DNA of 64,000 nt from assembly GCA_037133555.1 (NCBI GenBank), contig JBAXNW010000017.1, positions 1,530 to 65,529 of the forward strand, in the 5' to 3' direction. Position 1 is the stretch's first letter. Each line of letters opens with the position of its first letter. The translations under genes were made by a program, and so were the position numbers. Source of the DNA: Bacteroidota bacterium (GTDB lineage: Bacteria > Bacteroidota > Bacteroidia > Bacteroidales > JACABE01). Positions 1 to 64,000 of this stretch are shown in pieces. The notes beneath the pieces are model-generated. The model saw only the letters and a program-made list of their open reading frames with translations, did no database searches and had not been told where the DNA came from.

Positions 1-272
1 GAAGAACTTCCACATCCTAGGCCAAGTATACTGCCAAATACATTCACCATTCTTGAAATATCACAAAACACGAAGTAGTAATCACTTATCAATAAGGTAT
101 TTGATTTTGTAGTGTTTCTATATAGCTAATTCTTACTTTTGACTTATCAATTAATATTGTGCAACATTCTTTCATTAGAGCATACTATCTATAATACTAT
201 TTGGGGAAAATAATTCCGTTAAATTGACGTTGGAATTAAAAAAATATGTAGGTTTGCGAAAAATCATCACCC

Positions 273-1823
273 ATGAATTTCTCTTCATCGAAAATACTTA
301 AAATTTTCTGTTTACTAGCAATATTGCCTTTTTCGCTCTATTCGCAAAACAAAAAAGCTGTAAGAGCCGAAATAGAAACTACCGAAGAGGCCAAACCATT
401 TACCATTGTTAATCTTGGAAAAAGTGGAGTACTGATACTCTCAAAACTCAATGAATTTGTAGACAGAAAAACACGGAATTGGTCTTTTACTTTTTATAAT
501 AATATTTTACAAAAAAAATGGATCAAAAAACTACCTCTTTCCGAAGATTTTTCTTACCAAGGCTATGAATTTGAAAAGGATACAGCCTATTTGATTTTTT
601 ATAAAGCAGACAAGCATTCCAATGATAAGAACCTAAAAATTATTTCACTTGAACTTTTAAAAGGGAATCATACTTCAATGGACACATTGCTTACTGATAA
701 ATCCCAGCTTACTAATCTAGAAAGTTTTCAACATCATCTTTTTTTTACATTGGAGAATAAATCCAATATTATGTTGGTTAATATTGATTATTATCTTCGA
801 AGTTTTAAAGAAATCGTGATAGACAAAAACGACAATACAAATGTAGAATGCATGACAATTGATAGTTTAAATAAGGTAGTCTATCTACTTATTAAAAAAG
901 AAGTTAGCAAACATTCAAATAGTTTTTTTTTAAGAAAATATGATTTTTCAGGAAGCGAATTGTCTTCAATTGAAATAAAGAATACGGATGAAAGCCGAAA
1001 ACTTTTAACAGGAATGATCACACTTTTAAAAGATGGATCTATTGCAATAGCTGGGTCCTACAACTTATCTGACGAAAAAACCTCCAGTTATGCCGAAACT
1101 TCTGTACTTTCAGAAGCTGCAGGGACTTATTTTGTGAAGATGGTGAAGGATAGCATACATCCCATACATTTTATTAATTTTCTATCTTACGAAAACATCA
1201 ATAAATACCTCAACAAACGGGAAGTTTCCAAGATTAAAAAAATTCAGGAAAACAAAACACAAAAAGAATTCTCTCTCAATTATTTACTTATTGAACATAA
1301 GTTAATCCAAATGGATCATCAGATTGTAATGGTTGCCGAAGCCTTGTATCCCGAATACCGTGTTATTTCAGATATGACCTATGATTATTATGGCCGGATG
1401 ACTCCTACTTCACGGACTATTTTTGATGGTTACCGTTATACCAATGCATTTGTGTTATGTCTGGATGAAGAAGGGAATACAAAATGGAATCAATTGTTCG
1501 ATATCTGGAACATACTTAGTATGGAAATTAAAGAAAAAGTGAGTGTGATGCCTTTAAAAGATGATGTACTCATCTCCTACAACGATGATGGTGAGCTGGT
1601 TTATAAAATAATGAATGACACAACTACTTCTTTTGACATTGGAAACCTGAAAGTTGAAATGAGTTATGCCAACGATAAAGCTATGTTCAGCCCTTCTTCA
1701 AATATTGATTATTGGTATGCCAATTATTATTTAGTGTTTGGTATACAAACTATTAAAAATAATTCTTTGGCTAACCGAAGCAAACGAACCGTATTTTATA
1801 TGAATAAAGTTTCTTTCGAGTAA
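273..1823 (+). CDS. Conserved hypothetical exported protein (possible beta-propeller)
   Basis: 516-aa ORF with signal peptide (..FSLYS-Q); TAGGTTTG -7 box at 249-256. Confidence 0.75.
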   Translation: MNFSSSKILKIFCLLAILPFSLYSQNKKAVRAEIETTEEAKPFTIVNLGKSGVLILSKLNEFVDRKTRNWSFTFYNNILQKKWIKKLPLSEDFSYQGYEFEKDTAYLIFYKADKHSNDKNLKIISLELLKGNHTSMDTLLTDKSQLTNLESFQHHLFFTLENKSNIMLVNIDYYLRSFKEIVIDKNDNTNVECMTIDSLNKVVYLLIKKEVSKHSNSFFLRKYDFSGSELSSIEIKNTDESRKLLTGMITLLKDGSIAIAGSYNLSDEKTSSYAETSVLSEAAGTYFVKMVKDSIHPIHFINFLSYENINKYLNKREVSKIKKIQENKTQKEFSLNYLLIEHKLIQMDHQIVMVAEALYPEYRVISDMTYDYYGRMTPTSRTIFDGYRYTNAFVLCLDEEGNTKWNQLFDIWNILSMEIKEKVSVMPLKDDVLISYNDDGELVYKIMNDTTTSFDIGNLKVEMSYANDKAMFSPSSNIDYWYANYYLVFGIQTIKNNSLANRSKRTVFYMNKVSFE

Positions 1824-2004
1824 AACTTTAAATTGAAAAACTTTCCATCCCTTTATTAAAAAAAAGCTTCGAATGAGCTTTAAAACACTAACTTTGCAAC
1901 TTAATTAGTCTTTACACAAGATAATAAATGCTAGGCTTTTATATAATTATAAAAGTCTTTATTTGAAAAATATAAACATATTCAGCTCATTCAAATACAA
2001 AACA

Positions 2005-3093
2005 ATGAACTTTAAACCAGGAGATAAAGTAAAATTTTTAAATACAAGTGGTGGTGGTATCGTAACCAAAATACTCAGTTCGACAATGGTGAATGTTGCT
2101 ATCGAAGAAGGATTTGAAGTCCCTACCATGGCTGCCGAATTATTAAAAATAGATGAGAGTTCTGCAGCTGCCCGATTATTCAACCAGGAATACAATGTAA
2201 ACCCAAATCTTGTTCAATCAACTACAGAAGACGAAGAAGCAGAAGAAGATGGCAAATCGGCTTTGCTTAAATCATATGGAAGTGAAAATCTTGCTGCCGG
2301 TATTTATCTGGCTTATATTCCTCACGACCAACGGTGGTTGTTGACAGGCATGCTGGATGTTTGTCTGATTAATCATACAGAATTTCATACACTGTTTAAT
2401 CTGACCTTGATGGACGATGATAGTAAATACCATGGCATGGATTATGATGTGCTGAATCCTGAGAGCAAAAAAGTGATAACCACTATCGAGAGGGAAGACC
2501 TAGAATCGTGGAGTGCGGGGAATGTTCAGATACTATTTCATGCTGAATTCAAGGATAGAATACTAACACCTATGAATGCTGATTTTAAAATCAAACCCAG
2601 CCGATTTTATAAAGATGAAAATTACATCAACTCTTCTTTTTTACAGGAAAAAGCCCTGGTATTAACATTGGGAAGATTGACCGAAATTCCAACTATTCAA
2701 TCAAAGTTTTCAAAGTTTTCAGATAAAGACAAACCAGAAATTCAACATAAGAAAGCTTCCCAAATAAAATCCGAATCTATTCTGGATACTCATCAATTGA
2801 ATGCAACAACGGCAGAGATTGATCTGCATATCGGTGAATTGGTTGAAGATTATTATTTGCTCGATAATTCAGAAATGCTAAAAATTCAGCTGGATTATTT
2901 TACAAAATGCCTTGAGTCGGCTTTTATCAATAAAACCAATAAATTAATATTTATACATGGTGTTGGTGCTGGTGTGCTCAAAAACGAAATGATTAAAATA
3001 TTAAAAACTTACGATAATCTTCATTACTTTGATGCCTCAATGGCTAAATACGGACAAGGAGCCACTGAGGTATTTATCAATCATAGCAAATAG
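2005..3093 (+). CDS. DUF2027 + Smr/MutS2 C-terminal domain protein
   Basis: N-terminal FKPGDKVKFL..GGG SH3-like motif; C-terminal EIDLH...IFIHGVGAGVLK...YGQGAT Smr motif. ATG 2005 preferred over TTG 1963; -7 box TAACTTTG at 1889-1896. Confidence 0.85.
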   Translation: MNFKPGDKVKFLNTSGGGIVTKILSSTMVNVAIEEGFEVPTMAAELLKIDESSAAARLFNQEYNVNPNLVQSTTEDEEAEEDGKSALLKSYGSENLAAGIYLAYIPHDQRWLLTGMLDVCLINHTEFHTLFNLTLMDDDSKYHGMDYDVLNPESKKVITTIEREDLESWSAGNVQILFHAEFKDRILTPMNADFKIKPSRFYKDENYINSSFLQEKALVLTLGRLTEIPTIQSKFSKFSDKDKPEIQHKKASQIKSESILDTHQLNATTAEIDLHIGELVEDYYLLDNSEMLKIQLDYFTKCLESAFINKTNKLIFIHGVGAGVLKNEMIKILKTYDNLHYFDASMAKYGQGATEVFINHSK

Positions 3094-3139
3094 GGAGTAA
3101 ATGCTGAAATACGATAGAATTTTAATGAAATAAAACCGA

Positions 3140-3169
3140 AAAGATATCTGGAAAGATGTCTTTTTTTTT
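3140..3169 (+). terminator. Probable intrinsic terminator
   Basis: AAAGATATC-tggaaa-GATGTCTTT followed by a T tract after the Smr gene. Confidence 0.6.
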
Positions 3170-3267
3170 GTTAAAGACTCTAGTATTGTTGATTTTATTT
3201 TGAAATAAAGCGTTACTTTTAAAATTAGGGTTGTTGTTTTTTTAGTTTTTATCAAATTCGAAAATAG

Positions 3268-3375
3268 ATATCGTCCCTATGGGACATAGCTTCTGTTTTA
3301 TATTAAATCCCGTTAGGGATTTGATATTTATAGAAGTTTTATTTTGTTTAATAGAGTCCTGTAGGGACGTGATAT
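3268..3375. repeat. Cluster of three REP-like palindromes (GTCCC/GTAG/GGGAC type)
   Basis: ATATCGTCCCTATGGGAC (3268-3285) is inverted relative to AAATCCCGTTAGGGATTTGATAT (3305-3327) and GTCCTGTAGGGACGTGATAT (3356-3375). Confidence 0.65.
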
Positions 3376-3536
3376 TAAAATCTATTACAAATGAATGTTT
3401 TTAATTGCATAAAATTGCAAATCTAAACAATAAACTTGATGCAATTATTAATGCCCTGTATGACTGCATCACTTTATTAATTGACGAATGTGATATGATA
3501 ATAGAAATAAAAATGAAGCTATGCATTTATTTTTGT

Positions 3537-3544
3537 TAATTTTG
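3537..3544 (+). promoter_or_regulatory. Bacteroidota -7 promoter box for rnpB
   Basis: TAATTTTG matches TAnnTTTG about 10 nt before the RNase P P1 helix. Confidence 0.7.
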
Positions 3545-3553
3545 CAAGATAAA

Positions 3554-3915
3554 CAACAGTTCGTTCTATCGCTGTTTCACTTTGGTGAGAGAGAGGAAAG
3601 TCCGGGCAACACAGAGCACCATACTTCCTAACGGGAAGGTGTTTCGGGCAACCGGAGCAACAGCAAGTGCCACAGAAAATAACCGTCTTGTCTTCGGACA
3701 GGATAAGGGTGAAAATGTGAGGTAAGAGCTCACGTCGCAGATTGGTGACAGTCTGAGAGGGTAAACCTTATGGGTTGAAAGACCAAATATACCGGTTGTT
3801 AAGGGCTGCTCGCCCGATGCCGGGGGGTAGGTCGTTAGAAACTACCGGCGACGGTAGTCTTAGATAAATGATAGAAGTCCCATTGGGATACAGAACCCGG
3901 CTTACAGAACTGTTG
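3554..3915 (+). ncRNA. rnpB: RNase P RNA, bacterial type A
   Basis: GAGGAAAGTCCGGGC, AGTGCCACAGAAAA, GGTAAACC, AGATAAATGA and ACAGAACCCGGCTTA signatures; P1 formed by CAACAGTTC / GAACTGTTG. Confidence 0.97.
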
Positions 3916-4032
3916 TTTTTTCTTTTAATCAATATTTTTTTTCTTTTAGCTTAATCAACTATTTAAATGTATTAATTGTATATTTGTATTGAAATTTACA
4001 GCTTTCAATTTACTAATTTAAAAGAACTTACA

Positions 4033-5112
4033 TTGCATCTATTTCGAAAAAAAATACCAATAAGAAGACAATATATAATTAGTATTTTATTTGTTATTTT
4101 TGTCGCATCCACCACTTATCTTGTTAAAGATTGGATTGGTTATAGGGTAGTAGCCTTATTGCTTTTATTTGCCGTTTCGGTTTTAGCGATGCTTTTTGAC
4201 ATTTTCCCTGTATTATTAGCATCTGTTTTAAGTGCATTGATCTGGGATTTCTTTTTTATACCACCCCAATTTACACTCCATATTGATAATACTGAAGATT
4301 TGCTGATGTTTCTGATGTATTTTCTGATTGCTTTAGTGAATGCTGGTTTAAATTTTAAGATTAGAGAGCAGGAAAAACGATTAAGAGACAAAGGCGAAAA
4401 AGAAAATGCCATTAAATTGTATAATACACTTTTCAATTCACTTTCACACGAATTGAGAACTCCAATTTCTACTATCATTGCTGCAATTGATACTTTAAAA
4501 GAAAATAAAAAAAACTTATCAGATTATCATCAGAATGTGTTGTACAACGAAATCGATACCGCTACCCTTAGGTTAAATAGACAGGTTGATAATTTGTTAA
4601 ATATGAGTCGCTTGGAATCATCTATTTTAAAACCAAAACTTGAATGGTGCGATTTGAATGAGCTGATCTTTTCGGTAATTCAAAAATATACTGATAATTT
4701 ACTTTCTCACAAAATCATATATGATCATACTGACGATTTACCTTTTGTAAAAATTGATTTGATGATGATGGAGCAAATTATCTCTAACATCATTCACAAT
4801 GGGATACATTATACGCCTGAAAATTCAATAATAAGGATAGGTTCCCTTATTCAGGATGAGAACTTAGTGATTAAGATAAATGATAATGGTAAAGGATTTC
4901 CCGAAAATGAGATTCCTTTCGTTTTTAATAAATTTTATCGTTTACCGAATGCAAAAGCGGGTGGTAGTGGTTTAGGCTTATCCATCGTAAAAGGTTTTGT
5001 ACAGGCACTTGGTGGCGAAATAAATCTTGAAAATCAAGATAGTGGAGGGGCCAATTTTACAATTACCATTCCTTGCGAAACTTCCTATATTAATAGTTTG
5101 AAAAATGAGTAA
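4033..5112 (+). CDS. kdpD: KdpD-like sensor histidine kinase (DUF4118 TM + HisKA + HATPase; lacks the KdpD N-terminal, Usp and GAF domains)
   Basis: WDFFFIPP..T TM motif, SHELRTP H-box, N/G1/G2 boxes. TATATTTG -7 box at 3979-3986 overlaps the track start 3976, so TTG 4033 is preferred (start uncertain). Confidence 0.85.
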   Translation: MHLFRKKIPIRRQYIISILFVIFVASTTYLVKDWIGYRVVALLLLFAVSVLAMLFDIFPVLLASVLSALIWDFFFIPPQFTLHIDNTEDLLMFLMYFLIALVNAGLNFKIREQEKRLRDKGEKENAIKLYNTLFNSLSHELRTPISTIIAAIDTLKENKKNLSDYHQNVLYNEIDTATLRLNRQVDNLLNMSRLESSILKPKLEWCDLNELIFSVIQKYTDNLLSHKIIYDHTDDLPFVKIDLMMMEQIISNIIHNGIHYTPENSIIRIGSLIQDENLVIKINDNGKGFPENEIPFVFNKFYRLPNAKAGGSGLGLSIVKGFVQALGGEINLENQDSGGANFTITIPCETSYINSLKNE

Positions 5113-5785
5113 AACTGAAATTCTAATCATAGATGATGAACCTCAGATCAGGAAATTGCTTTCTATTAATCTGGAAAACTATGATTATAAGGTTATTGAA
5201 GCCGAAACAGGAAAGGAAGGCATTCAACTCGCTGCCAGTTTCAATCCCGAATTGATATTGTTGGATCTTGGTCTTCCTGACCGGGATGGTCATGAAATTC
5301 TTAAGGAACTTAGAAGCTGGTTTCAGAAATCAATTATTATTCTTTCGGTTCAAAACAGTGAAGAGGACATAGTGAAAGCATTGGATAACGGAGCTTCTGA
5401 CTATTTATGCAAACCATTCAGAATTGCTGAACTGATGGCACGTATTCGTGCAGCCATCCGAAGGAATAGTAATAATTTAATTTGTGAAAGTGTTATTATA
5501 TGTGGCGATATTGAAATTGACCTTATCGCGAAAACCGTTAAAAAATCCTCGGAAATTATAAAATTGACGACTACAGAATACAAATTATTGTCATTGTTTG
5601 CTCAGAATGAAGCCAGGGTATTAACCCATCAGTTTATTCTTAAAGATATCTGGGGTGTTGGTTATCAAACTGAAGTCCAGTATTTAAGAGTCTTTGTTGC
5701 AAGTTTACGTAAAAAAATTGAAGAAAATCCAGACCATCCCAAACATATAATTACTGAAAGCGGTGTTGGCTATCGTTTTGTTTAA
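5105..5785 (+). CDS. kdpE: KdpE-like OmpR-family response regulator
   Basis: IDDEPQIR, LDLGLPD, YLRVFVASLRKKIEENP..P..IITESGVGYRF; overlaps the kinase stop. Confidence 0.9.
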   Translation: MSKTEILIIDDEPQIRKLLSINLENYDYKVIEAETGKEGIQLAASFNPELILLDLGLPDRDGHEILKELRSWFQKSIIILSVQNSEEDIVKALDNGASDYLCKPFRIAELMARIRAAIRRNSNNLICESVIICGDIEIDLIAKTVKKSSEIIKLTTTEYKLLSLFAQNEARVLTHQFILKDIWGVGYQTEVQYLRVFVASLRKKIEENPDHPKHIITESGVGYRFV

Positions 5786-5853
5786 TCTTTATATTTTCTT
5801 TATATTTTAAGCTAATTCTTTATTTTATCATTATAGTATAATGCTGAATTTTG
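5786..5853 (+). promoter_or_regulatory. Candidate KdpE-type operator and weak -7 box upstream of kup
   Basis: Perfect 11-bp tandem TCTTTATATTT x2 (5786-5807), degenerate second pair (5817-5836), GAATTTTG at 5846-5853. Confidence 0.55.
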
Positions 5854-5878
5854 TATTCTCATTTTAAAAGATACAAAA

Positions 5879-7861
5879 TTGACAGTGCAAACCAAATCTC
5901 ATTTTTCAGATCGCATCACTACAGCATCTTTATTGGTTGCTTTAGGTATTATTTATGGCGATATTGGAACCAGCCCACTTTATGCATTAAGAGCAGTTAT
6001 TGGGATGCGCCCCATAGAAGCGAGTCTGGTTTATGGTGGGGTTTCCTGTATTTTCTGGACGCTCGTATTTCAAACTACTGTTAAATATATCTGGCTTACA
6101 ATACAAGCGGACAATCAGGGTGAAGGAGGAATTTTTTCATTGTACGCATTGGTAAAAAGATATGGGAAAAAATTAGTCATTCCAACAATATTAGGAGCTA
6201 CTACCTTATTAGCTGATGGTATTATTACTCCGCCAATTACTGTTGCTTCTGCAATTGAAGGATTAGGTATGATGAAAGGATTAGAAAATATTGTGGTTCC
6301 TGGAAATACTTTTACAATAGGAATTGTTGTGCTTATTCTTTCCCTTTTATTTTTCTTTCAACGCTTCGGAACCCAGAAAATAGGCCAATTATTCGGACCT
6401 GCCATGGTCGTTTGGTTTTCGATGTTGCTTATAACAGGTGTTCATCAAATTTCGATACACCCGGATATCTTAAAATCTTTAAACCCTGTTTATGCTATCA
6501 ATTTGCTGCTTCTTTATCCGAATGGTTTCTGGTTGCTGGGTGCTGTTTTTCTTTGTACTACCGGAGCCGAGGCCTTGTATTCCGATTTGGGGCATTGCGG
6601 GATTAAAAATATAAGAATTACCTGGGTGTTTGTAAAAATCAGTTTAGTAGCCTGTTATCTTGGGCAAGCTGCCTGGCTGATGCATCAGGGTGGAGGATTT
6701 TTAAATAACAGAAATCCATTTTTTGAAATCATTCCTTCCTGGTTTTTGTTGCCCGGTATTCTCATCGCTACACTTGCATCTATCATCGCATCACAGGCTC
6801 TTATCAGCGGAAGTTATACCCTTATCAGCGAAGCAATGAACTTAAATTTCTGGCCAAGGGTAGGCGTGAGGCAGCCTACTGAAATCAAAGGACAGATTTA
6901 TATTCCAAGTGTTAATTCCATCCTCTGGTTTGGATGTATACTGATGATACTTTATTTCCATTCGTCCACTCATATGGAAGCTGCCTATGGGTTTTCAATT
7001 ACAATTGCGATGATGATGACTACCATTTTGTTGCGTTACTTTTTGATTTACAAATTGAAATGGAATAAAATTTTAGTTCACCTGATGATATTTGTCTTTG
7101 CTACAGTTGAAGTGTCATTTTTTATTGCCAATATTGCAAAAATCAAACAAAGATGGATGTTCTTATTCTTTGAATTGTTTATCTTTCTAACGATGTACGT
7201 ATGGTATTATGCACGAAAAATCAATAACCGTTATACAAATTTTGTAGATTTAGGTAAATATACATCCATCATTAGCGAATTGAGCAGTGATGACTCTATC
7301 CCTAAGTTTTCGACGCATTTGATTTATCTGACAAAAGCCAATACACGTCATCAGATTGAAGAAAAAATCATCAAATCTATTTTAGCAAAAAACCCAAAAC
7401 GAGCCGATGTATATTGGTTTCTCCACATCAATAGAACCGATCAGCCCTATACCCTTAGTTATGAGGTTTCTGAACTTGTGGAAGATAAGATTATTAAAGT
7501 AAATGTTAATGTAGGTTTCAGGGTTATCCCCAGATCTGAATTGTATTTTAAGAAAATTGTTCTGGAGTTAATTGCAAACAAAGAACTTAACCTGCACATT
7601 CGTCCTGACGGGAGTACCAGGTATAATAGTGAACCTGATTTTAAATTTATCGTCATCGAAAAATTTCTTTCAGTTGAAAATGAATTTGCAATCAAGGATG
7701 GAATTTTACTTAAATCTTATTTCTTTTTGAAAAAGTTAGGTCAAAGAGATGAAAAAGCTTTTGGTTTAGATAAAAGTGATATTCAAATAGAATATATACC
7801 TCTTTTATATCAGCCTGTTACAAATATTTCACTGAGCCGGATTCAAAAAATTTTGAAATAA
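5879..7861 (+). CDS. kup: KUP/HAK/KT potassium transporter
   Basis: LGIIYGDIGTSPLYA, GEGGIFSLYAL, GAEALYSDLGH, GQIYIP motifs. Confidence 0.95.
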   Translation: MTVQTKSHFSDRITTASLLVALGIIYGDIGTSPLYALRAVIGMRPIEASLVYGGVSCIFWTLVFQTTVKYIWLTIQADNQGEGGIFSLYALVKRYGKKLVIPTILGATTLLADGIITPPITVASAIEGLGMMKGLENIVVPGNTFTIGIVVLILSLLFFFQRFGTQKIGQLFGPAMVVWFSMLLITGVHQISIHPDILKSLNPVYAINLLLLYPNGFWLLGAVFLCTTGAEALYSDLGHCGIKNIRITWVFVKISLVACYLGQAAWLMHQGGGFLNNRNPFFEIIPSWFLLPGILIATLASIIASQALISGSYTLISEAMNLNFWPRVGVRQPTEIKGQIYIPSVNSILWFGCILMILYFHSSTHMEAAYGFSITIAMMMTTILLRYFLIYKLKWNKILVHLMIFVFATVEVSFFIANIAKIKQRWMFLFFELFIFLTMYVWYYARKINNRYTNFVDLGKYTSIISELSSDDSIPKFSTHLIYLTKANTRHQIEEKIIKSILAKNPKRADVYWFLHINRTDQPYTLSYEVSELVEDKIIKVNVNVGFRVIPRSELYFKKIVLELIANKELNLHIRPDGSTRYNSEPDFKFIVIEKFLSVENEFAIKDGILLKSYFFLKKLGQRDEKAFGLDKSDIQIEYIPLLYQPVTNISLSRIQKILK

Positions 7862-7909
7862 AAGACTTTTTAAACATATCAAAATAATAATTTTTAAAAA
7901 TAAATTGCC

Positions 7910-8869
7910 ATGCATTTAAAAATCAGAACGAAAGTACTTATGGGAATTCTTTTCCTATTTATTGAATTTCTCATTATTGGTGTTATGAGTATCTATTATT
8001 TCTCGTCCATTAAAAATAGCACTGAATTGATGATTAAAAACAATTATCATTCAGTACAATATGCAGAGAATATGATACAGGCCATTGATGATGCCCATAC
8101 TGCGGTTGCTTCATCATTTTTAAACAAATTTTATCATTCCGACAATAACTCAATACTGCTCTCTTTCGCTAAATTTGAAGAGAATCTCAACAAGGAAGAA
8201 AAAAACATTACAGAATACGGAGAAAAAGACTTGACTCAATCTATCCGTCAAAAATACGTTAGGTATAAATCACTATCAACTACTCCGAATATTGATTCAA
8301 TAACAGAAAAACTAAATTACTATACATTAAATGTTTTGCCGGTTTTTAATGAACTAAAAGCTAAAATATTTACAATATCTACCTTGAATATGCAGGCGAT
8401 CATTCAAAAAAATGAGAACTTAAATTTAATGGTAAATAATATTTACAGAAACCTGATGATAGTAATGACACTTTGTTTTGTTTTTACTTTTTCATTTATG
8501 TTTAATTTCCCCAGTTATATCGCTCAGCCTGTCAATGAAATAACTGAAAAAATTAAAGAAATTGCCAATAAAAACTATAAAAGCCGTATAAAAATTTCAA
8601 GCCAGGATGAATTTAAAGATTTAGCTGAAGCCTTTAATTTTATGGCCGAAAGATTGGAGGAAAATTGCAATGCCGAGAAACTCGAAAAACAAATCTTTGT
8701 CCAAGAAGAAAGTATAGATAATAACTTAGTGCTTCAAAATATTCAGGCCTTGCTAACTTCAGTAAGAATTCTTATTGAATCAATTTCGCTGAGTAATATG
8801 GATGAAAATCTAAAAACTCAGTCAGAAAATATTCGGAAAATTGAAGAAGAATTATCTAGAATAATTTAA
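7910..8869 (+). CDS. Membrane sensor protein: TM, four-helix periplasmic domain, TM, HAMP, coiled coil; no kinase domain
   Basis: Two hydrophobic segments; HAMP motif IAQPVNEITEKIKEIA...DEFKDLAEAFNFMAERL; no H-box. Confidence 0.75.
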   Translation: MHLKIRTKVLMGILFLFIEFLIIGVMSIYYFSSIKNSTELMIKNNYHSVQYAENMIQAIDDAHTAVASSFLNKFYHSDNNSILLSFAKFEENLNKEEKNITEYGEKDLTQSIRQKYVRYKSLSTTPNIDSITEKLNYYTLNVLPVFNELKAKIFTISTLNMQAIIQKNENLNLMVNNIYRNLMIVMTLCFVFTFSFMFNFPSYIAQPVNEITEKIKEIANKNYKSRIKISSQDEFKDLAEAFNFMAERLEENCNAEKLEKQIFVQEESIDNNLVLQNIQALLTSVRILIESISLSNMDENLKTQSENIRKIEEELSRII

Positions 8870-8966
8870 TCACTAACACACTGAGATTAACAGTTCATGT
8901 TTTAAAAAGCTGAAAGCATCAACTGATTTATTTGAAAGATTTTTTTTAAGCGAATAAAAGATTTAC

Positions 8967-8974
8967 TACTTTTG
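8967..8974 (+). promoter_or_regulatory. -7 promoter box 5 nt upstream of the Cys/His-rich leader gene
   Basis: TACTTTTG-tagcg-ATG. Confidence 0.65.
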
Positions 8975-8979
8975 TAGCG

Positions 8980-9426
8980 ATGAAAAAAATAACAGCCTAT
9001 TTGATAAGCTTTATGGCTATTGCAGTTTTTCTGGTTTCTTCAACCGGGATAAGCTATGTTATACATCATTGTTCAGCCAATCATACCGAAGAAATCCGCT
9101 TATTTACAAGTGATTATCAATGTTCGCACGAGCTATCAAACCTTTGTTGTGCCGATAAAAATGAAAAAGCAATACATCACGAATGCAGCTTCAATAAAAA
9201 CCATCATTGCTGCAAAAATACAAAAGGTTATTTTAAAATTGCTGACGATTATACCGTAAACGTTTTTAAAACAAGCATTACGCCCGTTTTTTCATTTATT
9301 TCAACTTCTTTTCTTTTTACAGCAAAGTCAATACAATCAAGTTTTCAAATTTGCAATTCCAACAGTCCTCCAACATCTCAATCCGTTCAGGATTTTTTAA
9401 GCCTTCACTCACAATTTCGTATTTGA
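8980..9426 (+). CDS. Cys/His-rich exported small protein (HYC_CC_PP-like), first gene of the metal-efflux operon
   Basis: N-terminal hydrophobic segment, HHC, CC x2, HHEC, NSPP, C-terminal FRI; paralog at 22236. Confidence 0.8.
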   Translation: MKKITAYLISFMAIAVFLVSSTGISYVIHHCSANHTEEIRLFTSDYQCSHELSNLCCADKNEKAIHHECSFNKNHHCCKNTKGYFKIADDYTVNVFKTSITPVFSFISTSFLFTAKSIQSSFQICNSNSPPTSQSVQDFLSLHSQFRI

Positions 9427-9645
9427 TATACTGCTGAGTAGTATTTAAATGCTTAAATTTTTGCTTTCAAAAAAGATTTTATCTTATTGATGTTTAATTT
9501 ATTATTTAGATGATATACTCATTACGCTTTCTGTAATATTTTGTCATGCTTTAGGTTTTTTGTGGTCGTTCCAAAAATCTAAAATCAGCTTTCCGGACAA
9601 TATTAAAAATAAACCTGAATTCAGCAATTTGTTAATTTTCAGTAT

Positions 9646-12600
9646 ATGATAGAAAAAATCATAAAATTTTCGATAAATAATAAACTTATTATTGGGCTTT
9701 TTGTAGTTGCGCTCATCGCTTGGGGCGTTTATTCTCTTAAAAATTTGCCCATAGATGCAGTTCCAGATATTACCAACAATCAGGTGCAAATTATTTCAAT
9801 TGCACCGACACTGGCCGCTAATGAGGTAGAGCAGTTCATTACTGCTCCAATAGAAGTTTCTGTAGCCAATATCCCCGATAAAGTAGAACTTCGCTCTATT
9901 TCGCGTTTGGGTTTATCGGTTGTAACTGTAGTTTTTAAGGACAATGTTGATATGTACTGGGCCAGGCAGCAGATTTCTGAAAGAATCAAAGAAGCGGAAG
10001 AGCTTATACCTGCAGGTGTTACAACTCCTCAGATGGCTCCGATTTCAACCGGCTTAAGCGAAATTTATCAATATGTTTTACATGTTAAACCGGGCTATGA
10101 AAAGAAATTCGATGCCATGCAGTTGCGCACGATACAGGACTGGATTGTACGTCGTGAAATGCTTGGAACGCCTGGCGTAGCTGACGTAAACAGTTATGGT
10201 GGCTTCCTTCAGCAATATGAAGTCTCGGTGAATCCTGAGCAGTTAAAAGCAATGGATATTAGCTTACCAGAGATATTTCAAGCACTTTCCAAAAACAATC
10301 AAAATACAGGAAGTGCCTATATCGATAAAAAACCCCAGGCTTATTTTATCAGAGGTATTGGTTTGGTAACATCCATAGACGATATTGAAAACATTGTCGT
10401 AAAAACAACCCACGAAGGTTTGCCTGTTTTAATCAGTGACGTTGCAAAAGTGCAATTCGGCAGTGCGCCACGTTACGGTGCTTTTATTGTGGATACTACC
10501 GGCGAAGCTGTTGGGGGAGTGGTGATGATGCTCAAAGGCAAGAATGCTTCAGAAGTAATAGATGGTGTAAAAGAAAGAATCAAACTCATAGCTAAATCAT
10601 TACCGGAAGGTGTTGAAATTGATGCTTTTTACGACCGTACCGAATTGGTGGACCGTGCTGTAGGTACTGTGTCCAGAAATCTGATTGAGGGTGGTTTAAT
10701 CGTAATTTTTATTTTGGTACTCTTGTTGGGTAATTTAAGGGCTGGTCTCATAGTGGCTTCTGTGATACCTTTGTCCATGCTTTTTGCCATTTCACTGATG
10801 AAGTTGTTTGGTGTTTCAGGCAATTTAATGAGTCTGGGTGCCATTGACTTTGGATTGATCGTTGATGGGGCTGTTATTATTGTGGAAAGCGTGGTACATC
10901 GGATCACGCAAAGCAAAACCCATCATACCGGGATTAAAATGCTAAGCCGTAAGCAAATGGATAGCGAAGTCTTTAATTCAGCCAAAAGAATGATGACATC
11001 CGCAACTTTCGGCCAGGTAATCATCCTTATTGTTTATTTACCTATTTTGGCACTGGTTGGCATCGAAGGTAAAATGTTTCGTCCAATGGCTGAAACCGTA
11101 GGTTTTGCAATATTGGGTGCATTGATACTTTCACTTACTTACGTTCCTGTTGCTTCCGCTTTGTTCCTCAGCAGAAAAACAGCATATAAACCCACATTCT
11201 CTGACAAAATCATGAGAGGGCTTCACAAAGCTTTCGATCCTTTGCTGGATTTCTCATTAAAGCATAAAATTTCGGTTATTTCAACTTCAGTCATCCTCTT
11301 TCTTTCGAGCCTCATATTGTTTAATTCCCTCGGTGGTGAATTTATCCCTACTTTAGAGGAAGGAGACCTTGCAGCAGGCGTTATGACCCTTCAGGGTGGT
11401 TCTTTGTCCAACACCATTGAAACGGTCGAAAAAGCCAATAAGATATTAATGTCAAAGTTTCCTGAAATAGAACATGCCATCTGCAAAATAGGCACTGGGG
11501 AAATACCAACCGATCCTACGCCCATGGAAACCGGCGATTACATCTTTGTCATGAAAGACAAAAAAGAATGGCGCAATGCCAGCAGTCGTGAAGAAATGAT
11601 GGAAAAAATGCAGTCAGAATTATCTGTACTAAAAGGAGTGGTATTTACCCTTCAACAGCCTATTCAGATGCGTTTCAACGAATTGATGACGGGTTCCAAG
11701 CAAGATGTTGCCGTGAAAATTTTTGGTGATAATTTGACAACCCTGGCTTCCAATGCAGATGAAGTTGAAAAGCTCATTGCAAATGTTGCGGGAGTGGAGG
11801 AGATCAATGTCGAAAAAGTTACAGGTTCAGGACAGGTTCAGATCAATTATGACCGCAAAAAAATCGCACAATATGGATTAAATATCGAAGACATCAATCT
11901 GTTGTTGAAGACTGCATTTGCCGGGAGCAGCGCAGGAGTGGTGTATGACGAAGAAAAAAGATTCGATCTGGTAGTGCGTTTTAATAAAGATTTTAGGAAC
12001 GATATAGGCTTTATAAAAAACCTTTACATCCCTTTACCGAATGGCAATCAGATTTCATTGGATCAGGTGGCCAGTGTTGAAATTAAATCAGGTACGGCCC
12101 AGGTGAGCCGCGAAAGCACCAAACGAAGAATTACCGTTAGTTTTAATGTCCGCAACCGGGATGTACAGTCGGTAATCAAAGAAATTCGAACTAAATTGGA
12201 TGCTGGCTTAAAGCTTACTCCCGGATATTATATTACTTATGGGGGGCAGTTCGAAAATCTTGTAGCTGCTAACAAAAGGTTGTCGATAGCGGTACCGATA
12301 GCCTTGTTGTTGATATTCATACTTTTATTCTTTGCTTTCAGATCATTCAAACAAACCCTTCTCATTTATTCGGCGGTGCCGCTTTCGTTGATCGGTGGCA
12401 TTTTGGCATTGTACCTCAGAGGGATGAATTTCAGTATTTCAGCGGGTGTAGGCTTCATTGCTTTATTCGGTGTTGCCGTGCTGAATGGCATAGTGCTGAT
12501 AGCCGAATTTAACCGTTTGGAGAAAGAAGAAGAAATGACAGATATTTATGAAAGGGTTAAGCAAGGTATCAAATCACGCTTCCGTCCTGTGCTTATGACA

Positions 12601-14010
12601 GCAGCTGTTGCATCATTGGGCTTTTTACCGATGGCCTTGTCTTCCTCTGCCGGAGCAGAAGTTCAGAAACCCTTGGCAACAGTTGTAATTGGTGGCCTTA
12701 TTTCAGCAACCCTATTGACATTGATTGTACTGCCCGTACTTTATGTCCTCTTTTCAGGAAAACGACGAAATAAAAAGCTTAATCTTCCAACAACTACCTT
12801 AATGCTTTTGTTGTTTTTAGTTTTAGGTTTTCAACAAACTGCGAAATCACAATCAATACAAACTCCAATCTACACTTTAGATCAGGCGATACATCAAGCA
12901 TTGGTTAATAACGGCGCTGTTAAATCGGCGACTTTACAGCTCGAATACCAGCAAAAGCTTAAAACGGCAAGCTGGGAATATCAAAATACGAATCTGGAAT
13001 ATGTTTATGGACAGACCAATTCTTATGCAAAAGATCAAAACTTTACAATTTCTCAGCCCTTACCCTCTGTTTTTCAGAATATCGCTCGTTCAAAGCTAGC
13101 CGGGGCATTTGTAAAAAGTGCAGAATTTGGTGTTTCGCTTTCAAAAGCCGAAATCGTCAGCGAGGTAAAAACAGTTTATTTTCAACGCTTGTACAATTTC
13201 TCAAAGCTGAAATTACTCATTTACCAGGATTCACTTTCTATGAGTTTATTGAAAGCTGCTGAATTGAAAACTTCAAAAGGTGAAAGTCCTTTACTCGAAA
13301 AGGTAAGTGCTGAGAGCCGTTCAATGGAGATTAAAATGCTGATCAATCAATTAAAATCGGATGTCATCATCTGTTCTGAAAAGCTTCAAGTACTGATGAA
13401 TACCAAGGCTCCGGTTCAGATTGCTGATACCGCCTTGTATAAACTTGATTTTAGCTTTATTTTTGATAGTTCAGCCGTTAATATGAATCCTTCATTGGCG
13501 ATGATGAAACAGCAGTTAATTATCAGCGAACGTGAAACCCAACTGGAAAAAATGAAGTTTATACCTGATTTTTCTGTCGGCTATTTCAATCAGTCCAATA
13601 AAGAGCTCAACAGCGACTATCGTTTTACAGGCGTTCAGATTGCTGCTTCCATACCGATTTTATTCTTTTCTCAATCTGCCAAAATACAGTCAGCTAAAGT
13701 CAACCAACAAATTGCACAAACAAATTATGAGTACTACTGTGCATCAACTAAGGGTGAACTTAATATGCTTCTACAGGAATACCAGAAGTTAAAGGCCAGT
13801 ATTGATTATTACGAGAAGAATGCAATCAGGCAATCCGATTTGATGATAAAACATTCAGGTAAGAGTTACAGATCAGGAGATATTAATTACCTGGAATATG
13901 TGTTGATACTTGATAAAGCCCTTGAAATCAAATCGGCCTATTTACTAACGATGTTGCAGTTCAACCAATCCATCATCGCCATTGAAAAATTGTCAGGTAA
14001 AATAAAATAA
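9646..14010 (+). CDS. czcA: CusA/CzcA-family heavy-metal RND pump fused to a C-terminal TolC-like outer membrane factor
   Basis: LPIDAVPDITNNQVQI, MSLGAIDFGLIVDGAVIIVE, RPVLMTA..ASLGFLPMA, GAEVQKPLATVVIGG; extra ~400-aa OMF-like C-terminus. Confidence 0.93.
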   Translation: MIEKIIKFSINNKLIIGLFVVALIAWGVYSLKNLPIDAVPDITNNQVQIISIAPTLAANEVEQFITAPIEVSVANIPDKVELRSISRLGLSVVTVVFKDNVDMYWARQQISERIKEAEELIPAGVTTPQMAPISTGLSEIYQYVLHVKPGYEKKFDAMQLRTIQDWIVRREMLGTPGVADVNSYGGFLQQYEVSVNPEQLKAMDISLPEIFQALSKNNQNTGSAYIDKKPQAYFIRGIGLVTSIDDIENIVVKTTHEGLPVLISDVAKVQFGSAPRYGAFIVDTTGEAVGGVVMMLKGKNASEVIDGVKERIKLIAKSLPEGVEIDAFYDRTELVDRAVGTVSRNLIEGGLIVIFILVLLLGNLRAGLIVASVIPLSMLFAISLMKLFGVSGNLMSLGAIDFGLIVDGAVIIVESVVHRITQSKTHHTGIKMLSRKQMDSEVFNSAKRMMTSATFGQVIILIVYLPILALVGIEGKMFRPMAETVGFAILGALILSLTYVPVASALFLSRKTAYKPTFSDKIMRGLHKAFDPLLDFSLKHKISVISTSVILFLSSLILFNSLGGEFIPTLEEGDLAAGVMTLQGGSLSNTIETVEKANKILMSKFPEIEHAICKIGTGEIPTDPTPMETGDYIFVMKDKKEWRNASSREEMMEKMQSELSVLKGVVFTLQQPIQMRFNELMTGSKQDVAVKIFGDNLTTLASNADEVEKLIANVAGVEEINVEKVTGSGQVQINYDRKKIAQYGLNIEDINLLLKTAFAGSSAGVVYDEEKRFDLVVRFNKDFRNDIGFIKNLYIPLPNGNQISLDQVASVEIKSGTAQVSRESTKRRITVSFNVRNRDVQSVIKEIRTKLDAGLKLTPGYYITYGGQFENLVAANKRLSIAVPIALLLIFILLFFAFRSFKQTLLIYSAVPLSLIGGILALYLRGMNFSISAGVGFIALFGVAVLNGIVLIAEFNRLEKEEEMTDIYERVKQGIKSRFRPVLMTAAVASLGFLPMALSSSAGAEVQKPLATVVIGGLISATLLTLIVLPVLYVLFSGKRRNKKLNLPTTTLMLLLFLVLGFQQTAKSQSIQTPIYTLDQAIHQALVNNGAVKSATLQLEYQQKLKTASWEYQNTNLEYVYGQTNSYAKDQNFTISQPLPSVFQNIARSKLAGAFVKSAEFGVSLSKAEIVSEVKTVYFQRLYNFSKLKLLIYQDSLSMSLLKAAELKTSKGESPLLEKVSAESRSMEIKMLINQLKSDVIICSEKLQVLMNTKAPVQIADTALYKLDFSFIFDSSAVNMNPSLAMMKQQLIISERETQLEKMKFIPDFSVGYFNQSNKELNSDYRFTGVQIAASIPILFFSQSAKIQSAKVNQQIAQTNYEYYCASTKGELNMLLQEYQKLKASIDYYEKNAIRQSDLMIKHSGKSYRSGDINYLEYVLILDKALEIKSAYLLTMLQFNQSIIAIEKLSGKIK

Positions 14011-14022
14011 ACGCTTGCAATA

Positions 14023-14055
14023 AACGCTGAAAGGGTTCAAAGGCCTGTCAGCGTT
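14023..14055. repeat. REP-like palindrome (CTGACAGG/CCTGTCAG family)
   Basis: AACGCTGAAAGG..CCTGTCAGCGTT; related copy at 61140-61171. Confidence 0.6.
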
Positions 14056-14084
14056 ACTATAATAATAAATAAAAAACATAAATC

Positions 14085-14753
14085 ATGAACCCCAACGGAA
14101 TAGATCAATCTCAAAAGAAAAGCTTGTTGAAACTGGCTTTTGGCTTAGGTGTTTTTACCATTGTTTATAACATCATCGAAGGTATGGTTTCAACCTATTT
14201 CGGATATGTGGATGAAACATTGACCTTGTTCGGATTTGGTGTAGATAGCTTTATCGAAGCCCTTTCAGCCATCGGTATCCTCAATATGATTGTTCTGATC
14301 AGAAACAATGCTTATCAAACAACTTCAAATTTTGAAAAAACAGCATTGAGGATTACAGGCTATTCGTTCTATATATTGTCAGTAGGACTTGTTGTTTCAG
14401 CTGCAATTAACTTTTTTACCGCCAGTAAGCCCCATACTACGCTGTGGGGAATTTATATTTCCTTAATTTCTATCGCAATTATGCTGGTGCTGGCTGTATG
14501 GAAATTTCGGATTGGTAAAAAATTAAATTCAGATCCTATTGTTGCTGATGCAAAATGCAGCGTTGTATGTATTTATATGTCTATCGTCTTATTATTGGCA
14601 AGTAGTATCTATGAATTAACTCATTTTGCCTATATCGACATCATTGGATCCTTAGGCCTGGCATTCTTTTCATTGAGGGAAGGAAAAGAATGTTTCGAAA
14701 AAATTAAAACTGGGAAACAATGTGCATGCGGTAATGATAAAAAATGTAAATAA
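14085..14753 (+). CDS. Cation diffusion facilitator-like transporter (TM domain only) with Cys-rich tail
   Basis: YNIIEG, FGFGVDSFIE, IVADAKC motifs; about 6 TM; C-terminal CACGNDKKC. Confidence 0.8.
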   Translation: MNPNGIDQSQKKSLLKLAFGLGVFTIVYNIIEGMVSTYFGYVDETLTLFGFGVDSFIEALSAIGILNMIVLIRNNAYQTTSNFEKTALRITGYSFYILSVGLVVSAAINFFTASKPHTTLWGIYISLISIAIMLVLAVWKFRIGKKLNSDPIVADAKCSVVCIYMSIVLLLASSIYELTHFAYIDIIGSLGLAFFSLREGKECFEKIKTGKQCACGNDKKCK

Positions 14754-14779
14754 AATATGAATCTTTAAAATCTTTGATA

Positions 14780-15949
14780 ATGAAAACAAAAATACTAATC
14801 TTATCCATCTTATTAAGCCTGACAGTGATCAGTTGCAAAAATAAAAACGAAGCCACTGAAGAACATGAGGTGTTACCTCCAAATACCGTTGAAATGAACG
14901 ATGCTCAAACTAAATCTGCCGGCATTGAAATGGGTGATTTTGAACAAAAAAAACTGAGCAGTGAGCTCAATGTAAATGGCCTGGTAAATGTTTTGCCTCA
15001 GGATCTGGTTTCCATCTCTGCCATCATGGGTGGATTTATTAAAAAGATAGCCTTGGTGCAGGGGAGTCCTGTTGCGAAAGGCGAAGTGATAGCTGTGATT
15101 GAAAATCCCGATTTTATCGAATTACAGCAGAACTATCTCGAAAGCAAATCAAAGCTTGAATACGCCGAAGCCGAACACAATCGGCAGCATGAGCTGAACA
15201 ATGAAAATGTAAATGCTGCCAAAACCTATCAATTGGCTGTATCTGAATACCGAAGCCTGCAATCGAAAGTGTATGCCCTTGAACAGAAATTAAAAATGAT
15301 AGGTATGGATGCCAAAAAGCTGAAGGTTGAAAATATTTCAGGTTCACTTTCCATTGTTTCGCCCATCAACGGTTATGTAAAAACAATCAATGTAAATGTA
15401 GGCAAATATGTAAATTCTACCGATGTTATCTTAGAGATAGTGAATACCCAAAACTTAAGCCTGGAGCTTAGCATTTTTGAGAAAGATATTGATAAAGTCA
15501 GCATTGGACAGAAAATAAGCTTTACGATTCCAACAAAACCTGAAAATATACAGCATGCGGTGATTTATCAGGTTGGTAAAGCCATTAATGCCGATAAAAC
15601 CATCAAGGTATATGCCAATGTTGATCATGAAATTAAGACCTTAATGCCGGGTATGTATGTAAATGCCATCATCTCTACAAAAGACGATGCAGTGACGGCC
15701 CTGCCCGATGAAGCAGTACTTTCTTTTGAAGACAAGAATTATATTTTTATCTTTTTCGAGAAAAAGAAAGAAGGTGATAAATTCGTGAGCTTGTATAAAT
15801 TGATAGAAGTAAAAAAAGGCATTTCGGACGATGGCTTTACGGAAGTTATTTTACCCAAGGATTTTGATAAAATAAAAAACAAAATTGTAATCAAAGGAGC
15901 GTATAACTTGCTTTCGGCCATGAAGAATGCTGGGGATATGGCGTGTTAG
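14780..15949 (+). CDS. czcB: RND periplasmic adaptor (CzcB-like lipoprotein)
   Basis: Lipobox VISC; G..V.KG and SPINGYV lipoyl-like halves; LMPGMYV. Confidence 0.88.
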   Translation: MKTKILILSILLSLTVISCKNKNEATEEHEVLPPNTVEMNDAQTKSAGIEMGDFEQKKLSSELNVNGLVNVLPQDLVSISAIMGGFIKKIALVQGSPVAKGEVIAVIENPDFIELQQNYLESKSKLEYAEAEHNRQHELNNENVNAAKTYQLAVSEYRSLQSKVYALEQKLKMIGMDAKKLKVENISGSLSIVSPINGYVKTINVNVGKYVNSTDVILEIVNTQNLSLELSIFEKDIDKVSIGQKISFTIPTKPENIQHAVIYQVGKAINADKTIKVYANVDHEIKTLMPGMYVNAIISTKDDAVTALPDEAVLSFEDKNYIFIFFEKKKEGDKFVSLYKLIEVKKGISDDGFTEVILPKDFDKIKNKIVIKGAYNLLSAMKNAGDMAC

Positions 15950-16320
15950 GGAATTAGGAATTAGGAATGATGAATTGTGAAAATTTGAAGGTTTAATAAT
16001 TTAGGAAGGGTTTTAGTTGTATAAAATAAATTTTTAAATAGAATAATACTTTAAATCCGGATTGAATTATTGCATACATTTGCTGATTATTAGAATACCT
16101 GATTTGCTTCAAAATATTGAAAAGCCTTAGCTTTTTTTCCTGCTAAAGTAATCTCGCAAATTAATTATACAACAGTAATCATAAGTTATAAAACTCACGC
16201 TATGGCGTGGGCTTTACTTATTTGTTGTGTGGGTTTCGCGAGAACCTCTTTAGCAAATTTAGTTTAGTTTCCACGCCTTTCTTTTTTCACACGCTACAAG
16301 ATAAAAAAAAACTAAAAAAC

Positions 16321-19017
16321 ATGAAAAAAATTTTCTTTTTAACGATTGCATTATTGATAGTAAATATTGCGAATGCACAATGGCAAAAAATGGATGGTCC
16401 TTATACAGGTTTACCAATGTATTGCATAACTGCAAACGCAGGAAATGTATATGCTGGTTCAAATTATGGGGTTTATAAAACCTCAAACAATGGCCAAAGT
16501 TGGGATTCAATTGGTCTAACAAATTCAATGGTAACTGCACTTTTAGTAAACGGAAGCAATATTTATGCAGGTACTACAAATAAATTATATTTATCAAGCA
16601 ATAACGGCATTAATTGGAGCAGTTTAGGAATGAATACCAAAGTAAATTCTATCCTTATAAGCAGCAACCGTTTATTTGTAGGCACACCTTATGGAATATA
16701 TATGACAACAAATAATGGCGTGAATTGGGCTCCAAAAGATACCGGGATATCACAAAAAAACATTACCTCTATGGCTATATGCGGAACTAAAATGTATGCA
16801 GGAACTTATGATAAAGGCGTGTATGTCTCAGTTAATTATGGAAGTAGCTGGTCGGTAGATACGAATGGTCTTTATGATTTAAATATTAATACTTTAACTG
16901 TAAATGGCAATGACATATTTGCCGCTACCATTAATGGATTGTTTCATCAATCAGTAAATGGAACAAGCTGGATAGCTGACACAGCAGGATTGACGAATAA
17001 GTACATAAGTTCTGTTGCTGTCAGCAGCGATAGTAGCATATATGCAGGTACTAAAGCAGGTTTATTTATTTCAAGAAACTATGGAATAAATTGGATGGCT
17101 GATACTTCAGGCATAAAAAAAAATTATAACACGAATCTTTATACCATTGCAATAAGCGATACCAATATTTTTTTGAATTATCACAATACAAATTCTGATG
17201 AAGGAAGTCTTTTCCTTTCTACAAATAAGGGAAATTCTTGGAATTCGATAAATAAGAATATAGTTAAACCGCGTATTTATAAATTGTACAAAAAAGCGAA
17301 TGTTCTATTTGCTGGTAGCAGAGTGGATGGTTTGTATAAATCAACAGATGAAGGGCAAAGCTGGACTTCGGCAAATAATGGAATGCCATTAATTAATGAA
17401 ATAAGAACAATTTTGTCATCCGGAAATAATATTTATCTGGCAACATCGAATGGTGTATTCACTTCAGCAAACGATGGGATTAGCTGGACTGCATTAAATA
17501 ATGGCTTACCTGAATTATTTGCAACATCATTGAGTATTAGCGGAAATAACTTTTATGTTGGATTAAGTTCTTCAGGTGTTTATAAATCAACAAATAACGG
17601 GATTAATTGGTCTCTTAGTGGATTGTCAAATACCAATATGTTATCATCCGCCGCTTCAGGCACGACCGTTTATGCTGGTAGTCAAGGTATTGCTATTTAT
17701 AGATCATCAAACAGTGGAGGAAGTTGGTCACAATGGGGTAATGGGATTAATTCTAGTGTTGTTGAAAGAATATCAATATTTGGCAGCAATGTTTTTGCCT
17801 TTTCTGTTGGAACCCTTTATAAATCCAATATATTATATAACGGTTGGAATATGGTAAGTTCAGCTTTTGCAGGTTCCGATTTTGCTGATATAGTGTATGA
17901 AAACAATATCCATTATGCACCTTCTCAAGATGGTAGAATTTTTTTCAGTAGAAATGCTACAGTCAGTTGGGATTCTATCAAACCTAACAATACGATTAAT
18001 ATAGCTTCGTGTATAGTTAAAGATTCAAACTTCTTTTATGCAGGATGTGTTGGTACATATACTAACACTGGCGGACTTTGGCGGTTTTCTTTAAAAGACA
18101 CTATTACAGCTTCTGCCAACCCAGTAAATGCAGGAACTACTTCAGGAAGTGGTGTCTATAATATAACGGATAGCTGTTCTGTTAATGCTCACTCGAATGC
18201 TGCTTATACTTTTGTAAACTGGACTGAGAATGCTGTTGTGGTGAGTACTGATTCAATTTATAAGTTTATTGTAAAAGCAAAAAGGAATCTTATAGCCAAT
18301 TTTATACCAATGCAATTTACAGTTACAACAACATCAAACCCTACAAATGCAGGTACAACTATTGGTTCAGGCACTTACAATATAAACCAAAGCTGTACAG
18401 TAAAAGCGAGCGCAAATTTGGGTTTTGCCTTTGTTAATTGGACGGAAAATAGCAATATAGTGTCTACAGATACAAATTATATTTTTACCATTACGGCAAA
18501 CAGAAATTTGCAGGCTAATTTTACGCCCAATCAATTTAGCATCACAACATCCGTCTATCCTTTATTAGGAGGGAGTACTACAGGAAGTGGCTTCTACAAC
18601 ATCAATCAATCTTGTTTATTAAAAGCTATACATGCTCCAAATTACAATTTCACTAACTGGACAGAAAATGCGAATGTAGTTAGTGTAGATTCTAATTATA
18701 GCTTTACAGTTATAGCAAACAGAAACCTGATTGCTAATTTTAGCTTAATTCTGGGAATATCCGGTAATTCTATCAGTAATTCAATAAATATTTATCCAAA
18801 TCCAGCCAAAGACAATCTGGTAATTGAATTACATAAAGCTGAAAATTTGAACAAGACTTGCATCACTATTTACAATATACAGGGCAAAGAGATGAAAAAG
18901 TTCAGCCTAAGTCATTCCAAAACGGAGATTGATATCAGCGATTTTGCTACTGGTCTTTATGTTGTCAAAGTGATGAATGAAACTGAATCCTTGCTGAGAA
19001 AATTCTTTAAGGAATAG
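16321..19017 (+). CDS. T9SS-secreted surface protein: BNR/Asp-box-like propellers, 3 InlB-B/Flg_new-like repeats, type A CTD
   Basis: Signal ANA-Q; many S.N.G..W repeats; three ~75-aa (F.NWTEN..VS.D..Y.F..A.RNL.ANF) repeats; IYPNPA...GLYVVKV...KFFKE CTD. ATG 16321 preferred. Confidence 0.88.
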   Translation: MKKIFFLTIALLIVNIANAQWQKMDGPYTGLPMYCITANAGNVYAGSNYGVYKTSNNGQSWDSIGLTNSMVTALLVNGSNIYAGTTNKLYLSSNNGINWSSLGMNTKVNSILISSNRLFVGTPYGIYMTTNNGVNWAPKDTGISQKNITSMAICGTKMYAGTYDKGVYVSVNYGSSWSVDTNGLYDLNINTLTVNGNDIFAATINGLFHQSVNGTSWIADTAGLTNKYISSVAVSSDSSIYAGTKAGLFISRNYGINWMADTSGIKKNYNTNLYTIAISDTNIFLNYHNTNSDEGSLFLSTNKGNSWNSINKNIVKPRIYKLYKKANVLFAGSRVDGLYKSTDEGQSWTSANNGMPLINEIRTILSSGNNIYLATSNGVFTSANDGISWTALNNGLPELFATSLSISGNNFYVGLSSSGVYKSTNNGINWSLSGLSNTNMLSSAASGTTVYAGSQGIAIYRSSNSGGSWSQWGNGINSSVVERISIFGSNVFAFSVGTLYKSNILYNGWNMVSSAFAGSDFADIVYENNIHYAPSQDGRIFFSRNATVSWDSIKPNNTINIASCIVKDSNFFYAGCVGTYTNTGGLWRFSLKDTITASANPVNAGTTSGSGVYNITDSCSVNAHSNAAYTFVNWTENAVVVSTDSIYKFIVKAKRNLIANFIPMQFTVTTTSNPTNAGTTIGSGTYNINQSCTVKASANLGFAFVNWTENSNIVSTDTNYIFTITANRNLQANFTPNQFSITTSVYPLLGGSTTGSGFYNINQSCLLKAIHAPNYNFTNWTENANVVSVDSNYSFTVIANRNLIANFSLILGISGNSISNSINIYPNPAKDNLVIELHKAENLNKTCITIYNIQGKEMKKFSLSHSKTEIDISDFATGLYVVKVMNETESLLRKFFKE

Positions 19018-19054
19018 CTTATTTCTCAAGAGGCTGTCTCATATGCTCTCCGCC

Positions 19055-19183
19055 GTTTAGTGTAAGTTTTCTGCCATTTAGTGAATGCTTTACGTTGTTT
19101 AGTGAATACTTTACGCCATTTAGTGAATCGCTTACGCCATTTAGTGAATCGTTTACGCCTGCATAATGCTTACACTGAATTGG
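19055..19183. repeat. 21-bp tandem array (5 units) plus one partial inverted unit
   Basis: Consensus RTTTAGTGAATnnTTTACGCC at 19055, 19076, 19097, 19118, 19139; inverted GCTTACACTGAATTGG at 19168-19183. Confidence 0.85.
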
Positions 19184-19286
19184 GATTAGTATTAATTAAA
19201 AGCCTTAAAAGCTTTATAATACGAGTAATGAGATTACAGCGGTTATAAATTATGTTACTGAACTGATTATTTAAATAATAATTTTT

Positions 19287-19476
19287 AATTTATTGGGTGT
19301 TAAAAATATGTATATTTGTATAAATATAAGCAATGAAATTTACATCTCAACACATAGGAAATATCAGATGTTTTTATACCACAGAGAAAACTGAGATAAA
19401 ACTAAATTTTCTCAGTGCATCTCAATGATCTCTGTGTCTCTGTGGTTTTATTTTTTTTGCATTATCTTAAAAAAGA
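19287..19476 (+). repeat. ~190-bp direct repeat, copy 1 (hairpin-containing)
   Basis: Aligns along its length with 21941-22128; nested inverted repeats ACCACAGAG/CTCTGTGGT and ACTGAGA/TCTCAGT. Confidence 0.88.
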
Positions 19477-19567
19477 AGCATTATCATCAAATTGGAGGAA
19501 GAATTGAGTATGGTGGCTGAAGATAAAGCAGAATATGAAACAGAGGAAAACCAAAATTAAAAAATGA

Positions 19568-19705
19568 ACGAGCAAGCAAAAATATCCAAATAACAACTTT
19601 ATAAAAGATAAAATTAGGCAACAACTTCAAATTTTAAGGGACAAAAGAATTATTGAATTTACAACACGTGGTAACTATAAAAAAATAGGATATGGAAACA
19701 TTTAA
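19568..19705 (+). pseudogene. dpnC: 3' fragment of DpnI-type (GmATC-specific) restriction endonuclease, winged-helix end
   Basis: Manual translation KYPNNNFIKDKIRQQLQILRDKRIIEFTTRGNYKKI closely matches the recalled DpnI C-terminus; in-frame stop just upstream and no start. Confidence 0.8.
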
Positions 19706-19862
19706 AATTGAAATAAAAGAAACGTTATTTAAAATTATTGAAATTGAATCAAATTCTGTTGAAGCTGCCATCCTTGAAGTTGAAAAGCTTTATAAATCAG
19801 AAGAAATTGTTTTAGACTGGAATGATTATGTAGATACTGAAATTTTACAACTAAATTCTTAG
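19692..19862 (+). CDS. dpnD: DpnD/PcfM-like small protein (56 aa, not in ORF track)
   Basis: METFKIEIKETLFKIIEIESNSVEAAILEVEKLYKSEEIVLDWNDYVDTEI; overlaps the dpnC fragment end as in dpnCD. Confidence 0.8.
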   Translation: METFKIEIKETLFKIIEIESNSVEAAILEVEKLYKSEEIVLDWNDYVDTEILQLNS

Positions 19863-19874
19863 AAATCAAATAAA

Positions 19875-20876
19875 ATGAACGAACTTCCATCAAACAACTC
19901 AGATTTTATTTTATATACTTCTTCGGACGGTGAAGTAAGAGTAGATGTGTTCATTAACAGTGAAACTGTTTGGCTTACACAGAAAGCAATGGCACAGCTA
20001 TTCGGGTGTACTTCTGACAATATTTCTCTTCACTTGAAAAATATATTTAACGATAGTGAATTAGATAAAGATTCAGTTACCGAGGAATTCTCGGCAACTG
20101 CATCAGATGGAAAAAAATACAACACTAAATTCTATAATCTTGATGCGATTATTGCAATTGGTTATCGTATTAATTCGAAACAAGCTACTCAATTCCGTAT
20201 TTGGGCAACAAAAACCTTAAAGGAATACATTATAAAAGGATTTGTGTTGGACGATAAGAGGTTAAAACAAGGTGGTCAAGTGTTCGGAAAAGATTATTTT
20301 GAAGAATTACTTGAAAGAATTCGAGAAATCCGAGCTTCAGAAAGGAGATTTTACCAAAAAATAACAGATATTTATGCACAATGTAGCATAGATTATAATG
20401 CAAAATCTGATTTGACTTTAAACTTCTATAAAACAGTTCAAAATAAACTACATTGGGCAATTACAGGAAGTACAGCAGCTGAAATTATTGATAAAAGAGC
20501 AGATGCAGACAAACCAAATATGGGTTTGACAACTTGGAATAATTCACCATCTGGAAAAATTTTAAAGTCGGATACAAGTATTGCCAAAAATTATTTACAA
20601 GAGAAGGAAATCAGAGAGCTTAATCGATTGGTCGAATTGTATTTGAATTTTGCAGAACTTCAAGCAGAAAGAAATATTCCAATGAAAATGATTGAGTGGA
20701 TTGAAGTATTAGATTCATTTTTAAAAATCAATAGATACGACTTGCTTAATAATTTGGGAAGAATATCACACGAAGATGCTATTAAAAAAGCATCATTAGA
20801 ATATGAGAAATTTAGAATTGTCCAGGACCAAAAGTTTATTTCAGATTTCGACAATGAAACTAAGAAACTAACATAA
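19875..20876 (+). CDS. rhuM: Virulence RhuM family protein
   Basis: ETVWLTQKAMAQLF, YNLDAIIAIGYRINS..ATQFRIWAT, IREIRASERRFYQKITDIYA. Confidence 0.92.
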   Translation: MNELPSNNSDFILYTSSDGEVRVDVFINSETVWLTQKAMAQLFGCTSDNISLHLKNIFNDSELDKDSVTEEFSATASDGKKYNTKFYNLDAIIAIGYRINSKQATQFRIWATKTLKEYIIKGFVLDDKRLKQGGQVFGKDYFEELLERIREIRASERRFYQKITDIYAQCSIDYNAKSDLTLNFYKTVQNKLHWAITGSTAAEIIDKRADADKPNMGLTTWNNSPSGKILKSDTSIAKNYLQEKEIRELNRLVELYLNFAELQAERNIPMKMIEWIEVLDSFLKINRYDLLNNLGRISHEDAIKKASLEYEKFRIVQDQKFISDFDNETKKLT

Positions 20877-20880
20877 ATAT

Positions 20881-21666
20881 GATATGGTTTTTGATGACCC
20901 GCCTTACTTTCTATCAAACAATGGATTATCGATACAAAGCGGAAAGATTGTTAGCGTAAACAAAGGCGATTGTGACAAATCGGGAGGTTTTAAATACATT
21001 AATGACTTTAACCGTAATTGGATTTCATTAATTCGTGAAAAAATGAAAGAAGATGCCACAATTTGGATTAGTGGCTCAATGCACAATATTTTTTCAATAG
21101 GTCAGATCTTAAATGAATTAGGTTTTAAAATACTTAACATAATCACTTTGGAAAAGACAAACCCGCCACCAAACTTTTCTTGTCGATTTTTCACATATTC
21201 TACCGAACAAATTATTTGGGCAAGGAAATCTGAAAAAGTGCCTCATTACTATAACTACGAATTAATGAAACAATTGAATGGCGACAAAAAAATGAAAGAT
21301 GTTTAGAGACTTCCAGCTATTGCACCCTGGGAGAAATCTTGTGGAAAACATCCAACACAAAAAACACTTTCCGTTTTAACCCGTCTTATTTTAGCATCAA
21401 TAAAACCAAATGCTTGGATTATTGATCCTTTTACAGGAAGCAGTACTACAGGTATTGCAACCAATCTTGCAAATAGAAGATTTCTGGGAATTGACTAGTA
21501 AATTGACTTTTTGAATATCAGCAAGAACAGAAAAACTGAAATTGACAAAAAAAGTATCGCAACTTCTTTTCGCCAAAAGATTGGTGGATTTAATGATCCG
21601 AAAGAACTTGAACTTTTCCTGTTTCAATTGCCAAAAACAGAATACAAAACGGAATTTAATTTATGA
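20881..21666 (+). pseudogene. DpnA-like beta-class N6/N4 DNA methyltransferase pseudogene
   Basis: DPPYFLSN, HPTQK, DPFTGSSTTG motifs in one frame; N-terminus missing; internal stops at 21304 (TAG for Trp) and ~21496-21501 (TAG TAA). Confidence 0.88.
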
Positions 21667-21781
21667 GTTTACCAAATATGACTTCAAAAGGAAATCAGCC
21701 ATTGGCAGTATTTCCTGTAAATGGAAAATATGTTTTAGCTGTTTCATAAACAGAAGCGATTCAAACAATTTTTTAAATTGA

Positions 21782-21898
21782 GGGCTAAAGCCCATGTTAA
21801 TTGTAAATTCTTAGTCCCCGACTTAAAAGTCGGGGCTATTCATTAGCCCCGTCCTTTAGGTCGGGGTGAAAATAAGGAAAATGAACAGGGCTTTAGTC
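21782..21898. repeat. REP/BIME-like composite palindrome
   Basis: GGGCTAAAGCCC, CCCCGACTTAAAAGTCGGGG, CCCCGTCCTTTAGGTCGGGG, GGGCTTTAGTC arranged symmetrically. Confidence 0.75.
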
Positions 21899-21940
21899 AA
21901 GATTTTTAAATATGATTTATTTTATAGGATGCTGATTATA

Positions 21941-22128
21941 AATTTAATGGGTGTTAAAATATGTCTATTTGTATTAAAATAGCCAATGAAATTTACATCC
22001 CAATACCTAGGAAATATCAGTTGTTTATATAACACAGAGATCACTGAGCTAAAACCAAATTTTCTCAGTGCATCTCAATGATTTCTGTGTCTCTGTGGTT
22101 TTATATTTTTTACATTATTTAAAACAGA
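21941..22128 (+). repeat. ~190-bp direct repeat, copy 2
   Basis: Colinear with 19287-19476, with scattered substitutions. Confidence 0.88.
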
Positions 22129-22222
22129 TTGTAAATCATTCAAAACAAGCTATTTTATTCAGCTTAAACGTTAAGAATACATAATTAACCAACGATTAAC
22201 AACTTTATATGTGTTTGAATGT

Positions 22223-22230
22223 TATTTTTG
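22223..22230 (+). promoter_or_regulatory. -7 promoter box 5 nt upstream of the second Cys/His-rich leader gene
   Basis: TATTTTTG-tgccg-ATG. Confidence 0.65.
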
Positions 22231-22235
22231 TGCCG

Positions 22236-22721
22236 ATGAAAAAATTACTAACCTATATTGTGAGCTTTACTGCTCTCATTTTGTTTCTGGTATCTTCTAC
22301 CGGAATTAGTTTTGTGATTCATCATTGTTTTACTGCCCAAACAGAACATATTCAATTTTTTGCGAATACTTACAAATGTGAAACTGAAACAGAAGCTGTA
22401 AAACTAAAACCCAGCTGCTGTTGTGCAAAACATGCTGCAGCCCACGAAGATAAAAGCCTTCTTCATTTAGGGAAAAGCGATTGTTGCAAAAACACCTATC
22501 AGTTTTTAAAAATGACCTATCAGTACGAAAATACTCTTACTGTCATTCAACAAATTGTCGCTCATACTCCATTTATCTCAAGACTTATAGCAGTTTCCAG
22601 CAACAGTATTGAAACATTAACACATCATCAGCTCTACCATCCGCCTCCCTTGCAGATGTTTGGTAAATACCTGATTCATTTTATTCATAATCTTAAGATA
22701 CCTTTCCCTTCTTATTGCTAA
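22236..22721 (+). CDS. Cys/His-rich exported small protein (HYC_CC_PP-like), paralog of 8980..9426
   Basis: MKK..FLVSSTGISFVIHHC, CCC, DCCKNT, LYHPPP; ATG 22236 aligns with the paralog start. Confidence 0.8.
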   Translation: MKKLLTYIVSFTALILFLVSSTGISFVIHHCFTAQTEHIQFFANTYKCETETEAVKLKPSCCCAKHAAAHEDKSLLHLGKSDCCKNTYQFLKMTYQYENTLTVIQQIVAHTPFISRLIAVSSNSIETLTHHQLYHPPPLQMFGKYLIHFIHNLKIPFPSYC

Positions 22722-22756
22722 ATTTAGTTTGCTTTAAGTTATGATTTTATTTTATT

Positions 22757-22855
22757 GAGATTCCTCGCTTTTGCTCGGAATGACAAAAATAACATCTGTC
22801 CATTAACTATTGCAGACTTTATTTGCTTTTGTCATGCTGACAAAGAAAGCATCTC
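22757..22855. repeat. Inverted pair of REP-like elements (GAGAT..TGACA / TGTCA..ATCTC)
   Basis: GAGATTCCTCGCTTTTGCTCGGAATGACA (22757-22785) and TGTCATGCTGACAAAGAAAGCATCTC (22830-22855). Confidence 0.7.
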
Positions 22856-22944
22856 GAAAATATAAACAATTTGTATATTCATTTCTGATCCTACATAGCG
22901 TTTATTAAAAATAAGAATATTGTAATTAAATAATTATGAAATAA

Positions 22945-25260
22945 ATGAAAATTAAAATAATACTAGCAACGCTGATGTTGCTCAGCACAATTCCCGTTAT
23001 TTCTCAGAATATAACAGGAAGTATTTTTGAAATCAACGATAAAAAAGAAAAAAACTCCATCGTAGGCGTAAATGTCTATTGGATAGGAACTACAACCGGT
23101 ACATCCAGCAATGCTGAAGGTAAATTTCAGCTTCCCATTAAAGGTATTCACGATCAACGCCTGGTAATGAAAATGCTGGGTTTTAAAACCGATACCCTGA
23201 CAGTAAAAGATGCTAACGTCAAAATCGAACATCAATTACTTTCGGAAAATCAACAGCTAAATACGGTAGTAATTTCGGAAAGAAATGATAGCTATATTTC
23301 TAAACTCAATTCCCGCAATATTCAAGTAATTACAACCGGCGAACTTTTTAAGGCTGCCTGTTGCAACCTTTCTGAAAGTTTCGAAACCAATGCTTCTGTG
23401 GATGTTAGTTATAGTGATGCCATTACAGGGGCAAAACAAATTCAATTGCTGGGATTGTCGGGTATATACAGTCAGATACAAACCGAAAATTTTCCTTCGG
23501 TAAGAGGCATGGCTTCTACTTTTGGTTTAAATTATATCCCCGGTTCCTGGATGGAATCCATACAGATTGCAAAAGGAACTTCTTCGGTCATCAATGGCTT
23601 TGAATCCATTACAGGTCAGATCAATGTGGAGTACAAAAAACCCGTCAATTCCGAAAAGCTTTTTGTGAATATCTATGCCAACAACCGTGCAAGATTAGAA
23701 ACCAATGTAACATCAGCCTTTAAACTTACCGATAAGTTAAGCACAATGCTGATGCTGCATACCGATAACTTCAATCAAAAGATTGATAATAATCATGATA
23801 ATTTTATGGATCTTCCGAAATTGAATACCATCAATATTTTCAATCGTTGGGATTATATGAATCCAGGGAAATTTACATCAAGATTCGGTGTTAAATATAT
23901 GGAAGAACACCGTGATGGAGGAAGCATGGATTATGACAAATCAAGTTTTGTGTTGGATACTGCTAAAATAAACAAAAAGTCACAAGCTTATGGTTTCAAT
24001 TTAACAACTCGCAGGGGTGAAGTTTTTTGGAAGAACGGAATTATATTTCAGTCAAAACCTTTTACCAGTCTAGCACTGATCATGAATGCCACCAATCACG
24101 AACAGAAAGGATATTTTGGAATTAATAATTATTATGGACGCGAACGGACTTTCTATGCCAACTTGCTTTTTTCTTCAATTATAGTAAATAAAAATCATAA
24201 GTTTACAACTGGTTTGAGTTATATCTTAGATAATTACGTTGAGGAATTCGATCAACAACTTTTTGTTTACAATTACCAGGTTCCTGGCAGTGATCTTAAT
24301 TTATTTACAGTTCATCATTCAGTCAACTATTTATACAATCTCAACCGTGAAGAATCCATACCAGGTGCCTATTTTGAATATACATTTACACACAATGATA
24401 AACTAACTGTAATTGCTGGAATGAGAGCCGATCACCACAACAAATTCGGGATGTTCTATACACCCCGTTTAAATCTTCGTTATCATTTTAATGAATCAAC
24501 AGTTATAAGAGGTTCGATAGGTTTAGGATACAGAACAGCCAATGTAATATCTGAAAATCTTTCCTTGCTGGCCAGTCAGCGTTCCTTTGTTTTTGCAACT
24601 GATTTAAAGCAGGAAAAGGCCTTGAATTTTGGTGTAAATTTTACCAAAACTTTTACTTTGTTCGGCCGCAATGCTGAAATAGATATCGATCTGTATCGTA
24701 CCAACTTCGAAAATCAGGTAATTGTGGATTTAGAAAAAACACCGACGATTGCTTATTTTTATAACCTGAACGGCCAGTCTTATTCAAACAGCTATCAGGC
24801 ACAAATTAGTATGGAGCCACTTAAACGATTGACATTGTTGGTTGCTTATCGTATCAATGATGTTCAGGCAACGATAGATGGAGTATTGCAGCAACGTCCT
24901 TTTGTAAATAAATACAAAGGCTTGATTACATTGTCTTACGCTAGCCGTTTCGACAAATGGAAATTCGACTTCACCACTCAGTTTAACGGAAGTGCCCGTT
25001 TACCCAATCAAAGTCTGATGCCTGCTATCATCAAAAGGGCAGAAACTACCCCTGAATATGTTATTTTTAATGCTCAGGTTAGTAGGAAATTTAAACATTT
25101 TGATGTCTACTTGGGTGGCGAAAACCTGGGAAATTTTACACAAAAAGATCCTATTACAGAAGCTTTTGCACCTTATCATTCGCATTTTGATACGACCATG
25201 ACCTGGGGGCCAATTGTAGGCACCACTGTTTATGCGGGTTTGAGGTATACCATCAAATAG
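22945..25260 (+). CDS. TonB-dependent receptor with Cys-Cys plug motif (putative metal transporter)
   Basis: Carboxypeptidase-regulatory-like N-domain, KAACCNLSESFETN plug, C-terminal YAGLRY. Confidence 0.88.
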   Translation: MKIKIILATLMLLSTIPVISQNITGSIFEINDKKEKNSIVGVNVYWIGTTTGTSSNAEGKFQLPIKGIHDQRLVMKMLGFKTDTLTVKDANVKIEHQLLSENQQLNTVVISERNDSYISKLNSRNIQVITTGELFKAACCNLSESFETNASVDVSYSDAITGAKQIQLLGLSGIYSQIQTENFPSVRGMASTFGLNYIPGSWMESIQIAKGTSSVINGFESITGQINVEYKKPVNSEKLFVNIYANNRARLETNVTSAFKLTDKLSTMLMLHTDNFNQKIDNNHDNFMDLPKLNTINIFNRWDYMNPGKFTSRFGVKYMEEHRDGGSMDYDKSSFVLDTAKINKKSQAYGFNLTTRRGEVFWKNGIIFQSKPFTSLALIMNATNHEQKGYFGINNYYGRERTFYANLLFSSIIVNKNHKFTTGLSYILDNYVEEFDQQLFVYNYQVPGSDLNLFTVHHSVNYLYNLNREESIPGAYFEYTFTHNDKLTVIAGMRADHHNKFGMFYTPRLNLRYHFNESTVIRGSIGLGYRTANVISENLSLLASQRSFVFATDLKQEKALNFGVNFTKTFTLFGRNAEIDIDLYRTNFENQVIVDLEKTPTIAYFYNLNGQSYSNSYQAQISMEPLKRLTLLVAYRINDVQATIDGVLQQRPFVNKYKGLITLSYASRFDKWKFDFTTQFNGSARLPNQSLMPAIIKRAETTPEYVIFNAQVSRKFKHFDVYLGGENLGNFTQKDPITEAFAPYHSHFDTTMTWGPIVGTTVYAGLRYTIK

Positions 25261-25387
25261 CACATTTTTTGCAATAAAACATAATCAATAAAAAGAAAGA
25301 ATCTAATAATTAAACTCAAAGAAACAACTTATCAAACAGATAAGTGTTTATAATAAAAACAATCAATAAATCTAAAAAACAAAAACA

Positions 25388-25756
25388 ATGAAACAAATCA
25401 ATGGTAAATTAATTGCAGTAATGCTTGCAGCTGCAATACTTTTGGGGCAGAATGTATATGCTCAGGTAAAAAAAGCTGATAAATACAGCGAAATTAAAAT
25501 TAAAACATCGGCTCAATGCGGCATGTGTAAGGAAACCATCGAAAAAGCCATGGCTTTTGAAAAAGGTGTAAAAACTTCTGATTTGAATGTTGATACAAAA
25601 GTTGTAACTGTAAAATATGACGCTGCTAAAACTTCACCTGAAAAAATCAGACTGGCTGTGAGTAAAGCAGGTTATGATGCTGATGATGTGAAAGCCGATC
25701 CTAAAGCATATAGCAAATTATCCCCCTGTTGTAAAAAAGACGGACATAAAAAGTAA
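25388..25756 (+). CDS. Exported heavy-metal-associated (HMA) domain protein
   Basis: Signal VYA-Q; CGMCKETIEKA; GY; AYSKLSPCC. Confidence 0.9.
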   Translation: MKQINGKLIAVMLAAAILLGQNVYAQVKKADKYSEIKIKTSAQCGMCKETIEKAMAFEKGVKTSDLNVDTKVVTVKYDAAKTSPEKIRLAVSKAGYDADDVKADPKAYSKLSPCCKKDGHKK

Positions 25757-25765
25757 TTAGGTAAT

Positions 25766-25809
25766 AATTGAAAAGGCCTCAGGCAAAACGGCAAGAGGCT
25801 TTTTCAATT
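25766..25809 (+). terminator. Stem-loop after the HMA gene
   Basis: AATTGAAAAGGCCTC...GAGGCTTTTTCAATT. Confidence 0.6.
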
Positions 25810-25886
25810 GCTTTTTAGGTTTATCTTTCAGATATATATTGTTTTAAGATTTTAAGTTGAATGAATTAATAATAAAAAAAATAACG

Positions 25887-26663
25887 ATGAAAAAAATAAT
25901 ATTCTTTATAGCCACGGTATGTATTTCGTTTTTTGCATCGGCTCAGATTGCACCCAATTTCACCAGTAATGATTGTAATGGGACGAGTTATGATTTATAT
26001 TCCCAGCTCGATGCAGGGAAGGTAATTGTAGTTTGTTGGGTAATGCCTTGTTCTACTTGCGTTCCTGCCACAAAGACATCCTACAACGTTGTTCAGAGTT
26101 TTCTAACATCCAATCCAAACAAGGTATTTTTATACCTTTGTGATGATTATGGCGACACACCCTGTGCTTCCATAAATAGTTGGGCCAATGGGATCAGTGT
26201 TCCGGCATCAGCTTCTTCTTTGAGATTTTCAAATTCAGCAATCAACATGGCCAGTTATGGAGCTGTAGGTATGCCTAAAATTATTATTGTCGGAGGTAGT
26301 TCTCATAACATTCTTTACAGTGCAAACGTTAGTGTGGATGGACCAGCAATGCAGACAGTAATCAACAATGCATTGAATGCTAGCAGTGTTGAAGAATCAA
26401 TAAGTATTGCTTCAGACTTAAGTATTTTTCCTAATCCTGTAAATAATACCTTGAATTTAACAGTTTCAATGGCAAAGCAATCAAATGCTACAATTGAAAT
26501 ATATGATATGCTGGGAAATAAAGTATACACAAATACTGATAAATTTTCGAAAGGCATCCACAACATCGAAATCAATACAGGTAAATTTGACAATGGTATT
26601 TATTTTGTGAAATTAAATGATAGTTTTAAAAGTAAAATATTAAAATTCAACGTAAGTCATTAA
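25887..26663 (+). CDS. Thioredoxin/AhpC-like fold protein with T9SS type A CTD
   Basis: APNFT..D..G, GKVIVVCWVMPCSTC, cis-Pro-like GMP, IFPNPV...GIYFVKL CTD. Confidence 0.78.
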   Translation: MKKIIFFIATVCISFFASAQIAPNFTSNDCNGTSYDLYSQLDAGKVIVVCWVMPCSTCVPATKTSYNVVQSFLTSNPNKVFLYLCDDYGDTPCASINSWANGISVPASASSLRFSNSAINMASYGAVGMPKIIIVGGSSHNILYSANVSVDGPAMQTVINNALNASSVEESISIASDLSIFPNPVNNTLNLTVSMAKQSNATIEIYDMLGNKVYTNTDKFSKGIHNIEINTGKFDNGIYFVKLNDSFKSKILKFNVSH

Positions 26664-26700
26664 TTTTCTTGCAGTTTAATAATAATTAAATACCATTTAT

Positions 26701-27735
26701 ATGCAACTAAAAACATTCCGTTTATGGGTTTTAATAATCCTCATTTTCTTTAGTTTTAATACAAAAACCTGGGCACAGTGTTGCGGAGGCGGTGGGGGTA
26801 GTCCTATTGCTGGAGGTTCGTCACAAGGTGTATTGCAAGAAAATCAGGTAGAAATCAATACAAATTTTCAATATATTCATACAACTAAATTCTTTTCAGG
26901 TGACAAACCCGACACTAATTTTCTGGATAGCTACAGCAGTTCCTATAGTTATACCCGTTTAGCATATGGTCTTTCAAAGAAACTTACAATTTCTTTGGAA
27001 ACCGGATATTGGTTAGATAAGACGGAAGTAGGAAAGAATAAGTCGGTTACTTATAAATCTTCAGGAATAGGCGATCTGATAATTTTCCCACGATACAATG
27101 TTTTTAACATCGAAAAAAATCATAAAAAAACTGAATTGACAGTTGGCATTGGTTTTAAAATTCCATTGGGATCCTATAATGATTCTACAAAAATAGTAAG
27201 TTCGGATCCTTTTTTAGGCAGTTATTTTATTACTAAACCTTTATCTGTTCAAACTTCATCGGGCTCACAAGATCTGATTTTTTATACATTTATTTCAAGA
27301 ACCTATTCATTGTATGATTTCAGGGTATTTGCAAATGCACTCTATGTAAAAAAAGGCTGGAATCCGATAGGGGAAAAGTTAGGTGATTATGCGAGTGTAG
27401 GAATTTTCGCCGGTAAAACCTTCTTTAAAAACCTGGGGGTTACCTTTCAGGTCAAAGGAGAATGGATAGCTAAAATGAAATTGAATGAAACAGTTCTCTT
27501 AAATGCATACCCCAATTACGATCCTCTGGCAACCGGAAGTAAAAAAGTGTTTTTTGTTCCACAAATCAGTTACAACTACAAAGGATTTGTAATCTATGCA
27601 TTAAGTGAAATTCCCGTTTACCAATATGTTACCAAGATACAAATTGCTTCGCAGTTCCAGACAACACTGGGAATTTCATACAGGTTTATGGCTAAAAAAG
27701 CTTGCGCAATAAATCCTGTAATTGAAGTTAAATAG
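26701..27735 (+). CDS. Putative outer-membrane beta-barrel (MetA-pathway/transporter-like) with N-terminal QCCGGG
   Basis: Signal TWA-Q, CC at the mature N-terminus, SGIGD, GFKIPLG, alternating aromatic strands. Confidence 0.65.
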   Translation: MQLKTFRLWVLIILIFFSFNTKTWAQCCGGGGGSPIAGGSSQGVLQENQVEINTNFQYIHTTKFFSGDKPDTNFLDSYSSSYSYTRLAYGLSKKLTISLETGYWLDKTEVGKNKSVTYKSSGIGDLIIFPRYNVFNIEKNHKKTELTVGIGFKIPLGSYNDSTKIVSSDPFLGSYFITKPLSVQTSSGSQDLIFYTFISRTYSLYDFRVFANALYVKKGWNPIGEKLGDYASVGIFAGKTFFKNLGVTFQVKGEWIAKMKLNETVLLNAYPNYDPLATGSKKVFFVPQISYNYKGFVIYALSEIPVYQYVTKIQIASQFQTTLGISYRFMAKKACAINPVIEVK

Positions 27736-27890
27736 AGTTGGTTATTGGTTATTAAGTTATTGGGTTATTGGGTTATTGGTTATTAGGTTAGTAGTTATTT
27801 GGATATTAGGTTGTTAAACTTCAATCTTCGGTCTTCTGACTTTCGTATTCTGTCTTCCGTCCTTTAGTTTTTTTTCTCTTCTCTTCTTTT
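27736..27890. repeat. Short tandem repeat tract (GGTTATTG-like and TCTTC-like)
   Basis: Degenerate 7-8-mers; similar tracts at 15946-15980, 35741-35800, 55377-55558, 60277-60411. Confidence 0.7.
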
Positions 27891-27925
27891 TTGTATTAAA
27901 AAAATACCTATTTTTGCAGCATGAA

Positions 27926-28006
27926 CTAAAAGGGGTGCCCCAAGATTACGGGCTGAGATCATACCCATTGAACCTGAACCAGGTAGTGCTGGCGGAGGGA
28001 ATTAGG
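27926..28006 (+). promoter_or_regulatory. TPP riboswitch
   Basis: GGGGTGC..GCTGAGA..ATACCC..TGAACCTGA..CAGGTAGTGCTGGCGGAGGGAA; -7 box TATTTTTG at 27909-27916. Confidence 0.92.
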
Positions 28007-28077
28007 GTAAACTTTATCAACAAATGGTTTTTCTCCCTATTACCATTTTAAAAGTTTAACTAAAATAATAAAATACA

Positions 28078-30486
28078 ATGAAAAAAAAATGGATTGCAAT
28101 GAGTATTGCAGTAATCCTGCCTTTTGTGGCATGGAGTCAGTTTTCTGTTAGCGGTAAAATTACAGATGCTAAAACCGGTGAAAGCCTGCCGGGAGCTCAT
28201 ATTGAGCTGACAAAAAATTATAAGCCTTTGGTAAGTGATTCAAAAGGAAAATTTATAATTACTGGATTAAAAAAAGGGGAATACCAACTCACAATAACTT
28301 ATCTTGGTTATTATCGTGATAGCAGAAGTATTCATTTAGAAGCTAATATGGAGCTTAATATTCAATTACAGAACAGCCCTATTATGGAAGATGAAGTAAT
28401 TATCAATTCAAGCAGGGCTGGTGAAAAAACACCTATAACTTTCCAGAATATCAATAAAGCTGAAATTTCACGCATAAATACCGGTGTTGATATTCCCTAT
28501 TTAATTGAGCAAACGCCTTCTGTAGTTGTAAGTTCAGATGCAGGTGGAGGAATTGGGTATACCAATATTCGCATCAGAGGAAGCGATTTAACCAGAACCA
28601 ACGTGATGGTAAATGGGATTCCTCTCAACGATGCTGAATCTCATTCTGTATATTTTGTGGATATGCCCGATTTTGCTTCTTCAATTGATAATTTACAAAT
28701 ACAAAGAGGGGTAGGGACCTCCGTAAATGGAGCAGGTGCTTTTGGAGCCAGTATCAACTTTCAGACTCAGCATCTTAACAGAAATCCTTATGCTGAAATC
28801 AATAATTCAGCAGGCTCATTCAATTCATTTAAACATACTGTTAGCTTTGGCAGTGGATTGATAGATAATAAATGGGCATTCGACGGACGTTTGTCTAAAA
28901 TTTCAAGCGATGGTTTTATCGACAGGGCCAGTTCAGATTTGCGTTCATTTTATTTATCTGGCGCCTATTACGCTAAGAAAACCATTCTAAAACTGATCTG
29001 CTTTTCAGGTAAAGAAAAAACCTATCAGGCATGGAACGGCATTCCTTCTAATATAATTGATACCAATAGAACCTATAACAGTATGGGGGAATATTATGAT
29101 GCTGCTGGTAATTTAAAGCATTATGACAATCAAACCGACAATTATCAGCAGGATAATTATCAGTTATTCGTTTCTCATGAATTGACCAAAAACTGGGATC
29201 TAAATGCAGCTTTGCATTACACCAAAGGCTATGGATATTACGAAGAATATCAGTCACAGGAAAATTATAGCAAATATGGACTCAGCGATGTATATACTGC
29301 CAATGATACCCTTCGTAAAACGGATTTAATCCGCAGGAAAATCCTTGATAATGACTTTTATGGATGGACTTTTGCAGTGAATTACAACAATCATAAACGA
29401 TTTTCAGCTGTAATTGGTGGAGCATGGAATCGTTACATCGGTAAACATCTAGGAAACATTATCTGGATGCAATATTCGGGAAGTCATCCATTAAATTATG
29501 AATGGTATTTCAATCAAGGTTTTAAGAACGATTTCAATGTTTATTCTAAAATAAATTATCAGTTGAACGAAAAATGGAGTTTATATGCAGATTTACAACT
29601 TAGGTCTATTTATTATAAAATCAGCGGTATAAATGACAACTTGACACCCTTAAATCAGATACATGAATTCCATTTCTTTAATCCCAAATTCGGAGCTTAT
29701 TATCAGCTAAATGATAATAGTAATATGTATGTATCTTTTGCTGTAGCCAATCGTGAACCAAGCCGGAGTAATTTTGTGGATGCTGATCCTAATAAAACAT
29801 TTCCTGTTCAGGAAACTATGCAAAACATCGAATTTGGTTATAGTCTGAAAAAGAATAGTTTTTATCTGAAATCTAATCTTTTTCTAATGAATTATAAAAA
29901 CCAATTGGCGCTTACAGGCGAAATCAATGATGTAGGTGATGCTGTGATGATCAATGTTCCTAAAAGCTATAGAATTGGAATTGAGGTTGCTGCTGGTGCT
30001 CAGATTCGTAAATCCCTTCAATGGCAAGCCAATCTTGCCTTGAGTAAAAACAAAATCAAAGATTTTACTGAATTTGTAGATGATTGGGACAGTGGAATTC
30101 AACATCAAAAATATCTTGGAACAACTGATCTTGCCTTTTCTCCAGAAATAATTGTCAATAATCAGTTTTCTTATGAATTATTTAATGGTTTCAACTTAAG
30201 CTGGATCAGTAAATATGTAGGCAGACAATTTATTGATAATACTTCCAGCAATGAAAGAAAATTAAAGGCCTATCTAATCAATAACTTTAGGTTTAATTAT
30301 TGCCTAACTTCAAAGCAAATTAAGGAGATCAATTTCTTTTTTGTTTTGAATAATATACTGGATATCAAGTATGAAACGAATGCATGGGTGTATCGCTATT
30401 ACAGTAACAATGTGCATGAAGTAATGGATGGCTACTTCCCTCAGGCAGGAAGAAACTTCATAATGGGACTTAATCTGAAGTTTTAA
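28078..30486 (+). CDS. TonB-dependent receptor, probable thiamine uptake
   Basis: SDAG.GIGY..IRIRG, NGIPLND.ES, C-terminal YFPQAGRNF..GLNLKF; downstream of the TPP riboswitch. Confidence 0.88.
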   Translation: MKKKWIAMSIAVILPFVAWSQFSVSGKITDAKTGESLPGAHIELTKNYKPLVSDSKGKFIITGLKKGEYQLTITYLGYYRDSRSIHLEANMELNIQLQNSPIMEDEVIINSSRAGEKTPITFQNINKAEISRINTGVDIPYLIEQTPSVVVSSDAGGGIGYTNIRIRGSDLTRTNVMVNGIPLNDAESHSVYFVDMPDFASSIDNLQIQRGVGTSVNGAGAFGASINFQTQHLNRNPYAEINNSAGSFNSFKHTVSFGSGLIDNKWAFDGRLSKISSDGFIDRASSDLRSFYLSGAYYAKKTILKLICFSGKEKTYQAWNGIPSNIIDTNRTYNSMGEYYDAAGNLKHYDNQTDNYQQDNYQLFVSHELTKNWDLNAALHYTKGYGYYEEYQSQENYSKYGLSDVYTANDTLRKTDLIRRKILDNDFYGWTFAVNYNNHKRFSAVIGGAWNRYIGKHLGNIIWMQYSGSHPLNYEWYFNQGFKNDFNVYSKINYQLNEKWSLYADLQLRSIYYKISGINDNLTPLNQIHEFHFFNPKFGAYYQLNDNSNMYVSFAVANREPSRSNFVDADPNKTFPVQETMQNIEFGYSLKKNSFYLKSNLFLMNYKNQLALTGEINDVGDAVMINVPKSYRIGIEVAAGAQIRKSLQWQANLALSKNKIKDFTEFVDDWDSGIQHQKYLGTTDLAFSPEIIVNNQFSYELFNGFNLSWISKYVGRQFIDNTSSNERKLKAYLINNFRFNYCLTSKQIKEINFFFVLNNILDIKYETNAWVYRYYSNNVHEVMDGYFPQAGRNFIMGLNLKF

Positions 30487-30594
30487 CCTTTTTTTTAACA
30501 TAATTTAACGCCCAAAGCATACTTATGTTTTCAAATGGTAGTACATTTGCATCGTAATAATTAATTAAATTAAAAAACATTTAAAATCAACAAA

Positions 30595-30831
30595 ATGAAA
30601 AAAGTATTTGTATTTGCAACAGCGATTGCCTTAGTATGTGGTTTAACTCTTAACGCTCAAACAACTCCTCAAGCTCCTAAAAAAGAAGCTAAAAAAGAAG
30701 TAAAAGCTGAAGCTAAAAAAGAAGCTAAAGTTGAAGCAAAAGAAGCTAAAACTGAAGTTAAAAAAGCTGATGTAAAAGTTAAAAAAGCAGCTAAAAAAGC
30801 TGAAGTAAAAAAAGAAGAAGTAAAAAAGTAA
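30595..30831 (+). CDS. Small exported Lys/Glu/Ala-rich low-complexity protein
   Basis: Signal LNA-Q; KKEAK repeats; -7 box TACATTTG at 30542-30549; own terminator. Confidence 0.75.
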   Translation: MKKVFVFATAIALVCGLTLNAQTTPQAPKKEAKKEVKAEAKKEAKVEAKEAKTEVKKADVKVKKAAKKAEVKKEEVKK

Positions 30832-30852
30832 TTTTATAATTCTTTTAAAAAG

Positions 30853-30890
30853 AAGAGGTTGTCTCCCAAAAGAGGCAGCCTCTTTTTTTT
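30853..30890 (+). terminator. Intrinsic terminator
   Basis: AGAGGTTGTCTC-ccaaaa-GAGGCAGCCTCT plus T tract. Confidence 0.8.
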
Positions 30891-30987
30891 ATGTTTATGA
30901 TTTATTTCTTATCAAAGAATTATGTAGGTTTGCAATATTCAATTATATCGACAAATATTTATTTAAACATCTTAAATTTAAAATATT

Positions 30988-32763
30988 ATGATAGGCAAAA
31001 CCTTTGCAGAAAAAATATTTGATGCTGAAAAAGGAAGCATCGTATTTAAAAAACCTGATATTGTTCTTACACACGACAATACCTCCAGTATCGAAAAAAC
31101 TTTTATCAAAATGGGTGGAAGCAAGGTTTTTGATGCTGAACAATTGTTGATTGTGCTTGACCATAACGCACCACCTACGGATGCAAAGCTAGCCAACGAC
31201 TATCAAAGAATTCGTGATTTTGCCACTGAACAGGGCATTCGAAAATTTCACGATGTAGGTCAGGGGATTTGCCATCAGATTATGGCTGAATATGCAAAGC
31301 CCAAAATGCTGATAGTTGGCAGCGACAGCCATAGTTGTACTGCAGGCGCTTTTAATGCCTATGCAGCAGGTATCGACAGAACTGAATCAGCAGGCTTATG
31401 GAAACAGGGCGAAACCTGGTTTAGAGTTCCTGAAACAATCAAGATAAATCTTATTGGCAAAATGCAGAAAGCTGTTTATGCTAAAGATCTTTCCTTATGG
31501 ATTATTGGTATGATTGGCTCAAGTGGTGCCGACTATATGTCAATTGAATACCATGGCGAAGGTGTAAAAACGCTTACAATTTCAGATAGAATGACATTGT
31601 GTAACCTGGCTTCAGAGATGGGCGCAAAAAATTCTGTTTTTCCTGCAGATGAAGTACTTGAAATGCATTTTGGTACCCAATTACAAGGCTTATGGGCTGA
31701 CGATAATGCAATCTATGCTCAGGAGATCAATATCAATTTGAATGATATTTTCCCAGTAGTTGCAGCTCCTCACAATGTGGACAATGTAAAAGCTGTTTCA
31801 GAAGTTCAGGGCACTAAAATTCAGCAAGCTTTGATAGGAACTTGTACCAACGGTCGTTTGGAAGATTTACGTGAAGCTGCTGTAGTTTTAAAAGGTAAAA
31901 AATTACCAAAAGATTTTCAGCTACTTGTTATTCCTGCTTCAAAAACAATTTATATGCAAGCCATGAAAGAAGGTCTGATTGAGATATTTATGGAAGCTGG
32001 AGCAAATGTATTATCCACTTCTTGTGGTCCTTGTTTAGGGACAGGACAAGGAATACCTGCCGATGATATCAATGTGATTTCTACTGCCAATCGAAACTTT
32101 AAAGGCAGAATGGGTAATCCGAAAGCAAATATTTATTTAGCTTCACCGGCTACTGTTGCTTACTCTTCTTTAAAAGGTGAAATCTGTGACCCTAGAGGTG
32201 TTGATGGTATTGATAAATTTCCATACAAAGCAGAACAAAGCAAAACTGTAGAAGTAAAAGCTGGTGAAAACCGTTACGAAAAAACAATCTGGAATTATGC
32301 CGATGTGAATAATTTAAATACCGATCAGATGTTTGCAGGAAATCTGACTTACCAGATTGGCAGCTCTGAAGGCGATAAAATTATGCCTTATCTTTTCAAG
32401 GGTTTTGACGATACGTTTGCTGAAAGAGTTCAAGCCAATGATATCGTTATCGCAGGTGCTAATTTCGGTTGTGGAAGCTCACGCGAACACCCTGCAGTAG
32501 GTTTGGCTTATGCCAATGTAAAAGCAGTCATTTGCAAATCGGTGAACCGTATTTTCTATCGTTCATCTGTAAATCAGGGATTACCTATTATTGTATTGCC
32601 AGAAGTAGTAGATGCATTCCAACAAGGCCATGAAGTGAAACTTGATTTTGTAAAAGGGGAGATTAAAGTTGGGGAAACAATCTTTAAATTTGCGCCTTTG
32701 CCTGCTAAATTGATGGGCGTATTCAATGCCAAAGGTTTGGTAAATTATATTAAGGGAAATTAA
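30988..32763 (+). CDS. Fused large+small subunit aconitase-family hydratase (homoaconitase / isopropylmalate isomerase-like)
   Basis: DSHSCT, GTCTNGR, CGPCLG, NRNFKGRMG, then swivel domain NTD...NFGCGSSREH. Confidence 0.88.
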   Translation: MIGKTFAEKIFDAEKGSIVFKKPDIVLTHDNTSSIEKTFIKMGGSKVFDAEQLLIVLDHNAPPTDAKLANDYQRIRDFATEQGIRKFHDVGQGICHQIMAEYAKPKMLIVGSDSHSCTAGAFNAYAAGIDRTESAGLWKQGETWFRVPETIKINLIGKMQKAVYAKDLSLWIIGMIGSSGADYMSIEYHGEGVKTLTISDRMTLCNLASEMGAKNSVFPADEVLEMHFGTQLQGLWADDNAIYAQEININLNDIFPVVAAPHNVDNVKAVSEVQGTKIQQALIGTCTNGRLEDLREAAVVLKGKKLPKDFQLLVIPASKTIYMQAMKEGLIEIFMEAGANVLSTSCGPCLGTGQGIPADDINVISTANRNFKGRMGNPKANIYLASPATVAYSSLKGEICDPRGVDGIDKFPYKAEQSKTVEVKAGENRYEKTIWNYADVNNLNTDQMFAGNLTYQIGSSEGDKIMPYLFKGFDDTFAERVQANDIVIAGANFGCGSSREHPAVGLAYANVKAVICKSVNRIFYRSSVNQGLPIIVLPEVVDAFQQGHEVKLDFVKGEIKVGETIFKFAPLPAKLMGVFNAKGLVNYIKGN

Positions 32764-32889
32764 TAAATAGGATATTATTTTTGAATTTATAACCAAGTAA
32801 TTTTAATTGAATGCTCCGATAAAATAACAAGCTTTAACTAAATAATTCTTATATTTTTACTAATTTTGTCGACTTAATTTGTAGCTAAA

Positions 32890-35709
32890 ATGCAGATCGA
32901 AAATACTGATAAACAGGATACTAAAAATTTTATCTTAATAAAAGGGGCAAGGGTTCATAATTTAAAAAATATTGATATCGCTTTGCCTCGCAACAAAGTT
33001 ATTGTCATTACCGGTTTGTCGGGTTCAGGGAAATCTTCACTGGCCTTTGATACTTTATATGCTGAAGGTCAGCGGCGTTATGTTGAAAGTTTAAGTGCTT
33101 ATGCCCGCCAGTTCTTGGGTAGAATGTCGAAACCAGAAGTGGATTATATCAATGGAATTTCACCTGCAATAGCCATTGAACAAAAAGTGAACAACCGTAA
33201 TCCCCGCTCTACAGTTGGCACTTCAACAGAAATCTACGAATATTTAAAACTGCTTTTTGCCCGTATCGGAAAAACGATTTCTCCCGTTTCCGGCAAAGAA
33301 GTTAAACGTGACAGTATCAGTAATGTGGTTGATTTTATAAGTTCCCATACCAATGGTACAAAAATCATCATTACTGCACCATTGTTGGTAAAATTGGGTC
33401 GTAGCGTTGAAGAACAATTACAGATAATCATTCAGCAAGGATTTACCAGGTTGTTGATAAAGGATGAGATTGTAAAAATTGAAGAATTTCTTCAAAATCA
33501 GCCTAAAAAAAACAAAGATATCCACATTTTAATTGACAGAATCGTAGTAAATCAAGAAGATGAAGATATGGCTTCTAGATTGGCTGATTCTGTTCAAACT
33601 GCATTTTTTGAAGGTGAAGGCGAATGTAGCATTACTGGTTTTGTTAATGAGAAATCGAGTAAAACTATTTTTTCAAACCGATTTGAATTGGATGGCATTG
33701 CCTTTGAAGACCCTAGCGTTAATTTATTCAGTTTCAACAATCCATTTGGAGCCTGCAAAACCTGCGAAGGTTTTGGTTCTGTGATAGGAATTGACGAAGA
33801 TCTTGTTATTCCTAACAAAGCACTTTCTGTATTCGAAGATACGGTTGCCTGCTGGAAAGGCGAAAAAATGAGTGAATGGAAAGACCAATTGATTAAATCG
33901 GCCTACAAATTTGATTTTCCCATACATAAATCTTATTATGATTTATCAGATGCTCAAAAAGAATTACTTTGGACGGGTAATAGCAGTTTTGGAGGAATCA
34001 ACGATTTCTTTAAATTTGTAGAAGAACAAACTTATAAAATTCAGTATCGTGTAATGCTTTCACGTTACAGGGGAAAAACGGTATGCCCTGATTGTAAGGG
34101 AACCCGATTGCGCAAAGATGCAACTTACGTAAAAGTTGCCAGTAAATCAATCACAGATATTGTCTTAATGCCTGTAAATGAGTCGCTTTTATTTTTAAAA
34201 AAAATTGAGCTCAATGTTTTCGACTTAAAAATTGCCAAAAGGCTGTTAACTGAAATTACGAATCGTTTACAAGTAATTGAAGATGTCGGTTTAGGCTATC
34301 TGACATTGAATCGATTGTCGGCAACATTATCTGGTGGCGAATCACAGCGTATCAACCTTGCAACTTCTTTGGGAAGTTCTTTGGTGGGTTCCATGTATAT
34401 TCTGGATGAACCCAGTATAGGATTGCATCCCCGTGATACACACCGCTTGATAAAAGTTTTGTCTCAACTTAAAGCCTTAGGTAATACGGTGATTATTGTA
34501 GAACATGATGAAGAAATCATGAAATCGGCAGATTATCTGATTGATATAGGCCCTTTTGCAGGAATACATGGTGGTGAAATAATCTTTGAAGGGACTTACG
34601 AAGCTTTGTTGAAAGACCATAAAAGTTTGACTGCAAATTATTTGAATGGAGTAAAAAAGATAGAAGTTCCTGAAAAAAGACGCAAATGGAAAGATTTCAT
34701 TGCCATTAAAGGTGCCAGGGAAAATAATTTAAAAACGATAGATGTAAAATTCCCCTTAAATATAATGACTGTTGTTACAGGTGTGAGCGGTTCAGGGAAA
34801 TCCTCTTTGATAAAATCGGTATTGTATCCTGCATTAAAGAAATTGTATGGTGGATATGGTGAAAAAACAGGAAAATTCGACAAAATAGAAGGGGATTATA
34901 ACAAAATAACTGATGTTGAATTTGTGGATCAAAATCCAATTGGAAAATCATCTCGTTCAAATCCTGCAACTTATGTAAAAGCTTATGACGAAATCAGAAC
35001 ATTGTACTCTGACCAACTATTAGCTAAAACGCGGGGATACAAGCCTGGCTTTTTCTCATTTAATATCGAAGGTGGAAGATGCGAAGAATGTGAAGGGGAC
35101 GGCTTTGTGAAAATCGAAATGCAGTTTATGGCTGATGTAAGTTTGGTTTGTGAAAGTTGCGGTGGAAAAAGGTTTAAAGATGAAGTCTTAGATGTAAAAT
35201 TTAATGAAAAAAATATAACGGATATTCTTAATATGACTGTTAATCAATCATTGGAATTTTTCGGTCAAAATCAAAAACCCTCATCCCTAGAAAATAAAAT
35301 TGTTCACAAATTGCAACCCTTGGCAGACGTAGGATTGGGGTATATTAAACTTGGGCAATCTTCCAGCTCTTTGAGTGGGGGTGAAGCACAACGTATTAAA
35401 CTGGCTTCGTTTCTGTCAAAAGGTTTTTCGGAAAAACCAACCTTGTTTATCTTTGATGAACCTACTACTGGACTTCATTTTCATGACATAAACAAGCTTA
35501 AATCAGCTTTTGATGCTTTAATTGAGAATGGACATACCGTTATTGTGATCGAACACAATATGGACATTGTAAAATGTGCAGACTGGGTAATTGACTTAGG
35601 TCCTGATGGTGGCAGTATGGGTGGTGAAATAATTTTTGAAGGTACTCCAGAGGATGTGGTTTCCTGTAGGAGATCTCATACCTCAAAATTTCTTAAAAAT
35701 AAACTTTAA
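32890..35709 (+). CDS. uvrA: Excinuclease ABC subunit A
   Basis: Two ABC modules (GLSGSGKSS, GVSGSGKSS, LSGGE), Zn fingers. Confidence 0.97.
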   Translation: MQIENTDKQDTKNFILIKGARVHNLKNIDIALPRNKVIVITGLSGSGKSSLAFDTLYAEGQRRYVESLSAYARQFLGRMSKPEVDYINGISPAIAIEQKVNNRNPRSTVGTSTEIYEYLKLLFARIGKTISPVSGKEVKRDSISNVVDFISSHTNGTKIIITAPLLVKLGRSVEEQLQIIIQQGFTRLLIKDEIVKIEEFLQNQPKKNKDIHILIDRIVVNQEDEDMASRLADSVQTAFFEGEGECSITGFVNEKSSKTIFSNRFELDGIAFEDPSVNLFSFNNPFGACKTCEGFGSVIGIDEDLVIPNKALSVFEDTVACWKGEKMSEWKDQLIKSAYKFDFPIHKSYYDLSDAQKELLWTGNSSFGGINDFFKFVEEQTYKIQYRVMLSRYRGKTVCPDCKGTRLRKDATYVKVASKSITDIVLMPVNESLLFLKKIELNVFDLKIAKRLLTEITNRLQVIEDVGLGYLTLNRLSATLSGGESQRINLATSLGSSLVGSMYILDEPSIGLHPRDTHRLIKVLSQLKALGNTVIIVEHDEEIMKSADYLIDIGPFAGIHGGEIIFEGTYEALLKDHKSLTANYLNGVKKIEVPEKRRKWKDFIAIKGARENNLKTIDVKFPLNIMTVVTGVSGSGKSSLIKSVLYPALKKLYGGYGEKTGKFDKIEGDYNKITDVEFVDQNPIGKSSRSNPATYVKAYDEIRTLYSDQLLAKTRGYKPGFFSFNIEGGRCEECEGDGFVKIEMQFMADVSLVCESCGGKRFKDEVLDVKFNEKNITDILNMTVNQSLEFFGQNQKPSSLENKIVHKLQPLADVGLGYIKLGQSSSSLSGGEAQRIKLASFLSKGFSEKPTLFIFDEPTTGLHFHDINKLKSAFDALIENGHTVIVIEHNMDIVKCADWVIDLGPDGGSMGGEIIFEGTPEDVVSCRRSHTSKFLKNKL

Positions 35710-35810
35710 GAGAACGTTATGTTGAAATTAAATACTATTTCTTAATAACTTAATAGCTTAATAACTAATTACCAATAACCAATAACTTAATAACTATTAC
35801 CTGATTTTTA

Positions 35811-36602
35811 ATGGAAGGAAATTTATGGAATGCTCGTACGGAGTTGTTATTGGGAGTGACGAATATTGATCTTCTTCAGCAGTCAAATGTTTTGATAGTA
35901 GGCTTGGGTGGGGTTGGAGCTTACGTTGCTGAACATCTTTGCAGGGCTGGCATCGGAAAGATGACACTGGTAGATGGTGATACATTTCATCCAAGCAATC
36001 GCAATCGTCAATTGGGTGCATTAATCAGCACTGAGGGAAAAGGAAAAGCAGAAGTTATCGCAAGTCGACTCCTGGATATTAATCCAAACATTCAGCTTGA
36101 AATTATTCCGGAATATATCATAACGCAACGCACTACCGTCATACTTAAATCGGCTTCTTTTGATTATGTGATAGATGCCATTGATACGCTTTCTCCAAAG
36201 CTTCATTTAATACACCAATGTCTTTTAGCTGGATTGCCATTGGTAAGTTCTATGGGAGCAGGTGGAAAATTGGATGCTGCTAAGGTTTTTATTGCAGATA
36301 TCTCACAAACTCATATTTGTCCCTTGGCTGATATTTTAAGAAAAAGATTACACCGATTGGGCATTTACACTGGGTTTAAGGCCGTATTTTCTACAGAACT
36401 TATTCCTCAACACGCAACAGAGCTCAATGCAACAGAACTCAATAAAAAAACTTCGGTGGGTACTATTTCTTATATGCCAGCTTTGTTTGCATGTTTGATC
36501 GCATCTGTAGTAATTCGTGAATTAATGGGCGAAACCATAGCAAGCGATTTCCACGTTCCACATAGCGTAAGACGGAAAATAAAAAAGCTCAAACAAATTT
36601 AA
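35811..36602 (+). CDS. tcdA: ThiF-family tRNA threonylcarbamoyladenosine dehydratase-like protein
   Basis: GLGGVG, SNRNRQ, DAID, SSMGAGGK, VFSTE. Confidence 0.8.
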   Translation: MEGNLWNARTELLLGVTNIDLLQQSNVLIVGLGGVGAYVAEHLCRAGIGKMTLVDGDTFHPSNRNRQLGALISTEGKGKAEVIASRLLDINPNIQLEIIPEYIITQRTTVILKSASFDYVIDAIDTLSPKLHLIHQCLLAGLPLVSSMGAGGKLDAAKVFIADISQTHICPLADILRKRLHRLGIYTGFKAVFSTELIPQHATELNATELNKKTSVGTISYMPALFACLIASVVIRELMGETIASDFHVPHSVRRKIKKLKQI

Positions 36603-36900
36603 AATATTTTCTGTTTAAAAGCTAATTGAACGCATTTTGCTTTAATAAATTAACTTTCCCAATTTGCTTCATTTTGTTTACTTAAGAAGCAGACTCGTAG
36701 TCGAACATCCAATTTAAATTTATTTAAAATTAGTTTGCACAATTATATTTTTTTTCTACTTTTGCTATCCCTTTAAGAAAAAGGGAAACAAAAATTTATA
36801 GTTCGTTTTATTATTCATTAAAGTACAGATCATCTCTATCGGATTTCCATTTTGTAAAAATGGAAAGAGAATTCTAAACTGTTAAAAATACAGAAAGTAT

Positions 36901-39180
36901 ATGAAAAAATTATCCCAGGAACCTGTCGAAAATCAGGAAGAAGTAAATGTAAACGATGTTGAGCTAAGCACAGCTGAAATAGAAACATCGGAAGTAAATC
37001 AAAGCCCTATGGACGTTATTGTTGATGCAGAAGTATCAATGATGAAAAATGAGGAATTATCCTCAAATACAGAATCTGAAAAAGAAATACCAGTATTAAA
37101 TTCAATGGATGAAGTTGCAGAACTTCCAGTTGAAGAAACAACAACATCCGTTATTGAAGTTGTTGAGCCTATTGTAGATGTAATTGAATCCTTTGAAGAA
37201 GTGATAGAAGCAGAGGAAATGCTAATTGAACCAATTGCTGAAGTTGTAGAACCTTTAGCAGTATCGGTTGATCCAATTGAAGTAACAATTGAATTGAATG
37301 AAGATGTGCAAATTATGGCTGCAGAAACAGCTGAAGTTGTTGCAGAAGAAATAGCTGCTGTTATCGAAACACCCATTGATATTATAACAGAGTCTATCAT
37401 TCTTGAAATTGAGGAGTTGAATGCGGTTGATGAGATAGCGCATGAATTAAATGATGTTGAATTAGAAGAAAAATACAATCATTTTTCTAAAGAGGAATTA
37501 ATTGAATCATTGAACGAATTGGTTCATGAAGAAAACCTCAATAGTATTAAAACAAAAATTTCACTTATAAAAGTTGCTTTTTTGAAAATAATCAAGGAAG
37601 AAAAACTTCATGTATTTGAAAAATTCATCGAAGAAGGTGGTGTTAAAGAAGACTTTATGCCCGTTGAAGATGAATCCGAAATTAGATTTAAAGCAGCTTT
37701 CGATATCTATAGAGAAAGGAAAAATAAATATAACGAAGAGCAGGAAAAAATTAAACTCGAAAATTTAGTTAAGAAACAACAGATTATCGAAGAATTAAAA
37801 ATCCTCATTGGTTCTGAAGAAACATTAAAGAAAACCTACGACGATTTTAAAATTTTGCAGGAAAAATGGAAAGAAATCGGTCAGGTTCCTCATACTGATA
37901 ATAATACATTATGGCAAAATTATCATTTCCTCATTGAAAAATTCTTTGATAAAGTTAAAATCAATAAAGAGTTAAAAGATCTTGATTTAAGAAAAAACAT
38001 GGAAAGTAAAATTCAGCTTTGCGAAAAAGCTGAAGAATTAATAATTGAACCATCAATTACCGTTTCTTTTAAAAAATTACAGGAATACCACGAAGAATGG
38101 AAAGAAACCGGACCTGTGCCTCTCGATAAAAAAGACGAGATTTGGGAAAGGTTTAAAACAGCTTCTGATCAGATCAATCAGCGCCGCCATGAATTTTACG
38201 AAATCCAGCACAAACAGGAAGATAACAACCTGATAGCGAAAACAGCACTTTGCGATAAAGCTGAACAAATCCTATCAATAGAATGTAAAAGTTTAAAAGA
38301 ATGGCAGGATGCAACCACTGAATTGAACGATTTACTAAAAATCTGGAAAACAGTTGGCCAGGCTCCTAAAAAACAAAATAATGAAATCTGGGCTCGCTTT
38401 AAAACCTCTCTCGATAGTTTTTTCGCTATTAAGAATGAATTTTTCGGTAAAGTAAAAGACGATCAACAAAATAATTACAATCTTAAAGTTGAACTTTGTT
38501 TACAAGCTGAATCAACCAAAGATAGTACCGATTGGAAATATGCTACTACAGAATTATTAAATCTGCAAAAGCAATGGAAAGAAATCGGACCTGTACCCCG
38601 CAAACAACAAGATAAAATATGGATACGCTTTAGAGCAGCCTGTGATGAATTCTTTAAGAAAAAATCTGATTTCTTTGCACATATTAATGAGAATGAAGCG
38701 AGTAATCTAAAATTAAAAGAAGCCCTTATCGAAAAGATTAAGACTTTTGCTTTTAGCGATGATCGCAATGCGAATTTACAATTACTGAAAGATTTCCAGA
38801 GAGAATGGTCAGAAATCGGTCATATTCCAATTAAAGATAAAGAAAGAATTCAAACAGAATTCCGTAAAGTTATCAATAACTGCTTTGATCAGCTGAAAAT
38901 AAGCAATTCAGAAGCTTCTGCTTTAAGTTACCGAAATAAGGTTGAGAGCATGAAAGAAAATGGCGACGGTAGACAAATGATTGGGAAAGAGAAAATTTTC
39001 GTTTCTAGCAAAATCATGAAGTTGAGAGAAGACATCAATTTATGGGAAAACAACATCGGTTTCCTTGCACATTCAAAACAAGCAGATATACTTAAAAGTG
39101 AATTCGCAAAGAAAATTGAAAATGCTAAACAAGAAGTAATTCTTCTGGAAACTAAATTTAAAATGCTAAGCAACTCATAA
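36901..39180 (+). CDS. DUF349 repeat protein with acidic low-complexity N-terminus
   Basis: Repeated LQ..WK.IGPVP......IW.RF..A.D.FF units. Confidence 0.9.
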   Translation: MKKLSQEPVENQEEVNVNDVELSTAEIETSEVNQSPMDVIVDAEVSMMKNEELSSNTESEKEIPVLNSMDEVAELPVEETTTSVIEVVEPIVDVIESFEEVIEAEEMLIEPIAEVVEPLAVSVDPIEVTIELNEDVQIMAAETAEVVAEEIAAVIETPIDIITESIILEIEELNAVDEIAHELNDVELEEKYNHFSKEELIESLNELVHEENLNSIKTKISLIKVAFLKIIKEEKLHVFEKFIEEGGVKEDFMPVEDESEIRFKAAFDIYRERKNKYNEEQEKIKLENLVKKQQIIEELKILIGSEETLKKTYDDFKILQEKWKEIGQVPHTDNNTLWQNYHFLIEKFFDKVKINKELKDLDLRKNMESKIQLCEKAEELIIEPSITVSFKKLQEYHEEWKETGPVPLDKKDEIWERFKTASDQINQRRHEFYEIQHKQEDNNLIAKTALCDKAEQILSIECKSLKEWQDATTELNDLLKIWKTVGQAPKKQNNEIWARFKTSLDSFFAIKNEFFGKVKDDQQNNYNLKVELCLQAESTKDSTDWKYATTELLNLQKQWKEIGPVPRKQQDKIWIRFRAACDEFFKKKSDFFAHINENEASNLKLKEALIEKIKTFAFSDDRNANLQLLKDFQREWSEIGHIPIKDKERIQTEFRKVINNCFDQLKISNSEASALSYRNKVESMKENGDGRQMIGKEKIFVSSKIMKLREDINLWENNIGFLAHSKQADILKSEFAKKIENAKQEVILLETKFKMLSNS

Positions 39181-39241
39181 TAAATCTGGCAATTAAAATT
39201 CAGAATACTTTTAAAAGCAATTTGATTTCATTCAATAGTAA

Positions 39242-39274
39242 ATAAAAAACCGGTTTTAAAACCGGTTTTTTTAT
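39242..39274. terminator. Bidirectional terminator between convergent genes
   Basis: ATAAAAAACCGG-ttttaaaa-CCGGTTTTTTTAT. Confidence 0.85.
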
Positions 39275-39293
39275 GTCATATTGTTGATTGATT

Positions 39294-39818
39294 TTAAGAA
39301 ATATCGGTATCCTTATACCTTAAAAAATGGAAAATTTTATGAACCTCAATGCATCTAAATCCCCAATGATTCACAAACAATGATCTGCATTCTGAAGCAG
39401 CATTTTCTCGGGCTGCCTTGGTGTTGAGCTGATAGAGCATGAGGAAATCTTTCATATCCTGGTATATATCGGTCAGGTATTCGGCTAAGGATGTTTTTAC
39501 AGGATTGTTGTAATCATCATCGTTGTAATCTACCATCCAGAAATCATCATCTTTTCCCAATTTATCCTGAATTTCTTTATAAATCGTCAACCAGTTTTCT
39601 TCGGTTACAAAGCGTTCGTTTGCTTCAGGATTTTCAACATTCACAAAAGGTAAGGTTGAACCTTTGATATAAAGCAAAGGACAAATTTTTTGAAAATAGC
39701 TTACAATATCTTCTTTTGTATATTTTTCGATGCTTTCAAGGAACAAACAATATTCGTTGGCAACGGTTATCATTTCAATTACATTCCGCGAAATAGCGGG
39801 TTCTTCATCATGACTCAT
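39294..39818 (-). CDS. DUF5063 family protein
   Basis: NVIEMITVANEYC.FLE, LAEYLTDIYQDMKDF, F..HWG. Confidence 0.8.
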   Translation of the reverse strand: MSHDEEPAISRNVIEMITVANEYCLFLESIEKYTKEDIVSYFQKICPLLYIKGSTLPFVNVENPEANERFVTEENWLTIYKEIQDKLGKDDDFWMVDYNDDDYNNPVKTSLAEYLTDIYQDMKDFLMLYQLNTKAARENAASECRSLFVNHWGFRCIEVHKIFHFLRYKDTDIS

Positions 39819-39831
39819 ATCGTATTTTTAT

Positions 39832-41259
39832 TTATTCGTAATATCCAAACAATTTTTTGGTTTTAATAGTATCTGCAATATAGTTAGGAACCATTTTTTC
39901 CCAACCTTTTTCTCCGTTTTTAATCATATTCAGGACAATATGAGGATAAGTAGTAATAAACTCCTTTTTAGCATTTTTGATATCAACAATTTTTCCATTG
40001 GTATACAAATGCATAAAGAGATGCTGTATGTTTTTATCTATCTTTAAGTTCTCCAATGTAATCAATTCACCTGTTTCTTCATTGAGAGAAGGGTAAATGT
40101 ACATTTTCATATTATCGATAAACAAACGACCAAAAGCTTCAATAATTCCACCTTTTAAATGAGCATAATACTTTTGATTGATTACATTTAAAAAAGTATG
40201 CATGCCAATTATTATTCTTAATTTAATAGTTTTAAATTGAGATAGATAGGCAACTAATTTGTAATATTCTTTAAAGTTAGAAACCATCACATTTTGGCCC
40301 ATTCCATTTAATATATCTACTCTTTCCAAGAAATCTCTTTCATGAAATTCACCGTCTTCAAGCAAATTATTCAACGTAATTTCGCACAAAGCAATCGTAT
40401 TTTCTTTGTCATAATCTTCATCTTTTTTAAATAAGCTGTAACTTGTCTTAAGCATATCGAATCCCACGTAAGTAATTGGTCGAAAGCTACCTCTAAAAGC
40501 CAATACATTCTTTTTGTAAAGCATATCAGAAGGTTCATTGACATTTCCGTTACGATCGAACATGATGGCTTTAGACATTCCAGTTTTAACCATTTGAACG
40601 CCCAATAAGCGATTGTCAATATAATTCAACTGAGGCCCACTCATATTGATCATTGTTATTTCTAATCTGTTTGTTGATAAATTGTCCATCAGGGCAAGTA
40701 AAAACTCAGTTGGATTGTTATAAAGATAAAAACAAGCATGTATAAGATTGATTCCCAATACACCCAATGTGTTTTGTTGTAGTAAATTATCATTTTCAAG
40801 TAAAGTTGTATGAATCACAACTTCATTGGGCTCTGAATCAGGATTTAATTGGAATTTAACACCCAACCAACCCCTGGCTTCATTGTCTTTGTTATAATTA
40901 ATTGCAGCAACTGTATTCGCAAAAGTAAAAAAACATGTTTTATTGTCACGTTTTCCTTTTAAAACTTCGGTTAGTTCATTGTATTCAATACTAAGCATTT
41001 TTCGCAACCTATCCTGGGAAACATAGCGTTCTTTTTTCCCTTTACAATACAATACATCACTGTATGCCATATCGTAAGCAGAAATTGATTTTGCAATAGT
41101 ACCAGAAGCGGCTCCAGCCTGAAAAAAATTACGGGCTATCTCTTGCCCACCACCAATTTCAGCAATGGTCCCATAAAATTTTTCATCCAAATTTATAGTT
41201 AATGCTTTACGCGTAGTACTTATAATTTCTCTTTCCATAACAGCATTGGGTTTCATCAA
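39832..41259 (-). CDS. Conserved CinA-C-like / nucleotidyltransferase-like protein of unknown function
   Basis: YGTIAEIGGGQE.AR.FFQAGAASGTIAKSISAYD; RGSFRPIT; C-terminal WEKMVP..IA..IK.KKLFGY as in NadD-like ends. Confidence 0.7.
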   Translation of the reverse strand: MMKPNAVMEREIISTTRKALTINLDEKFYGTIAEIGGGQEIARNFFQAGAASGTIAKSISAYDMAYSDVLYCKGKKERYVSQDRLRKMLSIEYNELTEVLKGKRDNKTCFFTFANTVAAINYNKDNEARGWLGVKFQLNPDSEPNEVVIHTTLLENDNLLQQNTLGVLGINLIHACFYLYNNPTEFLLALMDNLSTNRLEITMINMSGPQLNYIDNRLLGVQMVKTGMSKAIMFDRNGNVNEPSDMLYKKNVLAFRGSFRPITYVGFDMLKTSYSLFKKDEDYDKENTIALCEITLNNLLEDGEFHERDFLERVDILNGMGQNVMVSNFKEYYKLVAYLSQFKTIKLRIIIGMHTFLNVINQKYYAHLKGGIIEAFGRLFIDNMKMYIYPSLNEETGELITLENLKIDKNIQHLFMHLYTNGKIVDIKNAKKEFITTYPHIVLNMIKNGEKGWEKMVPNYIADTIKTKKLFGYYE

Positions 41260-41406
41260 TGATAATTTTTTGCAAAAATAAGGAATAAGTCTAACACCTG
41301 TTAAAAAATCTTAATATATTAGTTTATTAACACTTTATGTTTTGATATCCTTCATTTTTAGTGTTAATTTGCAAAGTAATACATATTATTTACCAAAAAT
41401 AAATTA

Positions 41407-42528
41407 ATGCTTTTTTCAAAAAATATTATTTCATTTGCTATCATTTTATTCACAGTTTTATGTGTAAATCTCGGCTATTCGCAAGATAATGAGATGAACC
41501 GGACTGAAAAGAAAGCTTCAGATTCGTTAATGCTTGCAATGCGAACAAATGCACCTGTTTTTAGTGATATAACTACGATTACTGAAACACCTGCTATACT
41601 TCCAATGCCCAAGGCATCTAATAAAATGCCTTCGAAATTATACAATACATGGAACAACAAAGATATAAAGTTGAATAGTGATAAAGCATTTAATAAAAAT
41701 ACTACCTATATTCTTCCCTTGATCAATGAATCAGAACATCAATTTGTATTTCCTTATAAAGGCAAGGTTATTTCTCCTTTTGGTTATAGAGGGAAAAGGG
41801 TACATGCAGGCACAGATATTAAATTAGCCATGAATGATGAAGTGTACAGTGCTTTTGATGGAGAGGTACGCATGGCCAAACGTTACAGCGGATATGGAAA
41901 TTTGATAGTCATTCGACATAAAAATGGATTGGAAACCTGCTATGGTCATTTAAATGCTATCAAAGTCAAAATTAACCAGGAAGTAAAAGCAGGTGATTTA
42001 ATAGGCTTAGGTGGCAGAACGGGAAGAGCTTCCACAACGCATCTTCATTTTGAAACACGTTTCTTGGGCGACGCTTTTAATTCAGCTAAGTTATTGGATT
42101 ACAATAATTTTTGTTTAAAATCTGATACTTTGGTTATTGATAAAAATACTTTTATCAAATCAAAAAATTTCAAATATAAAAAGAACAAAAGAGGAAAACG
42201 CATTAAAGTGTATTTTGAAGATCCTTCAGAAGAAGAAAATACACCTGTAAATACAAATACAACGATTGTTTATCAGGATGAAGAAGGGAATAATTCCTCA
42301 ACAGTTGATTCGACCATTGTTAATGATCCAATTCCTGTTAAAGTTAAAGTTGTCGCAAAAACGAAAACGATAAAGCCAAAAAAAATCACTGCTTATAAGG
42401 TTAAAAGTGGAGATACATTGTCAAAAATCGCCCGTAATAATGGATGTACAGTTAAAGATATCTGTAAATTAAACAAAATAAATGAAGATGCCGTTTTAAG
42501 TTTAGGCAAAAAGATCAAATTAAAATAA
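41407..42528 (+). CDS. M23 peptidase + LysM (murein endopeptidase-like)
   Basis: HAGTD, YGHL, HLHFE; C-terminal YKVKSGDTLSKIA LysM. Confidence 0.92.
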   Translation: MLFSKNIISFAIILFTVLCVNLGYSQDNEMNRTEKKASDSLMLAMRTNAPVFSDITTITETPAILPMPKASNKMPSKLYNTWNNKDIKLNSDKAFNKNTTYILPLINESEHQFVFPYKGKVISPFGYRGKRVHAGTDIKLAMNDEVYSAFDGEVRMAKRYSGYGNLIVIRHKNGLETCYGHLNAIKVKINQEVKAGDLIGLGGRTGRASTTHLHFETRFLGDAFNSAKLLDYNNFCLKSDTLVIDKNTFIKSKNFKYKKNKRGKRIKVYFEDPSEEENTPVNTNTTIVYQDEEGNNSSTVDSTIVNDPIPVKVKVVAKTKTIKPKKITAYKVKSGDTLSKIARNNGCTVKDICKLNKINEDAVLSLGKKIKLK

Positions 42529-42553
42529 TGTTTTACGCTTTTATTAAATTTTT

Positions 42554-42589
42554 AAAAGGACAGAATTTTTTTTTCTGTCTTTTTTTTTT
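42554..42589 (+). terminator. Intrinsic terminator
   Basis: AAAAGGACAGAA..TTCTGTCTTTT plus T tract. Confidence 0.7.
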
Positions 42590-42688
42590 GCCGTTAACTT
42601 TTTGTAAACTGCCGTAAACTTATTCTTAAAAAGTATTGTAATTATTTTACTACCTTTATCAAAGTATTAATTTATTAAATTTTCAACT

Positions 42689-43309
42689 ATGAAAACCTTG
42701 ATGATTTCGCTTGGATTTATAATTTTATTTTTACCGACAATGATGGTCGCTCAACAAGAATATTTAGACCTTAATTTTGAGAAAGTTGATACTACAGGAA
42801 AAACAATTTTTCAATGGAAGGATGTAAGTGATGGGGCAATGTTAATGATAGATACCACACTGACTTTTTCAGGTAAAAATGCTTTGTATGTAAGATTAAA
42901 ACATCCCAAGGACGGAGCTTCCTATTATATGCAACTTCCAACATTTTATTATCAAGGAATGCGTACAATTGATATTTATGTAAGTGTAAAAATGCCAAAT
43001 GCAATGCCAAATGCTGGGATTTGGTGTTCTGTTAAAAAAGACAGGGAATATCTAGGAGGTGCTTCAAGCTATAAAGCTAATCCCAGTTCTCCGATATTTC
43101 CAAATGCCAGATTCCAGGGGAAAGATCTTCCGCAAATGCCCTATACGTGGATACCCTGCCATTTTGAAATTAAAATTGATAAAGATCCTACAGAAGTTTT
43201 GATAGGAATTTCTGTTTCAAAGGACAGAGCATGGTTTGACGATATTAAAATAAAAATAAACGGGAAACCAATAAATGATATGGTATTTAAGGTTATAGAA
43301 AATGAATAA
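42689..43309 (+). CDS. Exported hypothetical protein, possible CBM-like beta-sandwich
   Basis: Signal VA-Q; LNFE, SGKNAL, AWFDDIKIKING. Confidence 0.6.
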   Translation: MKTLMISLGFIILFLPTMMVAQQEYLDLNFEKVDTTGKTIFQWKDVSDGAMLMIDTTLTFSGKNALYVRLKHPKDGASYYMQLPTFYYQGMRTIDIYVSVKMPNAMPNAGIWCSVKKDREYLGGASSYKANPSSPIFPNARFQGKDLPQMPYTWIPCHFEIKIDKDPTEVLIGISVSKDRAWFDDIKIKINGKPINDMVFKVIENE

Positions 43310-43562
43310 TATAATCAATCGTTTGATAATAATTTAAATGATTAATTTTGAATTTAAAAATGTGGTCAGATGAAAATCAGAAACAACATACTTTAATCTA
43401 TAAAATGAGAAGATATTTCAAAACTGTATTTGAAGTTAATTGTTAAATGTAGTTGTAAAGCAAATTATTTGTTTTTTTCTGTGAAATAAGCTGTTTATAA
43501 TAGGCTTGTTTTTCATTAAAAATCATTAATTTTGCTCGTTAATTTTTAATTAAAAATTTAAA

Positions 43563-45005
43563 ATGAAAGATATTAAAAATACCAAAAGCTCCAATATACC
43601 TGATATAGAAGAAACCCCAGTAATAAATAATCAATATTTTCATTCATCCAAACAGCGTGAACATGCTGAATTTCATAATTGTCACACAGAACAAAGTGTA
43701 AAGGATGATATTGCTTTTTTAAAGCTCATCTATAAAGACAAATTAAATCTGTCGGAAAATGATGTTAATATTGACCTAGTCAATAACTTAAAAATTATCA
43801 GTAAAGATATCTATTTCTTTCTCAAAACGCTTGAATCTGATTTGACGCCTCAGAATTATATCAAAAGTAAGTATGAATTCATCCGTCATAAAATACCCAA
43901 TGGCGATGTGCATTTGTTTTACCTGGCATGGAATGGATTAATCAAGAACGACAGCTTTCGACGTTTACTTTTGCAAACTTTTAGCTTGACAAAATTTAAC
44001 GACATCTTATGTCCCCAGAATATACCTGTAGTAGGTTCTCACATGACACGTTACAGAACAAAACTGGTGTTAGCTAATGATATGGCTACCAACGAAGATG
44101 GTACACAAAGAACGAGTGGCAGATTGTTGGAAGATGGGAGTGGTTTAAATATGAAGGAAGGAATTGTCTGGCTCCCCAACGAAAAAGCCATTCCATTATT
44201 TCCTCAGGGATACGTGCCTTTAAATCAGACACAAGTGATAATGGTTCGTCACGGAAAATCTATACACGAATCGGGTGGCGAGAATCCTGAATTTGTAGGT
44301 AGCGGTTATTGGGACATTTGGGATAAAAACAGACGCATTTCAGGTGCTCAAAGTAATTTCTTGAAAGAAGAGGGAGTTGCAACTGCAAGGGATTTGGGTA
44401 AGGATTTTAAAGTAGCTGTTGATATTCTTGATAAGAGTGGCTTTCCACTATGGTCATGGTCAAAAGATATTCCTGTTCCTGTGTATGGAAGTGAATCTGA
44501 GAATACAGAACAAACAGCACGTTATTTTTTACAGGAAGCCGGTTATTTTAATATTTCCTTTAATGCAATGTTTGGCTTAAATTCTCAGAAATACGGTGGA
44601 CTGACCTTTATGCACAAAAATGAAATTACAGAGCAAGCAATGAAGATATATAGTCATGGCGCTGATCCCTCAGCTGAAGTAAAAGCAAAAGTTTCAAAAA
44701 TGTTCAAAAACCGTTTTTATCATTATCCTGAAGGCGAAACTTTGCTGGAAGCCGATTGGAGAATTGCATTTAGTTTTATTGACTTATTGAACAAAAGTCT
44801 TGGTAAAAGAATTTTGTTGGTGGATCATTCTGGTGCAATCAGGGTTTTTGAGGCAATTATAAGAACACTTGACTTTGCTGAATATAGCACCATTAAAGAA
44901 GCTCAGGATTCAATCATTGCATTGTGTTATCAACCTGGCCGCAATTTACGGTATGATTACCTTCAAAAAAAGGAATTTCCTTTGCGTCAGCGCGAAAAAA
45001 AGTAG
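43563..45005 (+). CDS. Histidine phosphatase superfamily protein with uncharacterised ~220-aa N-terminal domain
   Basis: VRHG, QTA, PEGET, LVDHSG motifs. Confidence 0.78.
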   Translation: MKDIKNTKSSNIPDIEETPVINNQYFHSSKQREHAEFHNCHTEQSVKDDIAFLKLIYKDKLNLSENDVNIDLVNNLKIISKDIYFFLKTLESDLTPQNYIKSKYEFIRHKIPNGDVHLFYLAWNGLIKNDSFRRLLLQTFSLTKFNDILCPQNIPVVGSHMTRYRTKLVLANDMATNEDGTQRTSGRLLEDGSGLNMKEGIVWLPNEKAIPLFPQGYVPLNQTQVIMVRHGKSIHESGGENPEFVGSGYWDIWDKNRRISGAQSNFLKEEGVATARDLGKDFKVAVDILDKSGFPLWSWSKDIPVPVYGSESENTEQTARYFLQEAGYFNISFNAMFGLNSQKYGGLTFMHKNEITEQAMKIYSHGADPSAEVKAKVSKMFKNRFYHYPEGETLLEADWRIAFSFIDLLNKSLGKRILLVDHSGAIRVFEAIIRTLDFAEYSTIKEAQDSIIALCYQPGRNLRYDYLQKKEFPLRQREKK

Positions 45006-45015
45006 ATTTTAGCGT

Positions 45016-45582
45016 ATGAAAATTTTACTGATTTTTTCTTTAATACTCATTGTATCCAATACTTTTTTTTTAGCAAAGATGTTGTTTTTCAAAAAGTTGT
45101 CTTTAATAGATGAATTGACGGATTTGCCTAATTATAGCTATTTAAAATCATACCTGAGTAAAAAAAAGAAGACAAATCAGTTAGCTTTAGTATTATTAGA
45201 TATCAATAACTTTAAAGCGTTTAACCGTATCAGTATTCACACGGGTGATATGGTTTTAAAGGAGTTTTCTGATGTATTAAAGCTTTTTATTAAAGACAAG
45301 GCTTTAATATGCCGGTATCGACTCGGTGATGAATTTGCCTTAGTTTTTCTCGATAAAAGTAAAACAGAAATTGAAGAAACGATACATCTACTTACCTCTT
45401 TTTTTGAGGAATATGTATTTAAATGTTTGTCGGAAAATAAAGATTATAGAATTGGTTTTTGTATGGGTATAAGTCATCTAGATGCCGATGCAGTAAATTT
45501 CGACATTTTCTTTGATGCTGCAGAATTAGAATTGGCTAAGACTAAAATGGATAAGGAAGTAAAAAGAGGATGCCTAAATTAA
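45016..45582 (+). CDS. Membrane-anchored degenerate GGDEF domain protein
   Basis: DELTDLPN, LDINNFKAFN, GDMVLK, RYRLGDEF. Confidence 0.78.
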   Translation: MKILLIFSLILIVSNTFFLAKMLFFKKLSLIDELTDLPNYSYLKSYLSKKKKTNQLALVLLDINNFKAFNRISIHTGDMVLKEFSDVLKLFIKDKALICRYRLGDEFALVFLDKSKTEIEETIHLLTSFFEEYVFKCLSENKDYRIGFCMGISHLDADAVNFDIFFDAAELELAKTKMDKEVKRGCLN

Positions 45583-46029
45583 TTCACTCTTTTTTTTCTC
45601 CAACAAAAGAATACTTTCGATAGACATTTTTTTATCAACTGCTTTGCACATATCATAGATTGTAAGCAAAGAAATGCTCACAGCAGTCAGGGCTTCCATT
45701 TCGATGCCTGTTTGACCTGTGCATTTAGCAAAACTCTTTACTTCAACACCGGTTTTGGTAAGGCTGGCTTTTACATCAAGTTTGCTAATCATTAATGGAT
45801 GGCAGAGGGGGATGAGTTCGCTTGTTTTTTTTCCTCCTTGAATGCCTGCAATTTCAGCAATAGTAAGTACATCGCCTTTTTTAATCTGGTTTTCCTTTAT
45901 TAAAAGCAAGGTCTCAGGCTGTAATCGGATACTACCAATTGCTATAGCAGTTCTTAATTGATCAGGCTTTGAACTTACATCCACCATATTGGCTTTTCCT
46001 TGCTCATCTGTATGACTTAATTTTGACAT
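45574..46029 (-). CDS. moaC: Cyclic pyranopterin monophosphate synthase
   Basis: MVDVS.K, KGDVL, LIPLCHPL, TGIEMEALTA, YDMCKAVD. Confidence 0.96.
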   Translation of the reverse strand: MSKLSHTDEQGKANMVDVSSKPDQLRTAIAIGSIRLQPETLLLIKENQIKKGDVLTIAEIAGIQGGKKTSELIPLCHPLMISKLDVKASLTKTGVEVKSFAKCTGQTGIEMEALTAVSISLLTIYDMCKAVDKKMSIESILLLEKKKSELI

Positions 46030-46099
46030 GGTATATAAGTATTATAGATGTTTATTAATGGGTTATTTGACTGTAGGCATTAGGTATTTACTAATTGTT

Positions 46100-46900
46100 T
46101 TACCCACCAATATTGTTAAAATGGTTAATGGCATTAAAAGATCCACATTCAGGTTTTTGCGAGGCAGCAGCCATAAGGGCTTGCTTGATTCCCATTTTTC
46201 GAATGTCAAACTCAAGGTTATTAAATAAGCAAGGTTTTATTTTGCCGTCGGCTGTTAATCGCAATCGGTTACAATTTTCACAATCACCTCCATCGCCTCC
46301 TTCTACTATTGCAAAATGTCCGGTTTTTAAATCCATCTGATGAATAAAACGTGCTTCCAATTCATTTTGCAAGCAAAATTCCTGAACCACTTTTGCATCG
46401 GATTCTTGACTTGAATCTTTAATAACACAATTTATTTTGATAGGAAATAGACCCGCTTCTTTAGCTGCGAATATACCTTGCTTCACTTTTTCAATATCAC
46501 CACCTCTTGTTATTTCGTTGAACTTATTTTGATCTAAAGTGTCTAAACTGATATTAACCCGTTGTAAGCCATTGTTTTTTAAAGCTGCTGCATATTGAGA
46601 TAGCAATATCCCGTTTGTCGTCATACTCAAATCTTTGATTCCTTTTATAGATGCAAGCATTTTAATCAGTACAACAATGTCTTTTCTAACCAAGGGTTCT
46701 CCTCCAGTAATTCTTACTTTTTCAACACCAAGTTTAACTGCTTCCATTACAACTTCTTTGATTTCTTCAAAACTTAAAATATCACTATGAGGTAGGAGTG
46801 TTACTCCTTCTTCGGGCATACAGTAAGTACAGCGAAGGTTGCATCTGTCAGTTACAGATATTCGTAAATAGTTTAAGCTTCGGTTATAGTTGTCTAACAT
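46100..46900 (-). CDS. moaA: GTP 3',8-cyclase (radical SAM)
   Basis: YLRISVTDRCNLRCTYCMP, TGGEPL, CENCNRLRLTADG..KPCL, C-terminal IGG. Confidence 0.93.
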   Translation of the reverse strand: MLDNYNRSLNYLRISVTDRCNLRCTYCMPEEGVTLLPHSDILSFEEIKEVVMEAVKLGVEKVRITGGEPLVRKDIVVLIKMLASIKGIKDLSMTTNGILLSQYAAALKNNGLQRVNISLDTLDQNKFNEITRGGDIEKVKQGIFAAKEAGLFPIKINCVIKDSSQESDAKVVQEFCLQNELEARFIHQMDLKTGHFAIVEGGDGGDCENCNRLRLTADGKIKPCLFNNLEFDIRKMGIKQALMAAASQKPECGSFNAINHFNNIGG

Positions 46901-48059
46901 GGACTTTCTCTCCTTTTTTCAACGATAATACTCCTTTTTCCATGGCAATGATACCGTCGGCATAGATATACGAATGAATGTGTGCAGAACCGTGGTAATC
47001 AACAGGGAATATTTCGCCATTGCGAATACTGACGGGTAAAAAAGATTTACGTTCTGTTTTTTTACGATGAATGTCAACACCAATGGGTAAAAATATTTCA
47101 TTTACTTTGTATTGAAGCCCCATCATTTTTTGAATCAAAGGCTTTACCAGCATTTCAAACTGAACAAATGAAGAAACCGGATTTCCGGGTAAACCGAAAA
47201 TGTATTTATTGCCAATAATTCCAAATACAGTGGGTCTACCTGGTTGAACAGCAATACTTTTAAAAAGTATTTTCACACCCATTTCTTGCATAATTTCAGG
47301 AACATAATCAAAGTCTCCCATTGAAACGCCTCCTGTTAGCAGAACAATATCATTATTTTGTAAAGCAGCCGTAATTTTATCAAAAGTAGAGATTTTATTA
47401 TCAGCAGCAATTCCTTCATAATGAGCTGTAGCACCCGCTTTTTGAGCTTGAGCCATCAATTGCCATGCATTTGAATTTCTGATCTGTGAAAGTCCAGGTT
47501 TTATATTGGGTTCCACCAACTCGTCACCAGTAGAAATGATGCCAAGCTTAGGTTTGCTGTATACTTTAGGTTTCCAAACGCCAACAGAAGCTAAAACTGC
47601 TATATGTTGAGGTTTGATTAAACTAGCTTTTTCCAACACAAGATCATTGATATGAACATCTTCTGCTAAATAACAAATATTGTCTGCTGTGTTTTCTTTT
47701 GAGAAACTGATTGTATTTCCATTTACGATGGTATCTTCAACCATAACCACGCAATCAGCACCTTTTGGAAGCATGGCTCCCGTCATTATTTTTGAACATT
47801 CGCCTTCCGAAATTGAGTTTTCGGGGCATTTACCTGCAGGAATAATTTCAATGATTTTCAGTTTCGTATTTTTATTAAAATCAATCCTGCGACAAGCGAA
47901 TCCATCTACAGCTGATTTATCGAAAGGGGGCATATTTACGTCAGAAATGATATTTTCAGCCAATACCCTTTCGTTGGAACTGAGCATGTCAACTTCTTCA
48001 ATATGTGTATGCTGTGCAGCGTTTAAGACTATTCCTAAAGCCTCTTCAAAACTTATCAT
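46884..48059 (-). CDS. moeA: Molybdopterin molybdotransferase
   Basis: PPFDKSAVDGFA, IMTGA, STGDEL, TGGVSMGD.D, GLPGNPVS. Confidence 0.95.
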   Translation of the reverse strand: MISFEEALGIVLNAAQHTHIEEVDMLSSNERVLAENIISDVNMPPFDKSAVDGFACRRIDFNKNTKLKIIEIIPAGKCPENSISEGECSKIMTGAMLPKGADCVVMVEDTIVNGNTISFSKENTADNICYLAEDVHINDLVLEKASLIKPQHIAVLASVGVWKPKVYSKPKLGIISTGDELVEPNIKPGLSQIRNSNAWQLMAQAQKAGATAHYEGIAADNKISTFDKITAALQNNDIVLLTGGVSMGDFDYVPEIMQEMGVKILFKSIAVQPGRPTVFGIIGNKYIFGLPGNPVSSFVQFEMLVKPLIQKMMGLQYKVNEIFLPIGVDIHRKKTERKSFLPVSIRNGEIFPVDYHGSAHIHSYIYADGIIAMEKGVLSLKKGEKVHVRQL

Positions 48060-48090
48060 AAAATTGAACTTATTGAATATGAAATAAACT

Positions 48091-50430
48091 TTAAAAGCTC
48101 AAACTTATTCCAATACTTGGCATAAATGGGAGTTGATCTACACGTTCATTTCTGAGTGTATTATAATAGAAAAGATTTTCCCTGTTGTAGGCATTGGTAA
48201 TGCTTACATTGGTTTCTAATGTGGAATTCTTAGCAATTTCAAATTTCTTTTTCAATGAAATATCTAAACGATGGTATTCAGGAAGTCTTCCATTATTTAA
48301 CTCATCATAAAGTGTGCCGATTTCTCCATTGGTTGTTCCAATATTTTGGTTGATATCTTCAAATGGTAATTTTTCGTAATTTCCTGCAGTTTTTGTAAAA
48401 GGGAAACCTGATCCATAATTCCATCTTACATTTAATTCCCAGTCTAATTTACCACCCATAACATAAGATACCAATAGATTTACATTATGTCTTCTATCAT
48501 AATGAGGAACATAATCTTGTAATTCGTCGGTTCTGTTCACATAACCCAGGGAATAAACTGCCCAAATATACAGTCTCTTAAAATCGTATTTCATCGAATA
48601 ATCTATACCATATGCATTCCCTGTCTCAATGATAAAATCTTTACGAAGGTATTCAGGTTTATAACTGAGGCTTGAGGGATCATTATAGGGATCTACATCA
48701 TCAAATATTTTATTCCTGTTAATATTGGACAATTGAGAAAAGTTTTTAAAATAAGCTTCTAAATTAACAGTCAAATGATTCATTACATCATATTCAATTC
48801 CAAGAATGGCATGTTGTGCTTTTTGTAATTTACTTGTTACAACTTCTCCTTTGTATTTTTCAGGTAAATTATCAGGTCCTGACAAGAAACCGTAAAAAAG
48901 GTTGACAACATCTCTGTCTGACTTTGCATCTATAAGGTTTTGGGAATATAAACCACCAGCAAATTTCAAGCGTATTTTATCAGACAGTAAAAATTTCATA
49001 GCATATCTGGGTTCAATCGACATTTCTGAAAGTGATGCGTAATATTGAAACCTTAAACTGGGTTCAAATAAAAACTTTCCAACCGTTGATTTATATTTAA
49101 AATATCCTGCTATTTCAGTAGTACTTTCAGATTGTTTGAGCTCTCGTTTAACCGCATTGTAAAATGTATAATCAGTTTTAAAGCCCTGCAATTCAATACC
49201 ATATTTAAACTGATCTTTGCCTAAAAAATAAGTAAAGTCCAGCCCCATATTAAATCCATTGATTTCACTCTGTTTAGGTAAAGCATCTTTATCAACCATG
49301 GTTATCAGGTAGTCAGAATAAGCAACAATACCTTCCATTAAAACAGTAGAATTGCCTGGAGCTACAACGAAATTTGCACCAAACCCAGACGTTTTCCAAT
49401 TGAAATCAGCTAAAGCCTGATAATTTTTCACATCATCCGTAAAATGAAATCCAAATAAATTCAACTTACTTCCGTTCGAACCATTGAAAGATAATTTTGC
49501 ATATAAATCCGTAAAATTAAAGGGCAATCCTGCAGTATCAATATAATTGTAAAATATTTTTGAACTCTGAGCTAAATAAGAGTTTTTTGCTGAAATTATA
49601 AATGAAGTAGAGTTTGAATTATTGTCTTTTTCTTTGGATAGGGGACCTTCAAGCAATATGCCTGCACCAAAAGTGCTGCTGTTAAATTTTCCTCCAAAAC
49701 GTTTTTTATTTCCATCACGGGTTGTTATATCCATCACAGATGAAATTCTGTCGCCATATTCTGCACCAAAACCACCTGTGTACACATCAGCATTTCTAAT
49801 AATATCTGTTTCAAAAACTGAAAATAGTCCTATTGAGTGAAAAGGATTGTAAATAACCATACCATCCAATAATACCTTATTTTGAATAGGTGAACCTCCT
49901 CTTATATACAATTGTCCGCCTTGATCTCCTGTAAATACGACACCAGGTATTACCTGTAAATATTGAGCTAAATCAGGTTGACCACCAATGCTTGGGATTT
50001 GTTTTAATTGTTTAGGTGTTACTTTGGTTACTGAAGTCTTGGTTTCTTGTCTTGCTTCTTCTCTCTCTGCTGTGATGCTAACAATATTCAAATTGTAAGC
50101 AGCTTTATTTAGAATAAGTTTTTTTGTGATTATTTCGTCGGCTTTCACACTAAACTGCATCTCCAACGAATCGTATCCTAATGAATTAACTTTGAGGGTA
50201 TAATTCCCGGGAGGTATTTTTGATATGGCAAAATAACCATTTACATCTGTTGTTCCCCCAATGGTTGTTTTTTTAAGAAAAACGGTAGTGAATATAACAG
50301 GTTCTCCTGATTCTTTTTCATATACAAAACCTTTGATGGTTCCATATTGAGCTTGTGCTGATTTATTCGTAAGAAAAATAAGGAAAGAAGCTATAAAAAT
50401 TATTTTTAATATATTGTTTTTCAAAGACAT
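48091..50430 (-). CDS. TonB-dependent receptor-like outer membrane protein
   Basis: Carboxypeptidase-like N-domain, LYIRGG..QN..LLDG, GGFGAEYG.R.SSV, C-terminal PSIGISLSF. Confidence 0.85.
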   Translation of the reverse strand: MSLKNNILKIIFIASFLIFLTNKSAQAQYGTIKGFVYEKESGEPVIFTTVFLKKTTIGGTTDVNGYFAISKIPPGNYTLKVNSLGYDSLEMQFSVKADEIITKKLILNKAAYNLNIVSITAEREEARQETKTSVTKVTPKQLKQIPSIGGQPDLAQYLQVIPGVVFTGDQGGQLYIRGGSPIQNKVLLDGMVIYNPFHSIGLFSVFETDIIRNADVYTGGFGAEYGDRISSVMDITTRDGNKKRFGGKFNSSTFGAGILLEGPLSKEKDNNSNSTSFIISAKNSYLAQSSKIFYNYIDTAGLPFNFTDLYAKLSFNGSNGSKLNLFGFHFTDDVKNYQALADFNWKTSGFGANFVVAPGNSTVLMEGIVAYSDYLITMVDKDALPKQSEINGFNMGLDFTYFLGKDQFKYGIELQGFKTDYTFYNAVKRELKQSESTTEIAGYFKYKSTVGKFLFEPSLRFQYYASLSEMSIEPRYAMKFLLSDKIRLKFAGGLYSQNLIDAKSDRDVVNLFYGFLSGPDNLPEKYKGEVVTSKLQKAQHAILGIEYDVMNHLTVNLEAYFKNFSQLSNINRNKIFDDVDPYNDPSSLSYKPEYLRKDFIIETGNAYGIDYSMKYDFKRLYIWAVYSLGYVNRTDELQDYVPHYDRRHNVNLLVSYVMGGKLDWELNVRWNYGSGFPFTKTAGNYEKLPFEDINQNIGTTNGEIGTLYDELNNGRLPEYHRLDISLKKKFEIAKNSTLETNVSITNAYNRENLFYYNTLRNERVDQLPFMPSIGISLSF

Positions 50431-50581
50431 ATTAGTAAATCGTTAAGGCAATGCTGTTTGTTTATAATTTAGCAAAGTTAATTTTTTTTGTAATATATTT
50501 TCATATAAAAAGTAGATTTTAAACATTAAAAAATGCCTAGTTTAGAAATGCAAAACTATTAAAAAAAGAATTGATTAATTT

Positions 50582-51601
50582 TTAATAAATTAATTGAAAA
50601 GATGAATGTAAAATTTTATATATCAATTCTTTCATTAACTCTCCATCAGAAGTAGAAGCATTGTCAACACCTTTGGATTTAACATCATATTCTCTTAATA
50701 AGGAAATAATCTGATGTAGTTGCTCTTTATTGTATTTACGCGAAGCAGCATCAAAGTCTCTTACAAAAAAAGGATTTACACCTAAAACTGAAGCTGCGAT
50801 TTTTTGTGATTTGTCGGGCAATTCAATATATGTAAGTACTTTCACGAAAAAAATATGCAAAATAGGAAGTATTTTAACCAAGGGGTTATCTTTTGGATTG
50901 GCTGCAAAATAATTAATAATCTGGTTTGCTTTTACTATTTCTTTATTTCCCAACGCCTTTTGCAATTCGAAAACATTAAAATCCTTACTTATACCAATGT
51001 TTTCTTCAATAATTTCTGGTGTAATGGTCGAATTTTGAGGAACATTGATCGTAAGTTTGATAATTTCATTTACAATTTTTTGTAAATCAGTTCCTAAAAA
51101 ATCAGAAAGTAATTTACAAGCATCAGCAGTAATCTGAAATTGTTTCTTTTTTAAGTAATTTGTAATCCAAGCAGGTATTTCATTGTCGTATAGTTTTTTA
51201 GATTCAAAAAATATTCCTTTTTTTTCAATATTCTTTTTAAAACTTGTACGGCCATCAATTTTTTTATACTTATAACAAAGAACTAAGATTGTAGAATTTT
51301 GAATATTCTCAAGATAGGTGTTGAGTTCTTCAATTTTTTCAATTCCCTGCGCTTCTTTAACAATGATAACCTGATAATTTGCCATCATAGGAAATCGTTT
51401 GGCATAATTGATAATTGTGGCTACATCAACATCCTTGCCATACAATACACTTTGGTTGAATTCTTTTTCGTCGTCTGTAAGCGTGTATTTCTCTATAAAA
51501 TCAGAAATTTCATCAATATAAAAAGGCTCTTCACCAGCTAATAAATAAATCGGATGATATATTTTGTTTTTTAAGTCTGTAAGAATCTGATCAAATGTCA
51601 T
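50582..51601 (-). CDS. holA: DNA polymerase III delta subunit
   Basis: YLLAGEEPFYID, AKRFPMM, IGISKDFNVFEL. Confidence 0.92.
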   Translation of the reverse strand: MTFDQILTDLKNKIYHPIYLLAGEEPFYIDEISDFIEKYTLTDDEKEFNQSVLYGKDVDVATIINYAKRFPMMANYQVIIVKEAQGIEKIEELNTYLENIQNSTILVLCYKYKKIDGRTSFKKNIEKKGIFFESKKLYDNEIPAWITNYLKKKQFQITADACKLLSDFLGTDLQKIVNEIIKLTINVPQNSTITPEIIEENIGISKDFNVFELQKALGNKEIVKANQIINYFAANPKDNPLVKILPILHIFFVKVLTYIELPDKSQKIAASVLGVNPFFVRDFDAASRKYNKEQLHQIISLLREYDVKSKGVDNASTSDGELMKELIYKILHSSFQLIY

Positions 51602-51731
51602 TGAATAATAAGTTTAGAATACTTAATCTATATTATTGATAAATAAATTAATATATATAATTTTATTTAAATTATCGGGCTCGGAAATACTTAATTGAAA
51701 AAATCCAATACTGTTAACTGATCATTGTTTT

Positions 51732-52520
51732 CTAATACTGATTGTTATAGTCAAAATACAAATGCTTAACAGTTTGGCCTTTATTAATCAGTTGTTTTAA
51801 AGAATCGATACCAATTTCCAAATGCTCAGATAAAAATGTTTCTGAAACTTTTCTGTCAAGTTCCTCTGTTTTAACACCTTCCGAAATCATTGGTTGGTCA
51901 GAAACCAACAACAAGGCTCCTGAAGGAATATGATTGTAAAAACCGACAATAAATATCGTAGCGGTTTCCATATCTATAGCCATACTACGCATCTTGCGAA
52001 GGTATTCCTTGAATTCTTCATCATGCTCCCATACCCTTCGATTGGTTGTATAAACGGTTCCTGTCCAGTAATCTCTGTCGTGATCACGAATGGTTGTAGA
52101 AATAGCTTTCTGCAGATTAAATGCAGGTAAAGCAGGTACTTCTTTTGGAAAATAGTCTCTAGATGTTCCTTCACCTCGGATTGCAGCAATTGGAAGTATT
52201 AAATCACCAATGTTGTTTTTCTTTTTTAAACCTCCGCATTTACCTAGAAACAATACGGCCTTAGGATGTATGGCACTTAATAAGTCCATTATAGTTGCTG
52301 CATTGGCACTTCCCATTCCAAAGTTAATAATCGTTATATTATTCGCAGTAGCACTCTGCATTGCTTTTTCGTTTCCTTTGATGGGAACATTGAATTTTTC
52401 AGCGAACATTTCAAGGTATTTCGAAAAGTTAACCAATAAAATATACTTGCCAAAGTCTTGTAATTCAGTTCCTGTATAGCGTGGTAGCCAGTTTTCAACA
52501 ATTTCTTCTTTTGTCTTCAT
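51732..52520 (-). CDS. amn: AMP nucleosidase (short Bacteroidota type)
   Basis: NWLPRYTG, NFGMGS.NAAT, FLGKCGG, IDMETAT. Confidence 0.9.
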   Translation of the reverse strand: MKTKEEIVENWLPRYTGTELQDFGKYILLVNFSKYLEMFAEKFNVPIKGNEKAMQSATANNITIINFGMGSANAATIMDLLSAIHPKAVLFLGKCGGLKKKNNIGDLILPIAAIRGEGTSRDYFPKEVPALPAFNLQKAISTTIRDHDRDYWTGTVYTTNRRVWEHDEEFKEYLRKMRSMAIDMETATIFIVGFYNHIPSGALLLVSDQPMISEGVKTEELDRKVSETFLSEHLEIGIDSLKQLINKGQTVKHLYFDYNNQY

Positions 52521-52620
52521 ACCTAAACCTTATTTGTAATAAATATTTTACAAATTTACATTTTTTTTGATTGATTAGAATTGCTATTTCGAAAAACAAT
52601 GAGGCAGCTGATTAATTTAC

Positions 52621-53991
52621 TTAAAATAAATAATTTAAATTAATATAAAGTGCTGAATTTCCGTCTTGTGGATCATAGGCTTTTCCGTAGGTGAAATTTA
52701 ATACGAAATTTGAATTTAATACGAAATGCAAACTGCCACCATAGCCGACATGCAATTTTTCGTCATTCACATCAATATTTTCATTCAATGGGATCTTCGA
52801 TTTATCAAAATGGTAATTTTGAATAACTTGGCCCATATCAGTAAAGCAACTCATAGCTACATAAAAGTTTTGTTTCAATAAGCGGGTTCGGATAAATTTC
52901 CAACGCATTTCGAAATTCCCATAAAACATGCCTTCGCCTACTAATCGGTTGCGTAATACACCCCTGACAGTTTTAGCACCACCTAATCCATCTCGGGTTG
53001 GTTTGTTGGAAGCAAATAAAAAAGGCAGCATATAAAAAGGCATTTCACCGGCAATTTTTCCCTGATAGGCCAACCTACAAGCTAAATTAAGCACTTCTTT
53101 TTTTAAAGTAAAGTATTGACGATGACTTACAGCAATCTGAGCATAATTGAATTTATTGCCGATAATTGAAGGTGAGAGTAGTAACAAGGCTTCTGACCAT
53201 ATCCCTTTCATTGGATTGGATTCATTATCACGGCTATCATAAACCAGGCCTAATTTGATGATTTGAGTAGTACCACCTTCTTGTTGATCATTTGGAATAA
53301 TACCCCAGCTTTTGTATTGCTCAAATAAGCTGGTGGAACTGTCAACAGTAGGAAGAAGGTTACTGGCATCTCTTCCTTCGTTTAGTTTATTAACGTCAAC
53401 CTTCCCAATATTGTTATCGTATAAACCATATCCAACTACCCATTGTAAAGCCTTGCCTTTTCGTAAACTTAAAAAATCAAAACAAAGACGGAACAATTGC
53501 CTGTCGATACGGTAATACATTCGCGAAACATAAGCTGGATTATTAGGATTATTGTCTTCAAAACTATGATTATAATCTGCTTTGTATCCATTAAAGCCAT
53601 AAAAATCTAAAGCCTGTTCCTGAAAATAACTCAAATCTCCTGTAAAACGAATACCTTTTATAAGATGTTTTGTATCATAGGTAATCTGATTGATGCCACT
53701 ACCCTTAGTGGTTCTGGACCATTCGATATAGATAGAATGCCGATAATCGGGATAAATGCTTCCATTACCATAATCAAAAAGGTTGACAACAGCCCCATAT
53801 TTGAATCCTATGTCAGAATCAAATGCAATGGCAGGAATGGCTCCAAAACTCCAGCCTTTAATCTGTTTTTCTTTTTTAGTTGAAACAGCAACCGTATCTT
53901 TTGCAATCTGTTCAAATGCAATTAAAGGAATAAGGAGTAAGAATAGTAGGACGTAAATGTTTTTTTTCAAGAGATTAAAGGATTGTATCAA
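52621..53991 (-). CDS. Omp85/BamA-TamA-like barrel without POTRA domains
   Basis: YDSRD, GGAKTVRG..RNR lid-loop-like motif, C-terminal YLF. Confidence 0.72.
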   Translation of the reverse strand: MIQSFNLLKKNIYVLLFLLLIPLIAFEQIAKDTVAVSTKKEKQIKGWSFGAIPAIAFDSDIGFKYGAVVNLFDYGNGSIYPDYRHSIYIEWSRTTKGSGINQITYDTKHLIKGIRFTGDLSYFQEQALDFYGFNGYKADYNHSFEDNNPNNPAYVSRMYYRIDRQLFRLCFDFLSLRKGKALQWVVGYGLYDNNIGKVDVNKLNEGRDASNLLPTVDSSTSLFEQYKSWGIIPNDQQEGGTTQIIKLGLVYDSRDNESNPMKGIWSEALLLLSPSIIGNKFNYAQIAVSHRQYFTLKKEVLNLACRLAYQGKIAGEMPFYMLPFLFASNKPTRDGLGGAKTVRGVLRNRLVGEGMFYGNFEMRWKFIRTRLLKQNFYVAMSCFTDMGQVIQNYHFDKSKIPLNENIDVNDEKLHVGYGGSLHFVLNSNFVLNFTYGKAYDPQDGNSALYINLNYLF

Positions 53992-54694
53992 TAAATTTTA
54001 ATAAAATTACTAAATCATCTTCGTTTTTTGGAGATATGTTTTTTTCTTTTATAAATTCCTGAATACTTGGATTATAAGCAAAAGATTTTAAAAACTTCTT
54101 TTTATTTCTTTCAACCAAAGTAAGCTCATTGTTTATAAAAAAATAATAATTCTTCACTATGATTAATTCATCATCTCTATTACCAACAGCAAGGGCTTCA
54201 TTGTATTTAGCTTCTTTTACTTTGGCTGAATAATTACACAATAAAGATGTTTTTTCATTGTAAATTATTTTTGAGAATCCATTTAACAGAAAATCACCCA
54301 AGGCATTTTTAGTGATAAAAATTTCATTTTTCTCTTTTAGCTTCACTAAAATAGTTTGATTGAGAGGTAATATTTTTATTTCTTCATCTTTTTTAATTTC
54401 AATAACATTGTACAAAACATCAATTTTAATCATAAGATTCTGAATGATTCCAGAATCTGAAGTCATTTTAATATCGGAAAGCTTCCAGTCATCATAAATA
54501 TAACTTGAGCCCGTCATTTTTGTATTGTAAGTTTTTTCAGTTACATTGTAAGCATCAAACCTAAGTGTTTGGGGAGAATTTCCAGTTTCAGTATAGATAA
54601 TCTGACTCATTAAAAAAAAAGGAAAAGTGACAGAGGAAAGAATAAAAAAAGCTGTAATGAAAGGTTTAGTAAAGAATGTCATTTGAAAATACAT
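53975..54694 (-). CDS. Hypothetical exported protein
   Basis: 239-aa ORF with GSSY.YDDW motif; overlaps the next gene. Confidence 0.65.
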   Translation of the reverse strand: MYFQMTFFTKPFITAFFILSSVTFPFFLMSQIIYTETGNSPQTLRFDAYNVTEKTYNTKMTGSSYIYDDWKLSDIKMTSDSGIIQNLMIKIDVLYNVIEIKKDEEIKILPLNQTILVKLKEKNEIFITKNALGDFLLNGFSKIIYNEKTSLLCNYSAKVKEAKYNEALAVGNRDDELIIVKNYYFFINNELTLVERNKKKFLKSFAYNPSIQEFIKEKNISPKNEDDLVILLKFIDTIL

Positions 54695-54917
54695 TTAATT
54701 AATTTAATAAAAATAGTTTTATTTTAAAGCAAAACTGAAAGTTTTCAAGTCTAATAGAAGTTTTATGTCTTTATCTGAAATGAGTTATTTTTAATATTAA
54801 ACTGCTTGCTTTTAAGTCGTAATTTTTTTTGTAAAATTAGTATTCCTTTTCATACAAAAGGTATTCAATTAAGAAAAAGATTGTAGATTTGTAAAAAATA
54901 ATTTAATAGAAAAATTT

Positions 54918-55379
54918 ATGATTCAACTTGGTTTTCCAACTTTTGCATATAAAATTCGAAATGGATTGAAAACTGAGGAAATATTTGATGTAATCAGAAG
55001 AAAATATGTGACTTTAACTGAGGAAGAATGGGTAAGACAACATTGTATAGCATATCTTATAAATGAAAAGAAATGCCCCGTAAGCTTGATGGCTGTGGAA
55101 AAAGGACTCAGTGTTAATGGACTCAGAAAAAGAACAGATATTTTAATTTTCACCAAAGATGGTATTCCAAAACTGATTGTAGAATGTAAAGCACCCTCAG
55201 TGAACATTACAAATGAAGTTTTTGATCAGATAGCCCGCTACAATATGACACTTAAGGTTAATTACCTGATGGTTACCAATGGAATTCAGCATTATTGCTG
55301 TTGGATAGATCATGAAAATGCAACGTATCAATTTCTGGACGAAATCCCTGAATATGAGGAATTAATTAATCGGTTGTAG
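54918..55379 (+). CDS. Stand-alone HsdR N-terminal (HSDR_N_2-like) domain protein
   Basis: IFD.IR.KYV.LT.EEWVRQH, VECKAP, DQIARYN, TNG. Confidence 0.88.
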   Translation: MIQLGFPTFAYKIRNGLKTEEIFDVIRRKYVTLTEEEWVRQHCIAYLINEKKCPVSLMAVEKGLSVNGLRKRTDILIFTKDGIPKLIVECKAPSVNITNEVFDQIARYNMTLKVNYLMVTNGIQHYCCWIDHENATYQFLDEIPEYEELINRL

Positions 55380-55641
55380 GTGATTAGGCAGTTGGTAATT
55401 AGGAATAATGAATTAAGAATTAGGAATGGTAAATTTGCATATTAACTCATTAGAAATTTAATAAATCGTTTTTTTAAACAACTCAATAACTCAATACCCC
55501 AATAACTCAATAACCTAATAACCCAATAACCTACAACCTAATAACCTACGACCTAATATGCAATCATTAATATTTATACTTTTAATATTGTAACATTTTA
55601 TGTTTTCTTTTGTTAAAATAGATTGAATAAATCAATCAGAT

Positions 55642-58600
55642 ATGATTAAAAATATACTAACGGAACTTTCGCATCGGGTATTGGTAATTGATGGTGCTAT
55701 GGGCACTATGATACAAAGGTATCGATTATCAGAAGCGGATTATCGTGGAGAACGTTTCGTTGATTATCCTTCCGATTTGAAAGGGAATAACGATTTACTT
55801 TCCATTACTCGGCCAGATGTCATACAGGGGATACATGAACAATACCTGGAAGCAGGCGCAGATATTATTGAAACGAATACTTTTAATTCGAACCGAATTT
55901 CGCTGGTTGATTACAATATGTCTAAATTGGCCTTTGAATTAAATGTTGAAGCAGCTAAAATCGCACATGCTGCTGCCGATAAATATACATTGATTAATCC
56001 TGATAAACCCCGTTTTGTAGCCGGAGCTATTGGTCCTACCAATAAAACGGCTTCTTTGTCGCCCGATGTAAATAATCCCGGTTACAGGGCTGTTTTATTC
56101 GACGACTTAGTGGAAGCATACAAAGAACAATGTTTAGGATTAATTGAAGGTGGAGTTGATTTACTTTTGATTGAAACCATTTTCGACACCTTAAATGCAA
56201 AAGCAGCTTTGTATGCTGTAGAAGAAGCCCTGAAAGAAAAGAATATGCGTTTACCACTCATGGTTTCAGGAACCATTACCGATGCCAGTGGAAGAACCTT
56301 GTCGGGTCAAACTGTTGAAGCATTTATCAATTCAATGTCGCACATCGATTTGTTGAGCATTGGCTTGAATTGTGCATTGGGAGCCAGAGAAATGCGTCCA
56401 TATATTGAAGAAATTTCTCAGAAAACAAGATTTCACACCAGCGCTTACCCCAATGCTGGCTTGCCGAATCAGTTTGGAGAATATGACGAAACTCCTGAAA
56501 CGATGGTAGTCGATATTAAGGATTTTATTGAAAATGGATTTGTAAATATAGTGGGAGGATGCTGTGGAACTACACCCGAACACATTCGGCTTTTCAGTAA
56601 AGCCGCTGCGATTGCAAAACCCCGTCAGTTGTTGGCATTGGAACATATTACAAAAGTAAGTGGCTTGGAATCATTAAGCATAGATAAGACCTCAAATTTT
56701 ATCAATATAGGCGAAAGAACCAATGTATCAGGATCTAAGAAATTTGCTCGACTGATACGTGAAGAAAAATATGAAGAAGCACTCAGTGTCGCACGCCACC
56801 AGGTTGAAGGTGGTGCACAGGTATTGGACGTAAACCTGGACGATGCCATGCTGGATGCAAAAAAAGAAATGCATACCTTTCTGAATCTTTTAGCTGCTGA
56901 TCCTGATATTGCGCGCATTCCAGTGATGATTGACTCATCAAAATGGGAAGTAATAGAAGCTGGCTTAAAATGCCTGCAGGGGAAATCTATCGTCAATTCT
57001 ATCAGCCTTAAAGAAGGAGAAGCTGATTTTATTGAAAAAGCAAAAAAAATCAAACAATACGGTGCTGCTGTGATAGTAATGGCTTTCGACGAACAAGGCC
57101 AGGCTGTTGACTTTGAACGGAAAATCGAAGTTTGCCAACGTGCTTATGATATTTTAACCCTTCAACTTCATTTTTTGCCTGAAGATATTATCTTTGATCC
57201 TAATATACTGACCATTGCCACTGGGATGGATGAGCATAATAATTATGCAGTAGATTTTATAAAAACCATTCGCTGGATCAAAGAAAATTTACCTTTTGCC
57301 AAAGTAAGCGGAGGAATCAGCAATCTTTCCTTTTCTTTTCGCGGTAACGATTATATCCGTGAAGCAATGAATACTGCCTTTTTGTACCATGCGATTGATG
57401 CAGGTATGGACATGGGGATTGTAAATGCAGGAAATTTGCCCATTTATGATGAAATCCCCGGCGATTTACTTCTATTGCTGGAAGATGTTATTTTGAACCG
57501 TCGCAAAGATGCTACAGAACGTTTGATACTTTTTGCTGAAAAGAATTCAGACAGCAGAACAAAAGAAGAAATAATCGTAGAATGGCGCAATTTGAGTGTC
57601 AACGAAAGATTAACCCATTCCTTAATAAAAGGCATCACAGAATACATAGAAGCTGATACAGAAGAAGCTCGCTTAAACTTCGACAAAGCCCTCAATGTAA
57701 TAGAAGGGCCACTGATGGATGGAATGAACATAGTGGGCGATTTGTTTGGTAAAGGAAAAATGTTCTTGCCTCAGGTCGTTAAAAGTGCCAGGGTAATGAA
57801 AAAAGCAGTTGCTGTTTTGCTACCCTATATTGAAAAAGAAAATGAAGGGAAAGTTAGTACTTCTGCTGGTAAAGTATTATTGGCTACCGTAAAGGGTGAT
57901 GTGCATGATATTGGGAAAAACATAGTAGGAGTGGTGATGGCCTGTAATAATTTTGAAGTCATTGATTTGGGGGTTATGGTACCCGCTGATAAAATTATTC
58001 AGGCTGCAATTGCCGAAAATGTTGATTTGGTAGGTTTAAGTGGATTAATAACTCCTTCACTCGAAGAAATGGTTCATATTGCTAAAGAATTTCAACGATT
58101 GAAATTAAATATTCCCATATTAATAGGAGGGGCAACGACTTCCAAAATACATACTGCAGTTAAAATTGCACCAAATTATGATTTTCCTGTTTTGCATGTA
58201 AAAGATGCTTCACGAAGTGTTGGGGTAAGTGCCAAGCTTTTATCTGCTGGATTAAAAGATGAACTGATACAATCAACCCAAAAGGAATACCAGGAAATCA
58301 GAGAACAATACCAGGCTACAAAAACAAAAAGGGAAGGTTATATTTCCCTGGCTGAAGCACGCAGCAATAAATTGAGAATTAAATGGGATGAAATAAATAT
58401 TGCTGTTCCAAAACAGACAGGTGTTCAATATCTTCTTTCTTATCCATTGAAAGAAATTGCAGCTTATATCGACTGGACTTTCTTTTTCTACGAATGGCAG
58501 TTGCAGGGAAAATATCCTGCCATTTTCGCTGATCCGGTAAAAGGAGAAGAGGCTAAAAAACTATACGATGATGCATTGGAGCTCTTGGATAGAATTATCA

Positions 58601-59316
58601 CTGAAAAGATGTTAACCGCCAATGCAGCTTTTGGTATTTTTCCTTGCCATTCAATGGGTGATGATATTGAATTATTTGCTGATGAAAACAAAACCACTCA
58701 ACTTTCAGCTATTCATTTTTTAAGAAATCAGGAACAGAAAATCCCTGGCGTTCCCAATCTCTGTTTGTCCGATTTTATTGCTACTTCAGAATCTAAAAAA
58801 ACAGATTATATCGCTCTTTTTGCGGTAACTGCTGGATTGGATATAGAACAACATGTAGAAGACTACAAACGCAGTGGTGATGAATACAATGCCATTATGA
58901 TAAAGATTTTAGCCGACCGTTTGGCAGAAGCTTTTACTGAATTATTACATTACAAAATAAGAACCGAATATTGGGCTTTTGCAACGGATGAAGCACTAAC
59001 GATGGAAGAAACGCTCAAAGAAAAATACAAAGGTATCCGCCCAGCACCAGGCTATCCAGCTTGTCCTGAACATTCCGAAAAACAATGTATTTTTGAATTA
59101 TTGGATGCCGAAAAAAAGATAGGAGTAAGCCTTACCGAAAGTTTTGCCATGTATCCCATTGCAACGGTAAGTGGATATATATTTTCCAATCCTCAGTCCC
59201 AGTATTTTAATGTTGGACGAATAGATGAAGTACAAGTGGCCGATTATGCAAAACGAAAAAACATTTCTTTTGAAGAAGCAGAGAAATTATTACTACCAAA
59301 TTTAAATTACAATTAA
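55642..59316 (+). CDS. metH: Cobalamin-dependent methionine synthase
   Basis: [41 protein letters not shown]. Confidence 0.97.
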
Positions 59317-59317
59317 T

Positions 59318-60271
59318 ATGCGTATTACTGAAATCCTCACAAATACAAATAAAACTTTGTTTTCATTTGAATTATTGCCTCCTTTGAAAGGAAGTAATAT
59401 TCAATCCATTTATGATACCATCGATCCTTTGATGGAATTTATGCCTCAATATATCAATGTCACTTATCATCGCGAAGAAGTTGTGTATAAAAAGCATCCG
59501 AATGGATTACTGGAACCCAGGGTAGTTCGAAAAAGACCGGGTACTGTTGGTATTGCTGCATCTGTGATGAATCGTTACAAAACACCCGTAGTGCCTCATA
59601 TGATATGTTCAGGCTTTAATAAGGAAGAAACTGAAAATGCCTTGATAGACCTTGATTTTATAGGAATTGATAATATTCTGGTTGTAAGAGGGGATGCCGA
59701 TAAATCAACAGGAAGATTTACTCAAGAACCGGGAGGACACGCACATTCCATTGATTTACTGAGGCAAATAATGGATATGAATCGAGGAAAATACATTGAC
59801 AATGAAATTGAAAATTCTACGCCTACCCATTTTGTTTGTGGAGTTGCTGCCTACCCTGAAAAACATTGCGAAGCTCCCAATATGGAGATGGACCTTGAAT
59901 TTCTGAAAGCAAAGATAGATGCAGGTGCTCAATATATAGTTACCCAGATGTTCTTTGACAACGAAAAGTATTTTAGCTTTGTCGAAACTTGTCGTCAAAA
60001 AGGAATAAATGTTCCAATAGTACCGGGTATAAAGCCTATTTCTGTAAAATCGCATTTAAGTATTTTGCCTCAGACTTTTCACATTGATTTGCCAGAAGAA
60101 CTGGCCAATGAAGTGATAAAATGCAAAACAGATGCCGAAGTAAGAAACGTGGGTGTTGAATGGAGCATACGTCAATGCAAGGAATTAATAACTCATAAGG
60201 TTCCTATCATCCATTTTTACACCATGGGAAAATCGGACAATATTGTAAAGATTGCAAAAGCAGTTTATTAG
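59318..60271 (+). CDS. metF: Methylenetetrahydrofolate reductase
   Basis: FSFELLPP, RGD, AYPEKH, TQMFFD, HFYTM. Confidence 0.93.
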   Translation: MRITEILTNTNKTLFSFELLPPLKGSNIQSIYDTIDPLMEFMPQYINVTYHREEVVYKKHPNGLLEPRVVRKRPGTVGIAASVMNRYKTPVVPHMICSGFNKEETENALIDLDFIGIDNILVVRGDADKSTGRFTQEPGGHAHSIDLLRQIMDMNRGKYIDNEIENSTPTHFVCGVAAYPEKHCEAPNMEMDLEFLKAKIDAGAQYIVTQMFFDNEKYFSFVETCRQKGINVPIVPGIKPISVKSHLSILPQTFHIDLPEELANEVIKCKTDAEVRNVGVEWSIRQCKELITHKVPIIHFYTMGKSDNIVKIAKAVY

Positions 60272-60423
60272 AAAATAGGTTTTTAGACTTTAGGTTAATT
60301 GCTTATTAGGTAATTAAGAATTTCTTACAGCCTAAAAGCCTACAGTCTAAATCCCTCACAACCAATATCTCAATAACTCAATAACTCAATAACTTAATAA
60401 CCCAATAACTAAATATCCCTAAA

Positions 60424-61146
60424 ATGAAGGCAATGATATTTGCTGCTGGCCTGGGTTCTCGACTGAGACCGCTTACTGATGACAGGCCCAAGGCGTTGGT
60501 AGAATTAAATGGAGAACCCATGATAGCCGGTGTTATAAAAAAAATGATTGCAGCAGGTGTTACTGAGATCGTAGTGAATTTGCATCATTTTGCCGATGAA
60601 TTGCGCCAATACCTTGCAATGTATGATTTTGGCCTTCCTATTCATTTTTCGGATGAAAGAAGTTTATTGCTCGATACCGGAGGTGGATTGAAAAATGCAG
60701 CTAATTTTTTTAAAGATGGAGAAGCTTTTTTTGTTTACAATGTAGATATTTTATCAAATATAGATCTTGCAAAGCTTTATCATCAGCATCTTGAGAATAA
60801 AGCACTGGCTACTTTAGCCGTTAGGAATAGAAAGACTTCCCGCTATTTGTTGTTTGATAAAGATTCCCAATTATCAGGTTGGGAAAATACCCTTACGCAG
60901 GAATTGAGATTAATCAACGCTGAAAGAAAAGACTTATTTCCCTTAGCTTTTAGCGGCGTTCAAGTGATTGACCCTTCAATTTTCGAAAAAATGCCTAAAA
61001 AAGCAAAGTTTTCCATTATTGATGTCTATCTTCGTTTAGCTGCCACTGAAAGCATAAAAGCCTATATACACGATGATGATTACTGGTTTGATCTGGGGAC
61101 AGTCCAACAACTGCAAACGGCTGAAGATTTTGTACGTATAACCTGA
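60424..61146 (+). CDS. Sugar-phosphate nucleotidyltransferase (MurU-like)
   Basis: MKAMIFAAGLGSRLRPLTD..PKAL, LLDTGGGL, WFDLG. Confidence 0.85.
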   Translation: MKAMIFAAGLGSRLRPLTDDRPKALVELNGEPMIAGVIKKMIAAGVTEIVVNLHHFADELRQYLAMYDFGLPIHFSDERSLLLDTGGGLKNAANFFKDGEAFFVYNVDILSNIDLAKLYHQHLENKALATLAVRNRKTSRYLLFDKDSQLSGWENTLTQELRLINAERKDLFPLAFSGVQVIDPSIFEKMPKKAKFSIIDVYLRLAATESIKAYIHDDDYWFDLGTVQQLQTAEDFVRIT

Positions 61147-61171
61147 CAGCGTCGTAAGACCTGTCAGCGTT
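61140..61171. repeat. REP-like palindrome overlapping the stop codon
   Basis: AACCTGACAGCG..ACCTGTCAGCGTT; related to 14023-14055. Confidence 0.6.
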
Positions 61172-61205
61172 TATATCTGATATGTAAATGAATAATGCAT
61201 AATGT

Positions 61206-61435
61206 AATTTTGTCGAATTTGCATCCATTTTTATTGAAATTCATCCTGTTTAATCGAAAAACAATCCATTTTAGTCGCTAATAGAGGTGGTTTTGTCAAT
61301 TTACAACCGAGTTTTATCAATTTACAACCCATCATAGTCAAATGACAAACTATATTTGTTAATTCACAAACTATTTTAGCTAAAAACACACTCATTTTAC
61401 TCGAATTTGCATCCATTTTAGTCGAAAGAAAACCT
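61206..61435. repeat. Degenerate 21-bp tandem array (11 units)
   Basis: Units such as AATTTTGTCGAATTTGCATCC, ATTTTACTCGAATTTGCATCC, GGTTTTGTCAATTTACAACCG; one unit is 20 bp. Confidence 0.75.
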
Positions 61436-61782
61436 TTTTTTTTAAACGACTTCCTAATTTATTAAGTAAAAAATCAGGCACAGTGAGATTTTAATTTTCA
61501 TCTAGCAACTAAGCTAGCATTTTGAAGATAAAATTATTTTACACCTAAAAAAACAATCTGAATTAGACAAAAATCCATGTTAAAAATTTTACATATTAAG
61601 CCTTACTTAGGATTTAATAAAGTGATGCTAAGTAATTGAAGTACTTGATGCTTATATAAAGTATTTATTAAAAAAAAATAGAAAAAACATTCACAGATTG
61701 CTTTTTTTTGATTTATTTTTGTGGTATTATTTCGCATCAAAGAAATTGCAGGCAATACAGCTTGCAAGTAAATATATTTCTG

Positions 61783-62136
61783 ATGTCTTATAAAAAAAAG
61801 AATTCGCCTGTATTGGAGAAAGCAAAAAAGAGAACGCTCTCCATCAAGAGTATTTCCCCCACTTTTGAGGTAGGAAAAGGGGTAAACATTGTAAACTATG
61901 ATCTCTGTATCAAAGATACAGAAACTGCACAAAATGAATACAATGAACAATTGCGATTGGCCGATGAAAAGGCCAATATTCTGGAAGCATTGGAAACCGA
62001 GTTAAAAAAATGGAACAAACGTATGCTCGACGGAGTTGCTTCATTGTATGGTGACGATAGCAATGAATATGAAAAAGCCGGCGGTAAGCGATTCTCTGAT
62101 CGTAAACGTGTGCATAAAAAAGAAAAAGTCGCCTGA
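61783..62136 (+). CDS. Conserved hypothetical coiled-coil protein
   Basis: RML.GVA..YG.DS.EYE.AGG.R.S.RKR motif recalled from a widespread uncharacterised family; ATG 61783 preferred. Confidence 0.75.
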   Translation: MSYKKKNSPVLEKAKKRTLSIKSISPTFEVGKGVNIVNYDLCIKDTETAQNEYNEQLRLADEKANILEALETELKKWNKRMLDGVASLYGDDSNEYEKAGGKRFSDRKRVHKKEKVA

Positions 62137-62160
62137 TTGTATATGCTATCCTATACTTAT

Positions 62161-62190
62161 AAAGCTCATCTGATTGGATGGGCTTTTTTT
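62161..62190 (+). terminator. Intrinsic terminator
   Basis: AAAGCTCATC-tgattg-GATGGGCTTTTTT. Confidence 0.75.
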
Positions 62191-62301
62191 ATAAGCAATT
62201 AATCAAAAGATTTAAAGATGATGTATCAATATAAAATTATCAACATTCTTTCTTTATATATCATTTTTCGTTATTTTAGCAGAATATAATAGAAATTTTA
62301 T

Positions 62302-63312
62302 ATGTCCGATTCAATACTTGATAATCGCAAAACTGATTTCCTAATAAGGCATCCTGAATTAGCTATAAATCATATTTGTAGGTATTATCCTTTTGATTTT
62401 AATGATTTAAAAAAATATGATGATGTACTTTTGTGGAATATGATAGAAAAGAATCACAATATTCCCTGGTCTTTTGATATTATAGATTATTTTATTGAAA
62501 AGTTTGATTTTAAAGGAAATAATAAGCTTTATGGTCCTGGTTATTTTTGTCTGAACTATGGTTTACCTTGGAGTATTGAGTTTATTAAACATTATGAGAG
62601 CCGCTGGGACTGGAATATTTTAATGTACAATCTTAAACTCAGAAAAAATCCAGAGATATATGAATATATGCTTCAAACTTATCTTAAATATACAACCGAA
62701 AAAGATGTAAAGCAGGCTAATTTACGAAAAAGTTTTATAGGCAGTGATTTTGATTTAAGTGAAAATTATCCTGAAATTGACAATCTTATATTTTCATCGT
62801 CATCTACATGGAATGGTAAACCTTATACAACATGGGAAGAAGTCGAAAAAGACCCGCCTTTCGATTGGGATGAAATAAGTAAAAACAGTTATTTACCATG
62901 GAGCATCGAAATCATAGACCAATATAAAAACTATCTGAATTTCAGAAATTTGTGCTGGAATCATGGTGTGCCCTGGTCAGTTGAATTGATTTTTAAATTT
63001 TTTGTAAGATTTCAGGAAAGTGCAATTCTTGGTTGCAACGAATCTACTTTAAACAAAAATGAGTTTTTGGGTATTTTGAATCATAACCCTACTTTCCCAT
63101 TTAATATGGAAAACATTCAACAACTTCAAGACTATATTCCTTTTAACGAATTGTCGTATAATTATTATGCCGAATGGAATATTGATCTGCTTGAATATTA
63201 TGAAGATAAATGGGATTATCCTAACATGATTATCAACCTGAGTATAATTCCAAAAGCTTTTCCAGAACTTCAACAATTTGAAGTAATGAAAGAAGTTTGG
63301 GAGAAATTGTAA
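62302..63312 (+). CDS. Trp-rich repeat protein of unknown function
   Basis: Repeated N..(L/I/V)PWS.E.I..Y...(W/F)D(W/F) units. Confidence 0.75.
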   Translation: MSDSILDNRKTDFLIRHPELAINHICRYYPFDFNDLKKYDDVLLWNMIEKNHNIPWSFDIIDYFIEKFDFKGNNKLYGPGYFCLNYGLPWSIEFIKHYESRWDWNILMYNLKLRKNPEIYEYMLQTYLKYTTEKDVKQANLRKSFIGSDFDLSENYPEIDNLIFSSSSTWNGKPYTTWEEVEKDPPFDWDEISKNSYLPWSIEIIDQYKNYLNFRNLCWNHGVPWSVELIFKFFVRFQESAILGCNESTLNKNEFLGILNHNPTFPFNMENIQQLQDYIPFNELSYNYYAEWNIDLLEYYEDKWDYPNMIINLSIIPKAFPELQQFEVMKEVWEKL

Positions 63313-63430
63313 AAGCATAATAATAAAACTAAACAGAATAAAATAATTGGCAATTTTCGAACTGCTAATATATTAAAATGAATATTTAATAAATAATCTA
63401 GATGTAAATTTGTTTAAAATTGATTAATGA

Positions 63431-64000
63431 ATGATTAATAAAATAACAGATATTTTATATAATGAAAGTAAAAATCATTATCACCTATATGATTGTGATC
63501 ATTTTGAGATAAATGATTTTTATAATGATGATATAAAGAAAACAGAAAAAGCAATAAGTATTATTAAAAAAATAATTACGAAAAATGGGAAACAAGATCT
63601 TTACCAATATCTCTTAAGATTAAGTATTGTTGAATCTGCAACTATAGAAATATTACCTTACCAAAGAGATCATGTCATTCATGCATTAAATACTTTCCTC
63701 CTAGGAGTATATATAAATGAAAAATATTTAGATAGAATTGCTAAAAAAGTAAATTATTTCCAATGGAAACTTGCGTGTCTTTTTCATGATATTGGATATC
63801 AATTAGAAATTACTAATAATCTAATAATAGAATTTCAAAAAAATATTAATTTAGTAAATGACAAACTTGATATCAATTATTCACATTTAGATTTTTTTAG
63901 TATCAAAACATCCAAGAATTTAATAGATTTGAATGATGGTAAAAATAGTTTAATTTTAATACAAAAGAAAATAAATGATTGGGGTTTGCTAATTAATGTA
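63431..64000 (+). CDS. HD-domain phosphohydrolase-like protein (partial, runs off the window; not in ORF track)
   Basis: Manual translation open for 190 codons: RDHVIHALNTFLLG ... WKLACLFHDIGY. Confidence 0.78.
   Translation, partial: MINKITDILYNESKNHYHLYDCDHFEINDFYNDDIKKTEKAISIIKKIITKNGKQDLYQYLLRLSIVESATIEILPYQRDHVIHALNTFLLGVYINEKYLDRIAKKVNYFQWKLACLFHDIGYQLEITNNLIIEFQKNINLVNDKLDINYSHLDFFSIKTSKNLIDLNDGKNSLILIQKKINDWGLLINV

Follow-up and report, generated by a model that had tools for sequence, protein, structure and literature searches.

Two paralogous genes for small Cys/His-rich proteins stand ahead of two metal operons in the 64,000-nucleotide stretch of Bacteroidota DNA analysed here (hereafter the window), and the account that best explains the data is that each is a cis-acting leader cistron whose translation would open the start of the next gene, with metal sensed by the nascent leader peptide; we consider the chances of this account, taken as a whole, to be about even. 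The anatomy of the proteins, the position of their promoters, a helix that joins the leader stop codon to the next start codon, and the gene neighbourhood were all computed here. The features of the two loci are collected in the table below.

Features of the two leader loci in the window (positions in nucleotides of the window)
Feature	Position	Strand	Basis or remark
-7 promoter box TACTTTTG	8967..8974	+	Bacteroidota type; 5 nt before leader 1 ATG
Leader gene 1, P0001, 148 aa, HYC_CC_PP/DUF8199	8980..9426	+	ORF call and profile match
Long-range helix, 5' strand (predicted)	9415..9433	+	last three codons, UGA and 8 nt beyond; MFE and centroid fold
Spacer 1, 219 nt	9427..9645	+	between leader 1 and RND gene
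Long-range helix, 3' strand (predicted)	9640..9655	+	spans RND gene AUG (9646-9648); fold
Downstream efflux genes	9646..15949	+	domain searches
CzcA-type RND permease with fused OEP/TolC-like C-terminus	9646-14010	+	
CDF-like protein	14085-14753	+	
Membrane-fusion protein	14774-15949	+	
-7 promoter box TATTTTTG	22223..22230	+	5 nt before leader 2 ATG
Leader gene 2, P0002, 161 aa, divergent long-tail member	22236..22721	+	ORF call and BLASTP to P0001
Spacer 2, 223 nt	22722..22944	+	structured, fold z -2.60
TonB-dependent receptor	22945-25260	+	domain searches
HMA-domain protein	25388-25756	+	downstream group spans 22945..25756

An earlier, sequence-only reading of this DNA had noticed that the two ORFs share MKK..FLVSSTGIS[YF]VIHHC, CCKNT and a late Pro-Pro. 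BLASTP bears this out: P0001 and P0002 are paralogous (39% identity over 131 residues, E 5e-21) and have in common the MKK start, a hydrophobic stretch, SSTGIS[YF]VIHHC, CC pairs including CCKNT, and the late PP. The family named in that reading, HYC_CC_PP, does exist as profile NF047658, which P0001 matches with 36.0 bits (cut-off 28) and P0002 with 23.1 bits, i.e., below the cut-off; by sequence, P0002 is assigned to the family through its BLASTP match to P0001 and the presence of all motif columns. The name-giving motifs (H-[HY]-C after the anchor, CC and late PP) are found in both window proteins, which are classed, on these sequence grounds, as members of HYC_CC_PP (NF047658) / DUF8199 (PF26622). 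A Pfam scan of the window proteins returned no match for the leader proteins; a precomputed PF26622 assignment is carried by 8 of 10 P0001 homologs, PF26622 corresponds to DUF8199 in the ESM Atlas, and the Atlas clusters are 84-100% DUF8199, with the automatic name 'secreted protein'. With a profile built from the first matches, 683 representatives (50% identity) were collected at E <= 1e-3, the best 150 of which range from 107 to 173 aa. Of 401 genomes sampled from the phylum, 116 have an NF047658 match (above the cut-off in 106); no match was obtained in the 87 genomes of one large family or in 14 control genomes. Copies are often one per operon, with up to five per genome. The HYC_CC_PP and DUF8199 family entries state no function, and a literature search found no paper on HYC_CC_PP, PF26622, DUF8199, or the combination of arrest peptide, Bacteroidetes and copper.

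Among 160 aligned sequences, near-invariant columns were G23 (158/159), H29 (157/159) and C31 (159/159), the Cys columns C48 (149/151), C56 (149/157), C57 (158/159), C77 (158/160) and C78 (160/160), and the two prolines of the PP, P130 (154/159) and P131 (153/157). The N-terminus consists of MKK followed by a hydrophobic helix (median 19-residue hydropathy maximum 2.13), and hydropathy and the structural model together predict an N-terminal export signal or membrane anchor across the family. In P0001, the landmarks are the anchor (residues 2-22), H29-H30-C31, C48, C56-C57, C77-C78 (nt 9208-9213) and the late motif NSPP, with P130-P131 at nt 9367-9372, after which the tail terminates in SQFRI and the UGA stop (9424-9426). 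P0002 carries HHC, CCC, CC and then HPPP (PPP at nt 22641-22649), followed by a tail ending HNLKIPFPSYC and a UAA stop. An AlphaFold2 model built on a 130-sequence alignment (mean pLDDT 76.9) predicts a helix at residues 2-22 and strands at 24-31 and 36-41 (block-mean pLDDT 87-93 over residues 1-50), as well as a third strand at 78-85, in a block of mean pLDDT 87; the Cys loops (block-mean pLDDT 58-62) and residues 91-130 (60-71) are modelled with lower confidence, and a short helix is predicted at 136-143. Foldseek searches against the PDB gave no match at E <= 0.001, and the best hit of a wide VIA-align structure search had a Z of 2.4, so no fold was assigned.

The distance from C78 to P130, the first P of the PP, is nearly constant, with a median of 54 residues, an IQR of 54-55 and a range of 50-61 (n = 237), and in the same set the loops between Cys groups vary, from 2 to 29 residues between C48 and C57 and from 5 to 27 between C57 and C78. 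The linker thus delimited is the least conserved segment of the protein (0.69 bits/column vs 2.07 around the PP and 1.7 in the anchor). A second membrane helix in the linker was considered and rejected, as a 19-residue hydropathy of at least 1.6 was reached in only 11 of 228 sequences (median maximum 0.88). As to whether the PP-to-stop distance is conserved, a question raised by the sequence-only reading, lengths do cluster but there is no single one: a short type with 15-17 residues after the PP accounts for 158 of 226 members and a long type (at least 19 residues, mostly 20-23) for the other 68. Short-type tails, including that of P0001, end in F-[LR]-I, with I as the last residue in 101/158, while long-type tails, including that of P0002, carry HQLKI and then a proline-rich end; a Pro within the last eight residues was found in 42/68 long-type vs 1/158 short-type tails, and eight of the 68 long-tail members have a second PP there. 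The amino acids of the tail are conserved, and its codons vary synonymously. The residue before the PP is P, S or A, and PPP is common, since P occupies this position in 86 of 226 members.

For the neighbourhood survey, 100 regions were chosen by hand from the listed NF047658 matches (most of one over-represented genus, extra genomes of sampled genera and the weakest matches were left out), which together with the window gave 109 members by our own profile. Genes were called by a crude longest-ORF script, and neighbours were named by BLAST to the window genes and by Pfam scans of representatives; gene calls, start codons and folds are all computational products of our own crude scripts. A same-strand downstream gene was present in 106 of 109 cases and absent in three. 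Within three downstream same-strand genes, we found RND efflux genes (with OEP and membrane-fusion genes) in 44 members, a TonB receptor, usually with HMA, in 34, and HMA, HMBD, DUF3347 or P-type ATPase genes only in 23, i.e., a metal gene of one of these kinds in 101/109, a ratio that, like the others from this sample, overstates independence because the regions were hand-picked and the genomes are related. Most of the other eight have downstream genes unrelated to metals or no gene on the same strand; single downstream cases include OEP with a membrane-fusion gene, MbnP with a MauG-like peroxidase, AhpC, cytochrome c and an AraC-type gene. In the window itself, the spacers of about 220 nt with metal genes next that had been reported earlier were recovered as 219 nt before the RND permease (CusA/CzcA-type, TIGR00914, 1157 bits) and 223 nt before the TonB receptor and HMA genes.

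Within 200 nt upstream, a same-strand gene is lacking in 53 of the 109 members; it is unrelated or unnamed in 31 (among those scanned, ribosomal protein L20, polyprenyl synthase and integrase) and metal-related in 25 (Porin_10 in 13, P-type ATPase in six, MauE-HMA in four, others in two). That the family is always first in metal operons, which the sequence-only reading had put as a question, holds in a weaker form: a metal gene lies downstream in the 101 cases above, but the leader is usually rather than always the first gene, because of these 25 members with a metal-related same-strand gene upstream; the consensus promoter box is missing in 14 of them. One cluster of small proteins, made up of 13 neighbouring genes, had two scanned members, both AraC-type regulators, so that transcriptional control may also exist.

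Both window leaders are preceded by a perfect TAnnTTTG. The -7 box of F. johnsoniae spans -12 to -5 (T-12 to G-5) and lies 4-5 nt from the transcription start, as reported in PMC6847099; applying this geometry, the predicted leader of the two window mRNAs is 0-1 nt, and for leader 1 the predicted start is 8979/8980, i.e., a leaderless mRNA or one with a 1-nt leader. A longer P0002 ORF from 22209 is possible, but it would begin upstream of the predicted transcription start. Because a single TAnnTTTG is common in AT-rich DNA (117 matches in the window vs 103 expected), the evidence for a promoter rests on its fixed position and on controls. The motif ends 2-10 nt before a possible start in 55 of 109 members as compared to 30 of 800 other genes from these loci, judged by an equally lenient rule, and it was found in this position for only 2 of 106 downstream metal genes; the spacer between the leader and the next gene contains a -7 box in only 3 of 104 cases, and neither window spacer has one on the + strand. 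These sequence data indicate that the leader mRNA is probably leaderless, transcribed from a box 2-10 nt before the start codon, in half of the genes. In flavobacteria, leaderless mRNAs are otherwise rare: they make up 5.5% in F. psychrophilum (PMC9723704), and 87% of F. johnsoniae leaders are longer than 10 nt (PMC6847099).

The gap between leader and next gene has a median of 97.5 nt and is at least 50 nt in 93 of 106 cases, as compared to a median of 17 nt at the following junction, where 21 of 103 gaps reach 50 nt. A fold z below -2 was obtained for 59/87 leader spacers vs 80/217 control same-strand spacers, a comparison that is less strict for having been made with mononucleotide shuffles. 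Terminator-like hairpins with a T run were rarer in leader spacers (3/87) than in controls (26/217), and base composition (C 18.0%, G 14.5% vs C 17.4%, G 15.7% in control spacers) gave no rut-like C-rich, G-poor bias. In the window, spacer 1 contains neither a terminator-like site nor an Rfam match. Its overall predicted fold, of which the hairpin pointed out earlier at about 9550-9583 does form part, is unremarkable (z -1.64). A terminator scan of the region around spacer 2 gave two sites, both within coding sequence, and an Rfam search of 8800-23100 gave no credible family, only two sub-threshold snoRNA-like matches inside coding genes.

Inspection of the folds revealed a recurring outer helix that joins both ends of the spacer. 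To test this, duplexes were computed between positions -9 to +22 around each leader stop and positions -35 to +11 around the start of the gene that follows. The observed duplexes had a mean of -12.3 kcal/mol, with 61/87 at or below -10 and 44/87 at or below -13 kcal/mol, as compared to a mean of -7.7 for permuted partners (363/1740 and 109/1740, respectively) and -8.8 for other same-strand gene pairs (71/217 and 29/217). Among the 61 strong duplexes, 57 include the stop codon in their base pairs and 32 include the start codon. From locus to locus the helix has an entirely different sequence while complementarity is kept, and it precedes RND, TonB-receptor and HMA genes alike. The predicted duplex at the first window locus has -12.7 kcal/mol; at the second, the predicted fold pairs 22710-22716 with 22910-22916, i.e., 29-35 nt before the receptor AUG. 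The coding stretch from PP to stop showed no pairing signal with the post-stop region (-7.10 vs -7.39 permuted) and weak pairing with the pre-start region (-8.46 vs -7.16 permuted). In addition, 61 of 109 members end in UGA as compared to 152 of 842 other genes.

In the absence of a Shine-Dalgarno sequence, initiation depends on an unstructured start region (as reported in PMC6847099), so that the helix would allow efficient translation of the downstream gene only with a ribosome on or just past the last codons of the leader. This coupling, a structural reading of controlled statistics, is in our judgement likely. We propose that each ORF would act in cis as the first cistron after the promoter in an operon for metal homeostasis, the mRNA being probably leaderless; that the RNA around its stop codon would pair with the start region of the next gene; and that good translation of the latter would require a ribosome at the end of the leader ORF or one that has just passed it, i.e., translational coupling by unfolding. 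The hydrophobic anchor would bring the leader peptide to the membrane co-translationally and the small Cys/His-rich beta-sheet domain would emerge on the periplasmic side; the 54-residue linker, fixed in length and free in sequence, would serve as a ruler that spans the ribosome tunnel and the translocon and ends in the PP and the conserved tail. Metal binding or folding of the exported domain may then alter how long the ribosome dwells at the PP or on the stop codon, which is often UGA, and this dwell time would set the output of the transporter genes. As the helix begins at the stop codon, some 50 nt downstream of the PP codons, a stall at the PP cannot itself open it. Pausing at the PP could instead delay arrival at the stop, with release as the 'on' step, or the whole module from PP to C-terminus could act on termination at the stop codon.

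From these data we infer that the two cistrons are coupled, that the ribosome stalls and that metal is sensed, as well as the sign of the response; these points are not equally firm. That metal is sensed by the peptide before it leaves the ribosome, a reading modelled on the DUF2946 proteins CutF and CruR, has in our estimate a nearly even chance; by this analogy, metal sensing by an exported nascent chain is plausible. A linker fixed at 54 residues is as nascent-chain sensing would predict, as its length would have to span tunnel and translocon and its sequence would be free. Other observations pointing the same way are that PP is invariant and PPP frequent, that UGA stops are over-represented, and that a single copy per operon stands before unrelated transporters. 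RNA structure gives no explanation for a role of the PP in the switch. The confidently modelled N-terminal 50 residues and third strand, together with the conserved tail, would fit a stable mature protein equally well.

Likeness to proteobacterial DUF2946 leaders had been suggested by the sequence-only reading, and it holds for the place at the head of metal operons, the long spacer, the near-invariant PP and the fixed Cys-to-PP spacing; it does not hold for membership of DUF2946, nor for the place of the PP, 15-23 rather than three residues from the end. By sequence, HYC_CC_PP leaders are not DUF2946 members: a Pfam search with 130 members at E <= 10 listed 25 families, PF11162 (DUF2946) not among them and none with matches to more than six of the 130, and a six-frame search of G000 at E <= 0.01 gave no PF11162 match. 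An hhalign comparison with seven DUF2946-like RAPP/RGPP proteins from the phylum's other classes reached 55.7% probability over 19 columns; at these seven loci, the stop-to-start duplex gave a mixed picture, being strong in two, a set too small to interpret. No conserved CXXC or CXXXC was found in the HYC_CC_PP family, the conserved Cys being C31, C48, C56-C57 and C77-C78, and no RAPP or PPP lies about three residues from the C-terminus, the PP being 15-17 or 20-23 residues from the end with no R-A before it. Features found in both families are the export signal, a conserved Cys-to-PP spacing, the position as first gene of metal operons and the long intergenic region.

In CutF of Rhodobacter capsulatus, a ribosome stalled, in a copper-dependent manner, at a C-terminal PPP is reported to melt the stem-loop that covers the next start (10.1101/2025.02.05.636593). 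The HYC_CC_PP leaders resemble it as putative small exported products of a first gene, with Cys ligands, PPP (in the 86 members noted above) and a next start predicted to be hidden by a helix. They differ in that no sequence relation is detectable, CC pairs take the place of CXXXC, 15-23 residues follow the PP, the stop codon is where the helix starts, the host lacks Shine-Dalgarno sequences, the mRNA is predicted to be leaderless, and the downstream genes include RND efflux pumps. CruR (Bp2923) of Bordetella pertussis is described in PMC9426467 as having a CXXC 45 residues before RAPP, with this spacing kept within 1-2 residues, as controlling Rho-dependent termination ahead of a TonB transporter, and as having MbnP/H-like and AhpC genes among its operon partners. 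The likeness to CruR lies in heading TonB-dependent transporter operons, in the export signal and long intergenic region, in a Cys-motif-to-PP spacing as tightly fixed (54 here vs 45), and in partners that include MbnP with a MauG-like gene, and AhpC, each once; the differences are that CruR has a CXXC, a RAPP three residues from the C-terminus and Rho-dependent termination, whereas at the HYC_CC_PP loci RAPP and a rut-like base bias are absent and terminators are few.

The comparison extends to arrest peptides outside DUF2946. It was drawn, by analogy and without any claim of sequence similarity, for the conservation of the tail and its proline. In the force-sensitive arrest peptides SecM, MifM and VemP and in the termination-arrest peptide TnaC, the last 17-20 residues are conserved and include a critical proline, and these systems are linked to export and exert control through mRNA structure or a UGA stop; a module of 17-23 residues, as from PP to C-terminus here, is of the usual arrest-peptide size. 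SecM and TnaAB are also named in the CutF preprint (10.1101/2025.02.05.636593).

The main competitor to leader action in cis is that HYC_CC_PP products work in trans, as mature membrane-anchored or secreted periplasmic Cys-rich metal-binding proteins (chaperones, buffers or thiol/disulfide partners) that cooperate with the transporter encoded next, the helix serving co-expression only. We regard this as possible but clearly short of probable. It would account well for the confident modelling of residues 1-50 and of the third-strand block (block-mean pLDDT 87-93), for six invariant Cys and one His, for a tail conserved as amino acids with synonymous variation, for Atlas clusters automatically named 'secreted protein', and for neighbours that include periplasmic metal binders (HMA, HMBD and DUF3347). 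It has more difficulty with a segment of about 45 residues that is low in model confidence and conservation and yet is fixed in length to about two residues across 20-30% identity, and with copies that recur, often one per operon and up to five per genome, before unrelated transporter types. Moreover, an ordinary structural gene would not be expected to show enriched UGA stops, a leaderless promoter and a spacer that is long and structured, and neither Foldseek against the PDB nor wide VIA-align searches found a structural relative.

Transcription attenuation, in which the ribosome's position on the leader would control Rho-dependent or intrinsic termination in the spacer, is suggested by the closest functional analogue, CruR, which is reported to act through Rho (PMC9426467), and by the length and structure of the spacer. 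The data on the spacers make it improbable, as intrinsic terminator-like sites are rarer than in controls (3/87 vs 26/217), there is no C-rich, G-poor bias as compared to control spacers, and the partner-specific complementarity targets the start codon of the next gene. Least probable of all, and in our view highly unlikely, is that these are ordinary small genes whose box, helix and spacing simply follow from an AT-rich sequence and from common descent; TAnnTTTG is indeed common in the window (117 vs 103 expected), AT-rich ends pair easily and the sampled genomes are kin, but the box occurs in 3.8% of matched within-locus controls vs 50% of leaders, duplexes at or below -10 kcal/mol in 21-33% of controls vs 70%, and the helix sequences differ completely among loci and yet remain self-complementary.

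New in the present analysis are the promoter box at the start codon, the box-free downstream gene, the terminator-poor spacer, the stop-to-start pairing, the UGA enrichment and the unrelated kinds of downstream genes. With still less confidence than in nascent-chain sensing as such, we suggest that HYC_CC_PP/DUF8199 may be a phylum-wide class of sensor leaders independent of DUF2946, in which a leaderless mRNA, an exported nascent chain, a 54-residue ruler and ribosome dwell at a UGA end would open a helix before RND, TonB and metallochaperone genes. If true, this would represent an independent second invention of the CutF/CruR principle, by which extracytoplasmic metal is sensed by a nascent chain, with the leaderless mRNA, the stop-to-start helix and the long post-PP tail as features of its own, and a general post-transcriptional switch in bacteria without Shine-Dalgarno sequences. 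Regulation of metal homeostasis is poorly understood in Bacteroidota, where translation starts without Shine-Dalgarno sequences. With the family in about a quarter to a third of the sampled genomes, it would be a testable regulator with defined parts, i.e., promoter box at the start codon, Cys ligands, ruler linker, PP, UGA stop and stop-to-start helix, and many metal operons of the phylum would become recognisable by their leader.

The sequence-only reading had also suggested that the leaders may act with opposite sign on efflux and uptake. This idea gained nothing here: the same helix precedes RND, TonB and HMA genes, and leaders that are close relatives of one another are followed by CzcA in some cases and by a TonB receptor in others. 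A single sign of response is in turn hard to reconcile with the same architecture before efflux and presumed uptake genes. The close relatives examined were 13 loci, from 14 named Bacteroidales MAG loci, with 35-56% identity; nine of the 13 are P0001-type, and in these the box TACTTTTG stands 5 nt (eight loci) or 8 nt (one locus) before the start codon. All nine end in UGA and most have an AUUUGAU/AUCAAAU helix, and the next gene encodes CzcA in five and a TonB receptor in four.

A third recurrent operon type is the pairing of a Porin_10 gene with the leader, the small HYC_CC_PP/DUF8199 gene that usually heads metal operons. At 13 of the genomic loci compared (L078, L080, L096, L099, L101, L102, L105-L108, L110, L115 and L119), a same-strand Porin_10 gene of approx. 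680 codons was located directly 5' of the leader, and the gene after the leader encoded an HMA-domain protein in most of these loci and a TonB receptor in two. Among other neighbouring genes, one BLAST cluster comprised 13 genes encoding proteins of approx. 187 aa. Both cluster members scanned (2 of 13) were AraC-type HTH_18 proteins; one of these genes ends a leader-RND-OEP operon, while the other is located immediately 3' of a leader. These AraC-type neighbours hint at an additional transcriptional regulator. The genes for the T9SS-domain and 344-aa proteins of the window (see table; no Pfam family was found in the latter) also adjoin leader/TonB-receptor clusters in two other genomes (loci L127 and L131), where both are located upstream of the leader.

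Genuine DUF2946-like small ORFs were found at loci L132-L139, in hosts belonging to other classes of the same phylum; DUF2946 scored above the Pfam cut-off in 4 of the 401 genomes. These ORFs carry a membrane anchor, a CxxC motif (in 5/7) and RAPP or RGPP placed 2-4 residues from the C-terminus. In some genomes (e.g., G138 and G109), the DUF2946-like and leader families coexist at separate loci.

The RND permease ORF of operon 1 matches ACR_tran over residues 5-1036 and continues with an OEP/TolC-like outer-membrane-factor region at approx. residues 1077-1451; in the three relatives scanned, RND (1235-1274 aa) and OEP (405 aa) are encoded by two distinct genes. The single ORF could represent a real fusion, a lost stop codon or an assembly error. 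Between the two metal operons, the 140-aa N6/N4 DNA methylase spans only profile positions 3-129 of 221, and the approx. 900 nt downstream contain no ORF of 100 aa. The RhuM-family gene, the truncated methylase and this ORF-poor stretch may derive from a decayed mobile or defence element.

Features in the window and at compared loci
Feature	Location	Description
4HB_MCP/HAMP protein	7910-8869	319 aa; same strand as leader 1
CzcA-type RND permease	9646-14010	single ORF, 1454 aa
RhuM-family gene and truncated methylase	19875-21306	between both metal operons
ORF-poor stretch	21307-22208
Mini-ORF	22936-22947	three codons (ATG AAA TAA)
T9SS sorting-domain and 344-aa proteins	25857-27735	268 aa and 344 aa
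BLAST-cluster genes of approx. 187 aa (two of 13)	L039:11483-12049; L043:5247-5828
DUF2946-like ORF	L135:1492-1824	- strand

The 4HB_MCP/HAMP gene is located 110 nt upstream of leader 1; its product combines a 4HB_MCP sensor module with a HAMP domain, and no output domain was recognisable in it. The mini-ORF runs into the beginning of the TonB receptor gene, with which it overlaps (…TAAATG…), and may have arisen by chance in AT-rich DNA.
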